Assembly: GCA_947089765.1 (NCBI GenBank) | Contig: CAMULM010000001.1 | Location: 139,756-203,755 of the forward strand | Source: an uncultured Roseburia sp. | GTDB lineage: Bacteria; Bacillota; Clostridia; Lachnospirales; Lachnospiraceae | Length of the DNA: 64,000 nt | Reading direction: 5' to 3' | Part shown: piece by piece, positions 1 through 64,000 of the stretch | How the letters are laid out: every line of letters begins with the position of its first letter | How positions within the stretch are numbered: position 1 is the first letter of the stretch | The notes under the pieces: model-generated | Told to the model about the DNA's origin: nothing | Database searches by the model: none | The model's input: only the letters and a program-made list of their open reading frames with translations | Made by a program: the position numbers and the translations under genes

Positions 1-1113
1 GAAAGCCCATACCGCAGTTACTTTGGGTTTAAGGATCAGGAAGACAGCGCGTGGCCGGATAATAAAAACTATGAAGGATGGTGGGGGCATGACACGCTTC
101 CGAAGTTAAACTTTGAGGGTTCGAAAGAGCTGTATGACGACATTTTGCGCATTGGCAAAAAATGGGTGTCAGAGCCATATTGCGTAGACGGATGGCGGCT
201 GGACGTAGCGGAGGATTTAGGGCACAGTAAAGAATTTAACCACCAGTTCTGGAGGGACTTTAGGAAAGCGGTAAAAGAAGCGAACCCAAATGCCATAATC
301 TTGGCGGAACACTATGGAGACCCGAAAGACTGGCTGATGGGCGATCAGTGGGATACAATTATGAACTATTCCGCTTTTATGGAGCCTTTGACATGGTTTT
401 TAACCGGAATGGAGAAGCATAGCGACGAATACCACCCAGAACGCATTGGCAAAATCAGTGATTTTGAAGGCGCGATGCGCCATTATATGGCAAGTTTTCT
501 GACGCCTTCCCTGCTTTGTTCCATGAACCAGTTGTCAAACCATGACCATTCGCGGTTTTTGACGAGGACAAACCATAAGGCGGGACGTGTGGAATATTTA
601 GGCGCGGGGGCGGCAAGCGAGGGCATAGAGTACAGCGCGATGCGGGAAGCGGTTGTGATGCAGATGACATGGCCGGGCGCGCCGACGCTTTATTATGGAG
701 ATGAAGCCGGATTATGTGGATTTACGGATCCAGACAACCGCAGGACATATCCGTGGGGGAATGAAAATCAGGATTTAATTGATTTGCATCGGGAATTAAT
801 CCGTATCCATAAAAATAACGAGGCATTGCGGACAGGCTCTTTTCAATTCTTAAATAGTGAAGACAAACTTTTATGTTATGCGAGATTTACGATTGACCAG
901 CAGTTTGTGATTCTGATTAACCATGATGACAGGGAAAGGGACTTAGAGGTTTTCACGGTAAAAGCTGGGATTCCAAGAACGGCAACGCTGTGTCAGGTTT
1001 TTGTGACTACGGAAAACGGATATTCCCTGATGCCGATCCGGCATCGTGTGGAAAAAGGCAGACTTTCGATTACAATGCAAAAAAAATCAGCGGTGATTTT
1101 AGAAAGAATATAG
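1..1113 (+). CDS. Glycoside hydrolase family 13 (neopullulanase/cyclomaltodextrinase-like alpha-amylase), C-terminal part; 5' end lies outside the window
   Basis: Frame 1 is open from position 1 (ESPYRSYFGFKDQEDSAWPDNKNYEGWWGHDTLPKLNFEG... then the provided ORF 145..1113). Motifs typical of GH13 region III/IV are present (GWRLDVAEDLGH, AIILAEHYGD, LSNHDHSRF). Family is named from recalled motifs, not a search. Confidence 0.8.
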   Translation, partial: ESPYRSYFGFKDQEDSAWPDNKNYEGWWGHDTLPKLNFEGSKELYDDILRIGKKWVSEPYCVDGWRLDVAEDLGHSKEFNHQFWRDFRKAVKEANPNAIILAEHYGDPKDWLMGDQWDTIMNYSAFMEPLTWFLTGMEKHSDEYHPERIGKISDFEGAMRHYMASFLTPSLLCSMNQLSNHDHSRFLTRTNHKAGRVEYLGAGAASEGIEYSAMREAVVMQMTWPGAPTLYYGDEAGLCGFTDPDNRRTYPWGNENQDLIDLHRELIRIHKNNEALRTGSFQFLNSEDKLLCYARFTIDQQFVILINHDDRERDLEVFTVKAGIPRTATLCQVFVTTENGYSLMPIRHRVEKGRLSITMQKKSAVILERI

Positions 1114-1197
1114 GCGGACGGTCTTTTCCGTCAGCGTTGGTTAGACGCGTGAATGGAAGATGAAAAAGGATTGTGGCATGTTTATAAAAAAAAGCGC

Positions 1198-1226
1198 TTG
1201 AAAAAGAAAAGCGTTTGTGATATAAT
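1198..1226 (+). promoter_or_regulatory. Candidate sigma-A promoter for the tRNA-Tyr/tRNA-Leu pair (TTGAAA -17- TGaTATAAT, extended -10)
   Basis: TTGAAA at 1198-1203, 17-nt spacer, TG at 1218-1219 and TATAAT at 1221-1226. The tRNA starts about 37 nt downstream. Confidence 0.4.
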
Positions 1227-1262
1227 AAATAAATGGTAGGGCATTTTTGGATGCTTTTCTAT

Positions 1263-1344
1263 GGGCAGATTCCCGAGTGGCCAAAGGGGACAGACTGTAA
1301 ATCTGCTGCAAATTGCTTCGGTGGTTCGAATCCACCTCTGCCCA
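1263..1344 (+). tRNA. tRNA-Tyr (anticodon GTA), type II with long variable arm
   Basis: The 7-bp acceptor stem gggcaga/tctgccc pairs cleanly and is followed by discriminator a. The anticodon loop ctGTAaa is present, with a long variable arm and the T-loop ggttcgaatcc. No encoded CCA. Confidence 0.9.
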
Positions 1345-1376
1345 TTTGAGATTTTTATTGTATCATTGTTTGATTT

Positions 1377-1460
1377 GCCCGCGTGGCGGAACTGGCAGAC
1401 GCGCAGGACTTAAAATCCTGTTGTAGCGATACAGTACCGGTTCGATTCCGGTCGCGGGCA
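1377..1460 (+). tRNA. tRNA-Leu (anticodon TAA), type II
   Basis: Acceptor stem gcccgcg/cgcgggc plus discriminator a. The anticodon loop ctTAAaa is present, with a long variable arm and the T-loop ggttcgattcc. Confidence 0.9.
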
Positions 1461-1473
1461 TTTTATATTTAGA

Positions 1474-1500
1474 AAGCGGCGTTTTTACGCCGCTTTTTTT
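1474..1500 (+). terminator. Rho-independent terminator after the tRNA pair
   Basis: aaagcggcg-ttttt-acgccgcttt hairpin followed by a T7 run. Confidence 0.75.
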
Positions 1501-1604
1501 GTTTTAAATTAATACAATTTTAGAAAAATGTTTTTTTCTTTGGAAGATTATGTTAAAATATATGACGCAAAATATGAAATATATTGTAGAGAAAGGAAAG
1601 AGAC

Positions 1605-4600
1605 ATGAAAAGAATGGTGGCAATGCTGCTTGCCGGATGTCTGGCATTTCAGACATGGATAGGCAATGCAAAACCGGTGTTTGGGGCGCAGACTGCATCT
1701 GGGTCAGTGGATTTTGGCGAAGCGCAGGCTGCATCTGAGTCAGTGGATTCAGGCAAAGCGCAGAGCGTTCTGGAAGTAGGGGTGCGTTCTTCCGCTCAAT
1801 TCCCATTTCAGGGTGACGTAACCGTACAAATCGGACGTGGCAGCGAAGTAGTGGAATCAAAGGATTTAAAATTTGAGGGTTCTAAGGCTTCCTTTGCAGC
1901 GGCAAGGTTTGAAGTGTCAGAAGGAGATTACACAGTTACTGTGAAGTCAGCCCAATTTGCGGACTATACGCAGGATGTGAAAGCGCAAAATGGCTGGAAA
2001 ACCAAGATTTTAATTTCTCCATCAAGAATTGAGACGGGCAATGAAGCGGCTCCGGGCTGGATTCGGGTCGGCGACGTCAATCAAGATGGAGTAATTGACC
2101 AAACGGACATTGACGGCATGATGTCGAAAATCCGTGAAGGCTCTATGGAAGCTGCCTTTGATCTCAATCAAGATGGGAAAGTGGATATGGCAGATTTGCA
2201 GTATATTGTGCAAAGCATAGATGAACATAGGGAGTCCACAGTGGAGAAGCTTGGCATAGTCCAAACGATCCAGCAGGCTGAGGGCGCAACTATGGAAGGA
2301 AACGTCAACGACTTTTTAAATGGAACAGGCGCGCTGAAATTAAAGCCTGAAAATGCAAATGCGCAGATTTCAGCGGAAAATCCTGTTGGGATTAACTTTA
2401 CATTAGTGGAAGATACAAAAAAAGCGGTAGAGATTCAAGGAATTGTCGTTCATGCTCCGGTAACAGATGAACAGGGCGGCATTTCCAATGAAATAACGGA
2501 AGGGGAAGTGATTTATACAGACGCGGAAGGAAAAGAAACGTCGGTTCCGTTTTCTGCCGCCGCAAAGCCAAAGCAAAAAAAGAACAGGGCGCTATTTGCT
2601 GCAAATGCGTCAAACCGCGCAGCGACTATTTCGGCAGACATTGAGGCTGACGGTTCGCTGGTGTTAGATTTTGGAGGCCAGATTGCAGTAAAGCGGGTAA
2701 CGATTAAAATTACCGGCACGAAAAAGACGGAGCCTTTGGTGAATATTGCAAAGGTTGATTTTGTCAACGATATGGAAAAAAGGATACCGGCGCCGCAGAT
2801 GGACATTCCGACGCTTGGAGTTCCACAATCCGTAGATAAAGGATTGATTGTATCTTGGAACCCGCAGAAAAATGTGACGGGGTATGAGGTATATATTTCA
2901 GGTCCTGTGAAAAACCAAGAAGAACATGAAACACAGATTGTGCGCGTATCTAATATTACGCATACAATATCATCTATAAATGACAAACCGCTTTTAAACT
3001 TTGAAAAATATACAATAAAAGCGCGTTCTGTCAATGGAGACTGGAGCAGTCCATGGTCAAACGAAGTAATCGGAGAGCCGAAGCCGACGAAACTTCCGGC
3101 GGCGCCTGATAATGTATCTGCGACAGGCGGGTACCGGACGATAGAAGTGTCATGGAAAGACATGGACGACGCAAACGGATACATGGTTTATTATAAAAAG
3201 ACAAAAGATGCGGATACAGAGTACCGTCCGGTGATCGAAGGATTTACACAGGTAAAAGAAGGAACCGGAAAATTAAACGCAACGCATTATGTCATTGCAG
3301 GCTTAGAGGACGAAGTGGAATATTCCGTCTATGTCGTAGGCTGGAATGACCTTGGCTGGGGCAGCCCGTCACTGTCAGCATCCGCGCTTACGAAGTTAAA
3401 TGTCCCGCCACAGCTTCCGAATTATAAACTGTTGAATACTTCAAATGGAGAAGGGGCAGTCAGCGCCCATATCACAGCAGCGTCATATGGCGGGCATGGC
3501 GGCGCAAAGATGGTAGGCAGCGCGTTAGATACAGCGGAAAAAAGCGCGCTTGGCTTAGTGGATAATAACTATGGATCTTATTGGGAAAAAACAGACTGGG
3601 ACGATGGCGTGGCTTATCCGGCAGACAATAAGGGATTTACAGTGACGCTGGATCAAGATTACAAGATGAATTTTATCACATTTGCATCCGCGGACGAAAA
3701 AGCAGCGCTTCAATATGCGCGGATTGGGTATTGGAATACAGCGTCTACAGGAAAACAGAACGTGGGCGCGCGTCTGTATAGAAAACTTGACTCAAGGAAC
3801 AATCCATACTATATTATTAAGCTTGATCAGGCAATCACTGCAAATAAAGTAAATATTTGTCTGGGACGTGACAGTGTTAGGGCATCTATGATGGTAGGTG
3901 AAATCCATTTCCATTATTATGATTCGCTGGAAGATGACATTATGGGCTTATATACAGACGAAATGCACGCTACACTGCGGGCAGACGTAACGGAAAGCGT
4001 CATTCAGGCATTAGAAGCCCGTTTAGAGCTTGTAGACGAGGCAAGCGGTGAAAAACATCCGCTTTACAATGAACTGACTTTAGAATTAAAGACAGCAAGA
4101 GAGATTTTAAATTCAAATCTGGCTTGCGCTTATGAAGTGGAAAACCAGATTACGGGAAGCAAAGACGGGCATCTTGGATTTGGCGGTTTAAATTCATGGC
4201 AGCCGGTTGGGAAAACAGTATATGCCGGTGAAAGTCTGCTTGTTTATGTCGGGCATAATACAAAGAGAACCGGAGATAAAGCAAGCCTGCAACTTGTGTT
4301 TACGCAACAGCACGCAGAAGCGGCAACGCTTTCAAAAGCAGTCAGCTTAAAAGTGGGAAGAAATGAAATTACAGTTCCCCAGATTGTCAGCAAAGAATTT
4401 GAACGCGGCGGACAGTTATATGTAGCATATACTGGAAACAATGCAAACGATAAGTATGCAGTCCGTATAAGCGGCGGAAGCGATATTCCGGTCTTAAGCG
4501 TGTATGGAAAAACACAAGAACAACGCATGGCGGCGATTTCCGCTTATGTAAAAGAGCTTGAGCAATATGTCGGAACGATTGAAGCGGGACATGCGGCAAA

Positions 4601-6836
4601 ACATACAGGGACAAAAAATGTAGATTATCCGTATGACCAGCAAAACTGTATTTTAAATACAACAGATATTATGATGAGGGAAATGATGTATTCCGTACCT
4701 GCAACTCAGGTTTGGGCAGGCATCAAAAACGCAGAAGATAAAGCGGTAAAACTTGACCTTGCCTTAAAAGCAATGGAAAAAACAATGACGCTGTTTTACC
4801 AGCATAAAGGATTAAGTGATAACGCGGGAACCGTAAGAGGAAATAACGCATGGCCGGCGCAGCACTTGAATATCCGTTATATGAGAATGTTTGCCGGAGC
4901 GTTTATGTATGCGTCAGGCAACCACATTGGCGTAGAATGGGGTTCCACATTATTAGCAAGCGCGCCAAACGACTGGTCAGGATTTGGCTGGGGCGTAGCG
5001 CATGAAATTGGGCATGACATCAATCAGGGCGCATATGCGGTTGCGGAAATCACAAACAATTACTTTGCGCAGCTATTGACAAAAGTTCCCGGAAAGACAA
5101 GATTCACATACAAAAATGTCTACGACAAAGTAACGTCAAATACAATCGGACGCTCTCCGAATGTAGCGACGCAGCTTGCATTGTACTGGCAGCTCCATAT
5201 TGCATATGACAATAATAAGGACGACAGACATATTTACGACAACTATGAAGATCAGTTCAATAACCTGTTCTTTGCAAGAGTGGACACTTATTCAAGGAAT
5301 CCAAAAATGGCTCCGCAGGAAGGATTAACGTTAGACGGAGGTTCAGAACAGAACATTATGCGTCTTGCATGCGCGGCGGCAAATAAAAATATTCTTCCTT
5401 TCTTTGTGCGCTGGGGTATGCAGCCAGATGAGAAAACAACTGCATATGCGGCAAAATATGGAGAGGCGGAAACGAAAGCGCTCTATTATGTCAATGACGA
5501 TGCAAGAGATTACCGCGTGGATCATCCAAATGAGGAAGGGACAATAAAAGATCAGGATGCCGTTACTGTAGCTACAGTAAATGCAGCCGGAAATCAGGCG
5601 GAAATCACGATTGCGACAGATCGCAGCGCAGAGCTTATGCTTGGCTATGAAATCAGCCGCAGTATGATTTCAAACGGTAAAAAATCCACTCAGGTGATTG
5701 GGTTTGCGCCGATTGACACAGCGGACTCTACCGTTTTTGTAGACTCCATTTCATCAATTAACAATCGGGTAATGGAATATGAAGTGCGCGCAGTGGATAA
5801 ATACTTGAACTATTCCAATGTAAAAACGGCTGGTTCTGTAAAGATTCAGACAGACGGCGTATTGAATAAATCCGAATGGACAGCAGAGACGACAATGACT
5901 TCGGCTGACGATACTGTAATCGAGCCGGACGGAGAAGATCCGGACAGCGGATATGAAGCGGAAGATCCGGCAGGCGTAGAAGCGAAAAAGGTCAACAGCA
6001 TTACAAGGATTTTAGACAATGACAGGACAGCGGCTGGAACTTATAACGGAGTAAGCGGCGGCGCCGCGTCAATTACCATAGATATGCGTAAGACAGAAGA
6101 AGTGACGGCATTAAAATATCAGGGTTCTGCAGTTGCTTCGGCGGCAGTTGAAGTCAGCCCAGATGGTGAGAATTGGACAAAAGTGAAAGAGAACGTTTCT
6201 CTTGCCGCAAATGCAGAGCAGACGGTATGGTTTGATTCCGTCAATGAAGAAGACCGCAAGAACTGGATTGGCACTTACGATGCGAAATATGTAAGGCTGA
6301 CGCTGTCGCAGGCAGGCAGTATTTCCATTCAGGAAATCGAAATCTGCGGCCCGACAGGGGATAATTTGGAATTTATGGCAACGGAAGAAGGCCAGCCGGC
6401 AATCGGCGTATTGAAGGAAGACTTTACATATGGCGAAGAAGCGGCGGACGTAATTCCGGCAGGCTCATTAATCTTTACCGGGACATATAAAGGAAATCCG
6501 GCATATAATATAGTTGCGCTCTATGATGCAAATGGCAATGTAATCGGGGAAAAAGATGGAAATGTCTCTGCGGAACAAATAATTTTGGCGGACGTTCCGG
6601 AACAAGGAAATCTGGGTGAAACCTCAGACGGAACTTGGGTATATTATGTAAGGCCGGATCAGTGGAATTTAGAAGCGATAAGGAACACAGGCTTCGTGCG
6701 TGGAGAATTATACCGTGTAGACAATGCCCTGACGTTAGAGGGCGAGCGTATTGTCAGTGATACAAAACTGCTTGAGATTCCTCAGGAATTGCCGGATATT
6801 ACGCTTCAAGGAGGTAAGTATGAAAAATTGGATTAA
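1605..6836 (+). CDS. Secreted multidomain M60-like (enhancin-type) zinc metallopeptidase with N-proximal type-I dockerin, FN3 repeats and a discoidin (F5/8-C)-like region
   Basis: Signal peptide MKRMVAMLLAGCLAFQ. Two calcium-binding dockerin loops (DVNQDGVIDQTDI, DLNQDGKVDMADL) at about 2050-2225. HEIGH zinc motif within GWGVAHEIGHDINQ at about 5001-5015. FN3-like blocks end in the GYEVYIS / GYMVYYK pattern. GGAGG RBS. Confidence 0.8.
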   Translation: MKRMVAMLLAGCLAFQTWIGNAKPVFGAQTASGSVDFGEAQAASESVDSGKAQSVLEVGVRSSAQFPFQGDVTVQIGRGSEVVESKDLKFEGSKASFAAARFEVSEGDYTVTVKSAQFADYTQDVKAQNGWKTKILISPSRIETGNEAAPGWIRVGDVNQDGVIDQTDIDGMMSKIREGSMEAAFDLNQDGKVDMADLQYIVQSIDEHRESTVEKLGIVQTIQQAEGATMEGNVNDFLNGTGALKLKPENANAQISAENPVGINFTLVEDTKKAVEIQGIVVHAPVTDEQGGISNEITEGEVIYTDAEGKETSVPFSAAAKPKQKKNRALFAANASNRAATISADIEADGSLVLDFGGQIAVKRVTIKITGTKKTEPLVNIAKVDFVNDMEKRIPAPQMDIPTLGVPQSVDKGLIVSWNPQKNVTGYEVYISGPVKNQEEHETQIVRVSNITHTISSINDKPLLNFEKYTIKARSVNGDWSSPWSNEVIGEPKPTKLPAAPDNVSATGGYRTIEVSWKDMDDANGYMVYYKKTKDADTEYRPVIEGFTQVKEGTGKLNATHYVIAGLEDEVEYSVYVVGWNDLGWGSPSLSASALTKLNVPPQLPNYKLLNTSNGEGAVSAHITAASYGGHGGAKMVGSALDTAEKSALGLVDNNYGSYWEKTDWDDGVAYPADNKGFTVTLDQDYKMNFITFASADEKAALQYARIGYWNTASTGKQNVGARLYRKLDSRNNPYYIIKLDQAITANKVNICLGRDSVRASMMVGEIHFHYYDSLEDDIMGLYTDEMHATLRADVTESVIQALEARLELVDEASGEKHPLYNELTLELKTAREILNSNLACAYEVENQITGSKDGHLGFGGLNSWQPVGKTVYAGESLLVYVGHNTKRTGDKASLQLVFTQQHAEAATLSKAVSLKVGRNEITVPQIVSKEFERGGQLYVAYTGNNANDKYAVRISGGSDIPVLSVYGKTQEQRMAAISAYVKELEQYVGTIEAGHAAKHTGTKNVDYPYDQQNCILNTTDIMMREMMYSVPATQVWAGIKNAEDKAVKLDLALKAMEKTMTLFYQHKGLSDNAGTVRGNNAWPAQHLNIRYMRMFAGAFMYASGNHIGVEWGSTLLASAPNDWSGFGWGVAHEIGHDINQGAYAVAEITNNYFAQLLTKVPGKTRFTYKNVYDKVTSNTIGRSPNVATQLALYWQLHIAYDNNKDDRHIYDNYEDQFNNLFFARVDTYSRNPKMAPQEGLTLDGGSEQNIMRLACAAANKNILPFFVRWGMQPDEKTTAYAAKYGEAETKALYYVNDDARDYRVDHPNEEGTIKDQDAVTVATVNAAGNQAEITIATDRSAELMLGYEISRSMISNGKKSTQVIGFAPIDTADSTVFVDSISSINNRVMEYEVRAVDKYLNYSNVKTAGSVKIQTDGVLNKSEWTAETTMTSADDTVIEPDGEDPDSGYEAEDPAGVEAKKVNSITRILDNDRTAAGTYNGVSGGAASITIDMRKTEEVTALKYQGSAVASAAVEVSPDGENWTKVKENVSLAANAEQTVWFDSVNEEDRKNWIGTYDAKYVRLTLSQAGSISIQEIEICGPTGDNLEFMATEEGQPAIGVLKEDFTYGEEAADVIPAGSLIFTGTYKGNPAYNIVALYDANGNVIGEKDGNVSAEQIILADVPEQGNLGETSDGTWVYYVRPDQWNLEAIRNTGFVRGELYRVDNALTLEGERIVSDTKLLEIPQELPDITLQGGKYEKLD

Positions 6837-7986
6837 ATGTATGTTATTGACAATGTTTCTTATTGTTGCGGCGCCTTTAGACGCCGCAGCGGCAAGCGAC
6901 AGCCAAATGCTTACAGTAGATAAAAATGACGTTATCCTGACCGTAAACCTTCCAGAAGGAAAAACAGATAAGATTACGTCACTCCGTATAAAACTCCATG
7001 TTTCGGTTCTTTCAGGAACGATGGAACAGCCATCATTTCAGTTTGAGGAATCATTGAACAGCCGGATTAAAGATTCTCAGATCCGGCAGTTAGAGGACGG
7101 AAGCTACCTTGTGGATTTAATTCTTTCAGGAAAGGAAGATCAGGATATTTTTTCTGGAAATGAATCTGTGAAAACAGGAAAATTATCCCTACACCCTTCC
7201 AGTCAGGAATATCAGGCAAAAGTGGAGTTTGCATCCGGAACCGAAGGCAGTAATGAGCCGGTAATTAGATATGTAGATGCAAGCGGTTTGAATGAAATGT
7301 CACTTCTTTTGGACAGCCCGCAAAGCGTTTTCGTAAAAAATGAGACGGCAGAGCCGCCAGCGGAACAGCCGCCTGCCGGTGATCCGTCGGATCAGACGCC
7401 TGTGGAGGAGGCTTTTGGCAAAAAGCCGAAACTGAAAGCGTCACCTGTGAAAGGTTCAAACAGCATTGTGTTTGAATGGAAGAAAGTCGCGGATGCAGAT
7501 GGCTATGAAATTTACCAATACAATGCAAAATCAAAAACTTATAAGAGACTGAAAAAAATCAACAATCCTTCCGTTACGGCATATTCCAAAAAATTTAAGT
7601 ATGCCGCGTCTTATACGTTTAAGTTTCGGGCGTATAAGAACAAAGAGGACGGCTCTAAGTCATATGGGAAATACAGCTCGGCTGTAAAGGTCACAACGTC
7701 GCCAAAAAAGGTAACGAAAGTTACTTTAAAAAATACAGAGGCGAAGAAGTCGACCATTTCATGGAAAAAAGTATCGAATGCAAAAGGATACCAGATTTAC
7801 CGGAGTAAGAAAAAAGGCGGAACCTATAAACTGCTTAAAACAATCAAAAAGGGAAAAACGACAAAGTGGGCAGTAAACAAGCCGAAAAAAGGCGGGGTAT
7901 ACTATTACAAAGTCAGGGCTTATGTAAAGAATGCGAAGGGAAAACGCATTGACGGTAAGTTCAGTTCCGTAATATCTTTAAAATAG
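6821..7986 (+). CDS. Secreted Lys-rich protein with two C-terminal FN3-like repeats
   Basis: GGAGG RBS immediately before the ATG at 6821 (MKNWIKCMLLTMFLIVAAPLDAAAA signal peptide). The upstream in-frame ATG at 6751 overlaps the preceding gene and has no RBS. C-terminal repeats GYEIYQYN...YTFKFRAY and GYQIYRSK...YYYKVRAY. Confidence 0.6.
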
Positions 7987-8002
7987 TTTTTCGCATAATA
8001 AG

Positions 8003-8037
8003 GAGGCAGTGTTTCGTAAGGGACGCTGCCTTTTTTG
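8003..8037 (+). terminator. Hairpin plus T6 terminator after the FN3 protein
   Basis: ggcagtg...cgctgcc followed by tttttt. Confidence 0.5.
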
Positions 8038-8219
8038 TCTGCATTGAATTTTTCGTTAAATTGACGTATAGTAAAATTGGCAATAAAAAAATATTGTATA
8101 ATTTACATAAAAGTATTATAATGAGGTTATTGGTAAACTTAAGATAATAGAATGATTGCGTTCTATTAGTGAAAGGTATGCCATCAGATTGGATTCTAAA
8201 AAGTGAAAGGGGAAGAGGA

Positions 8220-9926
8220 ATGTTAAAATTCAACAATGAAAGAATCGAAAAAAGACTTACGAAATCATTTGTTATGGTTTCAGCGATTTCGGCAATCGCG
8301 GCAATCGTAGGACTGATCGCAATGTTGGTTCTTGCAAGCAGATATTCTTATGCGTTAAAGAATTATGGATTTGCGCAAGGAGATATCGGACAGGCGTTGT
8401 TTGCATTTGCAGATACAAGGTCTTCACTGCGCGCAGCGATTGGCTATGACGATGCGGATGCAATCCAAAACGTAGTAGAGCAGCATAAAGAAATGAAAGC
8501 AACGTTTGAAGAATACTTTGCTAAAGTAGAAGACACTATCGTATCGAAAGACGGCAGGGAGACTTATGATGAAATTGTTTCGGAATTGGATGCTTACTGG
8601 GAGATGGATACACAGATTTTAGAGCTTGGAGCGACGACAGACAGGGAACTTTGTAAACAGGCTCAGGACATTGCGTTAAATGAGTTGGCGGGAAAATACA
8701 ACAGTATTTATGAAAAATTAGAAGGGCTGTTAACTGTAAAGATAAATGAAGGAAACAGCCTTTCTACGACCCTTCGTATATTGTCTATTGTATTAGCGGC
8801 TTTTATAATTGTAGTGATTGTGTCGGCTATGCTGGTTTCAACAAAGATGGGCAAGGGAATTGCAAAGGGAATTGCAAAACCATTGGCTGATCTGGGCCAA
8901 CGCTTAAAAGCTCTCGGCGGTGGAGATTTTTCATCTCCGTTTCCGGAAGTTGAAGCGGACGATGAAGTTGCGGACATGGTTCAGGATGCAAGGGATATGT
9001 CAGATAAGTTGAATGCGATTATTGATGATCTAGGCCTTCTTTTGGGTGAAATGTCGACAGGGAATTATGCAGTCAGGACTGCAATACCGGAACAGTACAC
9101 CGGGGAGTTTGCAAAGATGCTTCAGGCTATGCGGGATTTAAGAAATCAAATGACGGCTACGCTCCGTTCCATCGGGGAAGCATCTAATCAGGTTTCCGCA
9201 GGCTCCGGAAATTTAGCAGAGTCGGCGCAGGGACTTGCAGAAGGCGCAGTAGAGCAGGCAGGCGCAGTTCAGGAGCTTCAGGCGACGATTATCAGCATTA
9301 CGGAAGCAATGCAAAGAAGCGCGGAAGATGCAGGGGATTCCTATACCCAGACACAAAAGTGCGCAGAAGAAGCGGATAACAGCCGGGAAGGCATGAACAC
9401 AGTTGTAGAAGCAATGAAGAAAATTGACGACACGTCCACGAAAATCGGAAATATTATTTCGGAAATTGAATCAATCGCTTCCCAGACCAATCTTCTGTCA
9501 TTGAATGCATCCATTGAAGCGGCAAGAGCAGGCGAAGCAGGCCGCGGCTTTGCAGTTGTGGCGGATCAGATCCGTCAGCTTGCAGAGCAGAGCGCAAAAG
9601 CGGCAGTGGATACAAGAGAGCTGATTGAAGGCTCCCTTCAGGAAATTGAGGGTGGAAACCGCGCGGTGGAAAGCGCATCTAGCTCGATTGGAATTGTTGT
9701 AGACGGGATCAAGCAGATTGCAGACGTTTCTAAGCAGTTAAGCATTATGATCGGAGATCAGAGTGAGACGATGCGTCAGGCTGAGCAGGGCGTTTCCCAG
9801 ATTTCGGACGTTGTGCAGAATAACTCAGCGGCGGCTCAGGAGACGTCAGCGACCAGTGAGGAATTATCGGCTCAGGCGACGACGCTCGACGATTTAGTAG
9901 GCCAGTTCACTTTTTTAGATGAATAA
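8220..9926 (+). CDS. Methyl-accepting chemotaxis protein (2-TM, HAMP, MCP signalling domain)
   Basis: Highly conserved MCP signalling core ([36 protein letters not shown]) and C-terminal [18 protein letters not shown]. Start 8220 preferred over 8169 because of the aaaggggaagagga RBS. Confidence 0.85.
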
Positions 9927-9984
9927 CCAATGAAACAAACAATGCGTACATAGAGTTCCTGTTTCAAGAAATGAGTGAAGGAAA

Positions 9985-10026
9985 AACGCTGTTCATACTT
10001 TTTTGGCTATGGACAGCGTTTTTTGA
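9985..10026 (+). terminator. Terminator after MCP gene
   Basis: 11-bp stem cgctgttcata/tatggacagcg (one mismatch) followed by tttttt. Confidence 0.55.
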
Positions 10027-10065
10027 CGAATCTTTTATAAATGAGAGGCTGTAAGGAGCTGGGAT

Positions 10066-10785
10066 ATGGATAAATTGAAAAATTGGTTTAGGAAGATAAA
10101 GTTAGATACAGATAAGAAAAATAGCAGTGCAGGTGATCAGATGAAGAAATTATTGCTGGCGGCAGTATTAGTTTTAATTTGCGTTTTTTCAATAAGAAGC
10201 TGCGCAGTAAAAGATTATGAGAACAAGGAATTGCAAAATAAGCTGGAAGAAATGGAACGTAAGCGGGTAGCGGTAGATTTGATTCAGGAAGAAGTAAAAA
10301 AGATTTCAGAATATAGCGCATATGAGATTAATTATACGACGATGTTGCATTTTTCTGACCAAAATGAAATCAAGGGATTTAAAATCCCGCTGACCGGAAA
10401 TAATTTCATTGCAACGATTGACGGAAAAATGAAAATTGGAATTAATGGGGAAAATGTTTCGTTTAAGGAAATAACGGATTCGGAAGGGAAAGTGACAAAG
10501 ATAGAACTGACGGTTCCGCATTCGGAGATTCTGGATAACTATACAATACAGGATTCTTTAGAAGTCTATGATGAGAAAAATAATATTTTTAATCCGGTAA
10601 AAGTATCGGATTATACGAAATTGATCGTTGAGGCAGAGGAGAAAGAGAAGAAAAAAGCGTTGGAAAGCGATATTATAGAAAAATCAGATGAAGCGGCGCA
10701 TTATTTGCTGACAACTTATTTTCAGGCGGTATATGGGCAAGAGACAGAAGTAAGGTATCAGTATCTTGAGGAGAAAGAGGAATAA
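10066..10785 (+). CDS. Hypothetical membrane-anchored protein (N-terminal TM, extracytoplasmic domain, acidic coiled-coil tail)
   Basis: AAGGAG RBS 8 nt before the ATG. Hydrophobic segment LLLAAVLVLICVF. No recognisable family. Confidence 0.55.
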   Translation: MDKLKNWFRKIKLDTDKKNSSAGDQMKKLLLAAVLVLICVFSIRSCAVKDYENKELQNKLEEMERKRVAVDLIQEEVKKISEYSAYEINYTTMLHFSDQNEIKGFKIPLTGNNFIATIDGKMKIGINGENVSFKEITDSEGKVTKIELTVPHSEILDNYTIQDSLEVYDEKNNIFNPVKVSDYTKLIVEAEEKEKKKALESDIIEKSDEAAHYLLTTYFQAVYGQETEVRYQYLEEKEE

Positions 10786-10788
10786 GAA

Positions 10789-10816
10789 AAAGGGCTGTAA
10801 AATACAGCCCTTTTTT
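10789..10816. terminator. Bidirectional hairpin terminator
   Basis: aaaaagggctgt-aaaat-acagccctttttt. Lies between the + strand gene ending at 10785 and the minus-strand MCP remnant ending at 10826. Confidence 0.6.
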
Positions 10817-10825
10817 ATCAAATTT

Positions 10826-10987
10826 AACTAATCCGGAATCGGCTGATCAAGCTGTTAAGCGTGCGCGCCTGCGCAGAAAGCTCTTTGAAAACTTCAGCGC
10901 TTTCTTTTGCAGATGCAGTATTTGTCTGCGCGACTTCGGAATTTTGAAGAAGTTCATGGACTTCAGAAGCTAAGGCAAACGCAGCCA
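10826..10987 (-). pseudogene. Remnant of a methyl-accepting chemotaxis protein C-terminus (truncated, about 55 codons)
   Basis: Minus-strand translation MAAFALASEVHELLQNSEVAQTNTASAKESAEVFKELSAQARTLNSLISRFRIS* parallels the C-terminus of the intact MCP at 8220-9926 ([38 protein letters not shown]). The frame stays open upstream, but the upstream sequence is not MCP-like. Confidence 0.5.
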
Positions 10988-11284
10988 TATATTCCTCGGC
11001 AGTGGAAGTATAGATTTTTGGAGATAAACGCTTTCTCTGTGGAGAAATTAGTTGAAATATTTCACTGAATTAGCGGGATAAGCATGTGAACAAATTCCTA
11101 ACGTTTGCTTGTGAAAGCAGAAAGAAAGCATCTACTCACACTCGATTATTAATATAGAGCAGGATTTCTTTTGTGTCTAATATTCTTGCTGAATGTAAGC
11201 GGATTATAAGCAGGAAAATCAGGGGAGAGGGAACGTTTGTTTTGCTGTTTGGCAATGTTCTTTTTAGAAATATATTGGATAAGA

Positions 11285-11312
11285 CATATCAGGGAATGTT
11301 CCCGCATACATT
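11285..11312 (+). promoter_or_regulatory. Candidate sigma-E-type sporulation promoter for spoIIID
   Basis: cATATc -14 nt- CATACATT matches the Bacillus/Clostridium sigma-E consensus (ATATT -14- CATACA-T). It is positioned about 30 nt upstream of the spoIIID start. Confidence 0.45.
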
Positions 11313-11341
11313 GTAAAAATAAGTATCTCAGGGGAATTTTT

Positions 11342-11596
11342 TTGAAAAGCTATATTGAGGAAAGAGCTATGGAGATAGCCAAATATATTATTGAGAACAA
11401 TGCGACAGTAAGGCAGACGGCGAACCAATTTGGGATAAGTAAAAGCACGGTACATAAAGACGTCACGGAACGCCTCCCGCAAATCAACCCGTCTCTAGCC
11501 CAAAATGCCAGAAAAGTCCTTGATGTAAATAAGTCGGAGCGTCATATCCGTGGCGGATTAGCGACGAGGGAAAAATATCTGCATCAGCGCATTTAG
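11342..11596 (+). CDS. spoIIID: Stage III sporulation protein D (SpoIIID), small HTH transcription factor
   Basis: LKSYIEERAMEIAKYIIENNATVRQTANQFGISKSTVHKDVTERLPQINP...ERHIRGG aligns along its length with B. subtilis SpoIIID (MHDYIKERTIKIGKYIVE...KSTVHKDLTERLPEINP). TTG start with an agggga RBS; the 11237 ATG would add a non-homologous N-terminus. Confidence 0.85.
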   Translation: MKSYIEERAMEIAKYIIENNATVRQTANQFGISKSTVHKDVTERLPQINPSLAQNARKVLDVNKSERHIRGGLATREKYLHQRI

Positions 11597-11597
11597 T

Positions 11598-11637
11598 GTC
11601 ATACAGCCGATAGAATTGCTTCTATCGGCTGTATGAC
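11598..11637 (+). terminator. 16-bp perfect-stem hairpin terminator after spoIIID
   Basis: gtcatacagccgatag-aattgctt-ctatcggctgtatgac. Confidence 0.55.
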
Positions 11638-11711
11638 AGAAAGGAAAAAAATGTAATGTTGTACGAAAGACGCCGAATGTGTTAAGATAAAAAAGAAAGA
11701 AGGCGTAAGAA

Positions 11712-13064
11712 ATGGAAGAAACAGAGAGCAGGCAATATCAAAAAATGACGGAAACGCCTATTTGGAAGCTTGCGCTGCGGCTTGGCCTGCCGACAACGGT
11801 AAGTATGCTAATTACAAATATCTATAATATGGCAGATACATTTTATGTCAGTAAAATCAGCGTTTCTGCCAGTGGGGCGACGGGAATTGTCTTTGCGTTA
11901 ATGGCTGTGTTACAGGCGTTTGGATTTATGTTTGGCCATGGGGCGGGGAGCAATATCAGCCGTCTGCTTGGCGCGAAAAAAATCGAACGCGCGAAAGTGT
12001 TTACATCCACAAGCGTATTTTTGTCTTTTGCCGCCGGCTTACTGATTGGCGTATTGGGTCTGTTGTTTCCGGATGCGCTTATGCGTATGCTTGGCAGTAC
12101 GGACACCATACTTTCGGACGCAAAAATGTATGGGATATTTATTTTAATATCTGCTCCTGCATTGACGGTTGGATGCGCTTTGAATAACATTTTACGATAT
12201 GAAGGGGAAGCCGCATATGCAATGGCGGGACTTTGCGCAGGCGGGATTTTAAATATGCTTTTAGATCCGGTGTTGATTTTCCAATGCCAGATGGGAATTG
12301 CCGGAGCAGGATTATCGACGGCAGTTTCGCAATATCTGAGCACGGCAATCCTGTTTCTTCCATTTATCCGGAAAAAAACAGTAACGGAGATTCGGTTCCG
12401 TTTTATGTCAAAAGAGCGTGAGGATATTCAAAACATAATTCTTACCGGACTTCCAAGCCTTGCAAGACAGGGCTTAAACAGTGTGTCCACAGCAGTTCTT
12501 AATTTACAGGCGGCAATGTTTGGCGACGCCGCGGTTGCCGCAATGAGCATTGTAGGCAGGTGCGGCAACCTATTGTTTAGTTTTGCGCTTGGGATTGCGC
12601 AGGGCTTCCAGCCGATTTGCGCGTTTAATTATGGGGCGGGCAAACATGACAGGGTGAAAAAATCGGCTTTATTTACCATCTTGTTTGGAATGGGCGTTAT
12701 GGGCGCGCTTTGCGCCGTCTGTGATTTATTTGCGGTGGAAATCATACGGTTGTTCCGGGAAGAAGAAAGTGTGGGAAAGGTTGGCGCCGATGCATTTCAT
12801 TGGATGTGCCGCACTCTGTATTTTCTTCCGATTTCCGCAGTCGGAAGTATGCTGTTTCAGAGCATAGGCAAAAAAGGACGATCATTTTTCATTGCGGCGC
12901 TGCAAAGCGGATGCATTTCTATTCCATGTATGCTGATATTGCCAAACTTATTTGGAATTGCCGGTATCCAAATGGCGCAGCCGTGCGCATACCTGATTGC
13001 AGGGGCGCTTACAATACCTGTTCTTTTGCTGTTTTTTAAACAGGAAAATAAAAAAATTACATAA
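11712..13064 (+). CDS. MATE/MOP-superfamily transporter (multidrug/oligosaccharidyl-lipid exporter type), 12 TM
   Basis: 450 aa, polytopic. The N-terminal repeat-unit signature (ITNIYNMADTFYVSKISVSASGATGIVFALMAVLQAF) is typical of the MATE / polysaccharide-exporter fold. Confidence 0.7.
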   Translation: MEETESRQYQKMTETPIWKLALRLGLPTTVSMLITNIYNMADTFYVSKISVSASGATGIVFALMAVLQAFGFMFGHGAGSNISRLLGAKKIERAKVFTSTSVFLSFAAGLLIGVLGLLFPDALMRMLGSTDTILSDAKMYGIFILISAPALTVGCALNNILRYEGEAAYAMAGLCAGGILNMLLDPVLIFQCQMGIAGAGLSTAVSQYLSTAILFLPFIRKKTVTEIRFRFMSKEREDIQNIILTGLPSLARQGLNSVSTAVLNLQAAMFGDAAVAAMSIVGRCGNLLFSFALGIAQGFQPICAFNYGAGKHDRVKKSALFTILFGMGVMGALCAVCDLFAVEIIRLFREEESVGKVGADAFHWMCRTLYFLPISAVGSMLFQSIGKKGRSFFIAALQSGCISIPCMLILPNLFGIAGIQMAQPCAYLIAGALTIPVLLLFFKQENKKIT

Positions 13065-13127
13065 TTTTAAAGGGAAAAGGGCACGATAAAGCCGTAATCA
13101 TTATTTTAAATGTGGAGGCTTTTCGTG

Positions 13128-14522
13128 ATGGAGAACACAGATAAAAGACCGTTTGGTTTTCGGGATAAACTCGGATATATGTTTGGGGATTTTGGAAATG
13201 ATTTTACATTCATTTTTGCAAGTACGTTTTTAATGGTTTTTTATACAAAAGTATTAGGCATAGAAGCATCTATGGTCGGCGTATTGTTTTTAGTGGCAAG
13301 GTGTGTCGACGCATTCACGGATATCGGCATGGGGCGTATTGCAGATGCATCTGGTGAAAATCCAAAAGGCAGGTTTAAAGTCTGGATTCTGCGTATGTGC
13401 GGTCCGGTTGCGATTTCAAGTTTTCTGATGTATCAAAGTTCGTTGGCGGATGCATCCATGGGCGTAAAAGTGACTTATATGTTTGTCACTTATCTGCTTT
13501 GGGGTTCGGTTTTTTATACCTCGATTAATATACCTTATGGTTCCATGGCATCCGTTATTTCGGAAAAATCCAAAGACAGGCAGTCGCTTTCTGTCTACCG
13601 ATCCTTGGGTTCGACCTTTGCCGCCGTGGCGATTAGCGTGATTGCGCCTTTGTTTATTTACCGTTTAGACAGCAAAGGGAACCAAGTTGTCGTTGGAGAA
13701 ATGTTTACGCTTGTATCCGGTATATTTTCCGTTTTAGCAGTTTTATGTTATTTGCTTTGTTATTTCCTTGTGACAGAACGCGTGTCGGTTGGAAAAAAAG
13801 CGGCGAAAGCGGCGCGGACTTCTGTGGCAAAAACGTTATTGCAGGTTTTTTCTAACCGCGCATTACTTGCCGTAATTTTAATTTCAATTCTGACGCTTTG
13901 CGCAACAATTATGAGCCAATCCATTAGCACATTTTTATTTGCGGATTATTTTAAAAACACGAAAGCGCTCTCTGTCAATAATTTTTTAGGGCTTCCGGCG
14001 GCTTTGATTCTGGCGGTTGTCTCAGGAAAACTTGTCGAGCGTTTTGGGAGAAAAGAATTAACGGCGGCAGGCTGTATTGTGGCTGCGGCGATCTTTTTTT
14101 TAGTTTACTTTTTAAAACTGACGAATGTATGGGCCTATATTGTTTTAAGTTTTATTGCGGGTGTGGGTGGAATGTATTTGTTTAACATGACGATCTGGGC
14201 GATGATAACGGACGTGATTGACGATCAGGAAGTGCAGACAATGCAAAGAGACGATGGAACGATCTACGGCGTATATTCGTTTGCAAGAAAAGTCGGACAG
14301 GCGCTGGCAGGCGGCTTGGGCGGATTTGCGCTGTCTGCGATTGGATATGATTCTTTAGCCGCCGCACAGACAGATCCTGTGCGTTGGGGAATTTACAGCC
14401 TTTCCACTTTGTTTCCGGCAGTGATTTATACGGCTGTGGCTCTTGTATTTCTCGTTTTGTATCCGCTGTCAAAAAAGCGTGTGGAAGAAAATACGAAAGA
14501 ATTGCAAAGAAGGCGGGCTTAA
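13128..14522 (+). CDS. MFS transporter, glycoside-pentoside-hexuronide (GPH):cation symporter family
   Basis: GGAGG RBS before the ATG at 13128. FGDFGNDFTF and GRIADASGENPKGRFKVW resemble MelB/GPH signature regions. 12 predicted TM. Confidence 0.7.
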   Translation: MENTDKRPFGFRDKLGYMFGDFGNDFTFIFASTFLMVFYTKVLGIEASMVGVLFLVARCVDAFTDIGMGRIADASGENPKGRFKVWILRMCGPVAISSFLMYQSSLADASMGVKVTYMFVTYLLWGSVFYTSINIPYGSMASVISEKSKDRQSLSVYRSLGSTFAAVAISVIAPLFIYRLDSKGNQVVVGEMFTLVSGIFSVLAVLCYLLCYFLVTERVSVGKKAAKAARTSVAKTLLQVFSNRALLAVILISILTLCATIMSQSISTFLFADYFKNTKALSVNNFLGLPAALILAVVSGKLVERFGRKELTAAGCIVAAAIFFLVYFLKLTNVWAYIVLSFIAGVGGMYLFNMTIWAMITDVIDDQEVQTMQRDDGTIYGVYSFARKVGQALAGGLGGFALSAIGYDSLAAAQTDPVRWGIYSLSTLFPAVIYTAVALVFLVLYPLSKKRVEENTKELQRRRA

Positions 14523-14609
14523 GTTCACTCGATCCCAAGCGCCAGATCATAATGGACATCGCCTTTTGGCAAATAAGTGGATAAAAGGGGCAAGCTATCT
14601 GCATTAAGC

Positions 14610-14640
14610 AAAACCGCAGGTATGCGCAACCCGCGGTTTT
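14610..14640. terminator. Bidirectional hairpin between convergent genes
   Basis: aaaaccgcagg...cccgcggtttt hairpin with flanking A/T runs. Confidence 0.45.
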
Positions 14641-14656
14641 ATAATGCTGCGTAACT

Positions 14657-15433
14657 TTAATCTGGATTTAAGATCTTTTCTAGTTCCCCTAACAGCCGGT
14701 CTTTTACCGGTGGTTTTAAAAAATAACCTGCCGGTTTTAGTTTTAAAACGGCTTCTATATTTGCCCGGTCATTGATGGAGGTCAGGAAAACAACGGGAAT
14801 GCTTTGTAAATCCTCGTCTGCCCGAATCATTTCCAAGGTCATTTTTCCATCACAGACAGGCATTTCATAATCCAGCAAAATCAGATCCGGCCGCTTCTTC
14901 CCAATGGAAGTCATCGCCTGCGCGCCTGAAATTGCCAGAGCGACTTCATAATATTCTTCTAACATTTTTTTCATCGTCCGAAGCTGCGCGCCGTTGTCGT
15001 CAACGACTAAAATTCTTTTTTTGCTGGAAACCTCTGTCCGTTCTTTGGCGGCTTCCTCTTGCGCGTCTTTTTCATTCATATGCAGTTTTCTGCATACGGC
15101 TTCCATAATTACGGAATGTTCTACCGGACGGATCAGATTTTCAAACTGATTTCCTTCATAGTATTTGAAGAACGTTTTGCTTTCTTCTTTTGTCCCAATC
15201 GTCAGGACCGGAGTATCCGAATATTCGTTGCTTAGTAAGAAAAAGATAGACGTGTCAATATCATATGCGCCAATCAGGCTGATTAATACGAGATCAGGAT
15301 TTACAATTTTTAACATTCCTTCCAAAACGCCGGCATTTTCAGAACAAATTTGCACATGGAAATATTTTGATAAAAATTGATTGGTTTCATTGACCACATT
15401 GTTTAATTTTCCGATTAATAAGATTTTTTTCAT
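14657..15433 (-). CDS. Tandem receiver protein: degenerate (pseudo-)REC domain followed by a canonical REC domain, no output domain
   Basis: The C-terminal half has RILVVDDNG...PDLILLDYEMP...KPAGYFLKP (canonical Asp pocket and phospho-Asp). The N-terminal half keeps the REC fold pattern but reads LLIGKLNN / LVLISLIG, lacking both acidic residues. Confidence 0.75.
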   Translation of the reverse strand: MKKILLIGKLNNVVNETNQFLSKYFHVQICSENAGVLEGMLKIVNPDLVLISLIGAYDIDTSIFFLLSNEYSDTPVLTIGTKEESKTFFKYYEGNQFENLIRPVEHSVIMEAVCRKLHMNEKDAQEEAAKERTEVSSKKRILVVDDNGAQLRTMKKMLEEYYEVALAISGAQAMTSIGKKRPDLILLDYEMPVCDGKMTLEMIRADEDLQSIPVVFLTSINDRANIEAVLKLKPAGYFLKPPVKDRLLGELEKILNPD

Positions 15434-15454
15434 GGCGTCCTCCTTTATAGCCTG

Positions 15455-18400
15455 TTACTTTTGCATCTGCCCGATGAGCAGATCTGCAAGGCGGTCTGCT
15501 TCGTCTGCGTCAAGATTTGTCACTGCTTCGGCAAGTGAGCGGATTGTCTGGCTTAGTTCTTCCGGGCATTCATACTCCCGCAATTCGCCCATCAGCTCAT
15601 CTGCGCGGTCAATGTCCATTTCCAGCATACTCTGCCGTATGAGTTCTGTTAGAGCCTGTAATACGGAATAGTCTTCCACTTCTTTTTTTGCCGTAGCGCC
15701 TATGCCAAATACTCCATGTAATTTTTGCCCATAACTGCGCCATTCTTCCAAAAAAGCGTCTGTCATAGACTGGATTACTTCTATTTTACCATCTCTTGCC
15801 GCAGATTCCAATAGTTTCGCAACACCGGAAAGCGGCATGATTCCAATTGTTGCCGCTAAACTTTTCATTGCATGGACTAAAATGCGGTATTGGTTTCGCT
15901 GTTCCGGTTCCCTGATCCGCTGGTATGCCTTTGCCAAATTGTCTGCCGCAAAATCAATTTGTCCATAAAACTCTTTGACTGTAAAAGCAAGCAGTTCTGG
16001 GTCTGGCAAATGCATCCATGCGTATTGCCAGTCTAAACCGTCGATGTCTGGGAGCGTTTCCAAAAAATCGGAAGGATTGTCTTGCTGTCGGGGTTGTAAA
16101 AATGCCGCATCCGGAGAGCTTTTCGCTTCTTGAACCAATTCTTCCGGCAGCATCCGCTTTATCATTACCTCTAGTTTTTCCGGAGCAATCGGTTTCGACA
16201 AAAAATCGTCAAATCCTTCTGCCAGATATTTTTCTTTTGCGCCTGAAACCGCATTGGCGGTCAATACAACAATAGGCGTATTTTTGCAAGGGGACTCCTT
16301 GCGTTCTTTCAAATGGTGGAGCGTTTCAATGCCGTCCATCTCCGGCATCATATGGTCAAGGAAAATCAAATCGTAGTGATTTTGGAACGCAAGCTCTAAA
16401 CAGGCCGCGCCGCCATCGGCGTCCGTCACTTGGATTTGCGTTTCTTTTAACAGACTCCGCAGGACTTTGCGGTTGACGGCATTGTCATCGACTACTAGTA
16501 TTTTCGCATCTGGAGCGCAGAATTTTGTATTATAATTGTAATTTTCTGCAATTTGGTGGACTCTGGATTCAAAATCCCCAATCGGCGTATCGTCAACGAT
16601 TTTCTGTTCCAGCTCAAAATAGAATTTCGAGCCTTTGCCATATTCGCTTTCCACCTGCAGCCGGCTGCCAAGCAGTTCTAAAAGCTGGATTGTAATATTT
16701 ATGCCAAGTCCGGTGCCTTCTATATTGCGGTTTCGGTCTTCTTCAATCCGTTCAAATTCTGCGGAAAGCTTGGGCAGATCCTCTTTTTTAATCCCAATTC
16801 CGGTGTCCTCTACTTCAAAAGTAAGCGCCGCTGTGTCCTTCTTCCTTTGGTATGAAATCCGAAGCCATACAGAGCCTTCATGCGTATATTTAACGGCATT
16901 AGTCAGGATATTCGTCAGAACCTGCCGGATACGCACGTCATCGCCAAATAGACGGGCAGGGATTTCGTGGCTGGCTTCCACTTCCACTTTGATGTTTTTC
17001 GCTTTTGCCCGCTGGATTGTCATATTTGCAAGGTCATGAATTAAGCTGCTTACGTCATATTCGACCGGAACAATTTCCATTTTGCCGGATTCTATTTTGG
17101 AAAAATCTAATATATCGTTTATCAGAGAAAGAAGCGTCTGGCCCGCCATATAAATGTCCATCGCGTATTCTTTAATCTGCGGTTCATTGGATTCCCGCAG
17201 AATCATTTCGTCCATGCCAAGAACGGCATTGATTGGCGTGCGGATTTCATGGGACATATGCGCCAGAAATTTTCCCTTCGCTTCATTTGCCGCTAAAGCT
17301 TCATGCCTCGCCGCATCCGCATCTTGTTTGGCAAGCGCCAACAGTGTGTTTTGATATTGCGCCGCTTTTACTTTTTCCTCTAAAAGAAGGGCTGTTTCTT
17401 CTGCCTTTGCGCGGTATTCTTTTGAAATCTGCAAGGTGTGCATAAGCGCCATCATAATGCAGAACACGACCATGCTGTACTGGCCGGCGGTATTGCCGCG
17501 GACCTGATCAAGCATCTGGTTTAATATTACATTGGCAATTCCGCCCGCCAAAAGCGCAAGCATAGACAAAATACAGAGTAAAGCCTGATAAGTTTTGTTT
17601 TTGTAATCGTACTGAATTAAGCTTACGATGGCGGTTATGCAGACAATGCCTAAAACGGCGGCGGAAATATTCATCATATTTTCCAGTCGCTGTATCCCCA
17701 AAAGCTGAAGCAGTATTTGTATGACGGTATGGAGGACTACAAACCAAAGAAGCGTGAAAAAACGGCGCGGAAACACCGTATGCAGGTTCCGTTCAAAATA
17801 GAGTGAAAGAAACAGAGGGATTAACAGGGTTAAATACTCCTGCATTTCATACGCTTCCTGTATATTATAAAATATGTTTAACGTGTCTGTGCCAATAAAA
17901 CAATAAATTCCGGCGGAAAGACAGGCAAGCCCTAAAAATAGTTCTCCGCGCGCCGGCTGTTTGGTATACAGCCGGATCAGGGCAAGCACAAATAGAATAA
18001 TCGACATAATGACAATTAAAATACAGCATCCAATATCGGCAATGCTGCTTCCGACAACTCCAATGACAACCATATCGCGTGATTCCACTTTGACGTTGTC
18101 TAGTGAAACTGCCATATTTGGAGAAAGAGGCGTAAGCGTAATTAAAATCTCCCCATCAATCAATATATTTGGAAGCTCTACGAAGTTTTCATTGTGTTCT
18201 GGCGTCTTTTTGGGCGTATAATTTTCCTGTTGGCTATTTTGAAAGATAACTTCTCCATTTACTATAATGGATATGTCAGCATTAGTATAAGAAAAGCTTA
18301 ATGTCTGCCTTGCATAGTCGAAAGGAACCGTATTTTGTAAGACAATGATGTCTCCGGCGCCTGCCATGCCGGTAAACGGCAAATCCACTTTCTGGCAGTT

Positions 18401-18643
18401 CTCGTCTGCCAATGTGGTTTTTGCCTGTTCTAAAATTTGGGCGAAACGCGTTGGAATGGCTGGGTCAATTCCGTCACAGTCCGGCAATGCCATCTTCCAG
18501 TTTTTATCAAAGGAAACTTCCAACTGATCCGGAAGTATAGTTGCGCTATCCTCGCTTTGAAATTGAAATAACGCAAGCACCATAAAGGCTAGCGTCAAAA
18601 AAACAGAGATTCCCGCTATTTTTCTTAAATGTAAATGTTTCAT
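15455..18643 (-). CDS. Hybrid sensor histidine kinase (extracytoplasmic sensor + 7TM, HisKA, HATPase_c, REC, C-terminal HPt)
   Basis: H-box MSHEIRTPINAVLGMDEMI. N/G boxes (NILTNAVKYT, EDTGIGI, GTGLGINI). REC block KILVVDDNAVNRKV...DLIFLDHMMPEMDG. HPt motif HAMKSLAATIG near the C-terminus. Confidence 0.85.
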   Translation of the reverse strand: MKHLHLRKIAGISVFLTLAFMVLALFQFQSEDSATILPDQLEVSFDKNWKMALPDCDGIDPAIPTRFAQILEQAKTTLADENCQKVDLPFTGMAGAGDIIVLQNTVPFDYARQTLSFSYTNADISIIVNGEVIFQNSQQENYTPKKTPEHNENFVELPNILIDGEILITLTPLSPNMAVSLDNVKVESRDMVVIGVVGSSIADIGCCILIVIMSIILFVLALIRLYTKQPARGELFLGLACLSAGIYCFIGTDTLNIFYNIQEAYEMQEYLTLLIPLFLSLYFERNLHTVFPRRFFTLLWFVVLHTVIQILLQLLGIQRLENMMNISAAVLGIVCITAIVSLIQYDYKNKTYQALLCILSMLALLAGGIANVILNQMLDQVRGNTAGQYSMVVFCIMMALMHTLQISKEYRAKAEETALLLEEKVKAAQYQNTLLALAKQDADAARHEALAANEAKGKFLAHMSHEIRTPINAVLGMDEMILRESNEPQIKEYAMDIYMAGQTLLSLINDILDFSKIESGKMEIVPVEYDVSSLIHDLANMTIQRAKAKNIKVEVEASHEIPARLFGDDVRIRQVLTNILTNAVKYTHEGSVWLRISYQRKKDTAALTFEVEDTGIGIKKEDLPKLSAEFERIEEDRNRNIEGTGLGINITIQLLELLGSRLQVESEYGKGSKFYFELEQKIVDDTPIGDFESRVHQIAENYNYNTKFCAPDAKILVVDDNAVNRKVLRSLLKETQIQVTDADGGAACLELAFQNHYDLIFLDHMMPEMDGIETLHHLKERKESPCKNTPIVVLTANAVSGAKEKYLAEGFDDFLSKPIAPEKLEVMIKRMLPEELVQEAKSSPDAAFLQPRQQDNPSDFLETLPDIDGLDWQYAWMHLPDPELLAFTVKEFYGQIDFAADNLAKAYQRIREPEQRNQYRILVHAMKSLAATIGIMPLSGVAKLLESAARDGKIEVIQSMTDAFLEEWRSYGQKLHGVFGIGATAKKEVEDYSVLQALTELIRQSMLEMDIDRADELMGELREYECPEELSQTIRSLAEAVTNLDADEADRLADLLIGQMQK

Positions 18644-18921
18644 TTTATTCTCCGACTTGTTTTGTAAAGATTGTTCCTATGATATGTACTAAGCTGTGGT
18701 TTCCAATAAGGTCATTTCTTTTATCTTAGCGCAAGATTTATAAAACGTAAATGAATTTTGAGAATTTCAAAAGCCGCGTCCGCGCCGCAAAAGGATTTAC
18801 AGGGGGCTAAAAAAGAAAGAGATAGATTTTCAAAATTGATTTCTACTATTTTATGTGATAAACTAATTGCGGAAATTGCATAAAATAATATTGTTAGAAG
18901 CTTATTTTAAGAGGGTTACAC

Positions 18922-21546
18922 ATGAAAGAAAAAAGTAAGGATATGGGTAAAAAGAAAAAAATCTTAAGGGAAGGCTCGGTTGTGGCGATTTTTATGGCGA
19001 TACTGATCCTTGCAGCGGCTTTTAGAAATTATTTTTCATTTCTTGAGAAACAGTTATTCGAGGAACGAAAAAGCCATATCGTGGAATTTACGGATAAAGC
19101 GGCTGAAATTGTAGACAGTGTCATTGAATATTCATGGCAGCAGGTGTACGCATGTGAACACGTTATGAAAACACGGAAAATTAATTCCGAGGAGAAACTG
19201 CTTGAAGCGCTTGTGTCGACGGCGGATTTTATAGATTCGCAAAATTCCCTTGTGCTGGCGATAGATCAAAGCGCAAATTACTATGCATCGGATGCTGCAA
19301 AAGGAAGATTTTCGCAAACGGAATTTCTGACGGAGGAATCAGGCGATTCCCAGCAGATTGTGACGGAAATTCCGCATAAAAATGGAAATACATATTTTGT
19401 GTGCATGGAACGCTTAAAAGAGCCTATTATGTTTACGGCCGGCAAAAAGATTACACATTTGGCAGTTGCAGTGGATATTGACGTAATGAGGGATAGAAGC
19501 GCCGTGAAGGGGTATGGGGATTTGTGCTATACCTATTTGGTGAATGATGATGGCAGAAGGCTTTACAAATATACTTATGCCAATAACTTTATTGAAGGAT
19601 ACAATATTTTAAATGCTTTAGAGAATGTTGACATTCGAAACGGCGGGACGTATCAGGGATTTGTGCGGGAGTTAGAAAAAGGGGAAAGCCCAGCTCTGGA
19701 ATTTACGTTTATTGATCCAGATGGAAAGAAGCGGAACTGGTTTGTGGCGGGTTCTGCCATTACGTCAAAAAACTGGCATATCCTTCTGTTTGTGCCGACG
19801 GAAGTGCTTGGGGCGAATTCGAATCTGCTTTTAAAGAATACAATCAGATTTTTTGGGATTGTGTCGGTTGTTTTTTTGGCGCTGGCGGCTGTTATTATCG
19901 TAATTACTACGTTGTCAAGGGCGGATAAACGTCTTGTCAGGCAAAAAGACGAGGCAAATCAGCTTCTAAAAACTGCGGTAGAGGAAGCGAACAGCGCAAA
20001 TCAGGCGAAAAGCGATTTTCTCTCTCATATGAGCCATGATATCCGGACGCCGATTAACGGCATTATGGGGATGACGGATATTGCGTTAAAAAATATAGGC
20101 AATGAAAAGAAAGTGTTAGACTGCCTAAAGAAAATCAGCGGTTCTTCCCAGCATCTGCTTGGGCTGATCAATGACGTTTTAGATATGAGCCGGATTGAGT
20201 CAGGCAAGACGAAATTAAACCATGAGAAATTCGATCTGCGCGTCTGCATTGACAACTGTATTTCGATCATTGGCGGCCAGATGGCAACAAGAGATATGGA
20301 AATGGTTCGTATGATTGAACCGTTTGAGCATCCGTTTTTAATTGGCGATGAATTGCATTTGCGTCAGGTATTTATTAATATTCTCGGAAATTCCGTAAAA
20401 TTTACGCCAGATGGCGGCAAGCTGTATTTTCGGGCGAGGGAAAAGAAGGCGGAAAACGGCAGGGCGCTGTTCCGGTTTGAACTGGCGGATACGGGAATTG
20501 GCATGAAAGAAGACTTTTTGCCGCATATTTTTGATGCGTTTTCACAGGAAGACGGCGGGACGCGCACGACGTATAAAGGCACAGGTCTTGGAATGGCAAT
20601 TACGAAAAAGTTTGTGGATCTGATGGACGGACAGATAGAAGTAAAAAGCAAGTTGAATCTGGGTACGGAATTTCAGATTGAAGTCTGGATTGATATTGAT
20701 TCGGAAGCAAAAGAAGATGAATTGCAGGCGGATTTCCATATTGATTTTACAGGAATGAAGGTTCTTTTAGTAGAGGATATTGAACTGAATATGGAGATTG
20801 CCCAGTGTATCTTAGAAGATGAAGGGGCAGTGGTCACTCCGGTTATGAATGGGCGGGAAGCAGTGGATGCGTTTGAGAAAAACCCGGAAGGGACATTTGA
20901 CGTTATTATTATGGATATTATGATGCCGGTGATGGACGGCATAACTGCGGCGAAAACCATTCGTGGATTAGACCGTCCGGATGCAAAGACGATTCCGATT
21001 CTGGCGATGACGGCGAATGCGTATGAAGAAGACGTCAGAAAAACGCATGAAGCGGGAATGAATGCGCATTTGTCGAAACCGATTGACGTAGATATGCTGT
21101 TTAAGACATTGGCGGACGTTTACTTCCCGGAAAAGAAAACGCCAAGTTCAAAGGCTCTTTCTGGCATGAAAGTTCTTTTGGCAGACGATGTGGATTTGAA
21201 TTTGGAAATTGCGAAAGCGATGTTAGAAGAATGGGACGTAGAAGTGACGACGGCGGAAAATGGGCGGGAAGCAGTGGATTTATTTGAAAAAAGCCCAAAA
21301 GGCGGATTTGATGCGATACTGATGGATGTGCATATGCCAGTGATGGATGGCATTGCCGCAGTAAAAACGATCCGTTCTATGGAACGCGCGGATGCAGTTA
21401 CAATACCGATTTTTGCGATGACGGCGGATATTTATGAGGAGGATATTAAGGCAGTTCATGAAGCCGGAATGAATGGGCATTTAGAGAAACCATTAATTGC
21501 GGAAGAAATCATACGAAATCTTTCCGCAGTCTATAAACCTTCTTAA
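18922..21546 (+). CDS. Hybrid sensor histidine kinase (Cache-like extracytoplasmic domain, HisKA, HATPase_c, two REC domains)
   Basis: H-box MSHDIRTPINGIMGMTDIAL. HATPase N/G boxes (NILGNSVKFT, ADTGIGM, GTGLGMAI). Two REC blocks (KVLLVEDIELNMEIA...IIMDIMMPVMDG and KVLLADDVDLNLEIA...ILMDVHMPVMDG). Confidence 0.85.
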   Translation: MKEKSKDMGKKKKILREGSVVAIFMAILILAAAFRNYFSFLEKQLFEERKSHIVEFTDKAAEIVDSVIEYSWQQVYACEHVMKTRKINSEEKLLEALVSTADFIDSQNSLVLAIDQSANYYASDAAKGRFSQTEFLTEESGDSQQIVTEIPHKNGNTYFVCMERLKEPIMFTAGKKITHLAVAVDIDVMRDRSAVKGYGDLCYTYLVNDDGRRLYKYTYANNFIEGYNILNALENVDIRNGGTYQGFVRELEKGESPALEFTFIDPDGKKRNWFVAGSAITSKNWHILLFVPTEVLGANSNLLLKNTIRFFGIVSVVFLALAAVIIVITTLSRADKRLVRQKDEANQLLKTAVEEANSANQAKSDFLSHMSHDIRTPINGIMGMTDIALKNIGNEKKVLDCLKKISGSSQHLLGLINDVLDMSRIESGKTKLNHEKFDLRVCIDNCISIIGGQMATRDMEMVRMIEPFEHPFLIGDELHLRQVFINILGNSVKFTPDGGKLYFRAREKKAENGRALFRFELADTGIGMKEDFLPHIFDAFSQEDGGTRTTYKGTGLGMAITKKFVDLMDGQIEVKSKLNLGTEFQIEVWIDIDSEAKEDELQADFHIDFTGMKVLLVEDIELNMEIAQCILEDEGAVVTPVMNGREAVDAFEKNPEGTFDVIIMDIMMPVMDGITAAKTIRGLDRPDAKTIPILAMTANAYEEDVRKTHEAGMNAHLSKPIDVDMLFKTLADVYFPEKKTPSSKALSGMKVLLADDVDLNLEIAKAMLEEWDVEVTTAENGREAVDLFEKSPKGGFDAILMDVHMPVMDGIAAVKTIRSMERADAVTIPIFAMTADIYEEDIKAVHEAGMNGHLEKPLIAEEIIRNLSAVYKPS

Positions 21547-21574
21547 AAGCTATAGTTTAAAAGGAGGAGTTAAA

Positions 21575-23371
21575 GTGAAGAAAAAAATTTTAACGCTTTT
21601 AACGGGAGTTTTATGTTTATCGACTTGTTTTGCCGGATGTGGATCTGATCAGGCAAAACAAATTCAGAAAAGTTCTGATAAAACAGAAGATGACGGCGCA
21701 AAACGGCAAACGCATGAAGCGGTGACGATAAGCAGTTTTAACAGACTGGTAAAAAAAGAATTTCTCGATGCGTTCCATCAGGTTTACCCAGAGGTGGAAT
21801 TAGACGTGCAAAGCTATTCGGGCATGAATGGAAGCAGTTATTCAAGGCTTACTTTAGAAAATGGGGACATTCCGGATATTTATGTAACAACGCAGAATTT
21901 TAGTAAAGAATCGCAGGAAAAGTATCTTGTGGATTTGTCTAATTATGACTTTATTAACCAGTATTCCAATACGATTTTAGATTCACTTGACGTAAATGGA
22001 AGCATTTATTTGATTCCTTCCGGATACCAGTTGATGGGAATTTATTATAATAAGACGATTCTCGATGAAAATGGCTGGAAGGTTCCAAACAGCTTTCAGG
22101 AACTTTCCGCGCTTGATAAAGAAATTCAGGCGGCGGGCTATCGGACGATGGGGAATGCTATGTCATTGGACGGCTATCCGTTTAACTATTTTTTCAATTT
22201 AGGAAATACACAATATTTCGGCACGCCTGAAGGAACGGCATGGAAAGCCGGTTTTCCGGAAGGAAAAGAGAAAGCGGCAGGAAATGAAGGTTTGAAAAGG
22301 TGTGTGGAGTATTTTAATAAATGGGTGGAGGAAGGCTTTATAAGCGGAGAACATATGCCGCTTGAGCAGTTTATGGAAGGCGGCTGTGTGTTTTATCTCT
22401 GTTTGGGTATCAGTGAATATGAGCATACGGCAGAAAACGGAAAGACTTATCAGTTTGGGACAATGCCATGGTTAAGCGAAGATGGGAGCAATAATATGGT
22501 GACGAGAAATGTGTCGGGCTATATGGGGATCCATAAGACGTTGGAAGAAGATGGCAATGAACAGAAATTAGAAGATGCGTTAAAAGTGTTTCAGTTTATA
22601 TCCACGGCAGAGGGGCAGCGGGCTTTAATGTCGGGCAGCAGCCAGTATATGTCTTCCTTAAATGAAGCAAGTCTGGAAGAAGACAGCCCGTATCAGGAAT
22701 TACAGACTTTCGTAAATGAAGGCCGTACAGTCCCGATGTTATATGTAGGCTGGGAGGATTTGATTATACCGATTGCGCAAGACATTAAATTGCTGATAGA
22801 AGGAAAAATAGATGCTGGAGAGCTGTCAGGCTATTTTGATGAGACGAACGAAGCGTTGCGGAAGGGATCTTCAGAAGATGTGTACGCGATACTTCAGGAA
22901 GAACTGACATTAGAAGAAACGGCGCGTTTGATTGCTATTGCAGAGGGAATGGCAGTGGATGCGGATTGCGCGATGATTTCCCTGAATCAATACCACGGAG
23001 ACAATAAATCGAACAATCAGGGGTTAGGCTGGAAGTTCTATCAGGGAGAACTGACATTAGATTTGATCAATATTGTCTGTCCAAGATCGGATACGATTTC
23101 GGTTTTAGAGATGACAGGGGCGGAAATTAAAAAAATGCAGCAGGAGGGGTTAGACTTAGACGGAGACGGGAATCCTTATGAATATCTGTTGTTTACAAAA
23201 GACGGGGAATTGTCGGATCACACTGTTTATAAACTTGCAGTTTCCACAGGCGAGCTCACGGAGGAAATGCAGAAAAAGGCGAAAGAGACAAAACATTCTC
23301 CTAAAGAAGCGATTGGGCAATATCTGCGGAAGTTGAAAACTGTCAATTCAGAGAAAATTTGTTGGGATTGA
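21575..23371 (+). CDS. Orphan extracellular solute-binding lipoprotein (ABC SBP family 1-like), unusually long, with no adjacent permease or ATPase
   Basis: GGAGG RBS then GTG at 21575. Lipobox LTGVLCLSTCFAGCGS. About 600 aa mature versus about 420 for typical sugar SBPs. It follows the hybrid kinase directly. Confidence 0.65.
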   Translation: MKKKILTLLTGVLCLSTCFAGCGSDQAKQIQKSSDKTEDDGAKRQTHEAVTISSFNRLVKKEFLDAFHQVYPEVELDVQSYSGMNGSSYSRLTLENGDIPDIYVTTQNFSKESQEKYLVDLSNYDFINQYSNTILDSLDVNGSIYLIPSGYQLMGIYYNKTILDENGWKVPNSFQELSALDKEIQAAGYRTMGNAMSLDGYPFNYFFNLGNTQYFGTPEGTAWKAGFPEGKEKAAGNEGLKRCVEYFNKWVEEGFISGEHMPLEQFMEGGCVFYLCLGISEYEHTAENGKTYQFGTMPWLSEDGSNNMVTRNVSGYMGIHKTLEEDGNEQKLEDALKVFQFISTAEGQRALMSGSSQYMSSLNEASLEEDSPYQELQTFVNEGRTVPMLYVGWEDLIIPIAQDIKLLIEGKIDAGELSGYFDETNEALRKGSSEDVYAILQEELTLEETARLIAIAEGMAVDADCAMISLNQYHGDNKSNNQGLGWKFYQGELTLDLINIVCPRSDTISVLEMTGAEIKKMQQEGLDLDGDGNPYEYLLFTKDGELSDHTVYKLAVSTGELTEEMQKKAKETKHSPKEAIGQYLRKLKTVNSEKICWD

Positions 23372-23387
23372 AACGATAAAAAGAAGA

Positions 23388-23422
23388 AGAAAGAGGACGC
23401 TGTGCATTGCGTCCTCTTTCTT
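23388..23422. terminator. Bidirectional terminator between convergent SBP and LRR-protein genes
   Basis: aagaggacgc-tgtgcatt-gcgtcctctt 10-bp stem, then T-rich on the + strand. Confidence 0.6.
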
Positions 23423-23426
23423 GTTG

Positions 23427-26400
23427 TTATTTTACCCTGATTTTGATTTTAGCCTTTTTGCCATTGTATGTCTTTACTGTAATGGTTGCTTGGCCTTTCT
23501 TCTTTGCTGTAACTTTTCCGGTTGGGGAAACAGTTGCGACAGACTTTTTATTAGAAGTAAAGGTGAGTTTGTTGCTTGCAGTGTTTTTCGGCAGTTTTAC
23601 TTTAATCTGGTAGGAAGCTCCCTTTTTCATTTTTTTCATTTTTTTAGATAATGTGATTTTTTTCGGGGCTTTCTTTACAGTCACCCGCATGGTGGCTTTC
23701 TTTCCGCCGGATTCTCTGGCAATTACCCATGCAGTTCCGGCTTTCTTTCCGGTAATCAAACCGTCTGCCGTAATGTTGATTTTTGAATTATTTGGCGTAA
23801 AGGTGACAGACTGATTTGTCGCATTTGCAGGGGCTAAAGTGAGATTAGCCTGATACGTCTCACCAACGCCGATTGTGATTTTGGAAACTGCAAATGAAAG
23901 TTCACTGACAGGGATAGTGTCCTGTTTTGGCGGCTGTGGATCTGGTTTCTGCTGCGCCGGCGGCAGTTCGGGTTCTGTCAGTTCAGCGCCATCGTCCGGT
24001 TTTTGCGTATCGTCCGGTTTTTGCGTATCGTCCGGTTTTTGCGTATCGTCTGGCTTTTGCGTGTCGTCTGGCTTTTGCGTGTCGTCCGGTTTTTGTGTGT
24101 CGTCTGGTTTTTGCGTATCGTCCGGCTTTTGCGTATCGTCTGGTTCTTGTGTGTCGTCCGGCTTTTGCGTATCGTCCGGTTCTTGTGTGTCGTCCGGATC
24201 TGGTTCTTCCGTGTCCGGATTAGGAGGAGTATCCTGTTTCGTGACTGTTACTGTAAAATTATTTGAAATTGCGGATTTCGAAAACCGTTTCTGATCTGTA
24301 ACCGATAATTTACAGTAGAGTGTGACTTCCCCTTCGGATTGTTTAAAATTCGTTTTCAAATTTTCAGGAGTTAAGATAATATAATTTAATCCTGACTTTA
24401 AATCCTGTTGGATTGTTTGATGCGCGACAAGGTGATTGTCCTCATCATAAAACTCTGCGGTCAGCATTGCGTTTGGCAAATCTTCTTCACAGGAGTAAAT
24501 GAGGTCTGCGGAAACGACCCCGTTAAGCATATTTTGTTCATTGCATTCCGCATCGGCAATTAATTCATGTATTTTAAATGGGTTTTCCCGTTCGGAGCTG
24601 GTAAAACGAAGTGAAACCTGACCGTTATCCAATTCCGCTTCTGCGCCGTCGATAAGAACTTCCGCTGTTTCAGGGGCAGTGATGGAGATTTCTTTCTCCT
24701 GATTGATGTCTAACTGGATATCCTGATTTTCAAGCCCCGCAATGTCAATTTCACGTTCCATGCCCGCGTCGTTAATAAGAGTGATATTCACGGAATCGTC
24801 CGGATCTGCGTTCTCACCGGATGCAAGAGTCAGGGAAACGTTATTCTGGGCATCATTTACAGTATTTACGGATAATGCGGCAGTTTCATCGCTTGCCGTT
24901 ACTTCAGCAAATACGTCTTCTGACGCCATAAAGAAGGTTACGTCCTGTTGTTTTGTTTCTTCTGAAGGAGCGTCTGGGCTTTCTTGGGCAACTGTATAAT
25001 TGCCGTCTGGCAGTACATAGCTTCGGATGCCGCTAAACGCATCTCCTTCCACTGTATTGAAAGGTTTCTGCTCGTAAGCGCCTTCAATTTCTTCAATGCC
25101 TTTGCCAGAGCCGTCTGTGACTGTCCCGGCTTCTTTATCAATCGAAACATACAGGGAATTATCTGCTGTTTCGGAATATAACGTCACGTCTGCCATGTTT
25201 GCCGCGATCGCCGTATAATCGACATAGGAAAGAGCTAAATCATAAGATCCATAAGAGAATTCCGTCATTTCTCTGTTGATTGTTAAAGTCTGAAATTCTT
25301 CCGGCGTATTGCAGTCATAGACTTCAATTTCAAAATCGCCGTTATCTGTCTGCGTCCATGAGACAGGGACTAAGGCGTGGCCGCTAAACGGAGAATAAAC
25401 TGCGATAACGACTGGCGTCGCTTCTTCGTCCATGTAAAGACCGCCGCTGTTTTGGAATGCAGTAATGCGTTCTTTTAATCCCTCAAAATCGTTCATATGC
25501 TGTATGATTTCGCCTCTGCATGAAGAAATTTCCGGCAGATATTGGGAAATCTGATATGCTTCAATTAATTTGGTAAGGTTTTTGGAAAAATCATCTTTCA
25601 CTCTGGACGGAGCTTGGATATCATATACATTTTTAATGGAAGATGCAAAGTTCTTCAAATCAAAAGAGCTGTTGTTATTGATGTTTTCATAAAATTCCAG
25701 CGTCGTGCTTGCCATGCCAAAACAAGAGCCGCCCCATCGTTTATTGATGGAATAATAATACGTTCCGGTGATAATGCTGTCTAATACATCGACATACCGT
25801 TGTCTTGGGATGCGGTAATCATAGTCATAGCCGAAAGAGAGGCGGCTGTTGTCAAACGAATAATGATCCTTTTGTTTCGTATAGAAGCGGTCTAACTGTT
25901 TCACTGGAAGATTGCTCCAAAAGCCGCCAAGAGCCGCCCATTGCTCCCCTTCGTCTTTTGCAGGAAGATAGAATAAGACAGCCTTACTGCATTCCGCAAA
26001 TGCGGATTCATTCATGTTCTGTGGGAATGCGCCTTTGAAATACACTTTTTCTAATGCGGCATTTCCTGCGAACGCATTTGCATCTATGTCAGACACGCCT
26101 TCCGGTATGTCAATCTTAGTTAGAGCCGTACAGCCTTTTAAGGCGTTGGAGTTTATGGAAGTTAGTCTGGCGGGCATCGTGACAGAAGTCAAAGCCGCGC
26201 AGTTTTCCAAAACTCCGTTAGAGAGAGCCGTAACTCCATTAGGAATTGTGACAGAAGTCATTCCCGTCATATCTTTCATTGCTCCGGAACCTATAGTAGC
26301 CACATTTGGCGGAATAATAAATGTTTTAAGCGAAGAACAGCCCTGAAGGGAATTTTCTCCTAATGTGGTAAGGGCGTCCGGTAATGTTAAAGCAGTCAGA

Positions 26401-28772
26401 GACGAGCAGCCGGAAAGGATTTCAGATGGGAACTCTGTAACCGGACTGTTTTTAAAATTCATTTCTTTAATGGAAGAACAGCCTTTAAATGCGCGTGAGC
26501 CTAACGATGTTACATTTTGTAAGCTCCATGCGCCTCTTAAAGAAGCATCGCCTGAAAAAGCATCTTCTCCAATATCCGCTATGCTTGAGAAAGTGAGAAA
26601 CACCAGCTTTCCACAGTCTGCAAAAGCAAACTTTCCAATTCTTGACGGTTTACTGTCGGTCGAGAGACGCAGAAGGCGTTTTGCCCCATAGAAGGAAAAG
26701 TCCCCGACTTCCTTAACAGAAGCTTCAACCGTCTGGATTTTATCTATGTACGGATACCATGGGGTCAAAGCCGATTCAGCAAAATCCGACAATACAAGGC
26801 TATCGCCCGTTAATGTCAGACGGTCATTAAAAGCTTCATATTTCCATGAAAAAGTCTCTGTCTGGTTTTCTATCACTTCCGTATCTTCAGGATTCCAGTC
26901 CGCAAACACGAAAGTCGGCCAATATTGGTTGTTTTTCCATTCTTCCGAATCTCTCAGGCGGTACAACAGCAGGTCGTTTGCGTTTGAATTTATGGCAAAT
27001 GAATTTGAATAACTGCCGATGGAGCCGTTTGCCTGCGGTTCGTTTCCGGCAAAGTAAATGGATTTTAGTTTGCTGTTATGGTTTATTGCATTGGCTTGCA
27101 GCACGGAAAGCGTTTGCGGCAGGTAGAGCTCTACTAGTTTCGGGACATAATAAAATGCGTAAGAGCCAACCGTTGCCACTGTTTCAGGAACGTGAAATTC
27201 TTTCTCTGTTTTGCCAAAAGGATAAAACATAAGTGTGGTGAAATCTGCATTATACAATACATTCTCCACTGCTTTTAGTTTGCTGTCCGCGTCCGGCGTA
27301 GTCAATACAGCCAGATTTGCGCAATTTTTAAATGAGCCGCTTGCGCCAAATTGGATGCTGCTGACATTTTTGCCGAATGAAACAGAAGTTAAGTTTTTAC
27401 ATTCTGCAAAAGCATAAGAATTTAAGGTTGTAACGCTGTCTGGTAAAGTTAAAGCAGTCAATGGGCAGCGATAAAACGCATAATTATCAACGAGAGCTGT
27501 TCCATCTGCAATCGCATAGTCTGTCACTGCTGTTGCAGACGGATAAGCGATTGCGCGGTATGGGGCGTTGTTTTTTATTTCATATAAAGCATGATCAATA
27601 ATTCGGAACTTGGCATTTCCGTCGGCAACGCGGATCGTTGTTAAAACGTCAGTGTTATTATTATCCACAATGCCATAAAGAACGCCGCTCCCAATGGTCG
27701 TTACGTTTCGCGGTATGGTTATCTCGGTCAGGCGTGTACATGCAAATGCCCCCGAGCCGATTGAAGTCAGGCTGTCCGGCAATGCAATGCCGTTTATGGA
27801 AGTGTCAAAAAACGCTTTGTCTCCAATGCTTGTTAATCCGCTTCCAAGGGTTATAGCAGATAGATTTCTACAGTAGCTAAAAGCGTCATTGCCAATAGAA
27901 GTTACGCTGTTTGGGATAGTAATGTTATTAAGTCTTTGGCAAAAGTAAAAAGCGCGTTCGCCTATTGTCTGCAGTCTGTTTCCAAGGTCAATCGAGTTTA
28001 ATTGGGAACAGTTTTCAAATGCGGATTGACCGATCGACGTTACATTTGTCAGAGGCGAGATAGTAGTCAGGTTATAGCAGCTAGAAAATGCGTTCTCCTT
28101 AATTTCTGTTACATTGGAGAAAGTAACAGTTCTTAAAAAACTGCCTCGAAATGCAGATGCTCCAATGAACGTCATGCTGTCTGGTAAAGCGATGTTCTTG
28201 AGATTGCTGTTATAAAACGCAGTTGATCCAATGGAAGTCAGCCCGCTTCTCGACAGATCTATAGAGTTTAAAGAGTTTGTTTCTCTAAACGCAGAACTGC
28301 CAATCGAAGTAAGCCCGCTGCCGCAGACAACAGTTTCCAAATCGTAACAGTTTTGGAACGCATTATCGCCGATCGAAGTGACACTGTCCGGCAAAGTAAC
28401 GTTTAAAACGCCTACGATTTGATAAAACGCATAATTGCCAATCGAGGTTACTCCATTGCCGATTTCAATAGTGGAAATGTGTGGCGCATATCCTGACCAC
28501 GGGGCAGAGTCGTATGAATAATTTGACATCTGCCCACTTCCGCTGATAGTCAGCTTGTAAGGAGGGACGTTTGCCAAATTCCAGTTTTCGGGAGGCATAG
28601 CCGTTAGTTTCCAAGTGAGCCCGTTTCCACAGGTTCCTTCGGTCGGGCCCGTTGGCGTTTCAATCGCATAGACCTTTTCGATGGAGAAAAGGGAAGTGGG
28701 GGTTAGTCCTAATACCAACAAAAAAGCCAGTAAAAGACTAACGGCAGGTTTCAACTTTTGTTTCATTTTCAT
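23427..28772 (-). CDS. Giant (1781 aa) secreted cell-surface protein: BspA-type leucine-rich repeats, central papain-like Cys/His region, (DTQKPD)n linker, C-terminal Big_2 Ig-like Lys-rich domains
   Basis: Signal peptide MKMKQKLKPAVSLLLAFLLVLG. Many approximately 23-aa LRR_5-type repeats (LTSIGSSAFRETNSLNSIDLS...). GGSCFGMA ... SGHALVP pair 115 residues apart. Hexapeptide tandem repeat. Big_2-like ATVSPTGKVTAKKKGQATITV. Confidence 0.8.
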   Translation of the reverse strand: MKMKQKLKPAVSLLLAFLLVLGLTPTSLFSIEKVYAIETPTGPTEGTCGNGLTWKLTAMPPENWNLANVPPYKLTISGSGQMSNYSYDSAPWSGYAPHISTIEIGNGVTSIGNYAFYQIVGVLNVTLPDSVTSIGDNAFQNCYDLETVVCGSGLTSIGSSAFRETNSLNSIDLSRSGLTSIGSTAFYNSNLKNIALPDSMTFIGASAFRGSFLRTVTFSNVTEIKENAFSSCYNLTTISPLTNVTSIGQSAFENCSQLNSIDLGNRLQTIGERAFYFCQRLNNITIPNSVTSIGNDAFSYCRNLSAITLGSGLTSIGDKAFFDTSINGIALPDSLTSIGSGAFACTRLTEITIPRNVTTIGSGVLYGIVDNNNTDVLTTIRVADGNAKFRIIDHALYEIKNNAPYRAIAYPSATAVTDYAIADGTALVDNYAFYRCPLTALTLPDSVTTLNSYAFAECKNLTSVSFGKNVSSIQFGASGSFKNCANLAVLTTPDADSKLKAVENVLYNADFTTLMFYPFGKTEKEFHVPETVATVGSYAFYYVPKLVELYLPQTLSVLQANAINHNSKLKSIYFAGNEPQANGSIGSYSNSFAINSNANDLLLYRLRDSEEWKNNQYWPTFVFADWNPEDTEVIENQTETFSWKYEAFNDRLTLTGDSLVLSDFAESALTPWYPYIDKIQTVEASVKEVGDFSFYGAKRLLRLSTDSKPSRIGKFAFADCGKLVFLTFSSIADIGEDAFSGDASLRGAWSLQNVTSLGSRAFKGCSSIKEMNFKNSPVTEFPSEILSGCSSLTALTLPDALTTLGENSLQGCSSLKTFIIPPNVATIGSGAMKDMTGMTSVTIPNGVTALSNGVLENCAALTSVTMPARLTSINSNALKGCTALTKIDIPEGVSDIDANAFAGNAALEKVYFKGAFPQNMNESAFAECSKAVLFYLPAKDEGEQWAALGGFWSNLPVKQLDRFYTKQKDHYSFDNSRLSFGYDYDYRIPRQRYVDVLDSIITGTYYYSINKRWGGSCFGMASTTLEFYENINNNSSFDLKNFASSIKNVYDIQAPSRVKDDFSKNLTKLIEAYQISQYLPEISSCRGEIIQHMNDFEGLKERITAFQNSGGLYMDEEATPVVIAVYSPFSGHALVPVSWTQTDNGDFEIEVYDCNTPEEFQTLTINREMTEFSYGSYDLALSYVDYTAIAANMADVTLYSETADNSLYVSIDKEAGTVTDGSGKGIEEIEGAYEQKPFNTVEGDAFSGIRSYVLPDGNYTVAQESPDAPSEETKQQDVTFFMASEDVFAEVTASDETAALSVNTVNDAQNNVSLTLASGENADPDDSVNITLINDAGMEREIDIAGLENQDIQLDINQEKEISITAPETAEVLIDGAEAELDNGQVSLRFTSSERENPFKIHELIADAECNEQNMLNGVVSADLIYSCEEDLPNAMLTAEFYDEDNHLVAHQTIQQDLKSGLNYIILTPENLKTNFKQSEGEVTLYCKLSVTDQKRFSKSAISNNFTVTVTKQDTPPNPDTEEPDPDDTQEPDDTQKPDDTQEPDDTQKPDDTQKPDDTQKPDDTQKPDDTQKPDDTQKPDDTQKPDDTQKPDDGAELTEPELPPAQQKPDPQPPKQDTIPVSELSFAVSKITIGVGETYQANLTLAPANATNQSVTFTPNNSKINITADGLITGKKAGTAWVIARESGGKKATMRVTVKKAPKKITLSKKMKKMKKGASYQIKVKLPKNTASNKLTFTSNKKSVATVSPTGKVTAKKKGQATITVKTYNGKKAKIKIRVK
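23988..24205. repeat. In-frame tandem repeat, about 12 copies of an 18-bp unit (cgtccggtttttgcgtat and variants) encoding (DTQ[K/E]PD)n in the LRR protein
   Basis: Directly visible head-to-tail 18-bp periodicity with t/c and g/a variants. It produces the spurious + strand ORFs 23875..24294, 23927..24223 and 24003..24266. Confidence 0.9.
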
Positions 28773-29154
28773 ACTTTTCCTTCCTTTCTAAATAATATTA
28801 TAATGCTATCAATAGTATACACGAAAATGCCATAGATTGGCAATCATAAATACAAGATTTCACTGAAAATTATTGTTAAAAACAGAACTTAATCATAGTA
28901 ATTATTTAACGTATTTTTACAGCTTGCCAAACATGGCGAACCAATGGAAATACATCACACAACCCTATGGGGAAAGATGCGTTTTTATTGTTGCATTTGT
29001 TGCATACAAACTAAAATAATAACATAATATTATAAATCAATCATAGGAAAGAGTTTTGGTCCCTTCCTTTGGATTCGGGCAGGAAATTAACCGCTTTTAG
29101 ATTGACTTGCGGCACATTGGCATTGCCTGCATTGCGTCTCTATTGAGTTTTATC

Positions 29155-29183
29155 TTTACACGGAATTGCGTATTTTGTATAAT
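29155..29183 (+). promoter_or_regulatory. Candidate sigma-A promoter for the ACT/UPF0210 operon (TTTACA -17- TATAAT)
   Basis: TTTACA 29155-29160, 17-nt spacer, TATAAT 29178-29183, about 50 nt upstream of the ATG. Confidence 0.45.
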
Positions 29184-29236
29184 AAAAAAAGCAAAAACCA
29201 AGAAAAAACAGGAGATTTGCCTGTGAGGAGGAACAT

Positions 29237-29521
29237 ATGGAACAGACAGCAGACAGAACAATTATTACAGTGGTGGGAAAAGACGCCGTAGGCATTATCG
29301 CAAAGGTATGCGCCTACTTAGCCGAAAACCGGATAAATGTATTGGACATTTCCCAGACGATCGTTCAGGGATTTTTCAATATGATGATGATTGTCGATAT
29401 GAATATGGCAGAAAAACCATTTGGAGAATGCGCAAAAGAGTTAGAAGCGCTTGGGGAGCAAATCGGGGTCAGCATAAAATGCCAGCGTGAAGAAATTTTC
29501 AGGAAAATGCATCGGATTTAG
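29237..29521 (+). CDS. ACT domain-containing protein (UPF0237 family)
   Basis: [47 protein letters not shown] is the canonical small ACT protein that pairs with UPF0210. RBS aggagg. Confidence 0.8.
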
Positions 29522-29533
29522 GAAGGGAGCCGA

Positions 29534-30899
29534 CATGATAAATCTATGGGAAGTAAATGAAACAAACGCAATGATTGAGCATGAAAATTTAGACGTCCGC
29601 ACAATTACGCTTGGGATAAGCCTGTTTGACTGCATCAGCGATAATTTAGAACAGCTCAACCAAAATATCTATAAAAAAATCACGGAAACGGCAAAAGACC
29701 TAGCGGCCGCCGCAGAAAAAATAGAAGCGGAGTTTGCCATTCCAATCGTCAACAAGCGGATTTCTGTCACCCCGATCGCATTAATCGGCGGGGCTGCTTG
29801 TCAAACTCCAGAAGATTTTGCAACGATTGCGCATACCATGGACCGCGCGGCGCAGGCGGTGGGCGTAAATTTAATCGGAGGATATTCCGCATTAGTGTCA
29901 AAAGGAATGACAAAAGCAGATGAATATTTAATCCGTTCGCTTCCGGAAGCGTTATGTGAAACGGAACGCGTATGCAGTTCCGTAAACCTTGCTTCCACCA
30001 AAACCGGAATCAATATGGATGCCGTCCGTCTGATGGGGGAAGTCCTGCTTCAAGTTGCAGAGCGTTCTAAAGACCGCGATTCCACTTGTTGTATGAAATT
30101 AGTCGTTTTCTGTAACGCGCCGGACGATAACCCGTTTATGGCAGGGGCTTTCCATGGAGTGACGGAAGCGGACGCCGTCCTTAACATCGGCGTCAGCGGC
30201 CCCGGCGTTGTTAAAACAGCGTTGGAAAAAGTGCGTGGGGAAAGTTTTGAAGTCCTCTGCGAAACCATCAAAAAAACAGCTTTTAAAGTGACAAGGGTTG
30301 GACAGCTTGTCGCGCAGGAAGCGTCGCGAATGTTAGATATACCTTTTGGCATTATTGATTTGTCGCTTGCCCCCACTCCAGCGGTCGGGGACAGCGTTGC
30401 GGACATATTATGTGAGATTGGCTTAGAGTACGCCGGAGCTCCCGGAACGACTGCGGCGCTTGCCCTGTTAAACGATCAGGTGAAAAAAGGCGGAGTCATG
30501 GCGTCGTCTTATGTGGGCGGTTTAAGCGGCGCATTTATTCCGGTCAGTGAAGATCAGGGCATGATCGACTCTGTGTTGGCAGGAGCCATTACTTTAGAAA
30601 AATTAGAAGCGATGACATGCGTCTGTTCCGTCGGGCTTGATATGATAGCGATTCCGGGGGACACGAAAGCATCTGCCATTTCAGGCATCATTGCGGACGA
30701 AATGGCGCTTGGCATGGTGAACCAAAAGACGACCGCGGCAAGGCTGATTCCAGTGATTGGAAAAGGCGTTGGGGATAAAGTGGAGTTTGGCGGCCTGTTT
30801 GGTTATGCGCCCATTATGCCGGTCAATCCGTTTTCTTGTGAAAATTTTATCAAACGCCAAGGCAGGATTCCGGCTCCGATCCATAGTTTTAAAAATTAA
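29534..30899 (+). CDS. UPF0210 (DUF711, PFL-like) family protein
   Basis: About 455 aa. Begins [33 protein letters not shown]; conserved partner of the ACT protein. RBS gggag before the ATG at 29534. Confidence 0.8.
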
Positions 30900-31133
30900 A
30901 TAGCAAAATCAAAAGGCTGCCGGAAATAGGGGATTTTGTTAAAATTTGTGATAAAAACAAAGAAAGGATTGACATTATTTTTCATATTTCGTAGTTTTAT
31001 ACAATATTACCAGCATTAAAAAAAATATTTTCGTCAAATGATATAATTATTCTTGTCAAAAAGAATGTCCTATGCTATAATCCATACTGTAGTCAGTCCG
31101 TTAGAGCGGACGATAAAAAAGGAGGATTTAAAC

Positions 31134-32336
31134 ATGAAAAAGAAACTGGTAGCGGCATTTTTATGCGCTGCAATGACAGCGACAATGTTTGCCGGATGTG
31201 GAGACAACAGCGCAGACAACGCGCAAGACAGCAACTCAAATTCCACAGATGATGCAAACAATGCAGTAAATGACACATCTGCCGCAGATGACGGCGCAGA
31301 CAGCGCAGGCGCAACAGATTTATCTGATGCAGATGTTGCAGTATTCTACTATACGTTCTCAGATACATATATTGCATCGGTTCGTACAGCATTGGATTCT
31401 AAATTGGATTCTCTTGGAGTGAAGTATCAGGATTACGACGCAAACAGCAATCAGACCACGCAAAATGAGCAGATTGACACTGCAATTCAGACAGGCGCAA
31501 ACCTGTTAATCGTAAATATCGTAACTTCCGGTTCTGTAGACGCTTCCCAGCAGATTGTAGACAAAGCAAATGCAGCAGGCATTCCGGTTATCTTCTTTAA
31601 CCGCGCAGTGGAAGGCGAGAATGATGAAGGAAAAGTTCTTGGCAGCTATGACAAGTGCGCATTCGTAGGAACGGACGCTCCGGAAGCAGGCCATATGCAG
31701 GGCCAGATGGTTGGCGAATATGTAGTGGATAATTTTGAATCCATTGACTTAAACGGCGATGGAAAAATCTCTTATGCAATGTTCATGGGCCAGTTGGGCA
31801 ATGTGGAAGCAATCGCGCGTACACAGTATGGCGTAGAAGATGCGAACAAAGTCATCACGGAAGCTGGAAAACCGGAATTGGAATTTTTCGATTCTTCCAA
31901 TCCTGACAAATATCAGGTAGACCAAGATGGTAACTGGAGCGCAACTGCCGCAAACAACTATATGAATACAAACCTTTCCCAGTTTAATGAAAACAGCAAT
32001 AACATGATTGAGCTTGTAATCTGCAACAACGACGGTATGGCAGAAGGCGTAATCTCCGCATTAAACGATAAGGGATATAACTTAGGAGACGGAAACTCCA
32101 AGACAATCCCGGTATTCGGCGTAGATGCAACGGATGCAGCAAAACAGTTAATTAAAGACGGCAAGATGGTAGGAACCATTAAGCAGGATGCAGAAGGTAT
32201 GGCAGACTGTATCGCTTTCTTGACAGAGAACTGCGCAACTGGCAAAGACGTTATGGATGGAACAGATTCCTATAATATTTCAGAAAATGTTTCCAACAAG
32301 ATTTTCATTCCATATCAGCCATATACAGGAGAATAA
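31134..32336 (+). CDS. Sugar ABC transporter substrate-binding lipoprotein (MglB/galactose-binding type, periplasmic binding protein family) with long Asp/Ser/Ala-rich linker
   Basis: AAGGAGG RBS. Lipobox FLCAAMTATMFAGCG. PBP type-I core (VIFFNRAVEGENDEGKVLGSYDKCAFVGTD, ELVICNNDGMAEGVISAL). Confidence 0.8.
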   Translation: MKKKLVAAFLCAAMTATMFAGCGDNSADNAQDSNSNSTDDANNAVNDTSAADDGADSAGATDLSDADVAVFYYTFSDTYIASVRTALDSKLDSLGVKYQDYDANSNQTTQNEQIDTAIQTGANLLIVNIVTSGSVDASQQIVDKANAAGIPVIFFNRAVEGENDEGKVLGSYDKCAFVGTDAPEAGHMQGQMVGEYVVDNFESIDLNGDGKISYAMFMGQLGNVEAIARTQYGVEDANKVITEAGKPELEFFDSSNPDKYQVDQDGNWSATAANNYMNTNLSQFNENSNNMIELVICNNDGMAEGVISALNDKGYNLGDGNSKTIPVFGVDATDAAKQLIKDGKMVGTIKQDAEGMADCIAFLTENCATGKDVMDGTDSYNISENVSNKIFIPYQPYTGE

Positions 32337-32370
32337 TCACAGAAATATAAAATTGAATTAGGATCATAAA

Positions 32371-32402
32371 AGATGGCCGTCCAAGGGTGGCGGCCTCTTT
32401 TA
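32371..32402 (+). terminator. Weak hairpin/attenuator between SBP and ATPase genes
   Basis: agatggccg...cggcctcttt with a one-base bulge, followed by tttt. Confidence 0.35.
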
Positions 32403-32451
32403 TGCTATACGAATGGTAGATAAGGCATAACAAGAGATTGGAGGGCAGATT

Positions 32452-33945
32452 ATGGAACATGATGTTCTATTACAGATGACAGGTATATGTAAAGAGTTTC
32501 CGGGCGTAAAAGCGTTGGATAATGTTTCCCTGACTGTCAGGAGAGGGACTGTCCATGCGTTGATGGGTGAAAACGGAGCCGGAAAGTCTACGCTTATGAA
32601 GTGTCTGTTTGGTATGTACAACAAAGATGCCGGACAGATTTTCCTTGAGGGGAAGGAAGTAAACTTCGCTAATTCAAAACAGGCATTGGAAAATGGCGTT
32701 GCCATGGTACATCAGGAATTAAATCAGGCATTAAAACGAAGCGTTCAGGATAATCTCTGGCTTGGGCGCTACCCCAAAATCGGCGGCGTTATGATCAATG
32801 AAAAGAAAATGTATGATGATACAATGGGGCTTTTTAAGAAACTAGAGATTACAGTAGATCCGAGAAGGATCATGAGCACTATGCCAGTGTCCCAAAGACA
32901 GATGGTAGAAATTGCAAAAGCAGTTTCCTTTAATTCGAAAATAATTGTATTTGATGAGCCTACTTCCTCCTTGACCGAAGAGGAAGTGGAACACTTATTC
33001 AAAATTATAAATATGCTGCGTGATCAGGGCTGTGGGATTATTTATATATCACATAAAATGGCTGAAATCCTGCGTATATCTGATGACGTTACCATCATGC
33101 GCGACGGTCAGTATGTCGCTACAAAACCGGCAAAAGAGCTGACGATGGATGAGATTATCCGTTTGATGGTAGGACGTGAACTGGGCAACCAGTTCCCGCC
33201 AAAGACAAATAAACCGGGGGATGTGGCGTTAGAAGTGGAAGGGCTTACTGCGCAGTATTCTCTGTTGAAAGACGTGTCTTTTAAAGCGCGCCAAGGTGAA
33301 ATTATAGGGTTTGCCGGGCTCGACGGAAGCGGGCGGACCGAATGTTTAGAGAATATTTTCGGCATTGCGACGCGCAGGGACGGCGTAATTAAGCTTCACG
33401 GCAAAGAGGTGAAAAACCGCAATGCGAGAGAATCCATTGCGAACGGGTTTGCCATGCTGACGGAGGAACGCCGGGCGACAGGTATTTTTGGCATTTTAAA
33501 TATTCGGGAAAACACGGTAATTTCCAGTTTAAAGAAACATAATGCGCTTTTCCTAAACGGTAAGACGATGCGGGACGACACGCAATGGTCTATTGACGCC
33601 ATGCGCACCAAGACGCCGACTCAGGAGACGCAGATCCGTTCTCTTTCCGGTGGAAACCAACAGAAGGTTATCCTTGGCCGGTGGCTTTTGACGGAGCCGG
33701 AAGTGCTTCTTTTAGATGAACCGACCAGAGGAATTGACGTTGGGGCGAAATATGAGATTTACCAGTTGATCCTTGATTTGGCAAATAAAGGTAAAATTGT
33801 CCTTGTAGTGTCTTCCGAGATGCCGGAGCTTCTTGGAATTTGTGACCGTATCCTTGTAATGTCCGGCGGACGGCTTGCCGGAGAGGTAGACGCAAAGAAT
33901 ACCACGCAGGAAGAAATTATGACTTACGCTGCAAAATATGTATAA
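32452..33945 (+). CDS. Sugar ABC transporter ATP-binding protein, duplicated ATPase domains (MglA/RbsA type)
   Basis: Two Walker A sites (GENGAGKST and GLDGSGRTE). Signature motifs LSGGNQQKV and [12 protein letters not shown] region. Walker [11 protein letters not shown] / [11 protein letters not shown]. Confidence 0.85.
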
Positions 33946-33960
33946 AGGAGGCAGAGCAAA

Positions 33961-35031
33961 ATGAAAGCTATTGACAATATGAAAAACAAATATGCAGCTT
34001 ATCAGGAGCTGGATAGCAGAGATAAAAAGACATTTTGGAAGGAATCGTTGATGAACAACGCGATGTATATCCTTCTAATTCTTGTAGTAATTTATACGAC
34101 AATACAAAATCCAAAATTTTTGGGTGTCAGCTCAATTATTAACATTGTTTCGCTTGTTGCGGCATACATACCGATTTCCTGCGGAATTGCAGGATGTATC
34201 GTATTAACGGGAACCGACCTTTCGGCAGGGCGTGTCGTTGGTCTGACCGCATGTATCTCTGCATCGCTGCTTCAGTCGATGGATTATGCAACTAGAATGT
34301 TTGGCGATATGAAGCCGCTTCCAATTCCGGTAGTTATCTTAATTGTGCTTGCAGTCGGCGGCGTTGTCGGCTGGGTAAATGGTTTCTTCGTTGCAAAGTT
34401 TGGACTGCATCCATTTATCGTAACATTGGCGACACAGCTTATTGTATATGGTATCCTGTTGATGTATATTATGATTAACGGCAACAATGGCCAGCCGCTT
34501 TCCGGTTTGGATCAGTCTTTTAAAGATTTCGTAACAGGAAGCATTATTGGAATCGGAGGGACGCCTATTCCGAATTATGTATGGTTTGCAGTTCTTGTTG
34601 TCATTATTATGTGGTATGTCTGGAATAAGACTTCTTTCGGCAAAAATATGTTTGCCGTAGGATCGAATCCGGAAGCCGCAAATGTATCCGGCGTAAACGT
34701 TGCCAGAACGACAATTTTAGTGCATACGCTTGCTGGGGCAATGTATGGAATTACCGGATTTATCGAAGCTGCCCGCGTTGGCTCTAACTCAGCGACGACC
34801 GGACAGAACTACGAGTGTGATGCGATTGCAGCCTGCGTTATCGGCGGCGTGTCTTTCGTAGGCGGTACCGGTAAAATCAGCGGCGTTGTATTAGGCGTAT
34901 TCGTGCTTCGTATTATCTTCGGCGCATTGATTTTCTTATCTATCAGCCAGAACTGGCAGTATGTCATCAAGGGCGTGATTATCCTTGTAGCGTGCGCGAT
35001 TGATATGAGAAAATATTTGGTTCGTAAATAA
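33961..35031 (+). CDS. Sugar ABC transporter permease (MglC/RbsC type)
   Basis: Polytopic, 356 aa, with the characteristic branched-chain/ribose-type permease C-terminal half. Start is 16 nt after the ATPase stop. Confidence 0.85.
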   Translation: MKAIDNMKNKYAAYQELDSRDKKTFWKESLMNNAMYILLILVVIYTTIQNPKFLGVSSIINIVSLVAAYIPISCGIAGCIVLTGTDLSAGRVVGLTACISASLLQSMDYATRMFGDMKPLPIPVVILIVLAVGGVVGWVNGFFVAKFGLHPFIVTLATQLIVYGILLMYIMINGNNGQPLSGLDQSFKDFVTGSIIGIGGTPIPNYVWFAVLVVIIMWYVWNKTSFGKNMFAVGSNPEAANVSGVNVARTTILVHTLAGAMYGITGFIEAARVGSNSATTGQNYECDAIAACVIGGVSFVGGTGKISGVVLGVFVLRIIFGALIFLSISQNWQYVIKGVIILVACAIDMRKYLVRK

Positions 35032-35102
35032 ATATAGTTTGGGGGCTGCCATGGAATCGTTCCGGTTCCATGGCAATTCCATTCTTAGAAATGAGGTTTT
35101 TT

Positions 35103-35372
35103 ATGAATGAAAGGGTAAAGACAAATTTGCGCAGCGCAATTTATGAAATGGGCGGCATTTATCTTTTATATCTTGCCTACCAGATGTTCCGGAATAAGGA
35201 GGAAAGCGCTGGAGGGGAATATCTGGCAGTCATAGCCGCAATCATTGGGTTTTTGGTGATTGGGATAGGCATGATTGCGTTTGGCTTTTATATGATGAAT
35301 AAAGTCAGGAAACAGGATATACAGGCGAGAGAAGATGCAAAAGCCGTTGAGGAAAAGAAAACAGAAGATTGA
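35103..35372 (+). CDS. Small (90 aa) two-TM membrane protein, hypothetical
   Basis: Hydrophobic helices (IYLLYLAYQMF and AVIAAIIGFLVIGIGMIAFGFYMM). Start 35103 chosen because the upstream in-frame ATG at 35070 lies inside a stable hairpin (35048-35074). Confidence 0.4.
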   Translation: MNERVKTNLRSAIYEMGGIYLLYLAYQMFRNKEESAGGEYLAVIAAIIGFLVIGIGMIAFGFYMMNKVRKQDIQAREDAKAVEEKKTED

Positions 35373-35384
35373 CAGGAGGAACTT

Positions 35385-36098
35385 ATGGAATTACAATCAT
35401 TAGAAGGACAGCTTTCAAACAATCCTTATCCGGGCAGGGGAATTATAATTGGAAAGAGCAAAGACGGCTTGTTTGCCGTAATGGCATATTTTATTATGGG
35501 GAGAAGTGAAAACAGCCGGAACCGTATCTTTGTAGAAGATGGGGAGGGCATACGCACACAGGCTTTTGATCCGGCGAAATTAAGCGATCCAAGCCTGATT
35601 ATTTATGCTCCGGTCCGTGTGCTTGGAAACAAGACGATTGTCACGAACGGAGACCAGACGGATACGATTTACGAAGGGATGGACAGGCAGCAGACATTTG
35701 AACAGGCGCTTAGAAGCCGTGAATTTGAACCGGATGCGCCAAATTTCACGCCAAGGATTTCCGGTATTTTGCATATTGAGAACGGCGGATATAACTATGC
35801 GATGTCTATTTTAAAAAGCAGTGACGGCAATCCGGCTTCTTGCTGCCGTTATACGTTTGCGTATGAGAATCCGCTGAATGGGGAAGGGCATTTTATCCAT
35901 ACCTACCAACAGGACGGCAACCCTCTGCCATCTTTTGAGGGAGAGCCGAAGCGGGTGGCGATAGAAGGAGACATCGACACGTTTGCAGGCAAAATTTGGG
36001 AGAATTTGAATGCCCAGAATAAAGTCTCTTTATTTGCGCGTTATATTGACTTAGCGTCAGGGGCTTATGAATCCAGAATTATCAACAAGAACAGTTAA
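35385..36098 (+). CDS. purO: IMP cyclohydrolase, PurO (archaeal-type) family
   Basis: AGGAGG RBS. N-terminal NPYPGRGIIIGKSKDGLFAVMAYFIMGRSENSRNRIF matches the PurO family signature. It lies immediately upstream of an AICARFT-only PurH. Confidence 0.75.
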   Translation: MELQSLEGQLSNNPYPGRGIIIGKSKDGLFAVMAYFIMGRSENSRNRIFVEDGEGIRTQAFDPAKLSDPSLIIYAPVRVLGNKTIVTNGDQTDTIYEGMDRQQTFEQALRSREFEPDAPNFTPRISGILHIENGGYNYAMSILKSSDGNPASCCRYTFAYENPLNGEGHFIHTYQQDGNPLPSFEGEPKRVAIEGDIDTFAGKIWENLNAQNKVSLFARYIDLASGAYESRIINKNS

Positions 36099-36116
36099 GC
36101 AGGAGAGTGTAAAACG

Positions 36117-37295
36117 ATGAAGGAATTAGAGTTAAAATATGGATGCAATCCGAATCAGAAACCATCGCGGATTTATGTGGAAAATGGGGAATTGCCAATT
36201 AAGGTATTGAGCGGCAAGCCGGGATATATTAATTTTTTGGATGCATTAAACGGCTGGCAGTTGGTGAAAGAATTAAAAGAGGCCACGGGACTTGCGGCGG
36301 CGGCTTCGTTTAAGCATGTTTCTCCGGCCGGCGCGGCTGTCGGGCTTCCATTATCGGAAGTAGAGAAAAAGATTTACTGGGTGGAAGACATGGATATGGA
36401 ATTTACGCCGCTTGCCAACGCTTATGCAAGGGCGAGAGGGGCGGACCGCATGTCCTCTTTTGGTGATTTTATTTCGCTTTCGGATACTTGTGACAAGGAG
36501 ACGGCGCTCATTATAAAGCGGGAAGTTTCAGACGGCGTAATTGCGCCGGGGTATGATCCGGAAGCGCTTGAAATTTTAAAAGCGAAGAAAAGTGGCGCTT
36601 ACAATGTCATTGAAGTAGATCCTTCTTATCAACCTGATCCGATTGAGAAGAAACAGGTATTTGGCGTTACGTTTGAACAGGGAAGAAATGAACTAAAGAT
36701 CGATGATGCATTTTTCCAAAATATTGTGACGGAAGAAAAAGAACTGACAGAGCAGGCAAAAATTGATTTGGCAATTTCCATGATTACGCTAAAATATACA
36801 CAGTCTAATTCCGTCTGCTACGTCAAAGACGGACAGGCAATCGGCATCGGGGCGGGCCAGCAGAGCCGTATCCATTGCACAAGGCTGGCAGGGCAGAAAG
36901 CAGACAACTGGTTTTTACGTCAGTCGCCGAAGGTGTTGAACCTACAGTTTGTAGAGGGGATTCGCCGCGCAGATCGGGACAACGCGATTGATCTTTATAT
37001 CGGGGAGGAATACATAGATGTGTTAGCGGACGGCGTTTGGGAAACCATTTTTAAAGTAAAGCCGGACGTTTTCACAAAAGAGGAAAAGCGGGCATGGCTG
37101 GATCAGATGACAGGGGTCACGCTTGGATCGGATGCGTTTTTCCCGTTTGGCGACAATATTGAACGCGCGCATAAGAGCGGCGTGAAGTATGTGGCGCAGC
37201 CGGGCGGTTCTGTACGGGACGACCATGTGATCGCCACTTGCAATAAATACAAAATGGTGATGAGTTTTACCGGACTTCGTTTGTTCCATCATTAA
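36117..37295 (+). CDS. purH: Phosphoribosylaminoimidazolecarboxamide formyltransferase, AICARFT domain only (PurH lacking the IMPCH domain)
   Basis: 392 aa versus about 510 for bifunctional PurH. Starts directly in the AICARFT domain (LKYGCNPNQKP..., HVSPAGAAVGLPL, GIGAGQQSRIHCTRLAG). Confidence 0.85.
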   Translation: MKELELKYGCNPNQKPSRIYVENGELPIKVLSGKPGYINFLDALNGWQLVKELKEATGLAAAASFKHVSPAGAAVGLPLSEVEKKIYWVEDMDMEFTPLANAYARARGADRMSSFGDFISLSDTCDKETALIIKREVSDGVIAPGYDPEALEILKAKKSGAYNVIEVDPSYQPDPIEKKQVFGVTFEQGRNELKIDDAFFQNIVTEEKELTEQAKIDLAISMITLKYTQSNSVCYVKDGQAIGIGAGQQSRIHCTRLAGQKADNWFLRQSPKVLNLQFVEGIRRADRDNAIDLYIGEEYIDVLADGVWETIFKVKPDVFTKEEKRAWLDQMTGVTLGSDAFFPFGDNIERAHKSGVKYVAQPGGSVRDDHVIATCNKYKMVMSFTGLRLFHH

Positions 37296-38542
37296 ACGAT
37301 AAGCAGTTTTTGCTGTAATTCATTTTTGGGCGGAGTGTTGCTTTTTTGGGCAAAAACGCCATAGTATAAATCAGATGCAAATACATCATGCTGAAACAAT
37401 GCCGCGGCGTCTTTTGAAAGCGCCGCGGCGTCTTTTGCAGGCCTTGCAACGATTGGGACGGCGGCATTTTTTTTGATTTCAGGGAAAAAATCCGCGGCGT
37501 CTTTCCGGTAGCCTAACAAACGCAGATAAGGGACGGTTCCGCAGTTTCTGGCGGATTCATAGTCTTTTTTCCGATGGTTTAACAGGATATGCGTCAGAGC
37601 TCGGCTTATACGCGTATAGGTGACGTCTTTGCTTTTGAGCTCTTTGCAAAAAGCTGTAAAATCCGTAAAATTGCGGATGCGTTTTATAATTTTGTTGGAA
37701 AGATCTTCTGAGTTGTCGGCATAACCGGAAAATCCTTCCGCCCGTTCTGAGAGTAATTTGTAAAATAGGATTTGGGAAAAATCCTGTTCGGATAAAAAAT
37801 ATCCTTCCGCCGCATTTAATTGGCGTATTGTTTCAGGCGGGGCATAGGCGGCAATTTCTGCTAGGGGGCGGCGCGGCTGTAGAAGATGGCGGCGGAGGGC
37901 GGAAGCGGAACAATGCGTTTTGTTTAATTTTGTATCGTGGTAGCCGGAGCCGTCCCGTAAAATGGGAAGCGGGCAAATCGGGGAATGGAGCCGGATAAGG
38001 GCTTTTTGATATTCTAGGGCGAGAATATTATTTGGGGACTGTAAGAGCGCCCGTAAATCGCTCTCTTTTGTGTTTGGGGACTGTTGTTTGAGAATGGAAA
38101 GCAGGGACTGCTCTCTTGCGGCAGGGAAGGAAACCCCCTGTTTTAAAAAGCGGGAAACGGAATCTTGATATGCGTCCGGTTCTTCGGCGAGCAGTCTTGC
38201 AGTCAGGCCGATCAGCGGGAAATCCGGCGTTTCACAGCCGAAACAGAGCGTATCGATGCAGCCGAGCAGATGAAAAAGGGTGACGCCTGCCGCGGCAAAG
38301 TATTCAGCGGACGAAACCGCCCAAAGCGTAGGGAGTTCAAAGACGAAATCCGCGCCGTTATGCAGCGCCATAGCGGTCCGGCTGAATTTATCCAGAATGG
38401 CGGGCGCGCCCCTTTGCGTAAAATTTCCGCTTAAAGCAACAATGGCATAATCGGCTTTTGCCAGTTTTTTTGCCTGTGTGAGCTGATAGGCGTGTCCATT
38501 GTGGAATGGATTGTATTCTGCGATAATTCCGACGGCTTTCAT
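37292..38542 (-). CDS. tmcAL: tRNA(Met) cytidine acetate ligase TmcAL (YlbM/UPF0348 family nucleotidyltransferase)
   Basis: N-terminus MKAVGIIAEYNPFHNGHAYQLTQAKKLAKADYAIVALSGNFTQRG (HxGH-type motif) is the hallmark of this family. Its stop codon overlaps the purH stop by 2 nt. Confidence 0.8.
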   Translation of the reverse strand: MKAVGIIAEYNPFHNGHAYQLTQAKKLAKADYAIVALSGNFTQRGAPAILDKFSRTAMALHNGADFVFELPTLWAVSSAEYFAAAGVTLFHLLGCIDTLCFGCETPDFPLIGLTARLLAEEPDAYQDSVSRFLKQGVSFPAAREQSLLSILKQQSPNTKESDLRALLQSPNNILALEYQKALIRLHSPICPLPILRDGSGYHDTKLNKTHCSASALRRHLLQPRRPLAEIAAYAPPETIRQLNAAEGYFLSEQDFSQILFYKLLSERAEGFSGYADNSEDLSNKIIKRIRNFTDFTAFCKELKSKDVTYTRISRALTHILLNHRKKDYESARNCGTVPYLRLLGYRKDAADFFPEIKKNAAVPIVARPAKDAAALSKDAAALFQHDVFASDLYYGVFAQKSNTPPKNELQQKLLIV

Positions 38543-38705
38543 TTGGTTTCCTCCCCGTTTGTTCTAGCATGCTTCCTCTACTCTAACATGGAGCGCCAGA
38601 TGTTTCAAATTTAATACATGAAAAAAGTTATTTGACATTGTTTCCCATTTCAAAAAGGATTATACTTTTTATAAAGAAATTGTATGAAGGAGGGATTCCG
38701 CTAAT

Positions 38706-39896
38706 ATGAACGTATTAGTAATTAACTGCGGCAGTTCGTCGCTGAAATATCAGGTGATCAATTCAGAAAGTGAAGAAGTTCTTGCAAAGGGGCTTTGTGA
38801 GCGGATAGGGATTGACGGCAGATTGGTTTATCAGCCGAAAGACGGCGAAAAGGAGATTACGGAGGCGCCGATGCCGACGCATACGGAGGCGGTCCGTATG
38901 GTTTTGGATGCCTTAGTGAATCCGGACACAGGAATTTTTCAGAGTTTAGATGAAATTGAAGCTGTAGGGCATCGTCTTGTGCATGGCGGTGAAAAGTTTG
39001 CGGCTTCTGTTTTAATTAATGAGGAAGTCATTACAGCAGTGGAAGAATGTTCGGATTTAGCGCCTTTGCATAATCCGGCGAATTTAATCGGCGTGAGAGC
39101 CTGTCAGGAGGTATTGAAAGATGTGCCGATGGCGGGCGTGTTTGACACGGCATTTCATCAGACAATGCCGAAAGAAGCGTATCTGTATGGCATTCCATAT
39201 GAATATTATGAAAAATATAAGGCGCGGAAATACGGCTTTCACGGCACGAGCCACAGTTATGTGTCGAAACGGGCGGCGGAGTTTTTGGGAAAACCCTATG
39301 ACAGTTTAAAAACGATTGTCTGCCATCTGGGAAACGGCTCAAGCATCTGCGCAGTGAAAAATGGCAAGTCTGTTGACACTTCCATGGGGCTTTCCCCGTT
39401 AGAAGGGCTGATTATGGGGACGCGTTCCGGAGACATTGATCCTTCCGCCATAGAATTTTTGGCGAAAAAGGAAAACTTGAGCTTAGAAGAAATGTTAAAC
39501 GTGTTGAATAAAGAGTCGGGAGTTTACGGCATTTCGGGACTGTCGAGCGACTTTAGGGATTTGGATCAAGCGGTAAGCGAAGGGAATGCGCGCGCGAAAA
39601 CGGCTAGGGAGATGTTCTGTTACCGGGCGGCAAAATATATCGGTTCTTACGCAGCGGCGATGAATGGCGTGGACGTGATTTGTTTTACGGCGGGAGTCGG
39701 AGAAAATGACGGGAAAGTCCGTGAAATGATTTGCAGCTATCTGGGCTATCTGGGTCTTGCGTTGGATTCAGAAGCGAACAAGAAACGCGGCGAGGAAACT
39801 GTTCTTTCGACCCCTGATTCGAAAGTGACGGTGTTGTTAGCGCCGACCAATGAAGAACTTGCAATTTGCCGGGAAACGGTTGCATTATTGAAATAG
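38706..39896 (+). CDS. ackA: Acetate kinase
   Basis: MNVLVINCGSSSLKYQVI..., VGHRLVHGGEKF, HLGNGSSICAV, TAGVGEN motifs. 396 aa. Confidence 0.9.
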   Translation: MNVLVINCGSSSLKYQVINSESEEVLAKGLCERIGIDGRLVYQPKDGEKEITEAPMPTHTEAVRMVLDALVNPDTGIFQSLDEIEAVGHRLVHGGEKFAASVLINEEVITAVEECSDLAPLHNPANLIGVRACQEVLKDVPMAGVFDTAFHQTMPKEAYLYGIPYEYYEKYKARKYGFHGTSHSYVSKRAAEFLGKPYDSLKTIVCHLGNGSSICAVKNGKSVDTSMGLSPLEGLIMGTRSGDIDPSAIEFLAKKENLSLEEMLNVLNKESGVYGISGLSSDFRDLDQAVSEGNARAKTAREMFCYRAAKYIGSYAAAMNGVDVICFTAGVGENDGKVREMICSYLGYLGLALDSEANKKRGEETVLSTPDSKVTVLLAPTNEELAICRETVALLK

Positions 39897-39909
39897 AGGA
39901 GGATTAGTT

Positions 39910-40584
39910 ATGAAATATTCAATCGAAGGAGAACCGCTGCCAGTTGTTATCTGCCAGTTAGAGCAAAATGAAAAAATGATTACGGAAAAAGGGGCAATGT
40001 CATGGATGTCCCCGAATATGAAAATGGAGACTGTGGGCGGCGGCGTTGGCAAGATGTTTGGCAGAATGTTCAGTGGAGAGAGTATGTTTGTCAACCACTA
40101 TACCGCGATGGGAGGACCGGGAGAGATTGCGTTCGCTTCTAGTTTTCCGGGCGCAATCCGCGCATTTGACATTTCACCGGGACGTGATATGATCTGCCAG
40201 AAAACAGCGTTTTTGGCTTCTACGGATAAAGTGGAGTTTTCTGTGCATTTCCAGAAAAAAGTTGGAAGCGGGCTGTTCGGCGGAGAAGGGTTTATTATGC
40301 AGAAACTGTCGGGAAGCGGCGTGGCGTTTGTGGAATTTGACGGTTATATCAAAGAGTATAACCTTGCTCCAGGACAGTCGATTGTCATTGACACCGGATA
40401 TTTGGCGGCAATGGATGCGACCTGCTCTATTGAAATCCAGAAAGTGCCGGGCGTGAAGAATATGCTGTTCGGCGGGGAAGGCGTATTTAATACAGTTGTG
40501 ACGGGACCGGGACGCGTGTTGCTTCAGTCTATGCCGATTGGACAGATGGCAGGAACGCTGATTCCGTACCTTCCGGCAAAATAG
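39910..40584 (+). CDS. AIM24/TIGR00266 (DUF124) family protein
   Basis: 224 aa. Gly-rich repeats with the characteristic MFGGEG / LFGGEGFI motifs of the AIM24 family. AGGAGG RBS. Confidence 0.7.
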   Translation: MKYSIEGEPLPVVICQLEQNEKMITEKGAMSWMSPNMKMETVGGGVGKMFGRMFSGESMFVNHYTAMGGPGEIAFASSFPGAIRAFDISPGRDMICQKTAFLASTDKVEFSVHFQKKVGSGLFGGEGFIMQKLSGSGVAFVEFDGYIKEYNLAPGQSIVIDTGYLAAMDATCSIEIQKVPGVKNMLFGGEGVFNTVVTGPGRVLLQSMPIGQMAGTLIPYLPAK

Positions 40585-40629
40585 AGAGTTTTTGCCGGAA
40601 GGATCTGAGTTTTGAAATATTAATAATAT

Positions 40630-40691
40630 ACACGAAAATTGTGCTTTGCATGACTTTATGTGATGTAAAACCACAATTTTCGTGTTTTTTT
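40630..40691 (+). terminator. Terminator after the ackA-AIM24 operon: 14-bp perfect inverted repeat with large loop plus T7
   Basis: acacgaaaattgtg ... cacaattttcgtgt followed by ttttttt. Confidence 0.6.
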
Positions 40692-40867
40692 ATGCCTATT
40701 TGACAGAAATAATATTCTATGGTAATATTCTAAATATTCTATAGTATAAATTTCGCAAAGGACTTATCTGTAAAGATTCGGAAAGGTTTTTGGCAGTTAG
40801 GAAAGAGTAAATTTATATAAAAGTATGTAGATTTTATTGAGAGATAGAATGCTTGCTCAGATAGCGT

Positions 40868-40876
40868 GGGGGGGGG
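40868..40876. repeat. Homopolymeric G9 tract in the 5' region of the membrane-protein operon
   Basis: ggggggggg at 40868-40876, 64 nt upstream of the ATG at 40940. It sits between a -35-like TTGCTC (40853-40858) and a -10-like TATTTT (40877-40882). Confidence 0.9.
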
Positions 40877-40939
40877 TATTTTATTTTTGTGTTTAATTTT
40901 GGGGGATATGGATTGAAAAATAACTGTAAAGAGGTGGGT

Positions 40940-42478
40940 ATGGAGAAGAAAAAAGTTTTCGCATGTTTGGGTTTTGAAGCGGGTCTGGCATTGCTCTATC
41001 TGTTTTTCTGGAATATTGGCATAAAGCAATTTATTCCGGAACAAGACTTCTTTCTTATAAAAAATGTCTATTTGGCATTGGCGTTTTTGTCCATGTCTCT
41101 TTTGGGGTTCGTAGAACTGTATAGAGATAAAAAGAAAAAAAGTAAGATGGAAGTCTGTTTTTTTTGGATGCTTTTGATCATTGGCATAATGTACCAATTA
41201 GTATTGCCTGCCTTTTCCGCTCCAGATGAAGATACGCATTTTGCAAGCGCATACCGTTTGTCGAATCGAATGATGAAAAAGCAAGAGACGGATGCCAAAG
41301 GATACACGGTCATGCGGGAGGAGGATAGGAAGGGCCAGACATACACTTATGGAGAAAAAGAATTTGCCGGTTATTACAGAAAAATGTTTTCAACTGAAAA
41401 AGTGGATTCCCAGACAGTTTCGTATATAAGGAAAAAAGCAGAGCAAACAGTGCCTTTTCCCGTTTATTTGGCGCCTGCGTGTGGGATTACGGTTGCAAGG
41501 CTTTTGCATTGGAATGGCGTATGGACCGCATATTCAGCCAGAATATGCAGTTTGCTGTTTGTTGCTCTGTCAGGGGCTGTTTCTTACAGGCTTCTTCCTT
41601 TTGCGAAGCAGAATGTAATGATTTTATGTTGTATGCCTATGTCTTTATCATTGATTTCTTCTATTTCATATGATGGTTTTCATCTGGCTGTAATTTTACT
41701 ATTCTTTTCCATTGCCATGAATTGCGCTTATGCCCGGGAAAAAGTTACATGGAAAGAAATCGCTGCTTTGCTGGTTACTGCCGTCTGCTTTGTTCCTGTG
41801 AAGCTGATTTATTTTCCGTTTCTCTGGTTGGTTTTTTTTGTGCCCCCAAAGAAATTTAAACAGAAAAAAACGGCATGGTTTACATACGGAATTATAAATT
41901 TGCTGCCTGTTTTAGAAGCTGTGTGGCTGAAAACAGGTAAAATTTCTTTTATTGCATCAGGAACCACCAATTTAACGGCAAAAGACGGATATACGTTATC
42001 CTATGTTGTAGGTCATTTATGTGAAATTATAAAATTCATCTCTTATAATGTATTTTTTATAAAAGGGGACGAAATGGCGGAAAGTTTTGCGGGACGCAGT
42101 TTAGGCTGGTTAGATACGAAAATTCCAAGATATTTAGCGTATTCGTTTGTATTTCTTTTGTTCTTAAATGTTTTAACGGAAACGTATCAGGCATCTATTT
42201 TGAAATGGCAGAAAGCGCTGGCTTTTGCGGCGGCAGGGATACAGATCTGTCTTCCGGTGTTTGTCATGTTTCTGGCGGAAACGGCGCGTTCGGATTCAAA
42301 GCTTGCCTGTGTGCAGGGCAGGTATTTTCTGCCGATCGCTTTGCTTTTGCCATTTCTTACGCAGAACCGGAAATTTATGCGTAAGAAAACAGAAAATAAC
42401 GTTTTATTAGAACGGACGCTAATCTATTTGAATAGTTTTTCTGTCATTATGACATTACATTCTGTGTTGCGGCGTTAA
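40940..42478 (+). CDS. Polytopic membrane protein, DUF2142/GT-C-like (putative membrane glycosyltransferase)
   Basis: About 12 TM segments. First extracytoplasmic loop carries PAFSAPDEDTHFASAYRLSN (acidic DE/His motif as in GT-C enzymes). RBS agaggtgg. Family assignment tentative. Confidence 0.5.
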   Translation: MEKKKVFACLGFEAGLALLYLFFWNIGIKQFIPEQDFFLIKNVYLALAFLSMSLLGFVELYRDKKKKSKMEVCFFWMLLIIGIMYQLVLPAFSAPDEDTHFASAYRLSNRMMKKQETDAKGYTVMREEDRKGQTYTYGEKEFAGYYRKMFSTEKVDSQTVSYIRKKAEQTVPFPVYLAPACGITVARLLHWNGVWTAYSARICSLLFVALSGAVSYRLLPFAKQNVMILCCMPMSLSLISSISYDGFHLAVILLFFSIAMNCAYAREKVTWKEIAALLVTAVCFVPVKLIYFPFLWLVFFVPPKKFKQKKTAWFTYGIINLLPVLEAVWLKTGKISFIASGTTNLTAKDGYTLSYVVGHLCEIIKFISYNVFFIKGDEMAESFAGRSLGWLDTKIPRYLAYSFVFLLFLNVLTETYQASILKWQKALAFAAAGIQICLPVFVMFLAETARSDSKLACVQGRYFLPIALLLPFLTQNRKFMRKKTENNVLLERTLIYLNSFSVIMTLHSVLRR

Positions 42479-42505
42479 GAGAATGAACCGGAAGGGAGAG
42501 TTGGC

Positions 42506-44299
42506 ATGATTGTGTGGAACGTTCTGTTTTTGGCGGGTTTTATCACGGTAACAGTGGGTTTTTACCGCATGAAAAAGTCAGATGTTCCATTGGGCGGGGT
42601 GTTATGGCTTTTCATCTCATGTATCTGTGCATTGTGCTTCCATGCTTTAGCGGGCGCTTTATTTCACCGGATTTCTATTCCAATTTCTGTATTGAGCGTT
42701 GGAATCGCAGATTTGGCGTGTGGCAGTTTTCTATTATATAGCCATCGGCATGGTTATCAGAAATATAAATGGTCTTACGGCGATTTGGCAATGCTACTGT
42801 TGCTGTTGTGTCTCATTGGCGGGATAGGCTATGCAAGATTTGGGGCGGATTTGGCGTTTCGCTATCGTTCGGTGGATGGCATTACGCATTATTATGAGGC
42901 GGTTCGCGTAATGCAGACAGGAAAAATTGAAGCAATGTACTTTACGGCATTGAATGATTCTTTTTTGGCCGCCCTTTATAAACCGTTTACAAGCCTGCTT
43001 GAAATGTACCGGATAGAGCCTGTGGCGGATTTGATCTATCTATATTTGACGGCGGCATTGATGTATGGAATTGCGAGAGAGAAGGCGGGGAATTTATTTT
43101 GCATCATAGGATGCAGTTTTTTAGGAATCGTTTATTGCTTAGGTTATCCTTTAAATAACCTGATTTCTGGATTTTTATATCTTTCAGTTGGAGTTACAAT
43201 ATCCGCTCTGCTGGTTGTCGTTTCGGATTTGTATGCGCAGGGCGTTTTGCATGAAAGAGCGGCATTTCTTTTTCTGATGCTTGGCGCGCTTGGGTTAATT
43301 ACCTGCTATGCGTTGTTTTCGCCGCCCGTTTACTGCATGATGGCATTTGCGCTGGGACGAAAAAAGTGGAAAGAAAGCGCTTCCTTTTTGCAATGGCTGG
43401 GGAGTTTTACGGCTGTGTTTGCAATTCCCTGTATAGTTGGAATGGCGTATACTTATGCAGGCATTTTTAAAGATGGATTGACGGTCTCCGGCGCCATTGG
43501 GCTGGAAGGCTATATTTACCGGAATAACTGGTCGGATTTTATTCCGATTCTGCCGTTTGCGATTTATGGCTTTTTGGAAAATAGAAAAAGGAAAAAACAG
43601 ACGGCTCTTTTGGCGCTTACGGCAGTTGAGGCATTGTTTATGGCGCTTATGCTATTTTTGCAGTTTCAGGGCATTGTGTCGGCATATTATTACTATAAAA
43701 ATAATTTTCTTATGTGGCTGATTCTGTTCCTGCTGTCTATGGATGCTTTGTCTGGGATAAGTGATGGGGAATGCGCAGGCATACGGAAGCTGGCCTGCAT
43801 TTATGGGGCAGTCTGGTGCGTTTGTGTGGGATTGGCATTGGGTGGTTTGAATCAGGTAATGGGCAGGGAAGGGGAGGAGATTTTTTATGGCGACAGGGAG
43901 GGAATTGACTTTTGCAAAGTCTTCTGGCATAACAAGGAATTAATCTCCGGCATAGAAGCGAATGAGGAGAAAACGGCGCCGTCTGCAGAGCAGCAAAAAC
44001 TGTATGAGCTGTCAGCCGATAAATGCAGAACGGAAAATTGCAGTGTATTTCCGGTTGGCCGTTCAGGAGACCGTTATTTTATTAATGCGCTGACCGGACA
44101 ATGGAATGTCGCTTATCTGCATATTGATTCTCCGGAAGATTATGTGGCGTTGTTGGAAGAATGGCAGCCGGATTATATTTGTGTAATGAAAAAAAGTTCG
44201 GCGTACCGAAAAAACAAAAAATATCTCAGGCAGTTTCCCAAACTTTATGAAAATGAAGAAGGATTTTTTGCAAGATATAAGAAGGTGGAGCGAGAATGA
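42506..44299 (+). CDS. Polytopic membrane protein with cytoplasmic/extracytoplasmic C-terminal soluble domain (hypothetical; possible GT-C-like)
   Basis: About 12 TM helices then an approximately 170-aa C-terminal domain ending ...KKSSAYRKNKKYLRQFPKLYENEEGFFARYKK. RBS gggagag. Confidence 0.55.
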   Translation: MIVWNVLFLAGFITVTVGFYRMKKSDVPLGGVLWLFISCICALCFHALAGALFHRISIPISVLSVGIADLACGSFLLYSHRHGYQKYKWSYGDLAMLLLLLCLIGGIGYARFGADLAFRYRSVDGITHYYEAVRVMQTGKIEAMYFTALNDSFLAALYKPFTSLLEMYRIEPVADLIYLYLTAALMYGIAREKAGNLFCIIGCSFLGIVYCLGYPLNNLISGFLYLSVGVTISALLVVVSDLYAQGVLHERAAFLFLMLGALGLITCYALFSPPVYCMMAFALGRKKWKESASFLQWLGSFTAVFAIPCIVGMAYTYAGIFKDGLTVSGAIGLEGYIYRNNWSDFIPILPFAIYGFLENRKRKKQTALLALTAVEALFMALMLFLQFQGIVSAYYYYKNNFLMWLILFLLSMDALSGISDGECAGIRKLACIYGAVWCVCVGLALGGLNQVMGREGEEIFYGDREGIDFCKVFWHNKELISGIEANEEKTAPSAEQQKLYELSADKCRTENCSVFPVGRSGDRYFINALTGQWNVAYLHIDSPEDYVALLEEWQPDYICVMKKSSAYRKNKKYLRQFPKLYENEEGFFARYKKVERE

Positions 44300-46059
44300 T
44301 AACAGATTCCATAGGATATGTGGCGGCTTTTCTTTTTTTGTGGCAGGGGGAGTATTTCAGGAAAAAAAGCAGTCAGATTCAAAATGGCTTAGAAGCGCAA
44401 GTGACGTCTTTGTCAGGCGTTTTGTGTTTGAATGCACTGATTGCCGGATTGTGCAAAGTGGCAAAAATTCCCTTGAGTTTGCCTGTTATTGCGGTTTGCG
44501 ACGCCTGTGTGGGATTACTCTGCTGGCGTTTTATTCTTAAAAAGGGAGAAACGCAGAAATATGTCTGGCGCTTTACAGATGTGGCAGGCGTTTTGGGGAT
44601 AACGGCGTTTTGCGCAGTTCTTTGCGTAAGTGTGTTTACATCTTCCTTGCAATACCGCTATACCAATTCTGATGCGGGGCTTCATTTGCGGGAAGCGACG
44701 ATGGTCTTGCGGACAAATCAGGTGGAAGGAATGTTTTTTTCACATTTTCAGTTTGCAATGGTGATTGAAATTTTACAGCCTTTTTTGCGTGAAGTAACAT
44801 GGTACAAAGGATTTATTGCCGCAGATATTGCGTTTCAATGGCTGGAGATTTTGATTTTTTTTGTTTGGATAAAGAAGCTTGCGGCAGGTAAGTTTTTGAC
44901 GGCGCTTGCCTGTCTTACTGTGCCGTTCTATTATCTGGCGTATCCGATCCATAGTTTTTATTTTTCATTTACTTACTGGGGATTGGGCGTATTGTTATTA
45001 ATTTATATTTTGCTTCTTCTGCAAAGGGAAAGGGAGCGTATGGAGCGCCGTTCAATCGTTTTAGCGCAGCTTATGCCTGCCTGCTTTTCCCTTTGCGTCT
45101 GCTATATGTTGTTTGCGCCTGTGGCGTTTGTCTGTGTCTGGCTGGAATTGATGTGGGGCGGGGAGAAAAAAAGGCGTTTCTCTGTCAAATGTAAAGAGAC
45201 GCTTTTTGTGTTTTTACTGCCGTGCGCATTGGGGATTTATTTCTGCTATTTTGATTTTTTCTTCCGTCAGGGAACAAGTATTTTAGGAAGCATTCAAAAT
45301 GAAGGCGGGATTTATTCAAATTTATTTGGAAATTTTATTCTTTTAATGCCGATGGCAGGGTATGGGTGGATACGGGGGATCAGGAAAAAACAGCCTCAGG
45401 CAGTGTGTTTTACCGGATTTTTGGCTTTTGCGGCGTGTATGCTGCTTGGCGTGTTGTATGGCAGGATTTCAGAATATTATTTTTATAAGAATTATTATCC
45501 GCTTTGGGCGTTTAGCTGGTATTTTTTCTTTTATGGGATTTCTATTTTGTATAAAAAGAACAGGGAATTAGCGGCGGCAAATTTAGGAGGCTGTTTGCTC
45601 TGCGGCGTTTTGGTTTTTAGCGGCATTGATGGGAGGTTTGTTTCTTCCATGGACGAAAGGAACGGCGTAGACAGGCATTATAGTGAAGCGTTTGATCTTT
45701 ACGCGTGGAACCGGATTTACCGATCTTGGGGGCGGTCAGATCCGTCAAAAGGGCAGCTTGCGTTATATGAATGGGTGATGGCAAATTGCCGGGCTGACGG
45801 ATTGGAAACGCCGCTTTTGACGGAAAAAGAAGATTATGCGGATTGTTATTTTTATGAAGGCGTGGCCGGCTATGATTTGGGAGAGTTTTACGGGTGGCGG
45901 TATCCGAAAGAGGAGATTTTTAAGCGGATAAAAGAAAAAGGGATTTTGTACGCGGTTATTTTAAAAAAGAGTGAGTTTATAAAAAAACATAAAGAAGCGC
46001 TAGAGGAATATCCGGTATTGTTTGAAAACGAGGCGGGTTATGTGATTGGCTTTGAATAA
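44296..46059 (+). CDS. Polytopic membrane protein, paralog of the preceding gene
   Basis: ATGA start/stop overlap with the upstream gene. Same architecture, and the C-terminal domain ends ...KKSEFIKKHKEALEEYPVLFENEAGYVIGFE (parallel to the paralog). Confidence 0.55.
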   Translation: MITDSIGYVAAFLFLWQGEYFRKKSSQIQNGLEAQVTSLSGVLCLNALIAGLCKVAKIPLSLPVIAVCDACVGLLCWRFILKKGETQKYVWRFTDVAGVLGITAFCAVLCVSVFTSSLQYRYTNSDAGLHLREATMVLRTNQVEGMFFSHFQFAMVIEILQPFLREVTWYKGFIAADIAFQWLEILIFFVWIKKLAAGKFLTALACLTVPFYYLAYPIHSFYFSFTYWGLGVLLLIYILLLLQRERERMERRSIVLAQLMPACFSLCVCYMLFAPVAFVCVWLELMWGGEKKRRFSVKCKETLFVFLLPCALGIYFCYFDFFFRQGTSILGSIQNEGGIYSNLFGNFILLMPMAGYGWIRGIRKKQPQAVCFTGFLAFAACMLLGVLYGRISEYYFYKNYYPLWAFSWYFFFYGISILYKKNRELAAANLGGCLLCGVLVFSGIDGRFVSSMDERNGVDRHYSEAFDLYAWNRIYRSWGRSDPSKGQLALYEWVMANCRADGLETPLLTEKEDYADCYFYEGVAGYDLGEFYGWRYPKEEIFKRIKEKGILYAVILKKSEFIKKHKEALEEYPVLFENEAGYVIGFE

Positions 46060-46070
46060 ATGAGAAATTA

Positions 46071-46099
46071 TTGTAATGTAAGATACTTTTTTGTATAAT
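46071..46099 (+). promoter_or_regulatory. Candidate sigma-A promoter for addBA (TTGTAA -17- TATAAT)
   Basis: TTGTAA 46071-46076, 17-nt spacer, TATAAT 46094-46099; about 50 nt upstream of addB start. Confidence 0.4.
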
Positions 46100-46147
46100 T
46101 ATTGCAGGATACAAGCAGTTCTGGCAGAAAAGGATAAGGGATCGATT

Positions 46148-49100
46148 ATGGCATTACAATTTATTTTTGGCAATTCCGGCAGCGGCAAAACGCATTTTAT
46201 ATCTCATAAAGTAGTTGAATTGGCGGCAGATTCGCCAAAGAAAAATTTTTTGTTTCTAGTGCCGGAACAGTTTACATTGCAGACGCAGAGGGAATTGGCG
46301 GCGGTACATAAAAATCACAGTATTTTAAATATTGACGTGTTAAGTTTTAACCGTCTGGCGTACCGTATTTTTGACGAGCTTGGCAGTTTCCGCGGGCAGG
46401 TCTTAGAGGAGACGGGGAAAAATCTGGTTTTAAGGCGGGTGGCGGAGGAAAAAGCGGACGAACTGACTGTTTTAAAAAAGAATATCACGAAAATGGGGTA
46501 TATTGAAGAATTAAAATCCCTGATTTCGGAATTGTCACAGTATAATGTTGCGCCGTCCCAGTTATTGGATGCATCGGAGAATATTTTAGATGGCAGTTTT
46601 TCGCATAAACTGCATGATGTGCAGATTATGTATCAGGGATTTTTGGATTTTTTGGAAGGGCGGTTTGTCACGGCGGAAGAAATTTTGGAACTTTTAACCG
46701 ATGTGGCAGGGCAGTCGGAAATCTTAAAAGGAAGCGTAATCTTTTTTGACGGGTTTACCGGATTTACGCCGATTCAAAATTTGCTGCTGAACCGTTTGTT
46801 TGCCATTGCCGAGGAAGTTTATGTTACAGTGACGATTGACGTTAGGGAGAGTTTCTATCAGTGCGCAGGCAGCCATGAACTGTTTGCAATGAGCAAGAAA
46901 ATGATAAAATCATTGCGGGAAATGGCGGATAGGATACATATTCCGGTCAGAGAGCCCATTGTACTGCCACATTCCAAAGAGAGCCGTTTTGGGCATTCCA
47001 AAGAGCTCCTTTTTTTGGAACAGAACTTGTTCCGGCAAAAAGGAACGCGGTTTACGCTTTCAGACGAGCCGGATCTGAAACTATACAGTTTTAAAAATCC
47101 AAGAGCGGAGCTTCACTTTGTGGCAAGGGAAATAAACCGCCTGACACAGGAAGGCTTCCATTATCGGGAGATAGCCGTAGTCTGCGGGGATTTGGCGGGG
47201 TATGCCAATTATGCGAAGGAAGTGTTTGCAAAATACCGGATACCATTGTTTCTCGATCAGAAATCGACGGCGCTGTTCCACCCGTTTGTGGAATTTTTAC
47301 GCGCCGCGTTAGAGACAGTCCTTTATGATTTTTCGATGGAGAGCATATTTCGGTATTTAAGAAGCGGTTTGTCCCAGATTCCGGATAAGGAAGTGGACAT
47401 ATTAGAGAATTATTGTCTGGCGGCAGGCATTCGCGGTTATCGGAAATGGAAGGAAGCGTTTTGCTATCTGCCGAAAGGATACGACGAGGAATCTCTTATG
47501 GCGGTGAATGAAATCCGTGAAAAAGCAGCAGGCCAGTTTGCGGATTTTTATGATATTATGAAAGAAAAGAATCTGACCGTGGAGCAGCGGACAAAAGCAT
47601 TTTACCGTTTTATCTGTGACAGGGACGCCGAGAGGCAGCTAAAGCAGAGGGAATTGGCGTATGAACAAGCGGGGGATTTAAAGAATGCCAAAGAATATGC
47701 CCAGATTTACCAGATTATCATGGATTTGTTTGATAAAATGGCGGAGCTATTAGGCGGCGAGACGATTCCGCTGGAAGAATATGCGCGTATTTTGGATTCC
47801 GGATATGAAGCCGCAAAGGTGGGGATTATCCCTCCGGGATATGACCGCCTTGTCTTTGGGGACATTGAGCGGACGCGTCTTGAGCATATAAAGGCGTTGT
47901 TTTTCGTCGGGGTCAACGATGGCATAATTCCGAAAGCTCAGGGGGCGGACGGCATCCTTTCTGCGGCAGAGCGGGAACAGTTGGCGGGTTTTAATCTTGA
48001 GCTTGCGCCGACTGTGCGGGAACAGACGTTTATTCAGAAGTTTTATTTGTACCTGACTTTGACAAAGCCATCAGAGAAGCTTTACCTTTCTTATGCAAGG
48101 GTGAGCGGGGACGGAAGCGCAATGCGCAGTTCCTATTTAATCCATACGATTTTAAAGCTATATGAAAATTTAAGCATCTGCGAAGTGGAGGACGAGCCTT
48201 TTCTGGAACGCATTGCCACGCCGGAAAGCTCCCGTGGGCTTTTAGTGGAAGGATTGCAATCCGCGGCGGAGTGGAAACGGAAAAAGCGGGAAGATGAAAT
48301 CCGCTGTTGGTCGGCTCTCTGCCGTTGGTATTTATCTAAGGAAGAATGGAGGCAGGAAGCTAAGCGTCTGTTTGAGGCGGCAAAGTATGTCTATGCCGAT
48401 ATGCCGATTTCCGCTTCCGTGACGAAAGCCCTCTATGGCGTGGAATTGGAAAACAGCGTGACGCGTCTGGAGAATTTTGCATCTTGCGCGTTTGCCCATT
48501 TCCTTACTTATGGGTTAAATTTAAAGGAACGCATAGAAAGCGGTTTTTATGCCGTGGATTATGGGAATATTTTCCATGACGCGCTTCAGTTGTTTGCTGA
48601 GGGCATCCGTCAGAACAATTATAGCTGGCATACCATTACGAAAGAGGAGAGTGAGAGCCTTCTGGAAGAATCCATGGCTTTGGCGTTGGAGAAAAACCAC
48701 AATTTGGCGTTGTATGAAAATGCGAGGAGCAACTATGCCAAAGAGCGGATGCGACGGATATTAAAACGGACAGTCCATGCCCTTTTGTATCAGGTCCGGC
48801 AGGGGAGGTTTACGCCGGATGAGTTTGAAGTTTCGTTTTCGTACACAGAAGATTTAAATGCTGTTAATTTCCGTCTGAGTGAAGAAGAAAGAATGCGTCT
48901 GCGGGGACGGATTGACCGCATAGACACATTAAAGGAAAACGAAAAATTATATGTGAAAATTATTGATTATAAGTCGGGAAATGCCAGTTTTCAGTTCTTA
49001 AACGTCTACCATGGGCTTCAGCTTCAGTTAGTTGTCTATATGAACGCCGCATTAGAACTGATGGAGAAACGCTATCCTGAAATTACTGCCGTTCCGGCAG

Positions 49101-49585
49101 GCATTTTCTATTACCATGTCAATGATCCGATGGTTGAAGCAGATGAAACGCTTGTAGAGGAAGAATTAAATGAAAAAATATTCCGTGAGTTAAAGCTAAA
49201 CGGCGTTGTCAATGCAGACAGGGACGTGATCGAAAGTTTGGATGTTTCTCTTAGAGAAGGAGAGGGCAAAAATTCCAGCGTAATTCCGGTTGGAATTAAC
49301 AAAGACGGCAGTTTGAAAAAGACTTCCAAAACTTTGACGGCAGAAGACTTTGGGGCGCTGTCCTCTTATGTCAATGAGACGATACTGCATTTGGGACAGC
49401 GCATAATTCAGGGGGATATTGGCTCAAACCCGTATTCGCTGGACGGGAAGACAGGCTGTGATTACTGTGAGTTCAAAAGCGTCTGCCAATTTGACGTAAG
49501 GGCGCCGGGATATGCGTACCGGAAATTAGAGGAGCTGTCCGAGGAGGAACTTTTATTCAGGATTAGAGAGAAAAAGGAGAAGTGA
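46148..49585 (+). CDS. addB: ATP-dependent helicase/deoxyribonuclease subunit B (AddB/RexB) with C-terminal Fe-S nuclease domain
   Basis: N-terminal Walker A GNSGSGKTHF. C-terminal Cys cluster (CAFAHF ... CDYCEFKSVC). Start 46148 (aaggataaggga RBS) rather than the 46091 ATG that lies in the promoter. Confidence 0.85.
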   Translation: MALQFIFGNSGSGKTHFISHKVVELAADSPKKNFLFLVPEQFTLQTQRELAAVHKNHSILNIDVLSFNRLAYRIFDELGSFRGQVLEETGKNLVLRRVAEEKADELTVLKKNITKMGYIEELKSLISELSQYNVAPSQLLDASENILDGSFSHKLHDVQIMYQGFLDFLEGRFVTAEEILELLTDVAGQSEILKGSVIFFDGFTGFTPIQNLLLNRLFAIAEEVYVTVTIDVRESFYQCAGSHELFAMSKKMIKSLREMADRIHIPVREPIVLPHSKESRFGHSKELLFLEQNLFRQKGTRFTLSDEPDLKLYSFKNPRAELHFVAREINRLTQEGFHYREIAVVCGDLAGYANYAKEVFAKYRIPLFLDQKSTALFHPFVEFLRAALETVLYDFSMESIFRYLRSGLSQIPDKEVDILENYCLAAGIRGYRKWKEAFCYLPKGYDEESLMAVNEIREKAAGQFADFYDIMKEKNLTVEQRTKAFYRFICDRDAERQLKQRELAYEQAGDLKNAKEYAQIYQIIMDLFDKMAELLGGETIPLEEYARILDSGYEAAKVGIIPPGYDRLVFGDIERTRLEHIKALFFVGVNDGIIPKAQGADGILSAAEREQLAGFNLELAPTVREQTFIQKFYLYLTLTKPSEKLYLSYARVSGDGSAMRSSYLIHTILKLYENLSICEVEDEPFLERIATPESSRGLLVEGLQSAAEWKRKKREDEIRCWSALCRWYLSKEEWRQEAKRLFEAAKYVYADMPISASVTKALYGVELENSVTRLENFASCAFAHFLTYGLNLKERIESGFYAVDYGNIFHDALQLFAEGIRQNNYSWHTITKEESESLLEESMALALEKNHNLALYENARSNYAKERMRRILKRTVHALLYQVRQGRFTPDEFEVSFSYTEDLNAVNFRLSEEERMRLRGRIDRIDTLKENEKLYVKIIDYKSGNASFQFLNVYHGLQLQLVVYMNAALELMEKRYPEITAVPAGIFYYHVNDPMVEADETLVEEELNEKIFRELKLNGVVNADRDVIESLDVSLREGEGKNSSVIPVGINKDGSLKKTSKTLTAEDFGALSSYVNETILHLGQRIIQGDIGSNPYSLDGKTGCDYCEFKSVCQFDVRAPGYAYRKLEELSEEELLFRIREKKEK

Positions 49586-49586
49586 C

Positions 49587-52500
49587 ATGGACTGGACAAC
49601 CGAACAAAAGCAGGTAATTACCTTAAGGGACAGGAATATCTTGGTTTCCGCCGCGGCGGGAAGCGGCAAAACAGCCGTTTTGGTTGAGCGGATCATTGGC
49701 AGGATTTTAGATCAAACGCATCCAATGGATATTGACCGTATGCTGGTTGTGACATTTACTTCCGCCGCCGCCGCGGAAATGCGGGAGCGTATCGGAGCGG
49801 CGATAGAAACTGCATTGGAGGAAAATCCTTACGACAGCCATCTGCAAAAGCAGGCGGCTCTTGTGCATCACGCGCAGATTACGACAATCCATAGTTTTTG
49901 CCTGTATTTAATCCGCAGTTATTTCCACCGCGTTGATTTAGAGCCGAATTTTCGGATTGCGGAAGAAGGAGAGCTGAATCTGCTTCGGGAAGACGTCATG
50001 GCAGAGGTTTTAAATAAAAATTATGAGGAAGCAGGCGAATCCTTTCTGCGTTTTGTGGAATGTTTTGCAGTTGGGAAAACAGATGAAAAATTAAAAGATA
50101 TGACGTTAAAAATGTATCAGTTTGCCATGAGCAACCCATGGCCAAAAGAATGGCTTGATAAAGCATCGGCGGACTATCAGTTTCAGACATTTGAGGAACT
50201 GGAGCAAAAGCCATTTATGAAGGCTCTGATGGATTATTTACAAAAAATGTTAGAAAGCATAAGCGCTATCGCGCAGAGCAATATCAGGCTGGCAAGCGAG
50301 CCCGACGGGCCGGATTATTTGAAAGAGACGGCAGAGCGGGACGCTTTGCGTATCCGGCATTTGGCAAACGCTTCAGATTACCGGAGCATATCTGCGCTGG
50401 CGGCAGGCTTTTCTTTGGACAGGCTGCCGTCAAAACGGGGGTATGAAGGAAGCATTGAAAAATTAGAATTGTTGAAGGAACAGCGGGATACGATTAAGTC
50501 CGCCATGAAAAAAATGAAAACGGAGTTCTTTTTTGCAGACGAAGACGCATTGATGGAACGTATGTGGCAGATGGCTCCAGTTGCCGGAGAACTGACGCGT
50601 CTGACAGCGGAATTTATCGATGCGTTTGAGAAAAAGAAACGTGAAAAAAATATTTTGGATTTTGATGATTTAGAGCATTTTGCATTAAAAATCCTGCTTG
50701 ATGAGGAGACAAAAGAGCCGACAGAAGCCGCGATCCAATGCAGGAAACTATTTGAAGAAGTGATGATTGATGAGTATCAGGACAGCAATCTTGTCCAAGA
50801 ATGTCTGATGCGGGCTGTTTCGAGAGAGGAGACGGGAGAATTTAACCGCTTTATGGTCGGGGACGTGAAACAGAGCATTTACCGCTTCCGTCTGGCAAGA
50901 CCAGAGCTGTTTATGGAAAAATATGAAACTTACACAAAGGAAGCTTCTTCCTGCCAGAAAATAGAATTGCATAAAAACTTTAGGAGCCGTGTAGAGACGC
51001 TTGATTTTGCGAATGGGATCTTTTATCAGATTATGAAAAAAGATCTGGGGAATATTGAATACAACGATGCCGCCGCCCTCTATTGCGGAGCCGTCTATCC
51101 CGAAAGCGGCTCCATGCAGGCGGAACTTATCGTTTCTGACAGTCAGGACGAATTTGCCGCAGAAGCGGGACTTTCTGATCCGATCCGTCTTGAAGCGGAA
51201 ATTGTTTCTTCGAGAATCCGGAGAATGATGAAAGAGCAGCAGGTAACAGACAAGAAGACAGGAAAGCTCCGCCCGATCCGCTATTCCGACATTGTTATTT
51301 TGCTTCGCAGTTTTGGGAATTATGCCGACACATTTTTAGAAGTGTTTGGGCAAAAGAAAATCCCTGCCCATGCAACGTCAAAGACCGGATATTTTCAGGC
51401 ACCGGAGATTCAGACAATTTTAAGTCTGCTTCGGATACTGGATAATCCAAGGCAGGATATTCCGCTTGCGGCGGTGATGCGTTCGCCCATTGGAGGATTT
51501 ACCGATGAAGAACTAGCCATTTTAAAAACAGCCGGAATGAAAAAAGCATTTCATTGCTGTGTATTGGAATCCGATGCATCCAGTCTTTCGGAGGGCTTAT
51601 ATGGCAAGTTAAACTGTTTTTTAGAGGAACTGTCCAAATTCCGCGCCCTTGTGCCTGCGCTTCCAATTCATGAACTGCTGTACCGGATTTTAGAGGAAAC
51701 CGGATACGCCCGTTATGCGGCGGCTATGCCAAATGGGACGAAAAAAAAGGCAAATATTGAAATGTTGTTAGAGAAAGCCGCCGCATATGAGAAAACAAGT
51801 TACCGTGGTTTGTTCCATTTTATCCGTTACATTGACAGATTACAGAAATATCAGGTGGATTACGGGGAAGCGGACGTAGTGGCTGAAAATGCCAATGCAG
51901 TCAGGATTATGACGATTCATAAAAGCAAGGGTTTGGAATTTCCCGTCGTTTTTTTGTGCGGCGCAGCAAAAATGTTTAACCGTATGGATGCCAGAAGCAG
52001 TTTGATTATCCATCCGGATTTAGGGGCGGCGTTAGAATATATTGATCCAGAGCTTCGCATCCGCGGCGCAACTCTTTATAAAAAAGCGGCGGCAAAGCAG
52101 TTAGAGCTGGAAAATTCTGGTGAGGAGCTCCGCGCGCTTTACGTCGCGCTTACCCGTGCCAAAGAAAAACTGGTGGTAACAGGCGTATCGAAAGATATGA
52201 AGAAACGGCTGGAAAAAATGAAACGGCAGGAAAGGCAGCCGTTATCCTTTTTTCAGCGGGCGGGCGCAAATTCTTATTTGGACTGGCTTTTGCCGGCTGT
52301 GGCGGCGGCAGGTTTTACGGATCTCCTTCAAGTATGGAACGTGACTGATTTGGTGGAAGAAGAAGCGGAAGACAAATTGGACGAGGCTGAAGGCATAAGC
52401 GCGCTTTTGTCAGACTTTTCCAAGCCAAACGAAAAGTTTGATGCATATGTTGATCGGAAGTTGTCTTATAACTATCCAGATATAGTGGAAACGACGCGTA

Positions 52501-53165
52501 AAACAAAATATTCCGTATCCGAATTAAAGCACAGATCGGCTCTGGCGGTGTATGAACCGGAGGAATTGCCTGTAGGGCAAGAGAAAATGGAGGAATACGC
52601 GCCTTATATCCCACGTTTTGCCGGAGGGGAAACGGAACGAAGTTTTGGGACGCTATATGGAAACGCGATGCATCGCGCGGTGGAATGCCTTCCAATTGAA
52701 CAGATTGCCGGAAAGCCGGATCTGGAAGAACTCTTGGAACAATGGTTAAACAGGCTGACGGAATCCGGAAAAATCAATGAAGAAGCGCGGTCTTACATAC
52801 AGATGCCAAAATTAGTCTGTTTTTATAAGTCCCCTCTGGCTTTCCGTATGAAACAAGCGGCAAAAGAAAAGGAGCTTTATACGGAACAGCCTTTTGTTAT
52901 GGGACGGCCCGCAGATGAAATTGAGCATGACGGAAGCAATACCATGGTGTTAATTCAGGGAATTATTGACGCTTTCTTTATCGAGAAAGACGGCATTGTT
53001 TTAATTGATTATAAAACGGACAGAGTGAAAACGAAAGAAGAATTGATACGGCGGTATCGAAAGCAGCTTGAACTTTATCAGGAAGCTTTGGAACAAAATC
53101 TGGGCAAAAAAGTCAAAGAAAAAATTATTTACTCGTTTGCGCTTGGCGGGGAAGTTGTGATTTAA
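49587..53165 (+). CDS. addA: ATP-dependent helicase/nuclease subunit A (AddA/RexA), UvrD-like helicase plus PD-(D/E)xK nuclease
   Basis: Walker A AAAGSGKTAVLVERI. UvrD motifs (VDEYQDSN, IMTIHKSKGLEFPVVF). C-terminal nuclease block IQGIIDAF...IDYKTD. Starts 1 nt after the addB stop. Confidence 0.9.
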   Translation: MDWTTEQKQVITLRDRNILVSAAAGSGKTAVLVERIIGRILDQTHPMDIDRMLVVTFTSAAAAEMRERIGAAIETALEENPYDSHLQKQAALVHHAQITTIHSFCLYLIRSYFHRVDLEPNFRIAEEGELNLLREDVMAEVLNKNYEEAGESFLRFVECFAVGKTDEKLKDMTLKMYQFAMSNPWPKEWLDKASADYQFQTFEELEQKPFMKALMDYLQKMLESISAIAQSNIRLASEPDGPDYLKETAERDALRIRHLANASDYRSISALAAGFSLDRLPSKRGYEGSIEKLELLKEQRDTIKSAMKKMKTEFFFADEDALMERMWQMAPVAGELTRLTAEFIDAFEKKKREKNILDFDDLEHFALKILLDEETKEPTEAAIQCRKLFEEVMIDEYQDSNLVQECLMRAVSREETGEFNRFMVGDVKQSIYRFRLARPELFMEKYETYTKEASSCQKIELHKNFRSRVETLDFANGIFYQIMKKDLGNIEYNDAAALYCGAVYPESGSMQAELIVSDSQDEFAAEAGLSDPIRLEAEIVSSRIRRMMKEQQVTDKKTGKLRPIRYSDIVILLRSFGNYADTFLEVFGQKKIPAHATSKTGYFQAPEIQTILSLLRILDNPRQDIPLAAVMRSPIGGFTDEELAILKTAGMKKAFHCCVLESDASSLSEGLYGKLNCFLEELSKFRALVPALPIHELLYRILEETGYARYAAAMPNGTKKKANIEMLLEKAAAYEKTSYRGLFHFIRYIDRLQKYQVDYGEADVVAENANAVRIMTIHKSKGLEFPVVFLCGAAKMFNRMDARSSLIIHPDLGAALEYIDPELRIRGATLYKKAAAKQLELENSGEELRALYVALTRAKEKLVVTGVSKDMKKRLEKMKRQERQPLSFFQRAGANSYLDWLLPAVAAAGFTDLLQVWNVTDLVEEEAEDKLDEAEGISALLSDFSKPNEKFDAYVDRKLSYNYPDIVETTRKTKYSVSELKHRSALAVYEPEELPVGQEKMEEYAPYIPRFAGGETERSFGTLYGNAMHRAVECLPIEQIAGKPDLEELLEQWLNRLTESGKINEEARSYIQMPKLVCFYKSPLAFRMKQAAKEKELYTEQPFVMGRPADEIEHDGSNTMVLIQGIIDAFFIEKDGIVLIDYKTDRVKTKEELIRRYRKQLELYQEALEQNLGKKVKEKIIYSFALGGEVVI

Positions 53166-53291
53166 CTGATGAAAACATACTTTTTTCATATTTTCATCAA
53201 AATCTTAACATAAATTCGCCATATACTTACTTTTGTAAACGAAAACAGAAGAAAGCAGGATAAAGGGTTTTAAGAAAGGAGCGTTTTTTAT

Positions 53292-54494
53292 ATGGGAAGT
53301 TCAAAATTTATGGGTAAGGTAACGAAATGCGCGGCTCTGGCTCTGGTGTTTGGAGTGGTTGGAGGAACAGCGTTTTCCGGAGCGAATTATTTTATGGAAA
53401 GTAATCTCTTTGCAGATGGAAAAGAAGTGACTGAGGAGGGAAAGACGATTGATTCCGACAAGATTCAGCCGGTGAGCACAGGGGCGACTTCCGCTTCCAC
53501 AGATATTTCAGGCGTGGTAAAAGACGTTATGCCATCGATTGTATCTATTACGAGCATGACGCAGCAGGAAATTTTAAGCTTTTTTGGACAGAACAGAATG
53601 TTTGAAAGTGAGAGCAGCGGTTCCGGAATTTTGATTGATAAAGATGACGAGTATTTGTATGTTGCGACGAATAATCATGTGGTAGAAGGCGCGAATGCTT
53701 TGACGGTGCAGTTTTCCGATGAGACGACGGCTCCCGCAACGGTGCGCGGCACAGATCCGGCCGATGATTTGGCGGTTGTCCAGATAAAGCTGTCAGATTT
53801 GACAGAGGAAACTTTGAAAACAATACAACTTGCGGTTATGGGCGATTCGGAAAAGATTTCTGTCGGGGATTCCGCGATCGCTATCGGTAACGCGTTAGGG
53901 TACGGTCAGTCGGTGACAACTGGCGTGATTAGCGCATTAGGGCGTGAGGTGACATTTCAGGATGAATCTACCGGAGAGACCGTAATGAGCCGTCTGATTC
54001 AGACGGATGCGGCAATTAATCCGGGCAACAGCGGCGGAGCGCTGATTAATACAAAAGGCGAGGTAATCGGGATTAATTCTTCAAAATATTCAGATACGAA
54101 GGTAGAGGGTATGGGCTTTGCGATTCCAATCGCGACGGCAGGCCCGATTTTGGAAGATTTGGTTGCAAACGGGAAAGTGACGACGACAGGCAGCCCATAT
54201 CTTGGCATTTATGGAAAAGAGGTAACGGAAGAAGTTTCCAGCCAGTACCAGATGCCGCGTGGCGTTTATGTTGCGCAGGTGATTGAAGGCGGCGGAGCCG
54301 AGGCAGCCGGCATAATCGAGGGCAATATTATTACGAAAGTGGGAGATAAGGAAATCGTGTCCATGGACGATTTAAAAGAGGCGCTCAGGGATTATCAGGT
54401 TGGAGATGCGGTAATGGTTACAGTTCAGGTAGCGGACAACGGCGGGTATTTGGAAAAGGAGGTTTCCGTTTCATTAACGGCAAGGACGGATTGA
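53292..54494 (+). CDS. htrA: HtrA/DegP-family trypsin-like serine protease with C-terminal PDZ domain
   Basis: N-terminal TM anchor. Catalytic triad context (ATNNHVVEGA, DLAVVQIK, GNSGGALIN). PDZ-like GAEAAGIIEGNIITKVGDKEI. Confidence 0.85.
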   Translation: MGSSKFMGKVTKCAALALVFGVVGGTAFSGANYFMESNLFADGKEVTEEGKTIDSDKIQPVSTGATSASTDISGVVKDVMPSIVSITSMTQQEILSFFGQNRMFESESSGSGILIDKDDEYLYVATNNHVVEGANALTVQFSDETTAPATVRGTDPADDLAVVQIKLSDLTEETLKTIQLAVMGDSEKISVGDSAIAIGNALGYGQSVTTGVISALGREVTFQDESTGETVMSRLIQTDAAINPGNSGGALINTKGEVIGINSSKYSDTKVEGMGFAIPIATAGPILEDLVANGKVTTTGSPYLGIYGKEVTEEVSSQYQMPRGVYVAQVIEGGGAEAAGIIEGNIITKVGDKEIVSMDDLKEALRDYQVGDAVMVTVQVADNGGYLEKEVSVSLTARTD

Positions 54495-54552
54495 TGGTTT
54501 GGCTTTTGGCATAGTCCTAGCTTTTACTGCAAATTAGAATAAGAAAGGCAAA

Positions 54553-54588
54553 AAAACCCTTGAAAATAATATATTTTCAAGGGTTTTC
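54553..54588. terminator. Bidirectional terminator after htrA
   Basis: aacccttgaaaata-atat-tattttcaagggtt with A-run before and T-run after. Confidence 0.6.
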
Positions 54589-54757
54589 CATAATTTGCTA
54601 TGTTGATGATTATCTCCTGCATAAGTTCAAAGCCTTATTTTTCGGCAATCATAAACATTCATATTCACTCACTTAGGTTTATTCAGGCTGTTTAATGTAT
54701 GATTTATGTCCATCAAAACAATCCGGATTCCTCTTTTATTTAGTCTGATCACCTTTT

Positions 54758-55063
54758 TCACAATACATTTATTTCTGCCGTCAGTTTATCATTTATCTTG
54801 ACCGGCACAGTATTGTTTTCAATCATATACTGACAGTCAATATATTCTTTACTTACAGGACAAACATTCTGAATTAAAAAAGCTCTATATTTACCATTTA
54901 CATATCCGAATCGTAAACCATCGTATTCCTTATAATGTTTTTTCTTTTTATTATATAAATATCTTATACTTTTCCGTTTTAGATGATATAGGAACCATCC
55001 ATAAATATCCTTCCATTTCAAAACAATAAAAACAGGGTCTCCCATGTACACCCTTTTCATCAT
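54758..55063 (-). CDS. Hypothetical small Lys/Tyr-rich protein in an AT-rich region
   Basis: ORF only; low GC. No recognisable motif and no obvious RBS (aagggtgtacatggg). May be non-coding. Confidence 0.25.
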   Translation of the reverse strand: MMKRVYMGDPVFIVLKWKDIYGWFLYHLKRKSIRYLYNKKKKHYKEYDGLRFGYVNGKYRAFLIQNVCPVSKEYIDCQYMIENNTVPVKINDKLTAEINVL

Positions 55064-55159
55064 TATCTTTATTTCCCATCAATCCACAATTTGGAAAGCA
55101 TTATAATATTCATCCTTAATAAAATAAAAGTTACCTGTATTCAAATTATTTCCTATGTA

Positions 55160-55188
55160 CAAAAGCGCTCCGCTGTTAAGCGGAGCGT
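55160..55188 (-). terminator. Rho-independent terminator of the rplM-rpsI operon (minus strand)
   Basis: gcgctccgc-tgttaa-gcggagcg hairpin, followed on the minus strand by cttttgt. Confidence 0.5.
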
Positions 55189-55399
55189 AAATATTTGTAT
55201 CCCAGCCATTTGTTAGTCGCTCGCTGGGTAGCGAAAAATATTTGTATCTGCGCCTTTTCTATAAATGCCGATATGCAGTTCCGGCAGAATAATAAGAGGT
55301 TCATCTGAACTTCTTATTTACATTATATTCATTTTCTAATAAATATCCACTGGGATTTTATATAAAAAGAGATAAAATCCGTACTCGATATTCCTTTTC

Positions 55400-55798
55400 C
55401 TATCTCTTTGAGAACTGCGGAGCGCGACGAGCCGCCTTGAGGCCGTATTTCTTACGCTCTTTCATTCTTGGATCTCTGGTAAGATATCCGTTCGATTTAA
55501 GAACTGGACGATAGTCTGAATCTGCCTGAAGCAGCGCTCTTGCAATGCCGTGGCGGATTGCTCCTGCCTGACCGGTATAGCCGCCGCCTTTTACGTTTAC
55601 TAAAACGTCGAATTTATCAACAGTTTCTGTAGCCACTAATGGCTGGCGTACAATCACTTTTAAGGTTTCCAATCCTAAATAATCATCAATGTCTCTTTTA
55701 TTTATTGTAACTTTACCTGTTCCCGGAATTAAATATACTCTGGCAACAGATGATTTTCTTCTTCCTGTTCCATAATATCTTGCATTAGACACTTTCAC
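55400..55798 (-). CDS. rpsI: 30S ribosomal protein S9
   Basis: [19 protein letters not shown] and C-terminal [17 protein letters not shown] are invariant S9 signatures. Confidence 0.95.
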
Positions 55799-55813
55799 TT
55801 ACCTCCTTACCGG

Positions 55814-56242
55814 TTAAAATGTTAAAACTTCTGGTTTCTGAGCTGCCTGTTTGTGTTCCGGCCCAACGTATACAAATAATTTTTTGTACATCTGCCTTCC
55901 CAAAGGCCCTTTTGGAAGCATTCCTTTTACTGCGCGCTCCATAACCCGTTCCGGATGTTTTGCTAACATTTCTTTTAATGTAGTTTCTTTCATGCCGCCT
56001 ACATAATCGGAGTGATGATAGTAAATCTTTTGATCTTTTTTCTTTCCGGTTACTTTTACTTTTTCGGCATTAACTACGATTACATAATCGCCGGTATCGA
56101 TATGCGGCGTAAAGATTGGTTTGTTTTTTCCTCTTAATATTTTAGCGACTTCAGATGCTAAACGTCCTAATGTCATTCCATCTGCATCCACGACATACCA
56201 TTTTCGGTCAATGGTAGCAGGGCTGGCCATAAATGTGTTCAT
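55814..56242 (-). CDS. rplM: 50S ribosomal protein L13
   Basis: [39 protein letters not shown] is the L13 N-terminus. GGAGG RBS 7 nt upstream of this ATG; the longer ORF to 56329 has no RBS and a non-homologous extension. Confidence 0.95.
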
Positions 56243-56394
56243 TGGTTTACCTCCTAAAATGAAAACTGTTGCATTTTGTCGTCGGCAGGCGTAAATCCCG
56301 TATGTCCGGACGTGATTCTTTGCCGCCATTGTTTATAGTCAAAATGAATGCCGGGGCTTTGGCGTTCATTTCTATACTGTTTACAGACTTTACT

Positions 56395-56423
56395 AGTATA
56401 TTACAGGTTTTTCCTAATGTCAA
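56395..56423 (-). promoter_or_regulatory. Sigma-A promoter for rplM-rpsI (TTGACA -17- TATACT) with an approximately 150-nt structured leader
   Basis: Minus strand: TTGACA (56418-56423), 17-nt spacer, TATACT (56395-56400). Confidence 0.55.
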
Positions 56424-56449
56424 GATTTTTCAAATGAAATCAGAATAAT

Positions 56450-56480
56450 GAACAGCAAAATAAAAAACGGCAGGGCATAA
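56450..56480 (-). terminator. Rho-independent terminator ending the four-gene cassette (minus strand)
   Basis: Minus-strand cggcagggttatgccctgccg hairpin followed by ttttttatttt, 20 nt after the stop of the gene at 56499. Confidence 0.65.
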
Positions 56481-56498
56481 CCCTGCCGCCGCTGCCGT

Positions 56499-57638
56499 TT
56501 AGGTTTCTGAGGGAGGATTGTTTTGATCCTCTTTTTTGAGTTCGATTCCTGAAATTAATTTGTTATAGTCTATTTTTTTCTGGCTGCATTGTCTGGAAAT
56601 TTCATCTGCATGTTTTTGCGCTTCGACGGACTGGTTCTGCGCTTCTGCAAGCAGGCTGTAATAATTAGATTCTTCTTTGGCATAGGAATCTAAACTGCCT
56701 GTGTCGCTTACGCTTTTTAGCGTAAATAAGCAGGAAAGCTCTGCCGCATCGGCAGGTTCCGTTTGGGCAGGTTTTGAAGCGAGCGATTTTACAGCGTTTG
56801 GAATTTGGGTCTGGAAAGTGTTCCAGTATGTATTTAACTGGTCAAGGTTTGCCTGTAGTTGTTCCGCTTCTTCTGTTTCATTTTTGTTGATAAGTTCCTG
56901 AAGTTTTAACTGGTATTGGTTTTGCTGCTGGCTGCCAATCCGTTTAAACTGCTGTAATTGTTCATTTAATGCTTTTTCGGCGGCGGACTGTTGGGTTTCT
57001 AAAAGCAGGATTTCCTGATTCAACGATTTGATTCTTTCGCTTCTGTCTTTTCGTTCTTCCGGCAGTTCCTGTCCGTTTGCATCTTTTATTTTCGAATCAA
57101 TAAGAGCTGGGGATACGGAAGCCGCCATCATATCAAGGACTCTGGCAAGGCCTTCCGGCGTCCCATGGTTGGTCGCCCGCACATCGACGTGGTATTTGGC
57201 GGAATTGTCCGTACTTCTAGTGTTGGAGCTATGGGAGCTGACGCTTCCGCTGATATTGACTTTTGCAATTCCAAGATTAATAGAGCCGGAAGCAGCCGCG
57301 CTTAAATCGGTTGCTTTTTCACTTTTTTCGCTTTCCTTGACTTCCATATCAAATAAGATATTCACTTCATCGACCTGAAGGTTTGGAATTGGGACAATTG
57401 CAAGCATTGGCACGTCGATTTTCATTTCGTCTTGATTTGTGGTGCCGTCTTCGTTATAAGATTTTTTCTCAAATTGGAACGAGGCTTTTCGTGTATTCCC
57501 TTTTTCGTCAAAGCCTACTTTATTGATAAATGACGCTGTGCTGTCTGCAAGCTGCATACTTGCATCTGCAGCCGCGCGTAAAGGCCCGCCGATAAGGTTT
57601 CCCATATCTAGGCCTGAAAACTGATCTCCGATCGCCAT
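56499..57638 (-). CDS. Uncharacterized protein B of the cassette: N-terminal approximately 180-aa domain (paralogous to gene 59734-60594) with Ser/Thr-rich loop, then approximately 200-aa Gln/Glu-rich coiled coil
   Basis: Start MAIGDQFSGLDMGNLIGGPL preceded by AAGGAGG at an 8-nt spacing (the upstream ATG at 57659 would place this RBS inside the coding sequence). Domain blocks align with gene A (see findings). Ser-rich ISGSVSSHSSNTRSTDNS. Heptad-like EQLQ... tail. Confidence 0.6.
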   Translation of the reverse strand: MAIGDQFSGLDMGNLIGGPLRAAADASMQLADSTASFINKVGFDEKGNTRKASFQFEKKSYNEDGTTNQDEMKIDVPMLAIVPIPNLQVDEVNILFDMEVKESEKSEKATDLSAAASGSINLGIAKVNISGSVSSHSSNTRSTDNSAKYHVDVRATNHGTPEGLARVLDMMAASVSPALIDSKIKDANGQELPEERKDRSERIKSLNQEILLLETQQSAAEKALNEQLQQFKRIGSQQQNQYQLKLQELINKNETEEAEQLQANLDQLNTYWNTFQTQIPNAVKSLASKPAQTEPADAAELSCLFTLKSVSDTGSLDSYAKEESNYYSLLAEAQNQSVEAQKHADEISRQCSQKKIDYNKLISGIELKKEDQNNPPSET

Positions 57639-57651
57639 AAGCGCTACCTCC

Positions 57652-59367
57652 TTATTCATTTACTGGTAAAAATGTTTCGATTAGTTCATCTGCTGAAAAT
57701 TCTGCTAAATAATGAATGGTATTTTTGAAAATTTCAGATATCGCGCCAGTTTCCTGATACAGATCTGTTTGGGCAAAAGCCATTCCGTTTATCAGTACAT
57801 TCGAGAGATTTCCTGTAGAAAGGTCTAGTTGGATTAGAGGAATATCTCCTTGCTGGAAACTGTGATGAAGGGCTTCTTTTAACACATTTTCCTGTATATT
57901 TTGTATAAAGAACGTTGTTTTTAGATTTTCCTGAATGAGATTGCAGTAGTCATCAGCAATCCTATCTTTATCTTCGTAATCCGCATAAATTGAAAGCGCC
58001 CGCGCAAGTTCTGAAGTCCGGACAGGAACTAGACGCAGGAGAGGATTTTGCCGGATTAAAGAAGTCAAAAAATCAGAGAGTTCTTCAATGTGTTCCATAC
58101 AATACTGGCTTGCAGTGAAAAAACCATTTGTAAAATCTGGATAAAAAAATTGAACATTATCATAACAAGTTCCATCTTTGCCGTCAAATGTGAAATATGA
58201 TACGGCGTCGTCCCCAAAAGCGTTCTGACGTGAACAAAGACTGTCCCGAATCATTGTGGCATTTAGGCTGGCAGAAGTGATGACGTTTATCTGAAAGGCG
58301 CATTCGGCATCGAGGACGATGGGGCCGTTTTCTGTGGGCATGATATTGTCCTGATGAAGATCGGTTACGCCTGCAAGTTTTGCCGCATAGGCTAAGACCC
58401 CCATTTTTTTGTAGTAACTGTGTAATTCCGTTTCCGTAAAATCCGGCTTTTTCGTGACAAGTTCTTCCATTCCGTAGTTTGCATTGTCAAAAATAACCAT
58501 ACACGGCAGATGGCATTCATCGGGAAGCCGTTCGTTTAAATAGGTGATGAAGCTGTTTGGCCCTGTAAATAAATAATCCGCTTTCATATTCCGCGGCTTA
58601 TATGCCCATTGGCTGGAATTTCGTTCCGCAAACAGTACCTGTCTGCCAAGCATATGTGGGTCAGATCCGGAAACGCGGATATCATATCCTTCTAAATCAA
58701 CGCTCACAGCGCCTAATAGGAAGTTTACGGTATTTTCAAAACGTGTATGTACAAGCGTATAACGGGTTTCAGACGGTTCTTCCGCATATAGATTTATGCT
58801 GACGTCCATAATAGCGGAGGCATATAAATCAGAGAGCTTTTGCGGAGAGTTTAAAAGCGGCCGGATCATATGCGTTTGTCCGATGTACTTTTGGATAAGC
58901 GGAAGGGGATTTACTTCCATAATGTCCCAAAATGACAATTCGGCTTCCGCAAATGGAGCAATTCCCTCATTTATTCTAACGGGAACTGCCATTTGATTTA
59001 AAATAGGAAGCAGTTCCATAAACTGATGAAACAGTTCACCGGAATGTATGGCTTCCATACAGCAGATAACGCCGGAGCAGGACTGTGGTTCGGAAAGGGT
59101 GGATTCCCGTAGTTTGGCAAGTTCATCTGAAATGTCCATGTTTAACCGTTTGGAAAGCGAAGCTGCCGCCTGATCAAACAAATCTTCTGTATTCTGAGAA
59201 GTTGTAATCATTGCATCTCCTTTCTGGGTTTTGGCATTTTTCAGTTTCATTTTTGGGTCTGGCAAAGATACGCTGTATTGCGCTTCGTCTGCCAATATAG
59301 GGCGGTAGTCTGCCAGATAATAATAATATATGGGAAGCTTTTCTCCATTATGTGTTTGTACCGTCAT
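57652..59367 (-). CDS. Protein-kinase-like fold enzyme related to the dehydratase (DUF4135) domain of class II lanthipeptide synthetases (LanM), standalone, no LanC cyclase domain
   Basis: AYKPRN (Lys) ... TDLHQDN (D-x-H-x-x-N catalytic loop, about 58347-58362) ... VLDAE, with the second Asp exactly 17 residues after the first, as in LctM D242/D259. Start at MTVQTHNG (ATG 59365-59367) chosen for its GGAGG RBS at 9 nt. The ORF could extend to a GTG at 59487, overlapping the upstream gene. Confidence 0.6.
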   Translation of the reverse strand: MTVQTHNGEKLPIYYYYLADYRPILADEAQYSVSLPDPKMKLKNAKTQKGDAMITTSQNTEDLFDQAAASLSKRLNMDISDELAKLRESTLSEPQSCSGVICCMEAIHSGELFHQFMELLPILNQMAVPVRINEGIAPFAEAELSFWDIMEVNPLPLIQKYIGQTHMIRPLLNSPQKLSDLYASAIMDVSINLYAEEPSETRYTLVHTRFENTVNFLLGAVSVDLEGYDIRVSGSDPHMLGRQVLFAERNSSQWAYKPRNMKADYLFTGPNSFITYLNERLPDECHLPCMVIFDNANYGMEELVTKKPDFTETELHSYYKKMGVLAYAAKLAGVTDLHQDNIMPTENGPIVLDAECAFQINVITSASLNATMIRDSLCSRQNAFGDDAVSYFTFDGKDGTCYDNVQFFYPDFTNGFFTASQYCMEHIEELSDFLTSLIRQNPLLRLVPVRTSELARALSIYADYEDKDRIADDYCNLIQENLKTTFFIQNIQENVLKEALHHSFQQGDIPLIQLDLSTGNLSNVLINGMAFAQTDLYQETGAISEIFKNTIHYLAEFSADELIETFLPVNE

Positions 59368-59471
59368 TTTTTTTAAACCTCCGTTTGACATAAAATGTGT
59401 TTTTAATCCCATGAAATAGGAGTGCATAAGGTGTAAATTCAGCCATTTTTTCAAAGTATCCATTTTAAAGC

Positions 59472-59744
59472 CTACAATTCTAACCACATCGGTTTTCGGG
59501 GAAAGCCGATATGGTAGGTGGTCTGCTCCATTGTCAGTTCATGTTCCCCGATGGCGTACCTGCCAATAGAAATATCCTTGCCGATAATGACCCCTTTTGG
59601 GCTTTCGTTTAGACATCGGTTTAACAAGGCCGCCTGCTGTTGTTTGGATTCCTCAGAAAGCGGGTGGTTCGGGTTTATGCTGCCAAGTGTAATTGTTTTA
59701 ATAAACCTTATATCTTCATAATGTGTTTTGCAGTCAGGATTCAT
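59472..59744 (-). CDS. Small (90 aa) soluble protein of unknown function, second gene of the cassette
   Basis: AAGGAGG RBS 8 nt upstream of the ATG. The start overlaps the stop of the upstream gene by 11 nt. Sequence MNPDCKTHYEDIRFIKTITLGSINPNHPLSEESKQQQAALLNRCLNESPKG... has no recognisable family. Confidence 0.5.
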   Translation of the reverse strand: MNPDCKTHYEDIRFIKTITLGSINPNHPLSEESKQQQAALLNRCLNESPKGVIIGKDISIGRYAIGEHELTMEQTTYHIGFPRKPMWLEL

Positions 59745-60594
59745 TTGGGGCGCCTCCTTTTTTGAAGGATTCCACTTTATTTTCTAGCATCGCTTCTTTC
59801 ACGCTTATGAGTTCTGTTAAGATTGTTTGTCTTAATTCTTCATATTCCTTTGGGTCATATGGAGCGTTAGAGAACTCTTTAGACAGGCATTCCGGCTCTA
59901 GTTCTTCTTGTAAAGATTCTCTTGTTTCCATATATTCTGTGATTTCCTGATGCAGTTTATGTAACGCCGCTTCTTGCTGTCTGAGGGAACGTTGGAGTAA
60001 AAAATCATCTTTTTCAGAATTTTGCACAATTCCGTCACTTGAAATGGGTGAAGCATCGATTTGCTTTGCGACAGGATTTGCGTTTAGAATGTCTAAAATC
60101 CGCATATAGCCTTCCGTTTCGTCTACTGCTTTTAAATCGATTTTATAGTTGACAACGGGCTGTGCGGCGGATTTTTCCCGCTTCAGGGAACTAATTTTTC
60201 CAACAGTGAGCGGGGCGTTTTGCTCGTTTTCGGAAATGTGGACTTCCGTTGAAAATTCTAGCGTGGCATTTTTTATTTTTAAGTTTGGGATTTTTATAAT
60301 TGATAACAGAGGCACTTCGATTTGGACGCTTTCCATATAGGGTTCATTGTGTTCTGCCGGGTGTAAGCGTTCATATGCCAGATTTAATTTTTTCAGGTAC
60401 AGTGTTTCTTCGCCGTTTCTAAGTTTCACTGTGCCCATGCTTTTGATTTCGTCAAGGATTGCCAGTGAAAGCCTTGCATTTGAGGAGGCAATGGCGTCAA
60501 TGGGCGCGTAGACTAGGTCATTAAGCGGAAGAAATTGCTTTCCGCTTGTTATTTTATCTTGATTGGACTGTTCCTTTTGTTCTGTTTCCTTCAT
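59734..60594 (-). CDS. Uncharacterized protein A of the cassette (287 aa): N-terminal approximately 180-aa domain paralogous to gene 56499-57638 plus helical acidic C-terminal tail
   Basis: Start MKETEQKEQ preceded by GGAGGGG 5 nt upstream (the ORF track start at 60651 lacks an RBS). Blocks LVYAPIDAIASSNARLSLAILDEI, IEVPLLSIIKIPNLKIKNATLEFSTEV and KIDLKAVDETEGYMRILDIL match B. Confidence 0.6.
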   Translation of the reverse strand: MKETEQKEQSNQDKITSGKQFLPLNDLVYAPIDAIASSNARLSLAILDEIKSMGTVKLRNGEETLYLKKLNLAYERLHPAEHNEPYMESVQIEVPLLSIIKIPNLKIKNATLEFSTEVHISENEQNAPLTVGKISSLKREKSAAQPVVNYKIDLKAVDETEGYMRILDILNANPVAKQIDASPISSDGIVQNSEKDDFLLQRSLRQQEAALHKLHQEITEYMETRESLQEELEPECLSKEFSNAPYDPKEYEELRQTILTELISVKEAMLENKVESFKKGGAPNES

Positions 60595-60703
60595 GGCTTC
60601 CCCTCCATATCCATGCTTGTCCATGGTTATTCTTACTTTTAGTATATGCAAGAGATTTTGGAAATAGAACCAGATTTTAGAAATAATGGTAAAATTTTTA
60701 TTT

Positions 60704-61492
60704 CTAGTCTTTATTTTTCAGTTCGACTGTATCCGCCCAGAACCTTTTTGGGATATTTTGAATTTGGAGTTTTGGATTTTTCCGCGCTTCTATGGCAATC
60801 GTTTCAAAAAAAGCAAGCCAGAGATTTTTTAAGCGTGTCTCATCTGAGGATAAATCCTCTGTAAGTTCCATCGGAAAAGATGCAGCGTCAGTGATGAAAT
60901 AACCTTTGCCCGACGGGTGGGCGGCTGCAATCCGGCGCGTGGCATCGTAGATGATAAAATTCTCTAATGGGAGACGGTCGGTAAAGTGCTCCGCCAAAAT
61001 TGGCAGGACATAATTTTTGGCATGAATCTGTGAAAATAAAATTCCGGTTTTTAATTCTGCAAAACGAAGAAATTCTAACAGATGGTGGGCTTCATTCAGT
61101 GTTTGGCGGCGCAGTTCAAAAATGCAGGCGATACAGGGTTCGCCTAAATAGTCTAAAACTTTTGCGCCAGCCGGAAGCGTAAGCGCCATAACGACAGTCT
61201 GGTAAATGGCATTTGCTTTATCCATAGCCAATGCGCGGCAGTTTCCGTTTGCCAATGCGCTGCTGCAAATTGTTTCATAGAAGTGGGCGCCAAGACGTTC
61301 TGTCAGGGTACGCGCCACTTTCCGGCTTTTTTCAAAATCGGTTTTTACCGGAATATATTCTGAAAAAAGCGTAAGCGTTCCGCTTTGGTCGGAGGAAAGC
61401 TGTATATTTTTGTGCCCATAGCGGGACGCCCATGCATCATAGATGCCTGTTAAAATTCCGTCAATACTGTCTTCACATTGAAATACATACAT
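60704..61492 (-). CDS. DUF4130/TIGR03915-family protein (putative DNA-metabolism/UDG-like partner of the radical SAM DNA repair protein)
   Basis: Start MYVFQCEDSIDGILTGIYDAW with a GGAGGCGG RBS (the listed ORF start at 61507 is a TTG whose following codons are that RBS). This family invariably neighbours the TIGR03916 radical SAM gene. Assignment from recalled family features. Confidence 0.6.
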   Translation of the reverse strand: MYVFQCEDSIDGILTGIYDAWASRYGHKNIQLSSDQSGTLTLFSEYIPVKTDFEKSRKVARTLTERLGAHFYETICSSALANGNCRALAMDKANAIYQTVVMALTLPAGAKVLDYLGEPCIACIFELRRQTLNEAHHLLEFLRFAELKTGILFSQIHAKNYVLPILAEHFTDRLPLENFIIYDATRRIAAAHPSGKGYFITDAASFPMELTEDLSSDETRLKNLWLAFFETIAIEARKNPKLQIQNIPKRFWADTVELKNKD

Positions 61493-62852
61493 GTTTGCCG
61501 CCTCCAAATGAAACGTCGTCGAATAGGGAAAGCTGCCGGTAGCCTTCTTCCCGCAGTTCTTTTGGGATCTGCGTTTTGTCGGAGAGCAGGTTTCGGCAGA
61601 TATAGTCCTCGTCCAGCTTGGTCGGATACATCATATGGCCGGAACAGGTGATAAAATATAAGGCGCGCTTTAGGACGACGCCGATTTTTTTTAGGTCGCA
61701 AAAATCAAGCGTAGAGCCGCGGCGGGCAGCTACAATGCGTTTGGCGGATTTTGCGCCTATGCCCGGGACGCGGAGTAAGGTTCTATAGTCGGCAGTCTGG
61801 ATTTCGATTGGAAAAATCTCTAAATGGCGAAGCGCCCAGTCACATTTCGGGTCCAGATAGACGTTGAAATTCGGGCGGTCTTCGGAGAGAAGCTCGTCTA
61901 CGGTAAAATGGTAGTAACGTAAAAGCCAATCCGCCTGATAAAGCCTATGTTCCCGCAGGAGAGGAGGGCCGCCGGAAAGGACGGGAAGGTTTGGATTTTG
62001 GCTGACATTGACGAACGCGGAATAAAAGACGCGTTTTAAGTCAAAGTTTTGATAAAGACCTTCTGCAACGCTCATAATTTGATAATCGTTTTCAGGCGTG
62101 GCTCCGATGATCATCTGTGTGCTTTGTCCGGCCGGCGTAAATCTGGGGGCGTTGCGGTACAGCATAAGTTCATTTTTGTTCTGGGCAATGCTGTTTTGGA
62201 TTTGGCGCATGGGTCTTAGGATTGTGCGGCGGGATTTACAGGGCGCAAGCTCTTTTAAGGCTCTGTGGGTGGGCAATTCTAAATTCACGCTCATGCGGTC
62301 TGCAAGAAATCCCGCTTTTTCAATTAAGAGAGGGTCAGCGCCGGGGATTGCCTTCACATGGATATAGCCTTGAAAGCGGTAGAAGGAACGCAGGCGGCAG
62401 ACAACTTGGTAGATGAGATCCATGGTGTAATTTGGGGACTTGATAATGCCGGAACTTAAAAATAACCCTTCAATGTAGTTGCGGCGGTAAAATTCTATAG
62501 TAAGCGCGCAGATTTCTTCCGGCGTAAAAGTGGCGCGGGGAATGTCGTTTTCGCAATTATTCTGGCAGTAGGAGCAGTTAAAAATACATTCATTGGTAAG
62601 TAGAATTTTCAGCAGTGAGACACAGCGGCCATCTGCGGAAAAGGAATGGCAGATCCCGCAGGATTTTGTATTGCCGATTCCCATGCCGTCGCCGCGTCTG
62701 TCAACGCCGCTGGAAGTGCATGCAACGTCATATTTTGCGGCGTCTGCCAGAATGGTGAGTTTTTCCATAATCGTGGGGGACAGGTGTGTGGCAGGAGAGC
62801 TTTTTTGTAAAATGGGGTCTGGGATTAAGGTGATATTGGCAGAGTTCTTCAT
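61473..62852 (-). CDS. Putative DNA modification/repair radical SAM protein (TIGR03916-like) with C-terminal helix-hairpin-helix
   Basis: Radical SAM CxxxCxxC (NECIFNCSYCQN). N-terminal KLTILADAAKYDVACTSSG. HhH LLRVPGIGAKSAKRIVAARR. AAGGAG RBS before the ATG at 62852. Overlaps the downstream gene by 20 nt. Confidence 0.75.
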   Translation of the reverse strand: MKNSANITLIPDPILQKSSPATHLSPTIMEKLTILADAAKYDVACTSSGVDRRGDGMGIGNTKSCGICHSFSADGRCVSLLKILLTNECIFNCSYCQNNCENDIPRATFTPEEICALTIEFYRRNYIEGLFLSSGIIKSPNYTMDLIYQVVCRLRSFYRFQGYIHVKAIPGADPLLIEKAGFLADRMSVNLELPTHRALKELAPCKSRRTILRPMRQIQNSIAQNKNELMLYRNAPRFTPAGQSTQMIIGATPENDYQIMSVAEGLYQNFDLKRVFYSAFVNVSQNPNLPVLSGGPPLLREHRLYQADWLLRYYHFTVDELLSEDRPNFNVYLDPKCDWALRHLEIFPIEIQTADYRTLLRVPGIGAKSAKRIVAARRGSTLDFCDLKKIGVVLKRALYFITCSGHMMYPTKLDEDYICRNLLSDKTQIPKELREEGYRQLSLFDDVSFGGGKHVCISM

Positions 62853-63121
62853 AGCAATGCTCCTTACTTGCAAACAAATGTTCTTGATAATGTATTTTAT
62901 CATGTCATTATTCAAATTGCAAGAGAAAATCGAATATTTGTTCTGAAAATTTTTGGAATAATGAAGTCTTTACATTCTCCTTAAAAGGGGAGATGAAATA
63001 GCAGGGAGGCGGATATGTTGACGCGGTCTTTTGCCTTTTGTATAATGATGCCAGAGTAGGGACGGAATGGGCTGATGATGGCAAAAACCGGATTTGTCGG
63101 AGCGGAAAAGGAGAATATAAA

Positions 63122-63772
63122 ATGGCGTACATTTTAATTATAGAAGATGAGGAGCCGATTAACAGGCTGATCAAACAAAACTTGGCTCTTGCAGGGCATA
63201 GCTGCGATCAGGAATATGACGGATTAGCGGCAAAAGAGCGTTTATTATCGGATAACAGGTATGATCTTGTGATTATGGACGTGATGCTGCCGCATATTGA
63301 CGGATTTTCCCTGATGGAATATACAGGGGAAACGCCTGTGATTTTTCTGACGGCAAAGAGCCGGATTGCGGATAAGCTGACGGGGCTGACAAGCGGCGCG
63401 TGGGATTATTTGACGAAACCGTTTGAGATGCTGGAACTGATCGCGCGCGTGAATCTGGTTCTTACGAAAACGCAAAAGGCGGTCAGCCGGATTTGCATTG
63501 CGGACACAAAAGTGGATTTGAAAGCGAGGAAAGTTTCGGTCTGCGGCAAGGAGACAGAACTTGCAAAACAGGAGTTTGATCTATTGGAAGCGTTGATTTT
63601 GAACAGGAATATTGCGCTTTCGAGAGAAAAATTATTGGAACTGGCTTGGGGATATGATTTTATGGGAGATACGAGGACAGTCGATGTGCATATTACGAAA
63701 CTAAGAAAAAAATTAAAGCTTGAAAACCATATTAAAACAGTTTACAAAATGGGCTACCGCCTAGAATTATAG
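63122..63772 (+). CDS. OmpR/PhoB-family two-component response regulator
   Basis: MAYILIIEDEEPINRLIKQNL...DLVIMDVMLPHIDG receiver. C-terminal winged-helix block (RTVDVHITKLRKKL...YKMGYRL). RBS aaaaggagaa. Confidence 0.85.
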   Translation: MAYILIIEDEEPINRLIKQNLALAGHSCDQEYDGLAAKERLLSDNRYDLVIMDVMLPHIDGFSLMEYTGETPVIFLTAKSRIADKLTGLTSGAWDYLTKPFEMLELIARVNLVLTKTQKAVSRICIADTKVDLKARKVSVCGKETELAKQEFDLLEALILNRNIALSREKLLELAWGYDFMGDTRTVDVHITKLRKKLKLENHIKTVYKMGYRLEL

Positions 63773-63787
63773 AAAAGGGATTTAAAG

Positions 63788-64000
63788 ATGCGTATTTGGC
63801 AGAAAATCTATTTTGCAGTATTGTTGTTGTTTTTATTGATGTTAAATGCCGGATTGTTTTTGGCGGCCGGATTTATTTTTTCTTATAATATGGATCAGGA
63901 ACAGAAAAAGGCAGAAACGGACAGTTTTTTTCTTTGCCAGAATTTAGGACATGATTTTACTATTTTAGGGCAGAACGCGCGTTTTACGGAAGAAACGGCC
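63788..64000 (+). CDS. Probable sensor histidine kinase partner, N-terminal fragment (continues beyond window)
   Basis: ATG 15 nt after the regulator stop with an aaaaggga RBS. Begins with a TM helix (IYFAVLLLFLLMLNAGLFLAAGFIF). No stop before the window end. Confidence 0.45.
   Translation, partial: MRIWQKIYFAVLLLFLLMLNAGLFLAAGFIFSYNMDQEQKKAETDSFFLCQNLGHDFTILGQNARFTEETA

Follow-up and report, generated by a model that had tools for sequence, protein, structure and literature searches.

Results

The cassette and its operon signals

The locus lies in a stretch of 64,000 nt, called the window here, and consists of four minus-strand genes, A, S, an enzyme gene and B, that are real, tightly coupled and closed by one terminator (Table 1). 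An ORF check of the window found all four at the coordinates given by an earlier, sequence-only reading of this DNA, and verified its description of a cassette with GGAGG-type ribosome-binding sites (RBSs) and an 11-nt overlap between the end of A and the start of S. The RBSs lie at 60606-60600 for A, 59757-59753 for S and 57651-47 for B, and a further GGAGG-type site at 59382-59378 precedes an ATG of the enzyme at 59367. The TAA stop of the enzyme (57654-52) directly adjoins the GGAGG of B, where the same reading had the two overlap, and the strong terminator that it described is present, although it had been placed about 10 nt off. The cassette is flanked by a radical SAM/DUF4130 pair and by rplM/rpsI, with DNA-repair genes on the one side and rplM/rpsI on the other; an HtrA-like protease and a response regulator complete the further ORFs at 54-64 kb. 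The exact cassette proteins are present on 200-460 public contigs.

Table 1. Coordinates of the cassette and its features in the window
Feature	Position	Strand	Description
Gene A	59734..60594	-	286 aa, A-type DUF2589 protein
Gene S	59472..59744	-	90 aa, conserved, no Pfam family
Enzyme ORF	59487-57652	-	open frame containing both candidate starts
DUF4135 enzyme, 603-aa form	57652..59463	-	ATG 59463; LanM-type dehydratase domain, stand-alone
X2 domain	59263..59463	-	N-terminal ~65 residues of the 603-aa enzyme form
Gene B	56499..57638	-	379 aa, B-type DUF2589 protein
B Ser/Thr-rich hairpin	57195..57326	-	B aa 105-148, ...SGSINLGIAKVNISGSVSSHSSNTRSTDNSAKYH
Intrinsic terminator	56466..56490	-	operon end; 11-bp stem, 7 GC pairs, 3-nt loop, T-run
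Promoter-like site for rplM/rpsI	56423-56395		TTGACA-17-TATACT, beyond the operon terminator

Start of the enzyme and the X2 domain

Public annotations of the enzyme are divided between a 571-aa and a 603-aa form. NCBI PGAP places the start at 59367 (571 aa), as did the sequence-only reading; the start is more probably the ATG at 59463, 8 nt past the stop codon of S. The 32 codons ahead of 59367 are conserved at the protein level in a related locus (L001), and the enzyme N-terminus, which we call X2, is homologous to a separate ORF in two others (BLASTP E=3e-13 for L009 and E=3e-11 for L079). In tblastn searches, these X ORFs matched window positions 59457-59275 (E=8e-10 and 2.6e-8, respectively). 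The enzymes of the window, L001 and L004 carry X2 as a fusion, and X2 is free-standing in L003, L009 and L079, the last of which carries no kinase at all; this Rosetta-stone pattern suggests that the enzyme and the DUF2589 module interact. In most loci, X stands alone as a small ORF that is not joined to any enzyme.

A LanM-type dehydratase domain without a cyclase

The enzyme belongs to Pfam PF13575 (DUF4135; E=2e-25), and its PDB matches are the lanthipeptide synthetases LicM2 (E=1.6e-12) and CylM (E=2.7e-12). The full-length LanM model TIGR03897 gave 68 bits against a cutoff of 304, with only profile positions 139-271 matched. In a MAFFT alignment of 40 sequences (the enzyme, 17 further stand-alone enzymes, P0002/P0003 and 20 LanM), D268/H270 align with CylM D252/H254, K289 with K274, D368/H370/N373 with D347/H349/N352, and D385 with D364, all of them in LanM-invariant columns; R477-x5-T483 aligns with CylM R506...T512, in the LanM-invariant R-x5-T/S columns, and the C-terminal DIP motif is likewise aligned. 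In CylM, K274, D347, H349, N352 and D364 serve phosphorylation, and D252, H254, R506 and T512 serve phosphate elimination (PMC4550811). By residue conservation, then, the LanM dehydratase domain is complete: every phosphorylation and elimination residue is kept. The enzyme has no match to the Pfam LANC_like domain and ends about 60 residues past the DIP motif, which bears out the earlier description of a LanM catalytic signature with no cyclase domain. The N-terminal region varies among the clades of DUF4135 enzymes; the catalytic domain is conserved.

The layout is also unlike that of lanthipeptide clusters, as the same reading had noted: LanC, a LanA-like precursor (leader plus Ser/Thr/Cys-rich core), LanT and LanP are all missing among the ORFs at 54-64 kb, and no NHLP, Nif11 or lanthipeptide precursor model of NCBIfam was matched. 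None of the four cassette proteins has a predicted signal peptide or transmembrane helix.

The DUF2589 proteins A and B, and the small protein S

A and B both match Pfam PF11655 (DUF2589), at E=7e-17 and 62.6 bits (profile positions 1-153 of 154) and at E=1e-40 and 139.7 bits (positions 2-152 of 154), respectively, both above the gathering threshold of 23 bits. They are paralogs (BLASTP E=1e-10; hhalign 99%, E=3.5e-18), so the domain that they had been said to share is indeed shared, but it is not novel. Three of the four products thus match Pfam, contrary to the view that none falls in a family of known function, which holds only to the extent that two of those families are functionally uncharacterised; DUF2589 has only two incidental mentions in the searched literature, with no function and no structure. 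In A, the domain (aa 23-172) is followed by a tail of ~100 aa, and in B (aa 12-172) by a Q/E/K/L-rich tail of ~195 aa. Both tails are E/Q/K/L-rich, with Pro/Gly-free runs of 41-49 residues, and are probably helical, as proposed, but heptad evidence for the coiled coils proposed with them is weak. Orthologs of A occupy the equivalent position in L001, L003, L004, L007, L009 and L079.

The hairpin of B is rich in Ser and Thr (15/44 residues), and among 80 homologs N139, R141, D144, S146, A147, K148, Y149 and H150 are invariant or nearly so, which makes it a candidate modification site or functional loop. Its hydropathy alternates strictly in columns 112-134 of the family average, although no more strongly than in other strands of the domain, and its pLDDT is below 50 in a monomer model that is itself of moderate confidence only. 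The loop is equally conserved in many loci without the kinase, and therefore did not evolve for this enzyme. Searches for structural relatives of B and S returned none, and no fold similarity to gasdermins or other pore formers was found. No resemblance was found between A or B and known secretion or injection components, holins or spanins.

S is a compact predicted domain (pLDDT 85; beta-alpha-beta-beta) with 27 invariant columns, 65% mean column identity and the motif GEHxxxxQxxxYHxGFxRKPxW.

A widespread A+B+S core with an accessory kinase

The order of the cassette genes is shared with L001/L002 (enzyme 43% identical), L003/L009 (40%) and L004 (99%), and is kept among three differing sets of flanking genes. 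A-S-(X2)-kinase-B is thus, in three sequence lineages, a co-travelling unit that moves between genomic contexts, and the four genes stay together even at 40-43% enzyme identity. A and B are neighbours in 137/156 B-carrying loci. The A+B+S set occurs in Pseudomonas (L005), in Reichenbachiella (L006), on a deltaproteobacterial plasmid (L012) and in 60 or more metagenome loci, and B-type DUF2589 proteins form at least 1913 clusters in a 90%-identity database, spread over Bacillota, Pseudomonadota, Bacteroidota, Desulfobacterota and phages, with ~50% identity across phyla. Firmicutes versions of the core add the presumed helical tails to A and B, and an extra short ORF, X, occupies the same slot in them.

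The DUF4135 kinase is missing from 51/51 of the closest Firmicutes-type DUF2589 loci, and L079 has A-S-X2-B without it (its B is 71% identical overall, 91% in the domain). The kinase is therefore an accessory part of a widespread A+B+S core, and the idea of a self-contained four-gene system has to be given up. The window cassette is a rare variant of that core in which the kinase is fused to the small module component X2, and a lineage-specific version of the module, from gut Lachnospiraceae (an 'Eubacterium sp.' MAG); no description of it was found in the searched literature.

Partners in related loci

STAS genes are present in 16, SpoIIE/PP2C genes in 14 and RsbW-like HATPase_c_2 genes in 13 of the 34 Firmicutes-type loci whose flanking sequence was long enough. 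Two loci, L103 and L108, have these genes inside the A-B slot, and those of L108 are fused to an X1-type ORF, the X1-PP2C fusion being a single case. X1, the small ORF of the partner-switching loci, lies in the same gene position as X2 of the window and has a 16-residue motif in common with it (hhalign probability 2%). An Amidase_2+Phage_lysozyme protein is found in 20/34 of the same loci, and Pseudomonas DUF2589 loci have a GH19 protein and a small transmembrane protein; tblastn with sister-locus proteins found no endolysin, STAS, PP2C or RsbW gene in the 64-kb window. Toxin-like enzymes follow other DUF2589 loci (EndoU and GH19 in L005; Aspzincin M35 in L006), a Cys-protease-like protein with relatives in RhiA-kinase loci occupies the A-B slot of L111, and L007 adjoins a PLD-helicase and a methyltransferase. 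A+B pairs, almost always without S, are also carried by genuine phages (terminase, portal, DNA polymerase), at gene-module borders, like accessory 'moron' genes.

Two further stand-alone DUF4135 enzymes (P0251, P0258; ~26-28% identical to the window enzyme) are operonic with B-type DUF2589 genes. Their operons have only the B-type DUF2589 and the enzyme in common with the window cassette, and DUF2589 and DUF4135 are linked independently in this second, distant clade. A distant DUF2589-VWA-DUF4135 operon adjoins a TIR+STALD protein. Other DUF4135 clades adjoin eCIS, Tc-toxin or RhiA-pair genes: in the eCIS clusters L010/L011, which come from Anaerobacterium chartisolvens and a Bacillota MAG, homologs 29-32% identical to the window enzyme directly follow the AAA ATPase, and another homolog (L165) adjoins a 5047-aa TcA-like ABC toxin.

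Discussion

Nearest known systems

With LanM enzymes (CylM, PDB 5DZT; LicM2, PDB 6ST5; TIGR03897), the window enzyme shares the DUF4135 domain from the capping-helix region to the DIP motif, including the P-loop D/H, the Lys, the DxHxxN catalytic loop, the metal-binding Asp and the R...T pair of the KA domain. It differs in its length (603 aa, against about 1000 aa), in the absence of a LanC cyclase, and in having an N-terminal X2 and DUF2589 neighbours in place of LanA, LanT and LanP. That a DUF4135 domain can work outside classical lanthipeptide logic is shown by CcaM (LanMbC), a divergent, leader-independent dehydratase that makes dehydro-amino acids without lanthionine rings (PMC10676384). 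To be active, CcaM needs the zinc-less class III cyclase domain that is part of the same protein, and its substrate is a 30-residue azole-containing peptide, with a YcaO enzyme co-encoded (PMC10676384); the window cassette has neither cyclase domain, azole peptide nor YcaO. The characterised DUF4135 enzymes (LanM; CcaM, PMC10676384) all modify an adjacently encoded substrate.

The RsbU/RsbV/RsbW system resembles the cassette in that such genes hold the accessory position of the DUF4135 enzyme in 13-16/34 sister loci, which suggests, by analogy, the same logic of a module controlled by Ser/Thr phosphorylation. None of the three genes is in the window, however, and RsbW has a GHKL fold, unlike the lipid-kinase-like fold of LanM-type enzymes, which can also eliminate the phosphate and would thereby make the switch irreversible. 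Contractile injection and Tc-toxin systems recall the cassette through the stand-alone DUF4135 homologs at their clusters, whose N-termini are modular and clade-specific, like loading signals; yet the 10 kb around the cassette lack sheath, tube, baseplate, Pvc16 and Tc genes, and the window enzyme sits between DUF2589 genes. The likeness to phage holin-endolysin cassettes and type 10 secretion is one of gene neighbourhood only: many DUF2589 loci have signal-less Amidase_2+GH24 or GH19 proteins and small transmembrane proteins, and phages bear A+B pairs, whereas neither A nor B has a transmembrane helix, and an endolysin is missing from the window.

A possible protein-modifying switch

The operon links a cyclase-less, lanthipeptide-type kinase/dehydratase to an uncharacterised DUF2589 set, which suggests an undescribed system that modifies whole proteins, not peptides. 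From the gene structure, synteny, families, catalytic-residue conservation, X2 fusion and fission, and alternative accessory genes documented computationally above, we infer where the enzyme docks, what it modifies, which chemistry it carries out and what results in the cell, as follows. X2 would dock the enzyme onto the A/B/S assembly, and the enzyme, with ATP, would place phospho-Ser/Thr on a co-encoded module protein, the likeliest target being the B-type DUF2589 protein and the candidate site its invariant Ser/Thr-rich loop. Because the elimination residues are intact, beta-elimination of the phosphate may follow, giving dehydroalanine or dehydrobutyrine. The modification could switch, possibly irreversibly, how the DUF2589 complex assembles or acts, and in sister loci the STAS/PP2C/RsbW partner-switching set would hold the same control point. 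Since DUF2589 genes recurrently lie with genes for signal-less endolysin-like enzymes, and phages carry A+B as an accessory pair, the output of the complex may lie in an envelope, lysis or conflict role.

Ser/Thr modification of a protein, one of the options of the sequence-only reading, stays the best mechanistic guess, and we lean, tentatively and at somewhat less than even confidence, towards phosphorylation or dehydration of the co-encoded DUF2589 protein as what switches an envelope- or conflict-related assembly. The more specific version, in which the LanM-type enzyme has a folded protein and not a peptide as its substrate, and phospho- and then dehydro-residues in the DUF2589 loop irreversibly trigger assembly of an envelope-active or conflict complex not recognised before, is improbable.

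Rival readings

The main rival, itself unlikely, is that the enzyme is a delivered toxin or payload that modifies Ser/Thr irreversibly, by phosphorylation or dehydration, in another cell or phage, with A/B/S(/X) serving to carry it, to release it or as a co-toxin. The effector would be fused to a structural component, X2, by analogy with 'specialised' VgrG/PAAR/Hcp-toxin fusions, and lysis could set it free, as it does Tc toxins and eCIS particles. The eCIS homologs sit in the usual payload position, and they and the homolog beside the TcA-like toxin fit a delivered effector better than a switch; clade-specific N-termini on a conserved catalytic domain, the toxin-like enzymes after other DUF2589 loci, the Cys-protease-like protein in an A-B slot and the frequent endolysin-like neighbours point the same way. 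The cassette itself fits less well: its four proteins have no signal peptide or transmembrane helix, A and B are unlike secretion or injection components, X is mostly a lone small ORF, no immunity-like gene accompanies the kinase, and the kinase lies between S and B inside the operon, not at a variable 3' end. At the same place, moreover, sister loci hold regulatory STAS/PP2C/RsbW genes, not toxins. As to the switch reading, X1 and X2 are linked by position and the 16-residue motif alone, and the window is without the endolysin and partner-switching genes of those loci.

Less likely still is a role in anti-phage defence or abortive infection, with A/B as a membrane-damaging effector whose amphipathic, Ser-rich beta-hairpin stays inactive until the kinase senses infection. 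This concerns the cellular role, and is compatible with the chemistry of DUF2589 modification. The A+B pairs at phage module borders, the TIR+STALD neighbour, the PLD-helicase and methyltransferase beside L007, the shifting genomic contexts of the cassette and the alternating hydropathy of the B hairpin would all suit it. Yet, in line with the earlier statement that no known defence module is matched, PADLOC-DB v2.0.0 gave no significant match for A, S, B or the enzyme (chance-level matches only, E=0.012-0.029; post-2023 systems lie outside this search), and defence models picked up very few of 131 neighbour proteins taken as representatives; the cassette sits between DNA-repair genes and rplM/rpsI, and no structural likeness to gasdermins or other pore formers was found. 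The RiPP-like system that had also been entertained, in which the enzyme would dehydrate S or the A/B tails to yield a secreted peptide natural product, is highly improbable, even though lanthipeptide and dehydrazole pathways are the only other known settings of the enzyme family, the dehydratase residue set is complete and a small ORF, S, lies immediately upstream. S is highly conserved and compactly folded, occurs in 68/80 cellular DUF2589 loci, none with a DUF4135 enzyme, and in hundreds of DUF4135-less loci altogether; cyclase, leader protease, ABC exporter, immunity gene and Cys-rich core are all missing from the window, and the precursor models went unmatched. Chance juxtaposition of four unrelated or mis-called ORFs has a negligible probability, being refuted by synteny at 40-43% enzyme identity in differing flanks, and is further opposed by translational coupling, by the independent linkage of DUF2589 and DUF4135 in a second clade and by the occurrence of the exact proteins on hundreds of public contigs.

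Implications

The DUF2589 module is repeatedly tied to Ser/Thr phospho-enzymes, which in two independent clades are LanM dehydratase domains without a cyclase, and such wiring is a handle on the function of a widespread module. Were the co-encoded protein the substrate, this would be the first LanM-type dehydratase acting on a protein and a novel type of irreversible post-translational switch; such a finding would give DUF2589 its first function, extend lanthipeptide-type dehydration to protein regulation, and redefine a set of 'orphan' PF13575 genes that genome-mining tools now count as lanthipeptide clusters. Were the enzyme a payload, it would represent a new toxin chemistry (kinase plus lyase) common to eCIS, Tc and DUF2589 loci. 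Either reading can be tested directly, since the four genes involved are small and come from a gut bacterium that is common.

Organization of the cassette

The region 56450–60703 holds four co-directional ORFs, all on the minus strand (A, S, the LanM-type enzyme and B), and the tight coupling described in the sequence-only reading was borne out: each gene has a GGAGG-type ribosome-binding site, A and S overlap by 11 nt, and the GGAGG of B abuts the TAA stop codon of the enzyme gene. The terminator thought to close the cassette was also found, followed 3′ by a promoter-like site and then rplM/rpsI. No convincing promoter was found in the 110 nt gap upstream of A. Because no terminator was detected between A and the gene pair upstream, which encodes a radical-SAM protein with helix-hairpin-helix motifs (TIGR03916, 685 bits) and a DUF4130/TIGR03915 ‘putative DNA repair’ protein, transcripts from the DUF4130 gene may read through into the cassette. 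An Rfam search of 54–64 kb gave zero regulatory RNA matches, and no transmembrane helix was predicted in A, S, the enzyme or B. In public data, the exact four proteins occur on 200–460 contigs; in an NCBI ‘Eubacterium sp.’ MAG they bear the consecutive accessions MCI9428336-39, annotated only as DUF2589, DUF4135 or hypothetical.

Features of the cassette, its surroundings in the window and selected homologous loci (L handles)
Feature	Sequence	Position	Strand	Details
Gene A	window	60594–59734	−	286 aa; GGAGG-type RBS 60606–60600
Gene S	window	59744–59472	−	90 aa; GGAGG-type RBS 59757–59753
Enzyme ORF	window	59487–57652	−	GGAGG-type RBS 59382–59378, before ATG 59367
Gene B	window	57638–56499	−	379 aa; GGAGG-type RBS 57651–57647
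Terminator	window	56490–56466	−	11-bp stem-loop, 7 GC, T-run
Radical-SAM/DUF4130 pair	window	60704–62915	−	overlapping genes, directly upstream of the cassette
101-aa ORF	window	54758–55063	−	no Pfam match; between HtrA-like protease gene and rpsI
HtrA-like protease gene	window	53292–54494	+	
Terminator-like hairpins	window	54589–54551, 55165–55188		flank the 101-aa ORF
A – 50-aa X1-like ORF – B – 72 aa – LCM-family methyltransferase	L007	6908–9804		Firmicutes; B 68% identical
Genes after A-B-S	L005	9324–11767		Pseudomonas sp.
1118-aa fusion ORF	L108	6561–9917		between A and B
Slot protein	L111	8923–9486		DUF2589 locus
TIR + STALD protein	L161	2333–4171	−	612 aa; STALD, Sir2/TIR-associated SLOG
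DUF4135 enzyme after AAA ATPase	L010	5146–7053		eCIS cluster
DUF4135 enzyme after AAA ATPase	L011	5248–7227		eCIS cluster
DUF4135 and RhiA-family pair	L159	1882–4550		RhiA family, PF27136
DUF4135 and RhiA-family pair	L160	1085–4846		RhiA family, PF27136
TcA-like toxin and enzyme P0256	L165	1–9722		toxin of 5047 aa

A complete dehydratase domain without a cyclase

The enzyme matches DUF4135 (E=2e-25), and its only PDB matches are the lanthipeptide synthetases LicM2 and CylM. The sole significant NCBIfam match in the cassette is a partial match of the enzyme to TIGR03897 (LanM), far below cutoff. In a MAFFT alignment of 40 sequences (the enzyme, its homologs P0002 and P0003, 17 further stand-alone relatives and 20 canonical LanMs of ~1000 aa), all the residues that matter according to CylM mutagenesis (PMC4550811) fall in conserved columns, the enzyme included. 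In 603-aa numbering, with CylM residues in brackets, these are the P-loop elimination residues D268 and H270 (D252 and H254), K289 (K274), the catalytic-loop residues D368, H370 and N373 (D347, H349 and N352), the metal ligand D385 (D364) and the KA-domain elimination pair R477-x5-T483 (R506-x5-T512). In CylM, the substitutions R506A and T512A trap phosphorylated intermediates. This alignment superseded a direct PDB alignment of the R...T region, in which phmmer with the fragment returned only noise. The enzyme aligns with the LanMs as far as the C-terminal DIP motif and ends beyond it. It therefore comprises the full dehydratase domain and, unlike canonical LanMs, no cyclase, as the sequence-only reading had proposed; it is predicted to be able to carry out phosphorylation as well as elimination.

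Gene callers place the start of the enzyme differently, so that its annotated length is either 571 aa or 603 aa. The longer form is favoured over the start at 59367 (571 aa) adopted in the sequence-only reading, because the 32 codons 5′ of it show protein-level conservation in L001, a homologous locus whose enzyme is only 43% identical, and because X2, the first ~65 residues of the 603-aa form, has homologs elsewhere: a separate small ORF before the kinase in L003 and L009 (E=3e-13), and an ORF standing alone between S and B in L079, which has no kinase at all (E=3e-11). The start is thus likely to be ATG 59463, 8 nt past the stop codon of S; given the strong ribosome-binding site before 59367, internal initiation there is possible and would give a form that lacks half of X2. 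X2 occurs in three states: joined to the enzyme in one polypeptide (window, L001, L004), encoded separately ahead of it (L003, L009) and, in L079, without any enzyme. This distribution identifies it as a DUF2589-module component to which the enzyme became attached. Homology of X2 to X1, another small ORF found in the slot between A and B, which carries the motif LNLRLL...WVE, was considered but not adopted: the two have only a 16-residue motif in common, with an hhalign probability of 2% (hmmsearch E=2e-4 to 0.05, five-sequence database). Their relation is taken as one of positional analogy, homology not being established.

A rare variant of a widespread DUF2589 module

The cassette is not a chance arrangement. 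Only three related clusters turned up for the enzyme in a word-indexed homology search (99%, 43% and 40% identity), and all three keep the gene order A-S-enzyme-B with different neighbours, so that the four genes do travel together: L004 is flanked by the rSAM/DUF4130 genes and rplM, L001 by an amidase gene, and L003 by S8 peptidase and FAD oxidoreductase genes. A one-genome-per-species scan of 185,579 species added just one further copy (L009, from a Lachnospiraceae MAG) and two distant relatives.

A and B were correctly recognized as paralogs with a domain in common (hhalign 99%), but this domain is not novel, since both proteins match Pfam DUF2589 (PF11655; A, E=7e-17; B, E=1e-40), a domain of unknown function. 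The B-type domain occurs in at least 1913 clusters of the 90% database, and in B of the window, a Lachnospiraceae protein, it is ~50% identical to that of proteins from Pseudomonas, Desulfovibrio and Reichenbachiella. S has homologs in 442 clusters, all of ~90–100 aa, unnamed and lacking a Pfam domain; its confident structure model (pLDDT 85, beta-alpha-beta-beta fold) has no significant structural match. Profile searches left the cassette partly within known families: PADLOC, PHROGs and NCBIfam gave zero matches for A, S and B, while A and B belong to DUF2589 and the enzyme to DUF4135. B contains a nearly invariant Ser/Thr-rich loop (15/44 residues Ser or Thr), just as conserved in loci without the kinase. 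A pore-former argument for B was dropped, as the amphipathicity of its hairpin is not distinctive.

Loci from viral and metagenome collections were scanned with a B-domain alignment, and all fetched loci were searched with HMMs. Of the 156 loci with a B-type gene, 137 have an A-type gene next to it, and S accompanies A and B in 68/80 cellular loci versus 1/65 viral contigs. Among these contigs are genuine phages that encode terminase, portal protein, DNA polymerase and ribonucleotide reductase; in them the A+B pair is placed at gene-module borders like an accessory gene pair. Among the fetched loci the kinase is restricted to the clade of the window, and is missing from all 51 of the closest Firmicutes-type loci. 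What the window holds is an uncommon form of a widespread, uncharacterized DUF2589 A+B+S module, one that includes the kinase.

The recurring Firmicutes-type layout is Int - Amidase_2+Phage_lysozyme - A - X - B - S - STAS - GNAT - SpoIIE/PP2C+HATPase_c_2. Among 34 such loci with enough flanking sequence, an endolysin-like gene (Amidase_2+Phage_lysozyme) was found in 20, STAS in 16, PP2C in 14, an RsbW-like kinase in 13 and a tyrosine recombinase in 11; the endolysin-like, STAS, PP2C and RsbW-like genes are all absent from the 64 kb window. In L103 and L108, phosphatase and kinase genes lie inside the A-B slot, unfused in L103; in L108 an X1-type ORF is fused in frame with Acyl_transf_3, HAMP, SpoIIE/PP2C and HATPase_c_2 domains. 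The contents of the slot thus vary: it is an accessory position in which Ser/Thr phospho-enzymes recur, the LanM-type enzyme being the occupant in the window. PADLOC on 131 representative neighbour proteins, as a test for defence islands, gave a few scattered matches and no enrichment.

Several loci depart from these layouts. A second Firmicutes architecture, A-S-var-Y-B-TM-Ami, includes a 115–176-aa protein, Y, in the S-B slot (L098, L107, L109, L111, L113-L116, L122 and L125-L127), and an hhalign probability of 80% against A-type proteins suggests that Y is a truncated third DUF2589-like paralog. L007 has no S gene and lies near a PLD/helicase gene (RE_NgoFVII, ResIII) and a methyltransferase gene. 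In L005, A-B-S is followed by genes for 101-aa Y-like, 57-aa transmembrane and 128-aa secreted proteins, a GH19 protein with a peptidoglycan-binding domain, a secreted EndoU-domain protein and an 86-aa ORF, which look like a lysis or toxin set. The IMG/VR GVMAG contigs (binned giant-virus MAGs) L015-L017 and L059 carry a B-type gene (43–46% identical) with a convergent A-type gene (218–312 aa) on the opposite strand; elsewhere A/B pairs are co-directional.

Other stand-alone DUF4135 enzymes

When 1.84 billion representative proteins were searched exhaustively with HMMER, 1300 relatives of the enzyme came up at E<=1e-3, only four of them at E<=1e-30. The best ~80 of the 1300, at 410–830 aa, are too short to include a cyclase; canonical LanMs do not show up until about E=1e-12. 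Two relatives lie in DUF2589 operons: P0251 (L161/L162; B-type DUF2589 - 284 aa - 185 aa - VWA - DUF4135) and P0258 (L164; DUF2589 - 284 aa - 174 aa - 119 aa - DUF4135). The 284-aa and ~180-aa proteins of this second clade have no detectable relation to A, S, X or Y. As only the B-type DUF2589 protein and the enzyme are common to these operons and the window cassette, two distant enzyme clades are tied to B-type DUF2589. The L161 operon is flanked by the TIR + STALD protein and a second, 1236-aa TIR-like protein, a neighbourhood of the conflict-system type.

Other relatives have different partners. P0245 and P0250 (L159 and L160) are encoded with RhiA-family proteins of ~200 aa, which come in pairs; also encoded with this clade are an 81-aa transmembrane protein and a Cys-protease-like protein of 184 aa, similar to the L111 slot protein. 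P0248 (L010) and the enzyme of the similar cluster L011, from Anaerobacterium chartisolvens and a Bacillota MAG, directly follow the AAA ATPase of eCIS clusters (Tail_P2_I, eCIS_core, CPCC, AAA, DUF4280, Pvc16_N), the usual payload position, which suggests a kinase/lyase toxin. P0256 is encoded a few genes downstream of a TcA-like ABC toxin (VRP1, ABC_toxin_N and TcA_TcB_BD domains).

Novelty and candidate mechanism

In the full-text literature searched, which leaves subscription journals mostly uncovered so that absence is not proof, DUF2589 is mentioned only twice, both times incidentally, and PF11655 never, and no report links a cyclase-less DUF4135 enzyme to DUF2589, eCIS or Tc loci. The impression of an undescribed layout stands for the system, whose composition, wiring and probable protein substrate match no kind described in that literature; it does not extend to the enzyme fold, which is already known, or to the A/B domain, already in Pfam. 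Dehydrazole enzymes were rejected as a stand-alone DUF4135 precedent, CcaM being fused to a cyclase domain (PMC10676384).

The main rival explanation, suggested by the eCIS and Tc settings of other stand-alone DUF4135 enzymes, is that this enzyme may be delivered as an effector. We favour action on a co-encoded module protein, because every characterized DUF4135 enzyme (LanM; CcaM, PMC10676384) modifies a substrate encoded beside it, because the enzyme is fused to the module component X2, and because sister loci have a phosphorylation-based switch at the same place. The most likely target would be B, as B-type DUF2589 is the only partner that the two independent enzyme clades have in common. 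Of the ideas raised in the sequence-only reading, protein modification is retained as the favoured one, and a RiPP pathway is unlikely.

Within B, the candidate site is the Ser/Thr-rich loop; since it is equally conserved without the kinase, the enzyme would modulate a pre-existing functional element. With its elimination residues intact, the enzyme might also dehydrate its target, which would make the switch irreversible. For the A/B complex itself, an envelope-, lysis- or conflict-related output is suggested by what surrounds its genes: endolysin-like neighbours, small transmembrane proteins, occasional defence-type genes, and carriage by phages.

Follow-up and report, generated by a model that had tools for sequence, protein, structure and literature searches.

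A DUF2589 paralog pair in a Lachnospiraceae operon with a LanM-type kinase/dehydratase gene and a probable family link to cell-wall lysis

Results

A compact operon encodes two DUF2589 paralogs

In the 64,000-nucleotide window (the whole stretch of DNA analyzed), the minus strand carries a four-gene operon, A-S1-K-B, whose genes overlap or lie 8-13 nt apart and whose bounds are a 110-nt leader and an intrinsic terminator that begins 9 nt past the B stop codon (Table 1). Beyond this terminator we noted the promoter of rplM, TTGACA-17-TATACT. All peptide blocks that an initial annotation had quoted from a pair of related proteins were found in the translations of two minus-strand ORFs, A and B. 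Translation of A starts at 60594 (MKETEQ), with the ribosome-binding site GGAGGGG preceding its ATG, and S1, with the strong ribosome-binding site AAGGAGG, starts in overlap with the A stop. The longest ORF for B opens at 57659, and we placed the start at 57638 (MAIGDQ), downstream of TAAGGAGG, in agreement with the coordinates of the initial annotation; the B homolog P0001 is likewise 379 aa long.

Table 1. Features of the A-S1-K-B operon, in window coordinates
Feature	Residues	Nucleotides	Strand	Description
Gene A		59734-60594	-	A-type DUF2589 protein, 286 aa; acidic helical tail of ~90 aa
DUF2589 domain of A	~23-172	60079-60528	-	PF11655, E=5.9e-17
Gene S1		59472-59744	-	Conserved 90-aa partner with motif GSINPNHPLS...GRY.GEHELT; no family match
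Gene K		57652-59463	-	603 aa; S2-like N-terminal domain and LanM-type DUF4135 kinase/dehydratase domain
S2-like domain of K	~1-60	59284-59463	-	BLASTP against free S2
Kinase core of K	256-403	58255-58698	-	GSDPH, YKPR, TDLHQDN, LDAE
Gene B		56499-57638	-	B-type DUF2589 protein, 379 aa, with helical tail; PF11655, E=1.4e-40
DUF2589 domain of B	1-185	57084-57638	-	
Ser/Thr-rich stretch of B	113-146	57201-57302	-	Predicted amphipathic beta-hairpin, then start of conserved polar motif
B-type motif GSVSSHSSNTRSTDNSAKYHV	131-151	57186-57248	-	Largely invariant in 18 orthologs
Tail of B	194-363	56550-57059	-	Helical, coiled-coil-like; mainly in Lachnospiraceae-type forms
Operon terminator		56466-56490	-	11-bp stem with 7 GC pairs, then a T run

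By sequence comparison, A and B are true paralogs: their BLASTP alignment spans 234 columns with 25% identical residues (E=7e-13) and pairs the three blocks that the initial annotation had named. Their common domain had been described there as novel, with a tentative pointer to a Pfam domain of unknown function as an aside; the pointer was correct, and the word "novel" was the one error in the observation, as both proteins match the catalogued Pfam family DUF2589 (PF11655). The matches score 139.6 bits for B and 62.9 bits for A, both clear of the gathering score of 23, and cover model positions 1-153 of 154 in A and, over residues 19-179 of the long ORF, positions 2-152 of 154 in B. B-type proteins are strongly conserved and A-type proteins fast-evolving. 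B has more than 1,136 homologs, and its domain as sole query retrieved 1,812 clusters at 50% identity, and A has 35 homologs, the best of which outside its own species is just 46% identical. Lachnospiraceae and proteobacterial forms share ~50% identity, the distribution across phyla is patchy, and the module occurs also on plasmids, on contigs of viral or prophage origin and at varying chromosomal positions. Screening the longer DUF2589 representatives for domain fusions gave no informative ones, comparison of A, S1, K and B with the PADLOC-DB v2 models gave nothing better than E=0.01, and the operon proteins had no matches in PHROGs. In Pfam, the PDB and the literature searched, the family has neither an assigned function nor a solved structure; this literature contains two incidental mentions of DUF2589, none of PF11655, no experiment on a DUF2589 protein, nothing relevant on holin-less lysis cassettes, and no trace of the A-type/B-type split, of the S1 and S2 partners or of the hydrolase link described below.

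AlphaFold2 (AF2) modeling of full-length B from a 147-sequence alignment yielded a confident tail and a poor domain, with pLDDT below 50 at residues 96-160. The long coiled-coil tail that the initial annotation had proposed for B was recovered as predicted helices at residues 194-252, 255-288 and 327-363, with block-mean pLDDT mostly at 84-95. This tail is missing from the viral forms (~200 aa), while the Vibrio and deltaproteobacterial B ORFs have shorter, non-homologous tails, and only 21 of 150 DUF2589 representatives exceed 330 aa, making the ~190-aa coiled-coil tail a minority trait. For the domain of A, the model comprised a helix at 24-51, seven strands and a helix at 162-172 at a mean pLDDT of 64. 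Searches against the PDB with the B sequence and the family profile returned only coiled-coil noise (E>0.1), Foldseek of the B model against the PDB had no matches, and sequence, profile and Foldseek searches together found no fold relatives of DUF2589.

The Ser/Thr-rich segment is a conserved part of the B-type domain

The Ser/Thr-rich segment of B, which lies within the PF11655 model, holds 11 Ser and 2 Thr among the 34 residues from S113 to S146. The count of 13 in the initial annotation was thus accurate; what it took for a loose loop is better described as a predicted amphipathic hairpin followed by a conserved motif. The beta-periodic hydrophobic moments of the two hairpin strands, 0.82 and 0.65, compare with a background mean of 0.32, and in 103 of 104 distinct family segments the moment exceeded that of 95% of the segment's own shuffles. 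The hairpin sequence varies yet is always amphipathic, with a tip of Gly, aromatic and Pro residues. AF2 placed strands at residues 115-121 and 126-134 with pLDDT below 50, and its confidence is thus poor precisely at the hairpin, despite the conserved residues. Conservation of the stretch in orthologs was clear in an alignment of 18 B sequences of 52-70% identity, where 14 positions are invariant (G131, S132, V133, S134, H136, T140, R141, S142, D144, N145, S146, A147, K148 and Y149). The polar motif that follows the hairpin, GSVSSH..NTRSSDNSAKYHV, is kept in Lachnospiraceae and Vibrio, on a plasmid of a deltaproteobacterium and on contigs of phages, and 78 of 136 full-length cluster representatives fit the looser pattern [TSQ][RK]x[ST]Dx[STR]AK[YF]. 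We define the B-type subfamily here by G-S-[VI]-S-x-H-x(2,5)-T-R-x-[ST]-D-x-S-A-K-Y after an amphipathic hairpin, a pattern that B carries and of which A retains just R..SD..Y.

K joins a LanM-type domain to S2

The gene between S1 and B, which the initial annotation had recognized as encoding a kinase-fold protein, has by sequence a LanM-type DUF4135 kinase/dehydratase domain with intact catalytic motifs. K matched PF13575 (DUF4135) with E=2.3e-25 in a partial alignment that spans model positions 48-183 of 378, scored 68 bits against TIGR03897 (the LanM family; cut-off 304), and in a phmmer search of the PDB found LicM2 (1.7e-8) and CylM (1.2e-5). Its kinase core aligns with CylM 246-382 and LicM2 190-324 with matching motifs, and GSDPH, YKPR, TDLHQDN and DAE, as well as R477 and T483, are invariant among four K-family sequences. 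R477 and T483 are a plausible elimination pair, with the spacing of the CylM pair R506/T512; alignments to LicM2 and a Bacillus LanM in this region are weak and differ in register. No LanC cyclase domain was matched in the 603 aa of K, and the operon contains no precursor peptide (LanA) gene, its gaps leaving no space for one.

The N-terminus of K is 40% identical to the free-standing 83-aa S2 protein of locus L005 (BLASTP, E=1e-12), and the S2-like domain could be aligned with six free S2 proteins and one further fused protein (locus L007). In loci L004 and L012, S2 is a separate ORF directly ahead of K, and K lies between S2 and B wherever a K locus reaches that far. A word-index search of 5.8 billion proteins returned three K homologs; the homolog P0156 is 99% identical and likewise 603 aa long, a metagenome scan added only the same organism, and the viral contigs had none. 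K is a rare accessory of the module.

The initial annotation had proposed the Ser-rich segment as a possible target of a dehydratase-kinase. In full, this account would have K phosphorylate and/or dehydrate the Ser/Thr-rich loop of B, with the loop existing for K and B serving as a protein-sized, lanthipeptide-like substrate. It draws on the LanM kinase motifs and putative elimination pair of K, on the position of K directly upstream of B and fused or adjacent to S2 in all K loci, on the abundance of Ser and Thr in the segment, several of them invariant, and on the activity of excised LanM dehydratase domains without the cyclase domain (PMC10676384). A second precedent, the dehydrazole enzyme as a stand-alone DUF4135 protein, was dropped, since its DUF4135 part comes in fusion with a cyclase (PMC10676384). 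Against this account, the segment, including TRSSDNSAKY, is kept in 76 of 80 genomic loci as well as in Proteobacteria and phage contigs, all of which lack K, and its pattern and conserved residues are the same in operons with K and in the sister operons that lack it, with no K-specific change. The rarity of K, the missing LanC domain and the lack of space for a precursor peptide also speak against it, and a conserved motif that includes His, Arg, Asp, Lys and Tyr looks less like a flexible acceptor loop than like a site of structural or functional importance. As the motif is kept in examined loci from which K is absent, the segment did not evolve as a substrate of K; on this conservation evidence, it is very probably a core element of the family.

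DUF2589 modules adjoin non-homologous cell-wall hydrolases

The usual DUF2589 module has the order A, S2, B, S1, while the subclade of the window has A-S1-S2-B. S1 had no match in Pfam, NCBIfam, PHROG or PADLOC; homologs of it were present in 76 of 80 genomic loci, usually directly after B, and also in Vibrio, on the deltaproteobacterial plasmid and on two viral contigs (L094 and L110). Over the 80 genomic loci, the recurrent arrangement is [Amidase_2 and/or GH24 lysozyme]-A-S2-B-S1-STAS-(C58-like)-PP2C/HATPase_c_2 sensor. Among the carriers in culture are Lacrimispora amygdalina DSM 12857, Clostridium boliviensis, Hominibacterium faecale and Eubacterium sp. 14-2. B has a peptidoglycan hydrolase no more than 2.5 kb away in 54 of the 80 genomic and 36 of the 57 viral loci, counts that do not represent independent events, since many of these loci and contigs are mutually related; the other 26 genomic loci have no hydrolase within 4 kb, about a dozen of them being short contigs. 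Jackhmmer hydrolase labels drifted between types, and we used only their totals and took family identities from Pfam. A tyrosine recombinase occurs ~4 kb upstream in 26 of the 80 loci, and locus L002 has an eCIS_core protein and an integrase nearby.

Five hydrolase families, assigned by Pfam or PHROGs, adjoin the module in at least five distant lineages: Amidase_2+Phage_lysozyme fusions or GH24 alone in Lachnospiraceae, GH24 in Burkholderia (in the order B-A-GH24), GH108+PG_binding_3, translationally coupled to A, on viral contig L094, a PF11860 muramidase on the deltaproteobacterial plasmid, and a PG_binding_1 endolysin on viral contigs. On phage contigs, the A/B pair and the endolysin of the phage itself belong to one transcription unit, and small paralogous proteins, possibly structural (phrog_30535), flank the pair. 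Non-homologous hydrolases next to a single conserved partner make up the kind of mosaic that lysis cassettes typically show.

None of the 56 amidase and 15 lysozyme ORFs contains a hydrophobic transmembrane or signal segment. The same holds for every ORF of the four module proteins, and none of the A, B, S1 and S2 ORFs has a 15-residue stretch with a mean Kyte-Doolittle value of at least 2.0. The core clusters have no conserved transmembrane ORF that could be a holin, with a sporadic one in just 10 of 80 loci. On phage contigs, a candidate holin (phrog_9987, 4e-5) and Rz-like spanins (~1e-3) lie a few kb away, and A/B therefore cannot be the sole permeabilizer there. No hydrolase or STAS gene lies within 10 kb of the operon of the window or of the other members of its A-S1-S2-B subclade, so that its link to lysis is by homology only.

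Discussion

The gene neighborhoods suggest that the DUF2589 module is probably functionally coupled to cell-wall lysis. As the hydrolases of Lachnospiraceae have no leader and their clusters no conserved transmembrane holin, we infer a membrane-acting mechanism. A and B would then be two paralogous subunits of a widespread module of four proteins (A, S2, B and S1) that works at the cytoplasmic membrane from the cell interior. B may oligomerize and insert its hairpin in a gasdermin- or aerolysin-like manner, with the resulting pore letting hydrolases reach the wall. Co-subunit or regulator roles would fall to A and the small proteins, and the coiled-coil tail may serve as an oligomerization or hold-off element. 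For the beta-hairpin pore we see a real but lesser chance, and the amphipathic hairpin could also be just the edge of a soluble beta-sandwich. The operon of the window is a rare variant that has lost the neighboring hydrolase and the STAS/PP2C-kinase regulators; in their place stands a fusion of S2 with a LanM-type Ser/Thr kinase/phospholyase domain. Its S2 part probably tethers the enzyme to the A/B complex, and phosphorylation or dehydration of one of the module proteins there could provide control. As the best explanation of the whole, we lean, with some reserve, toward a lysis-linked, membrane-acting DUF2589 module that is re-wired here with a tethered Ser/Thr kinase/dehydratase.

As in holin-endolysin cassettes, including those used by secretion systems, A and B adjoin leaderless and interchangeable murein hydrolases in both phage and chromosomal settings, but unlike holins, which are small membrane proteins with one or more transmembrane helices, A, B, S1 and S2 have no such helix, and in contrast to phage lysis cassettes, the chromosomal DUF2589 clusters carry STAS/PP2C/anti-sigma-type kinase sensors rather than phage timing elements. 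Gasdermins, including the bacterial ones, and the aerolysin family insert beta-hairpins from a soluble state, and B resembles them in its amphipathic hairpin, its hydrophobic Gly-aromatic-Pro tip, the Ser/Thr-rich flanks and the cytosolic, leaderless nature; this is a pattern-level resemblance, as no sequence or fold similarity of B to either family was found. Relative to the LanM enzymes CylM (PDB 5DZT) and LicM2 (PDB 6ST5), K keeps Asp-x-His, YKP(K/R), D-x-H-x-x-N and D-x-E, but it has no LanC-like cyclase, lies far under the family cut-off, is not accompanied by a precursor gene and has S2 as its N-terminus. If K has a substrate, it would not be a peptide with a leader; a folded protein or another kind of molecule would take that place.

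A weaker version of the substrate account, in which, in this lineage, K modifies some Ser or Thr of A, B or S1 as a form of regulation, is unlikely, though it shares with the stronger one the intact motifs of K and its place beside S2 and B. We give slightly less credence to an anti-phage, abortive-infection or other mobile conflict system, in which a cytosolic A/B pore and a hydrolase would kill the infected cell upon a trigger from partner-switching sensors (or from K in the window). The patchy spread across phyla, the occurrence on plasmids and on contigs from viruses or prophages, the variable chromosomal position, the recombinase, eCIS_core and integrase neighbors and an architecture like that of bacterial gasdermin systems would fit such a role, but no PADLOC model fits A, B, S1 or K, no defense-typical nuclease, NTPase or protease is consistently linked, and a transcription unit shared with the phage's own endolysin suits phage lysis better. 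Improbable, finally, is a role outside lysis, for instance as a phage-derived structural or scaffold protein or as a stress protein, with the hydrolase neighbors as one inherited ancestral arrangement: the possibly structural paralogs beside the phage pairs, the hydrolase-free subclade of the window and the relatedness of the counted loci favor it, but a single inherited arrangement cannot account for five non-homologous hydrolase families in at least five distant lineages.

Returning to the lysis-linked module, its boldest form would cast A and B as holin substitutes of a new class, cytosolic proteins free of transmembrane helices whose amphipathic beta-hairpin opens the membrane and frees murein hydrolases that lack a leader, in Lachnospiraceae of the gut, in Proteobacteria and in the phages of these bacteria, with the pore-former controlled in the window by an S2-docked, LanM-derived enzyme that phosphorylates or dehydrates Ser or Thr of a folded protein; this full combination we regard as a long shot. 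DUF2589 comprises ~1,800 clusters (at 50% identity) in bacteria, plasmids and phages with essentially no literature, and the neighborhoods give it a first testable role. Even if the family proved to be unrelated to lysis, the domain would still be filed correctly as DUF2589 and the Ser-rich "loop" as family core rather than as a modification tract. Regulated autolysis and protein release in Lachnospiraceae are poorly understood, and the suggested role is that of a partner of leaderless wall hydrolases in holin-less clusters of many Lachnospiraceae, mostly from gut-derived genomes. If K acts on a protein, lanthipeptide-type chemistry would reach from peptides to folded proteins, and K would be the first protein-directed LanM-type dehydratase.

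Results

A and B are paralogs that share a domain, as the initial annotation had proposed: BLASTP aligned them significantly (25% identity over 234 columns, E=7e-13), and the blocks quoted there were all found and paired. The domain itself is not novel, since both proteins match Pfam PF11655 (DUF2589) across the whole model; a Pfam domain of unknown function had been tentatively suggested in that annotation. The scores were above threshold, with 139.6 bits for B and 62.9 bits for A at a threshold of 23 bits. DUF2589 is a large family: a search with just the B domain retrieved 1,812 clusters at 50% identity (768 with E ≤1e-10), mostly of 180-240 aa, i.e., the domain alone, while a long B-like tail occurs in ~1/7 of the best 150 clusters. 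For B, the expected coiled-coil tail was recovered as long, high-confidence AF2 helices at residues 194-363. Sequence searches detected no solved-structure relative of DUF2589, the structural models were weak and retrieved no structural relatives, and the open literature yielded no more than two incidental mentions.

The genes A, S1, K, and B form a single unit of four closely spaced minus-strand genes. The span first assigned to B matches the gene exactly from true start to stop, and its closest database protein, P0001, is likewise 379 aa long. For K, a start at the RBS-preceded ATG at 59367 was rejected in favor of MDTLKKW at 59463. Directly upstream of A lies the conserved pair of TIGR03916, a radical-SAM "DNA modification/repair" protein with HhH motifs, and TIGR03915/DUF4130, which showed no linkage to DUF2589 in other loci and is unrelated to the operon. 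Two large surface-type proteins are encoded elsewhere in the window.

Coordinates of the module genes and associated features
Feature	Position	Strand	Remarks
Gene B	56499-57638	-	379 aa; ATG after TAAGGAGG; protein begins MAIGDQ
Gene K	57652-59463	-	603 aa
S2-like N-terminal domain of K	59284-59463	-	residues ~1-60, fused copy of S2
Gene S1	59472-59744	-	90 aa; strong RBS; start overlaps A stop
Gene A	59734-60594	-	286 aa; MKETEQ start after GGAGGGG
Intrinsic terminator	56466-56490		3' of B; rplM-rpsI promoter next
TIGR03916 + TIGR03915/DUF4130	60704-62915	-	
Surface-type protein	1605-6836	+	1,743 aa; dockerin/fn3/Peptidase_M60/F5_F8
Surface-type protein	23427-28772	-	1,781 aa; BspA-type leucine-rich repeat, Big_2 domain
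Free S2 ORFs	L004:4485-4718, L012:4603-4863, L005:7725-7976		
Recurrent genes between STAS and sensor	L001:9869-10621, L071:11756-12838		
Tyrosine recombinase (example)	L048:6623-7447		
Inverted repeat	L066:4334-4348 / 4507-4521		perfect, 15 nt, 158 nt apart
"Peptidoglycan-binding protein"	L089:10128-11666		512 aa; Vibrio tubiashii plasmid pFP31
Flanking paralogs in phage contigs	L098:8354-9138, 10966-11367; L111:13678-14442; L116:3131-3505		
Flanking paralog matching phrog_30535	L095:8949-9326		123 aa
Contigs binned Anaeroplasmataceae/Mollicutes, Gastranaerophilales, Muribaculum, Treponema	L018, L019, L035, L037, L056, L057, L074, L088		

The Ser/Thr-rich segment noted in B is real (11 Ser and 2 Thr within the 34 residues S113-S146) and conserved, with fourteen residues (G131, S132, V133, S134, H136, T140, R141, S142, and D144 to Y149) invariant in 18 orthologs of 52-70% identity. 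A broad alignment of Lachnospiraceae, Vibrio, a deltaproteobacterial plasmid, Burkholderia, Fulvitalea, and many viral contigs resolved it into two parts, a hairpin and then a polar motif. The hairpin varies in sequence (SAAASGSINLGIAKVNISGSV in the window, ATLDTEIKAGWGPVSVDVKIHGSV in phage contigs) at constant amphipathicity, with Gly/aromatic/Pro at its tip, and the polar motif, GSVSSH..NTRSSDNSAKYHV, is near-identical across all these groups. The beta-periodic hydrophobic moments of the two strands in B were 0.82 and 0.65 (domain background mean 0.32), and of 104 distinct family segments, 103 had a moment above 95% of their own shuffled versions; AF2 placed strands at residues 115-121 and 126-134, with pLDDT <50 there. 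The core TRxSDxSAKY was present in 78 of 136 full-length cluster representatives, and A retains only a remnant of the motif (R..SD..Y). Judged from these alignments, the Ser-rich segment is the conserved core of the B-type DUF2589 subfamily.

K belongs to DUF4135 (E=2.3e-25); its relatives include the LicM2 (1.7e-8) and CylM (1.2e-5) dehydratase domains and, at 21-31% identity, plasmid LanM enzymes. Its motifs GSDPH, YKPR, TDLHQDN, and LDAE align with the LanM catalytic Asp/His, Lys, Asp-His-Asn, and Asp and are invariant, together with R477 and T483, in all four K-family sequences; R477 and T483 may correspond to the LanM Arg/Thr elimination pair, which has the same spacing, but the alignments in this region are weak. 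K would work like a LanM synthetase, yet is not one: no cyclase domain was found in it, its score lies far under the LanM family cut-off, and the window operon has no space for a precursor peptide gene. A word-index search of 5.8 billion proteins returned three homologs, a metagenome scan returned the same organism alone, and a viral scan found none. Every K locus long enough (the window, L007/L008, L004, and L012) has the order A-S1-S2-K-B, where S2, a small, fast-evolving operon protein, is a free ~80-aa ORF in L004 and L012 and is fused to K in the window and L007. Residues 4-60 of K are 40% identical (E=1e-12) to the free S2 of L005, a K-less operon.

The initial annotation saw the Ser-rich segment as a possible substrate of K. 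The nearest K-less operons (L005, L009-L011, and L013; order A-S1-S2-B, B ~70% identical) carry the segment with pattern and conserved residues equal to those of K-bearing operons, and K is very rare; hence, the segment did not originate as a target of K. We regard K as a recent accessory, probably tethered to the module, and the weaker, lineage-specific form of the proposal, that K modifies A, B, or S1, appears unlikely.

Among 80 genomic loci with B orthologs, mainly from Lachnospiraceae and also from Hominibacterium, Lacrimispora, Clostridium boliviensis, and others, we found a conserved cluster of Amidase_2 and/or GH24 lysozyme followed by A-S2-B-S1-STAS-(C58-like)-dCache/HAMP/PP2C/HATPase_c_2 sensor. 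S1 was present in 76, an amidase in 56, and STAS in 55 of these loci, and a hydrolase lay within 2.5 kb of B in 54, counts that are not independent given that the loci are related by phylogeny. By Pfam, the long "amidases" are Amidase_2+Phage_lysozyme fusions. The association with hydrolases is also seen beyond the Firmicutes, where other enzymes take part: Burkholderia has the order B-A-GH24, and on the deltaproteobacterial plasmid A-B-S1 is followed ~2 kb downstream by a PF11860 muramidase. No hydrophobic leader was found in 56 amidase and 15 lysozyme ORFs, no TM helix in the A, B, S1, and S2 ORFs, and no conserved TM ORF within the Lachnospiraceae core cluster.

Between STAS and the sensor, a ~250-aa protein weakly matching Peptidase_C58 (YopT-like) recurs in Lachnospiraceae clusters, as does a ~360-aa GNAT-like protein (29/80 loci). 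On plasmid pFP31, a "peptidoglycan-binding protein" gene lies ~1.2 kb from A-B-S1; its product had no Pfam match at 1e-3 and was excluded from the hydrolase count. B orthologs of 48-53% identity on contigs binned to distant taxa reflect either whole-cluster horizontal transfer or mis-binned Lachnospiraceae contigs.

In viruses, 36 of 57 IMG/VR contigs encode A (~164 aa) and B (~201 aa) no more than 2.5 kb from a hydrolase, which in nearly all of them is a PG_binding_1 endolysin ~1.5 kb downstream. The endolysin of contig L098 lies within the A/B transcription unit, and contig L094 carries GH108+PG_binding_3 and then A, B, and S1 with overlapping stop and start codons. The presence of RecT and RecE identifies these contigs as real phages. 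The phage A-B pair is flanked, within the transcription unit of the endolysin, by two or three paralogous proteins of 124-133 aa that have no known function; one of this group, a 123-aa ORF, matches phrog_30535, also of unknown function. B-type DUF2589 proteins (~43% identity) on contigs labelled giant-virus MAGs in IMG/VR (GVMAG; L122, L123, L131, L133, and L139) may stem from contamination or may truly be carried by large viruses.

Discussion

We favor a membrane-permeabilizing, holin-like role for the A/B module, as the leaderless wall hydrolases need a membrane breach, the clusters lack a holin, and B carries the hairpin pattern. The pairing of a single conserved B with interchangeable, non-homologous hydrolases speaks for a generic membrane- or wall-directed function rather than for a specific chaperone or inhibitor. 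The module occupies the usual place of a holin but is not one, because it lacks a TM helix. An amphipathic hairpin with a hydrophobic tip and Ser/Thr-rich flanks, as conserved in B, is the pattern of pore formers that start out soluble and work through beta-hairpins, a likeness in pattern only. In such a scheme, A and B would permeabilize the membrane in a holin-like manner with S1 and S2 as partners, the trigger in most lineages would be the STAS/PP2C/kinase sensor, and in the window K may provide an alternative control input, docked via its S2 domain. The full combination, with a beta-hairpin protein standing in for a holin and a LanM-type dehydratase that acts on proteins as its regulator, we regard as quite improbable.

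Three features would suit a defense or abortive-infection module: a distribution that is patchy across phyla, occurrence on plasmids, and a tyrosine recombinase (Phage_integrase with a SAM-like N-terminal domain), which 26/80 genomic loci carry ~4 kb upstream of B. PADLOC, however, gave no matches, and we consider this reading rather doubtful. The recombinase, with the inverted repeat upstream in locus L066, may mark the border of a mobile element or an invertible, phase-variable switch. Counter to a lysis-linked role, no hydrolase or STAS lies near the window operon or its subclade, and candidate holin and spanin genes are present on the phage contigs as well; the weak structural models and the relatedness of the loci also count against it. 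That the module has nothing to do with lysis seems very unlikely. The window operon is a rare variant, with an S2-DUF4135 fusion, of a widespread, uncharacterized module.

Follow-up and report, generated by a model that had tools for sequence, protein, structure and literature searches.

By sequence comparison, the minus-strand open reading frame (ORF) at 57652..59487 of the 64-kb window (the whole stretch of DNA that we analysed) is a fusion of the small third protein of a conserved DUF2589 cassette, here called the 'gene-3' module, with a LanM-type dehydratase domain. No LanC cyclase accompanies this domain, and its genomic context, as read from the neighbouring genes, is the conserved DUF2589 cassette and not a RiPP cluster. 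Because relatives of the enzyme frequently serve as cargo in phage-tail-like injection systems, its probable role is to modify proteins and not to produce an antibiotic. The parts of the ORF are as follows.

57652..59487, minus strand: whole enzyme ORF, 611 aa from GTG 59487, with the stop codon TAA at 57652-57654 (ORF list, Pfam DUF4135)
59463, minus strand: alternative ATG start of the enzyme, giving 603 aa; the database protein P0001, 99% identical, has its start annotated at this ATG
59275..59487, minus strand: N-terminal gene-3 module, residues 1-71 (blastp and alignment to stand-alone cassette ORFs)
59191..59274, minus strand: low-complexity linker SLPDPKMKLKNAKTQKGDAMITTSQNTED, residues 72-99, between the module and the enzyme domain
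57655..59190, minus strand: LanM-type dehydratase (kinase and phospho-lyase) domain, residues 100-611 (AF2, Foldseek, family profile)

The original prediction had the gene begin at 59367, which proved wrong. Residues 12-68 of the longer ORF match a small protein that related cassettes encode as a gene of its own (blastp E 2e-9 to 1.5e-6), which places the true start about 100-120 nt further upstream, at GTG 59487 or ATG 59463. From GTG 59487 the gene overlaps the upstream 90-aa gene by 16 nt, and the identical overlap occurs in locus L007. ATG 59367 itself has a good GGAGG and sits within the gene-3 module, upstream of the linker. The dehydratase domain consists of a helical cap at its N-terminus followed by a lipid-kinase-like core, with no cyclase domain. 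Its AF2 model has a pLDDT of 82, high for residues 100-605, while the linker region (residues 55-96) falls below 50 and is unalignable among homologues.

Several comparisons identify the enzyme domain, with scores well outside what chance would give. It matches Pfam DUF4135 (PF13575) with E 2.3e-25 and 90 bits against a cut-off of 29, the single-sequence match spanning profile positions 48-183 of 378. In a phmmer search of the PDB, LicM2 (1.8e-8) and CylM (1.3e-5) were the best sequence matches, with TDLHQDNIMP..VLDAE aligned on CylM TDLHYENII..IIDNE and YKPR on CylM YKPK. A profile built from 98 relatives can be aligned with residues 191-589 of CylM (E 5.5e-32), and a Foldseek search of the PDB with the AF2 model returned LicM2 (2e-12) and CylM (4e-10), then PI3K/PI4K lipid kinases. 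The better fit to HipA or APH families that the original prediction had allowed for did not appear, LicM2 and CylM topping both the sequence and the fold searches. A HipA/APH kinase identity was rejected on these grounds and because no HipA_C or APH Pfam match was found at E<=0.1. The motifs that had been read from the letters alone are all located in the ORF, and alignment places the LanM-like ones on the catalytic residues of CylM:

58654..58668, minus strand: GSDPH P-loop; D276 and H278 correspond to CylM D252 and H254 (phosphate elimination; alignment to CylM 246-276)
58588..58605, minus strand: AYKPRN, residues 295-300; K297 corresponds to CylM K274 and is invariant in the 98 relatives
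58336..58371, minus strand: catalytic D-x-H-x-x-N loop GVTDLHQDNIMP, residues 373-384; D376, H378 and N381 correspond to CylM D347, H349 and N352
58303..58323, minus strand: PIVLDAE, residues 389-395; D393 corresponds to CylM D364 (Mg2+ ligand), and E395 is invariant too
58015..58035, minus strand: RLVPVRT; R485 and T491 correspond to CylM R506 and T512 (elimination; profile alignment to CylM VRNVIRPT)
57838..57849, minus strand: GDIP motif in the C-terminal portion of the enzyme domain; CylM shares it (GDIPIF)
59044..59079, minus strand: Cys patch CSGVICCMEAIH, residues 137-148, in a helix of the N-terminal cap

Mutagenesis of CylM (PMC4550811) has assigned phosphorylation to K274, D347, H349, N352 and D364, and phosphate elimination to D252, H254, R506 and T512; the T512A substitution abolishes elimination. 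Residues 1-625 of CylM by themselves dehydrate efficiently. In the window enzyme, the phosphorylation residues K297, D376, H378, N381 and D393 are all present, and each is either invariant across the 98 relatives or kept in at least 90% of them; of the elimination residues, H278, R485 and T491 do not vary among these relatives, and D276 is kept in at least 90%. The enzyme thus resembles the class II lanthipeptide synthetases CylM (PDB 5dzt) and LicM2 (PDB 6st5) in its fold, its nine catalytic residues and its GDIPxF motif. It also has the spacings of CylM, R..6..T and D..17..D, the second Asp following the first by 17 residues (D376 to D393, like D347 to D364 in CylM) as originally noticed. 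The short C-terminal part beyond this motif was likewise borne out, the protein stopping 218 residues past D393; unlike the 625-aa dehydratase domain of CylM, the enzyme domain has about 510 aa.

From these residues we infer a catalytically competent dehydratase, predicted to carry out both Ser/Thr phosphorylation and phosphate elimination. As the equivalents of CylM D252, H254, R506 and T512 are kept, full dehydration is favoured over kinase-only chemistry. It is improbable that the clade consists of kinases only or acts on a non-protein substrate, phosphorylating a protein, a lipid or a small molecule without elimination. Such a role, a possibility raised already when the motifs were first read, would fit the lipid-kinase fold, given that PI3K/PI4K are the fold matches after the LanMs and that one relative matches the Pfam PI3_PI4_kinase model. 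However, the four residues in question are required in CylM for elimination and not for phosphorylation, and their retention (invariant or at least 90% in the 98 relatives) would be difficult to account for had the clade given up elimination.

The Cys patch is kept solely as C-x-G-x3-C, and solely among the four closest homologues; as the wider family does not conserve it, a role of the patch as a metal site is improbable.

Equally clear is the lack of a cyclase. Pfam LANC_like matched neither the enzyme nor its neighbours, tblastn of 18 LanC domains against the whole 64-kb window gave nothing below E 0.1, and a LanC HMM found no match at E<=1 among all window ORFs of at least 60 aa. This HMM does recognise LanC in about 50 LanMs that are genuine, which serves as a positive control. 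The earlier claim that neither the enzyme nor any neighbouring gene encodes LanC therefore extends to the entire 64 kb, and the description of the protein as a dehydratase-only relative of LanM, expected to give dehydro- or phospho-Ser/Thr products or to act on proteins, stands, resting on the DUF4135 match, the alignment of CylM residues and the absence of LanC from the window. The full-length LanM model TIGR03897 gave 68 bits against a cut-off of 304, matching over positions 139-271 of 932. As the cyclase is absent, no thioether rings would be made.

A cyclase-less architecture alone is not new, because AerF/PoyF and NstG of proteusin/TOMM-type RiPP clusters also have a LanM dehydratase domain without a cyclase, and Dha/Dhb without lanthionine rings has been predicted or shown for them. 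By this precedent of LanC-less, LanM-like dehydratases in proteusin clusters, the window enzyme might be a RiPP tailoring dehydratase that makes a linear dehydrated peptide from an unrecognised precursor, a reading that we regard as very unlikely. A radical-SAM gene does lie upstream on the same strand, but it is a TIGR03916 gene accompanied by TIGR03915, a DNA-repair pair (685 and 208 bits), and is neither an epimerase nor a methyltransferase; a RiPP cluster around it was rejected on this ground. No radical-SAM epimerase or methyltransferase was found among the window genes, and the 64-kb window contains no LanA precursor with a Ser/Thr/Cys core, no NHLP or Nif11 precursor, no protease, no C39/ABC exporter and no immunity gene. 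The gene context therefore differs from that of AerF/PoyF and NstG, whose NHLP-type precursors, epimerases, methyltransferases and proteases are absent here, and from that of CylM and LicM2, which also lack the N-terminal fusion to a cassette protein. Neighbouring genes within the cassette overlap or are almost contiguous, so a small precursor ORF would find no room, and the 90-aa protein encoded next to the enzyme is about 70% identical across cassettes whether the enzyme is present or absent and has no Ser/Thr/Cys-rich tail. LanC-less DUF4135 proteins adjoin C39-ABC exporters in loci L054 and L082, as a tailoring role might lead one to expect; the L054-type proteins, however, group with true LanMs by score. 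Outside the cassette, the window carries ordinary chromosomal genes, none of them of RiPP or eCIS type.

CcaM (LanMbC) of the dehydrazole pathway offers a further comparison, being a divergent DUF4135 dehydratase that makes dehydro-amino acids without lanthionine, independently of a leader peptide. It is like the window enzyme in its type of dehydratase and in giving a product without lanthionine, which for the window enzyme is predicted. Unlike the window enzyme, CcaM keeps a zinc-free class III cyclase-like domain, on which its activity depends, and it acts on azole-containing peptides within a YcaO cluster.

The cassette in which the enzyme is embedded has the order DUF2589-A, 90-aa protein, gene-3 protein of about 80 aa, DUF2589-B, and is widespread in Lachnospiraceae. 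In the window its other genes and its end are:

59734..60594, minus strand: DUF2589-A, cassette gene 1, 286 aa from ATG 60594 with GGAGG before it (Pfam DUF2589, 5.9e-17)
59472..59744, minus strand: 90-aa protein, cassette gene 2
56499..57638, minus strand: DUF2589-B, last cassette gene, 379 aa from ATG 57638 (Pfam DUF2589, 1.4e-40)
56466..56490, minus strand: intrinsic-terminator-like hairpin of 11 bp, 7 of them GC, with a T-run behind it, immediately downstream of DUF2589-B

DUF2589-A combines its DUF2589 domain with a C-terminal coiled coil, and its orthologues in 10 loci are 34-46% identical. DUF2589-B joins a very highly conserved DUF2589 domain to a long coiled-coil hairpin, has more than 1136 homologues and carries a strictly conserved Ser/Thr-rich segment, SGSVSSHSSNTRSTDNS; its ribosome-binding site (GGAGG) directly abuts the stop codon of the enzyme. 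An AF2 model of DUF2589-B built with 85 homologues is confident for the coiled coil, with a pLDDT below 50 for the DUF2589 domain. Judged by its sequence, the terminator-like hairpin marks the end of the cassette, ahead of a promoter-like site of rplM. Family and PHROGs searches found no known family for the 90-aa protein. Searching PDB sequences, PHROGs and PADLOC by profile yielded no information on the fold or function of DUF2589, and the literature yielded papers that mention DUF2589 without functional data and no functional study. Searched with the cassette proteins, PADLOC-DB 2.0 returned marginal matches only (E>=0.013), and no defence-system model was satisfied.

The N-terminal module ties the enzyme to this cassette. 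It matches stand-alone proteins of 74-86 aa encoded at the third cassette position (blastp E 2e-9 to 1.5e-6; separate ORFs in loci L004, L007-L009 and L012-L016), and the gene-3 alignment (A6) has 14 invariant columns. In loci L016, L004 and L003 the two parts are separate genes, an 86-aa gene-3 ORF coming first and a 533-aa DUF4135 gene next. The cassette is conserved without the enzyme in many genomes and with it in a few; more than 99% of the cassettes seen have no enzyme, and the role of the enzyme is therefore accessory. Because the gene-3 protein is a separate gene elsewhere, the enzyme is, on comparison of these loci, a rare and optional add-on inserted between genes 3 and 4. A profile search with the gene-3 module gave 16 matches, all of them small stand-alone ORFs with no other C-terminal fusions; since the module is thus fused to nothing but the enzyme, there is no sign of a polymorphic-effector system. 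A 61-aa database protein (P0285), considered as a split gene, was rejected as a contig-end artefact.

By database comparison the enzyme belongs to a large, separate clade of LanC-free DUF4135 proteins. The best 113 database clusters are all without LanC, and with clustering at 50% identity the clade amounts to at least 110 clusters, all of which lack a cyclase. It recurs beside DUF2589 genes, with independent DUF2589-DUF4135 operons in distant lineages (loci L019, L102 and probably L021). An eCIS_core domain is present in 17 of 76 clade members, the relatives in L005 and L006 lie within eCIS loci, and those in L023 and L024 also have an eCIS feature (eCIS_core or an eCIS operon), the gene order in L024 being AAA ATPase, HNH toxin, eCIS_core-DUF4135. 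According to Geller et al., eCIS toxins carry an N-terminal DUF4157 and sit at the 3' end of the operon; the architecture with N-terminal DUF4157/eCIS_core is found in this same clade, in eCIS loci beside other toxins. The main text of two surveys of eCIS toxins (PMC8213781, PMC11297309) does not mention LanM or kinase-type toxins. Unlike these toxins, the window enzyme has a DUF2589-cassette small protein as its N-terminal module and no eCIS locus near it: Pfam detects no eCIS_core, genes for a sheath, tube, baseplate or AAA protein are absent from the window, and nothing for injection, secretion or defence was found near the enzyme. BFVD contained no viral homologues. RhiA-like proteins also pair with relatives of the enzyme, a link for which an effector model does not account.

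Our preferred reading, held tentatively, is that the protein is an active stand-alone kinase-lyase on protein substrates and forms the enzymatic or effector module of the DUF2589 system. Using ATP, the dehydratase would first phosphorylate the hydroxyl group of a Ser or Thr and would then remove the phosphate by elimination, so that dehydroalanine or dehydrobutyrine remains. The fused third protein (about 80 aa) presumably docks the enzyme onto an assembly of DUF2589-A and DUF2589-B; the substrates would be proteins. As the effector activity of the cassette, the enzyme would act on Ser/Thr in a target protein and turn such residues irreversibly into dehydro-amino acids. An effector role is most likely by analogy with the eCIS-cargo-fused relatives, which sit with toxins in the 3'-terminal part of eCIS operons. 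Counting against it, the window enzyme has no eCIS_core and could equally modify cassette proteins.

The latter possibility, which we consider somewhat doubtful, is that the enzyme modifies Ser/Thr of the cassette's own structural proteins DUF2589-A and DUF2589-B, for instance in the Ser/Thr-rich segment of DUF2589-B, by dehydration or phosphorylation; Dha/Dhb could then cross-link subunits or switch the assembly. A LanM enzyme usually has its substrate encoded together with it, at least two unrelated types of operon combine DUF4135-like with DUF2589 genes, and here the enzyme is both fused to a cassette protein and tightly packed between cassette genes, through the upstream overlap and the abutting ribosome-binding site. 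The strict conservation of the Ser/Thr-rich segment would suit such a substrate, yet the segment is equally conserved in most cassettes, which have no enzyme. Moreover, with three to four loci per group, no residue class separated the DUF2589-A, DUF2589-B or 90-aa proteins of enzyme-positive from those of enzyme-negative cassettes, and the eCIS-fused relatives cannot act on a co-encoded DUF2589 protein.

To our knowledge, the chemistry of LanM dehydratases, in which ATP drives the conversion of Ser/Thr to dehydro-amino acids, has been described only in the biosynthesis of peptide natural products. The clade shows an intact LanM active site recruited to settings other than RiPP pathways, in fusions with a component of a DUF2589 cassette and with an eCIS cargo domain. 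The preferred reading of the enzyme as a protein-modifying module could be widened into a conjecture that we think rather unlikely as a whole: the LanC-free clade would consist of self-sufficient 'eliminylation' enzymes, in which one domain both phosphorylates and beta-eliminates Ser/Thr of target proteins, irreversibly. They would serve as payload of eCIS, via DUF4157, and of the DUF2589 cassette, via the third protein, and the cassette would be a new effector-carrying or conflict apparatus. The effectors OspF, SpvC and HopAI1 irreversibly eliminate phosphate from phosphothreonine of host proteins, leaving dehydrobutyrine; their fold is unrelated, and a host kinase must phosphorylate the target first. 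The end product predicted here is the same, and a LanM-type domain would carry out both steps alone. If the enzyme does act on proteins, it would represent a new class of toxin or modifier, achieving irreversible electrophilic protein modification in one step, and might be a tool for the site-specific installation of dehydroalanine. The coupling of a defined enzyme to a DUF2589 cassette of gut Firmicutes also provides the first experimental handle on DUF2589.

LanM-like proteins of Firmicutes outside lanthipeptide clusters have a precedent in the CA_C0082-type proteins of Clostridium, which are linked to agr loci and have been given a non-biosynthetic role. Those proteins are described as having no conserved catalytic residues and a LanC-like part without the zinc motif, whereas in the window enzyme the catalytic residues are intact and LanC is absent.

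The coding sequence that had been read as a LanM-type dehydratase without a LanC cyclase carries every motif quoted for that reading. The ORF list gives the ORF, and the residue positions were computed:

57652..59487, minus strand: enzyme ORF, 611 aa from GTG
enzyme residues 137-148: CSGVICCMEAIH
enzyme residues 295-300: AYKPRN motif
enzyme residues 373-384: GVTDLHQDNIMP motif
enzyme residues 389-395: PIVLDAE motif

The two aspartates said to lie 17 residues apart are D376 and D393. The enzyme matches Pfam DUF4135 (E 2.3e-25, 90 bits; cut-off 29), and a phmmer search of PDB sequences returned the LanM lanthipeptide synthetases LicM2 (1.8e-8) and CylM (1.3e-5) as sole matches, the catalytic loop and the YKP(K/R) lysine aligning residue for residue. 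On sequence grounds the resemblance to LanM is statistically robust and the domain is a DUF4135 member, its catalytic motifs superimposing on those of LanM as proposed.

Mutagenesis of CylM has assigned K274, D347, H349, N352 and D364 to phosphorylation and D252, H254, R506 and T512 to phosphate elimination, which is wholly lost in T512A (PMC4550811). In an exhaustive profile search for relatives of the enzyme, 3373 representatives passed E<=1e-3 and 282 passed E<=1e-10; 97 of the relatives found were aligned with the enzyme. Across these 98 sequences H278, K297, D376, N381, D393, R485 and T491 are invariant, and D276 and H378 are kept in at least 90%. The profile matches CylM residues 191-589 (E 5.5e-32), aligns the enzyme's GDIP motif with GDIPIF, and places R485 and T491 on CylM R506 and T512 (VRNVIRPT). 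The elimination residues are thus kept besides the kinase residues noted originally, which argues for full dehydration and makes kinase-only or non-protein chemistry improbable. Since CylM 1-625, from which the cyclase domain was removed, still dehydrates efficiently, an enzyme that lacks the cyclase is plausible on biochemical grounds.

The same alignment was used for an AF2 model (mean pLDDT 82), which is of high confidence at residues 100-605 and poor at 1-96. Foldseek against the PDB ranked LicM2 (2e-12) and CylM (4e-10) first, followed by PI3K/PI4K lipid kinases. No HipA or APH match was returned, so a better fit to those families, which would have spoken against the original prediction, fails as an explanation.

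The absence of a cyclase was upheld throughout the 64-kb window. LANC_like had no Pfam match in the enzyme or neighbouring proteins; tblastn queries made of the last 420 aa of each of 18 genuine LanMs gave nothing below E 0.1; and an HMM of those 18 domains found no match at E<=1 among window ORFs of at least 60 aa. This HMM does recognise LanC elsewhere, in 22 database representatives and in about 50 true LanMs encoded at metagenome loci. An operon-encoded LanC can therefore be dismissed. Nor did the rest of the window yield exporter, precursor or eCIS (phage-tail-like injection system) genes: it is ordinary Firmicute chromosome, with glycosidases, MCP and two-component genes, ABC sugar transport, purine synthesis, acetate kinase, AddAB, HtrA and rplM-rpsI. 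As a LanM synthetase the candidate fails on full-length model, cyclase, precursor and exporter. AerF and NstG of proteusin clusters are likewise LanC-less LanM-like dehydratases, and the DUF4135 enzyme CcaM gives a product with dehydro-residues only, so the cyclase-less architecture is not new by itself; a cryptic RiPP pathway here seems very improbable. The dehydratase-only relative originally envisaged, with dehydrated or phosphorylated products or as a protein kinase, is supported by these searches. We propose that the enzyme would be an active, stand-alone LanM-type Ser/Thr dehydratase acting on proteins.

Its neighbours form a cassette whose order is conserved in related loci: DUF2589-A (~285-300 aa), a 90-aa protein, a 74-86-aa 'gene-3' protein and DUF2589-B (~380-420 aa). 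Enzyme residues 12-68 are homologous to the gene-3 protein (blastp E 2e-9 to 1.5e-6; 14 invariant columns), and this homology spans Met41, the start first assigned. The start at ATG 59367 was consequently abandoned despite its good GGAGG, leaving GTG 59487, which overlaps the 90-aa gene by 16 nt as in the related locus L007, or ATG 59463, from which the database protein P0001 (99% identical) is called. L016, L004 and L003 encode the small protein (86 aa) and, next to it, the DUF4135 protein (533 aa) as distinct genes; in the window, L001 and L002 both parts share one reading frame. The fused module would tether the enzyme to the cassette, within which it would serve as an accessory enzymatic module. 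No fusion of the gene-3 module to other domains was found in the database search. DUF2589-A starts at ATG 60594; DUF2589-B starts at ATG 57638, its GGAGG ribosome-binding site directly following the enzyme's stop codon, and a strong terminator-like hairpin lies 3' of it.

One and the same search method gave more than 1136 homologues (>=50% identity) for DUF2589-B and three close ones for the enzyme; on such sequence comparisons the enzyme is an optional addition to the cassette, whose chromosomal position differs between genomes. Identity between the window and other cassettes is ~70% for DUF2589-B and the 90-aa protein, 34-46% for DUF2589-A, ~40% for the gene-3 module and ~41% for the enzyme. 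The DUF2589 domain of DUF2589-B (56499..57638, minus strand; homologues in L001-L017) is nearly identical across cassettes, an extraordinary conservation where other genes of the same cassettes fall to 34-46%. Yet AF2 with 85 homologues gave this domain a pLDDT below 50, the coiled-coil tail being confident, a pattern that points to obligate oligomerisation or to a conformational switch. The literature searched holds no published function for DUF2589, and no relatives were found in PDB, PHROG or PADLOC. That the enzyme modifies the cassette's own DUF2589 proteins is the main rival account of its role, only somewhat less probable than the effector role favoured below; no partner-protein sequence feature tracked its presence among the 3-4 loci per group.

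The best 113 of the ranked database representatives lack a LanC domain (94 of them have at least 450 aa), and LanC-bearing proteins of ~900-1100 aa begin at rank 114. All 76 clade members scanned against Pfam have DUF4135, 17 also have eCIS_core (DUF4157), and LANC_like is absent throughout. The relative in Anaerobacterium chartisolvens (L005), like that in a Bacillota MAG (L006), lies inside an eCIS locus whose ORF translations, read by eye, indicate baseplate-like, AAA ATPase, DUF4157-type toxin, DUF4280 (PAAR-like) and DUF4255 genes, and its N-terminal leader is common to the neighbouring DUF4157-type protein. L024 encodes an AAA ATPase, an HNH nuclease and an eCIS_core-DUF4135 protein in that order; eCIS toxins have this position and N-terminal domain (Geller et al.). 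The main texts of Geller et al. and Danov et al. do not mention LanM-like toxins. Because the clade supplies eCIS cargo, we tentatively favour an effector role for the window enzyme.

LanC-free DUF4135 proteins also occur in other settings:

L019 3518..8575, L102 473..4484 and probably L021 380..2397: second DUF2589-DUF4135 operon
L018 1882..4233 and L103 2437..4955: LanC-less DUF4135 protein paired with RhiA-family (PF27136) proteins of ~204-214 aa
L054 7332..13343 and L082 3771..9921 (high-GC metagenome contigs): DUF4135 proteins of 764-794 aa without LanC

The second operon type encodes DUF2589 (~205-212 aa), ~285-290-aa and ~174-185-aa proteins, a VWA (455 aa) or 119-aa protein and DUF4135 (~525-545 aa); in L019 it is immediately preceded by two large TIR-domain proteins. 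Its occurrence in other lineages shows that the DUF4135-DUF2589 link recurs and does not depend on the cassette type present in the window. RhiA-family partners flank the enzyme gene on either side, with a LytTR regulator upstream in L103. The L054 and L082 proteins, followed by C39-peptidase ABC exporter-like and HlyD-like genes (N-terminal sequence), group by score with true LanMs and may have arisen through a separate cyclase loss of RiPP type.

Within the literature searched, what appears new is the non-RiPP context of a LanC-less dehydratase, its fusion to a DUF2589-cassette protein, and a large LanC-free clade with eCIS cargo members; a 556-aa 'distant LanM' of Cardinium, mentioned in passing, is the sole such note.

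An AT-rich spacer of ~110 nt separates the cassette from a putative DNA-modification/repair pair that immediately precedes it on the same strand (60704..62915, minus strand): a radical-SAM/HhH protein (TIGR03916, 685 bits) with its partner (TIGR03915/DUF4130, 208 bits). In other genomes the pair does not belong to the cassette. In L010 the 90-aa gene follows DUF2589-B rather than preceding it, and a 146-aa eCIS_core (DUF4157) protein and a phage-type integrase (12238..13842) lie ~3 kb downstream of the cassette. A 101-aa ORF (54758..55063, minus strand) matches the CptIN type III toxin-antitoxin toxin (NF047359, 61 bits; cut-off 90) over profile positions 56-122 of 150 only. A search of 54400-55500 revealed no tandem-repeat antitoxin array, and the ORF could be a truncated remnant. 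Adjoining, overlapping ORFs of 597 aa (42506..44299, plus strand) and 587 aa (44296..46059, plus strand), with no Pfam match at E<=1e-5, sit between a DUF2142 membrane-protein gene and addB. In keeping with an origin of the window in a gut Firmicute (Lachnospiraceae-like), it also encodes two very large surface-type proteins, of 1743 aa with dockerin/fn3/M60-peptidase/F5_F8 domains (1605..6836, plus strand) and of 1781 aa with BspA-type LRR and a Big_2 domain (23427..28772, minus strand).
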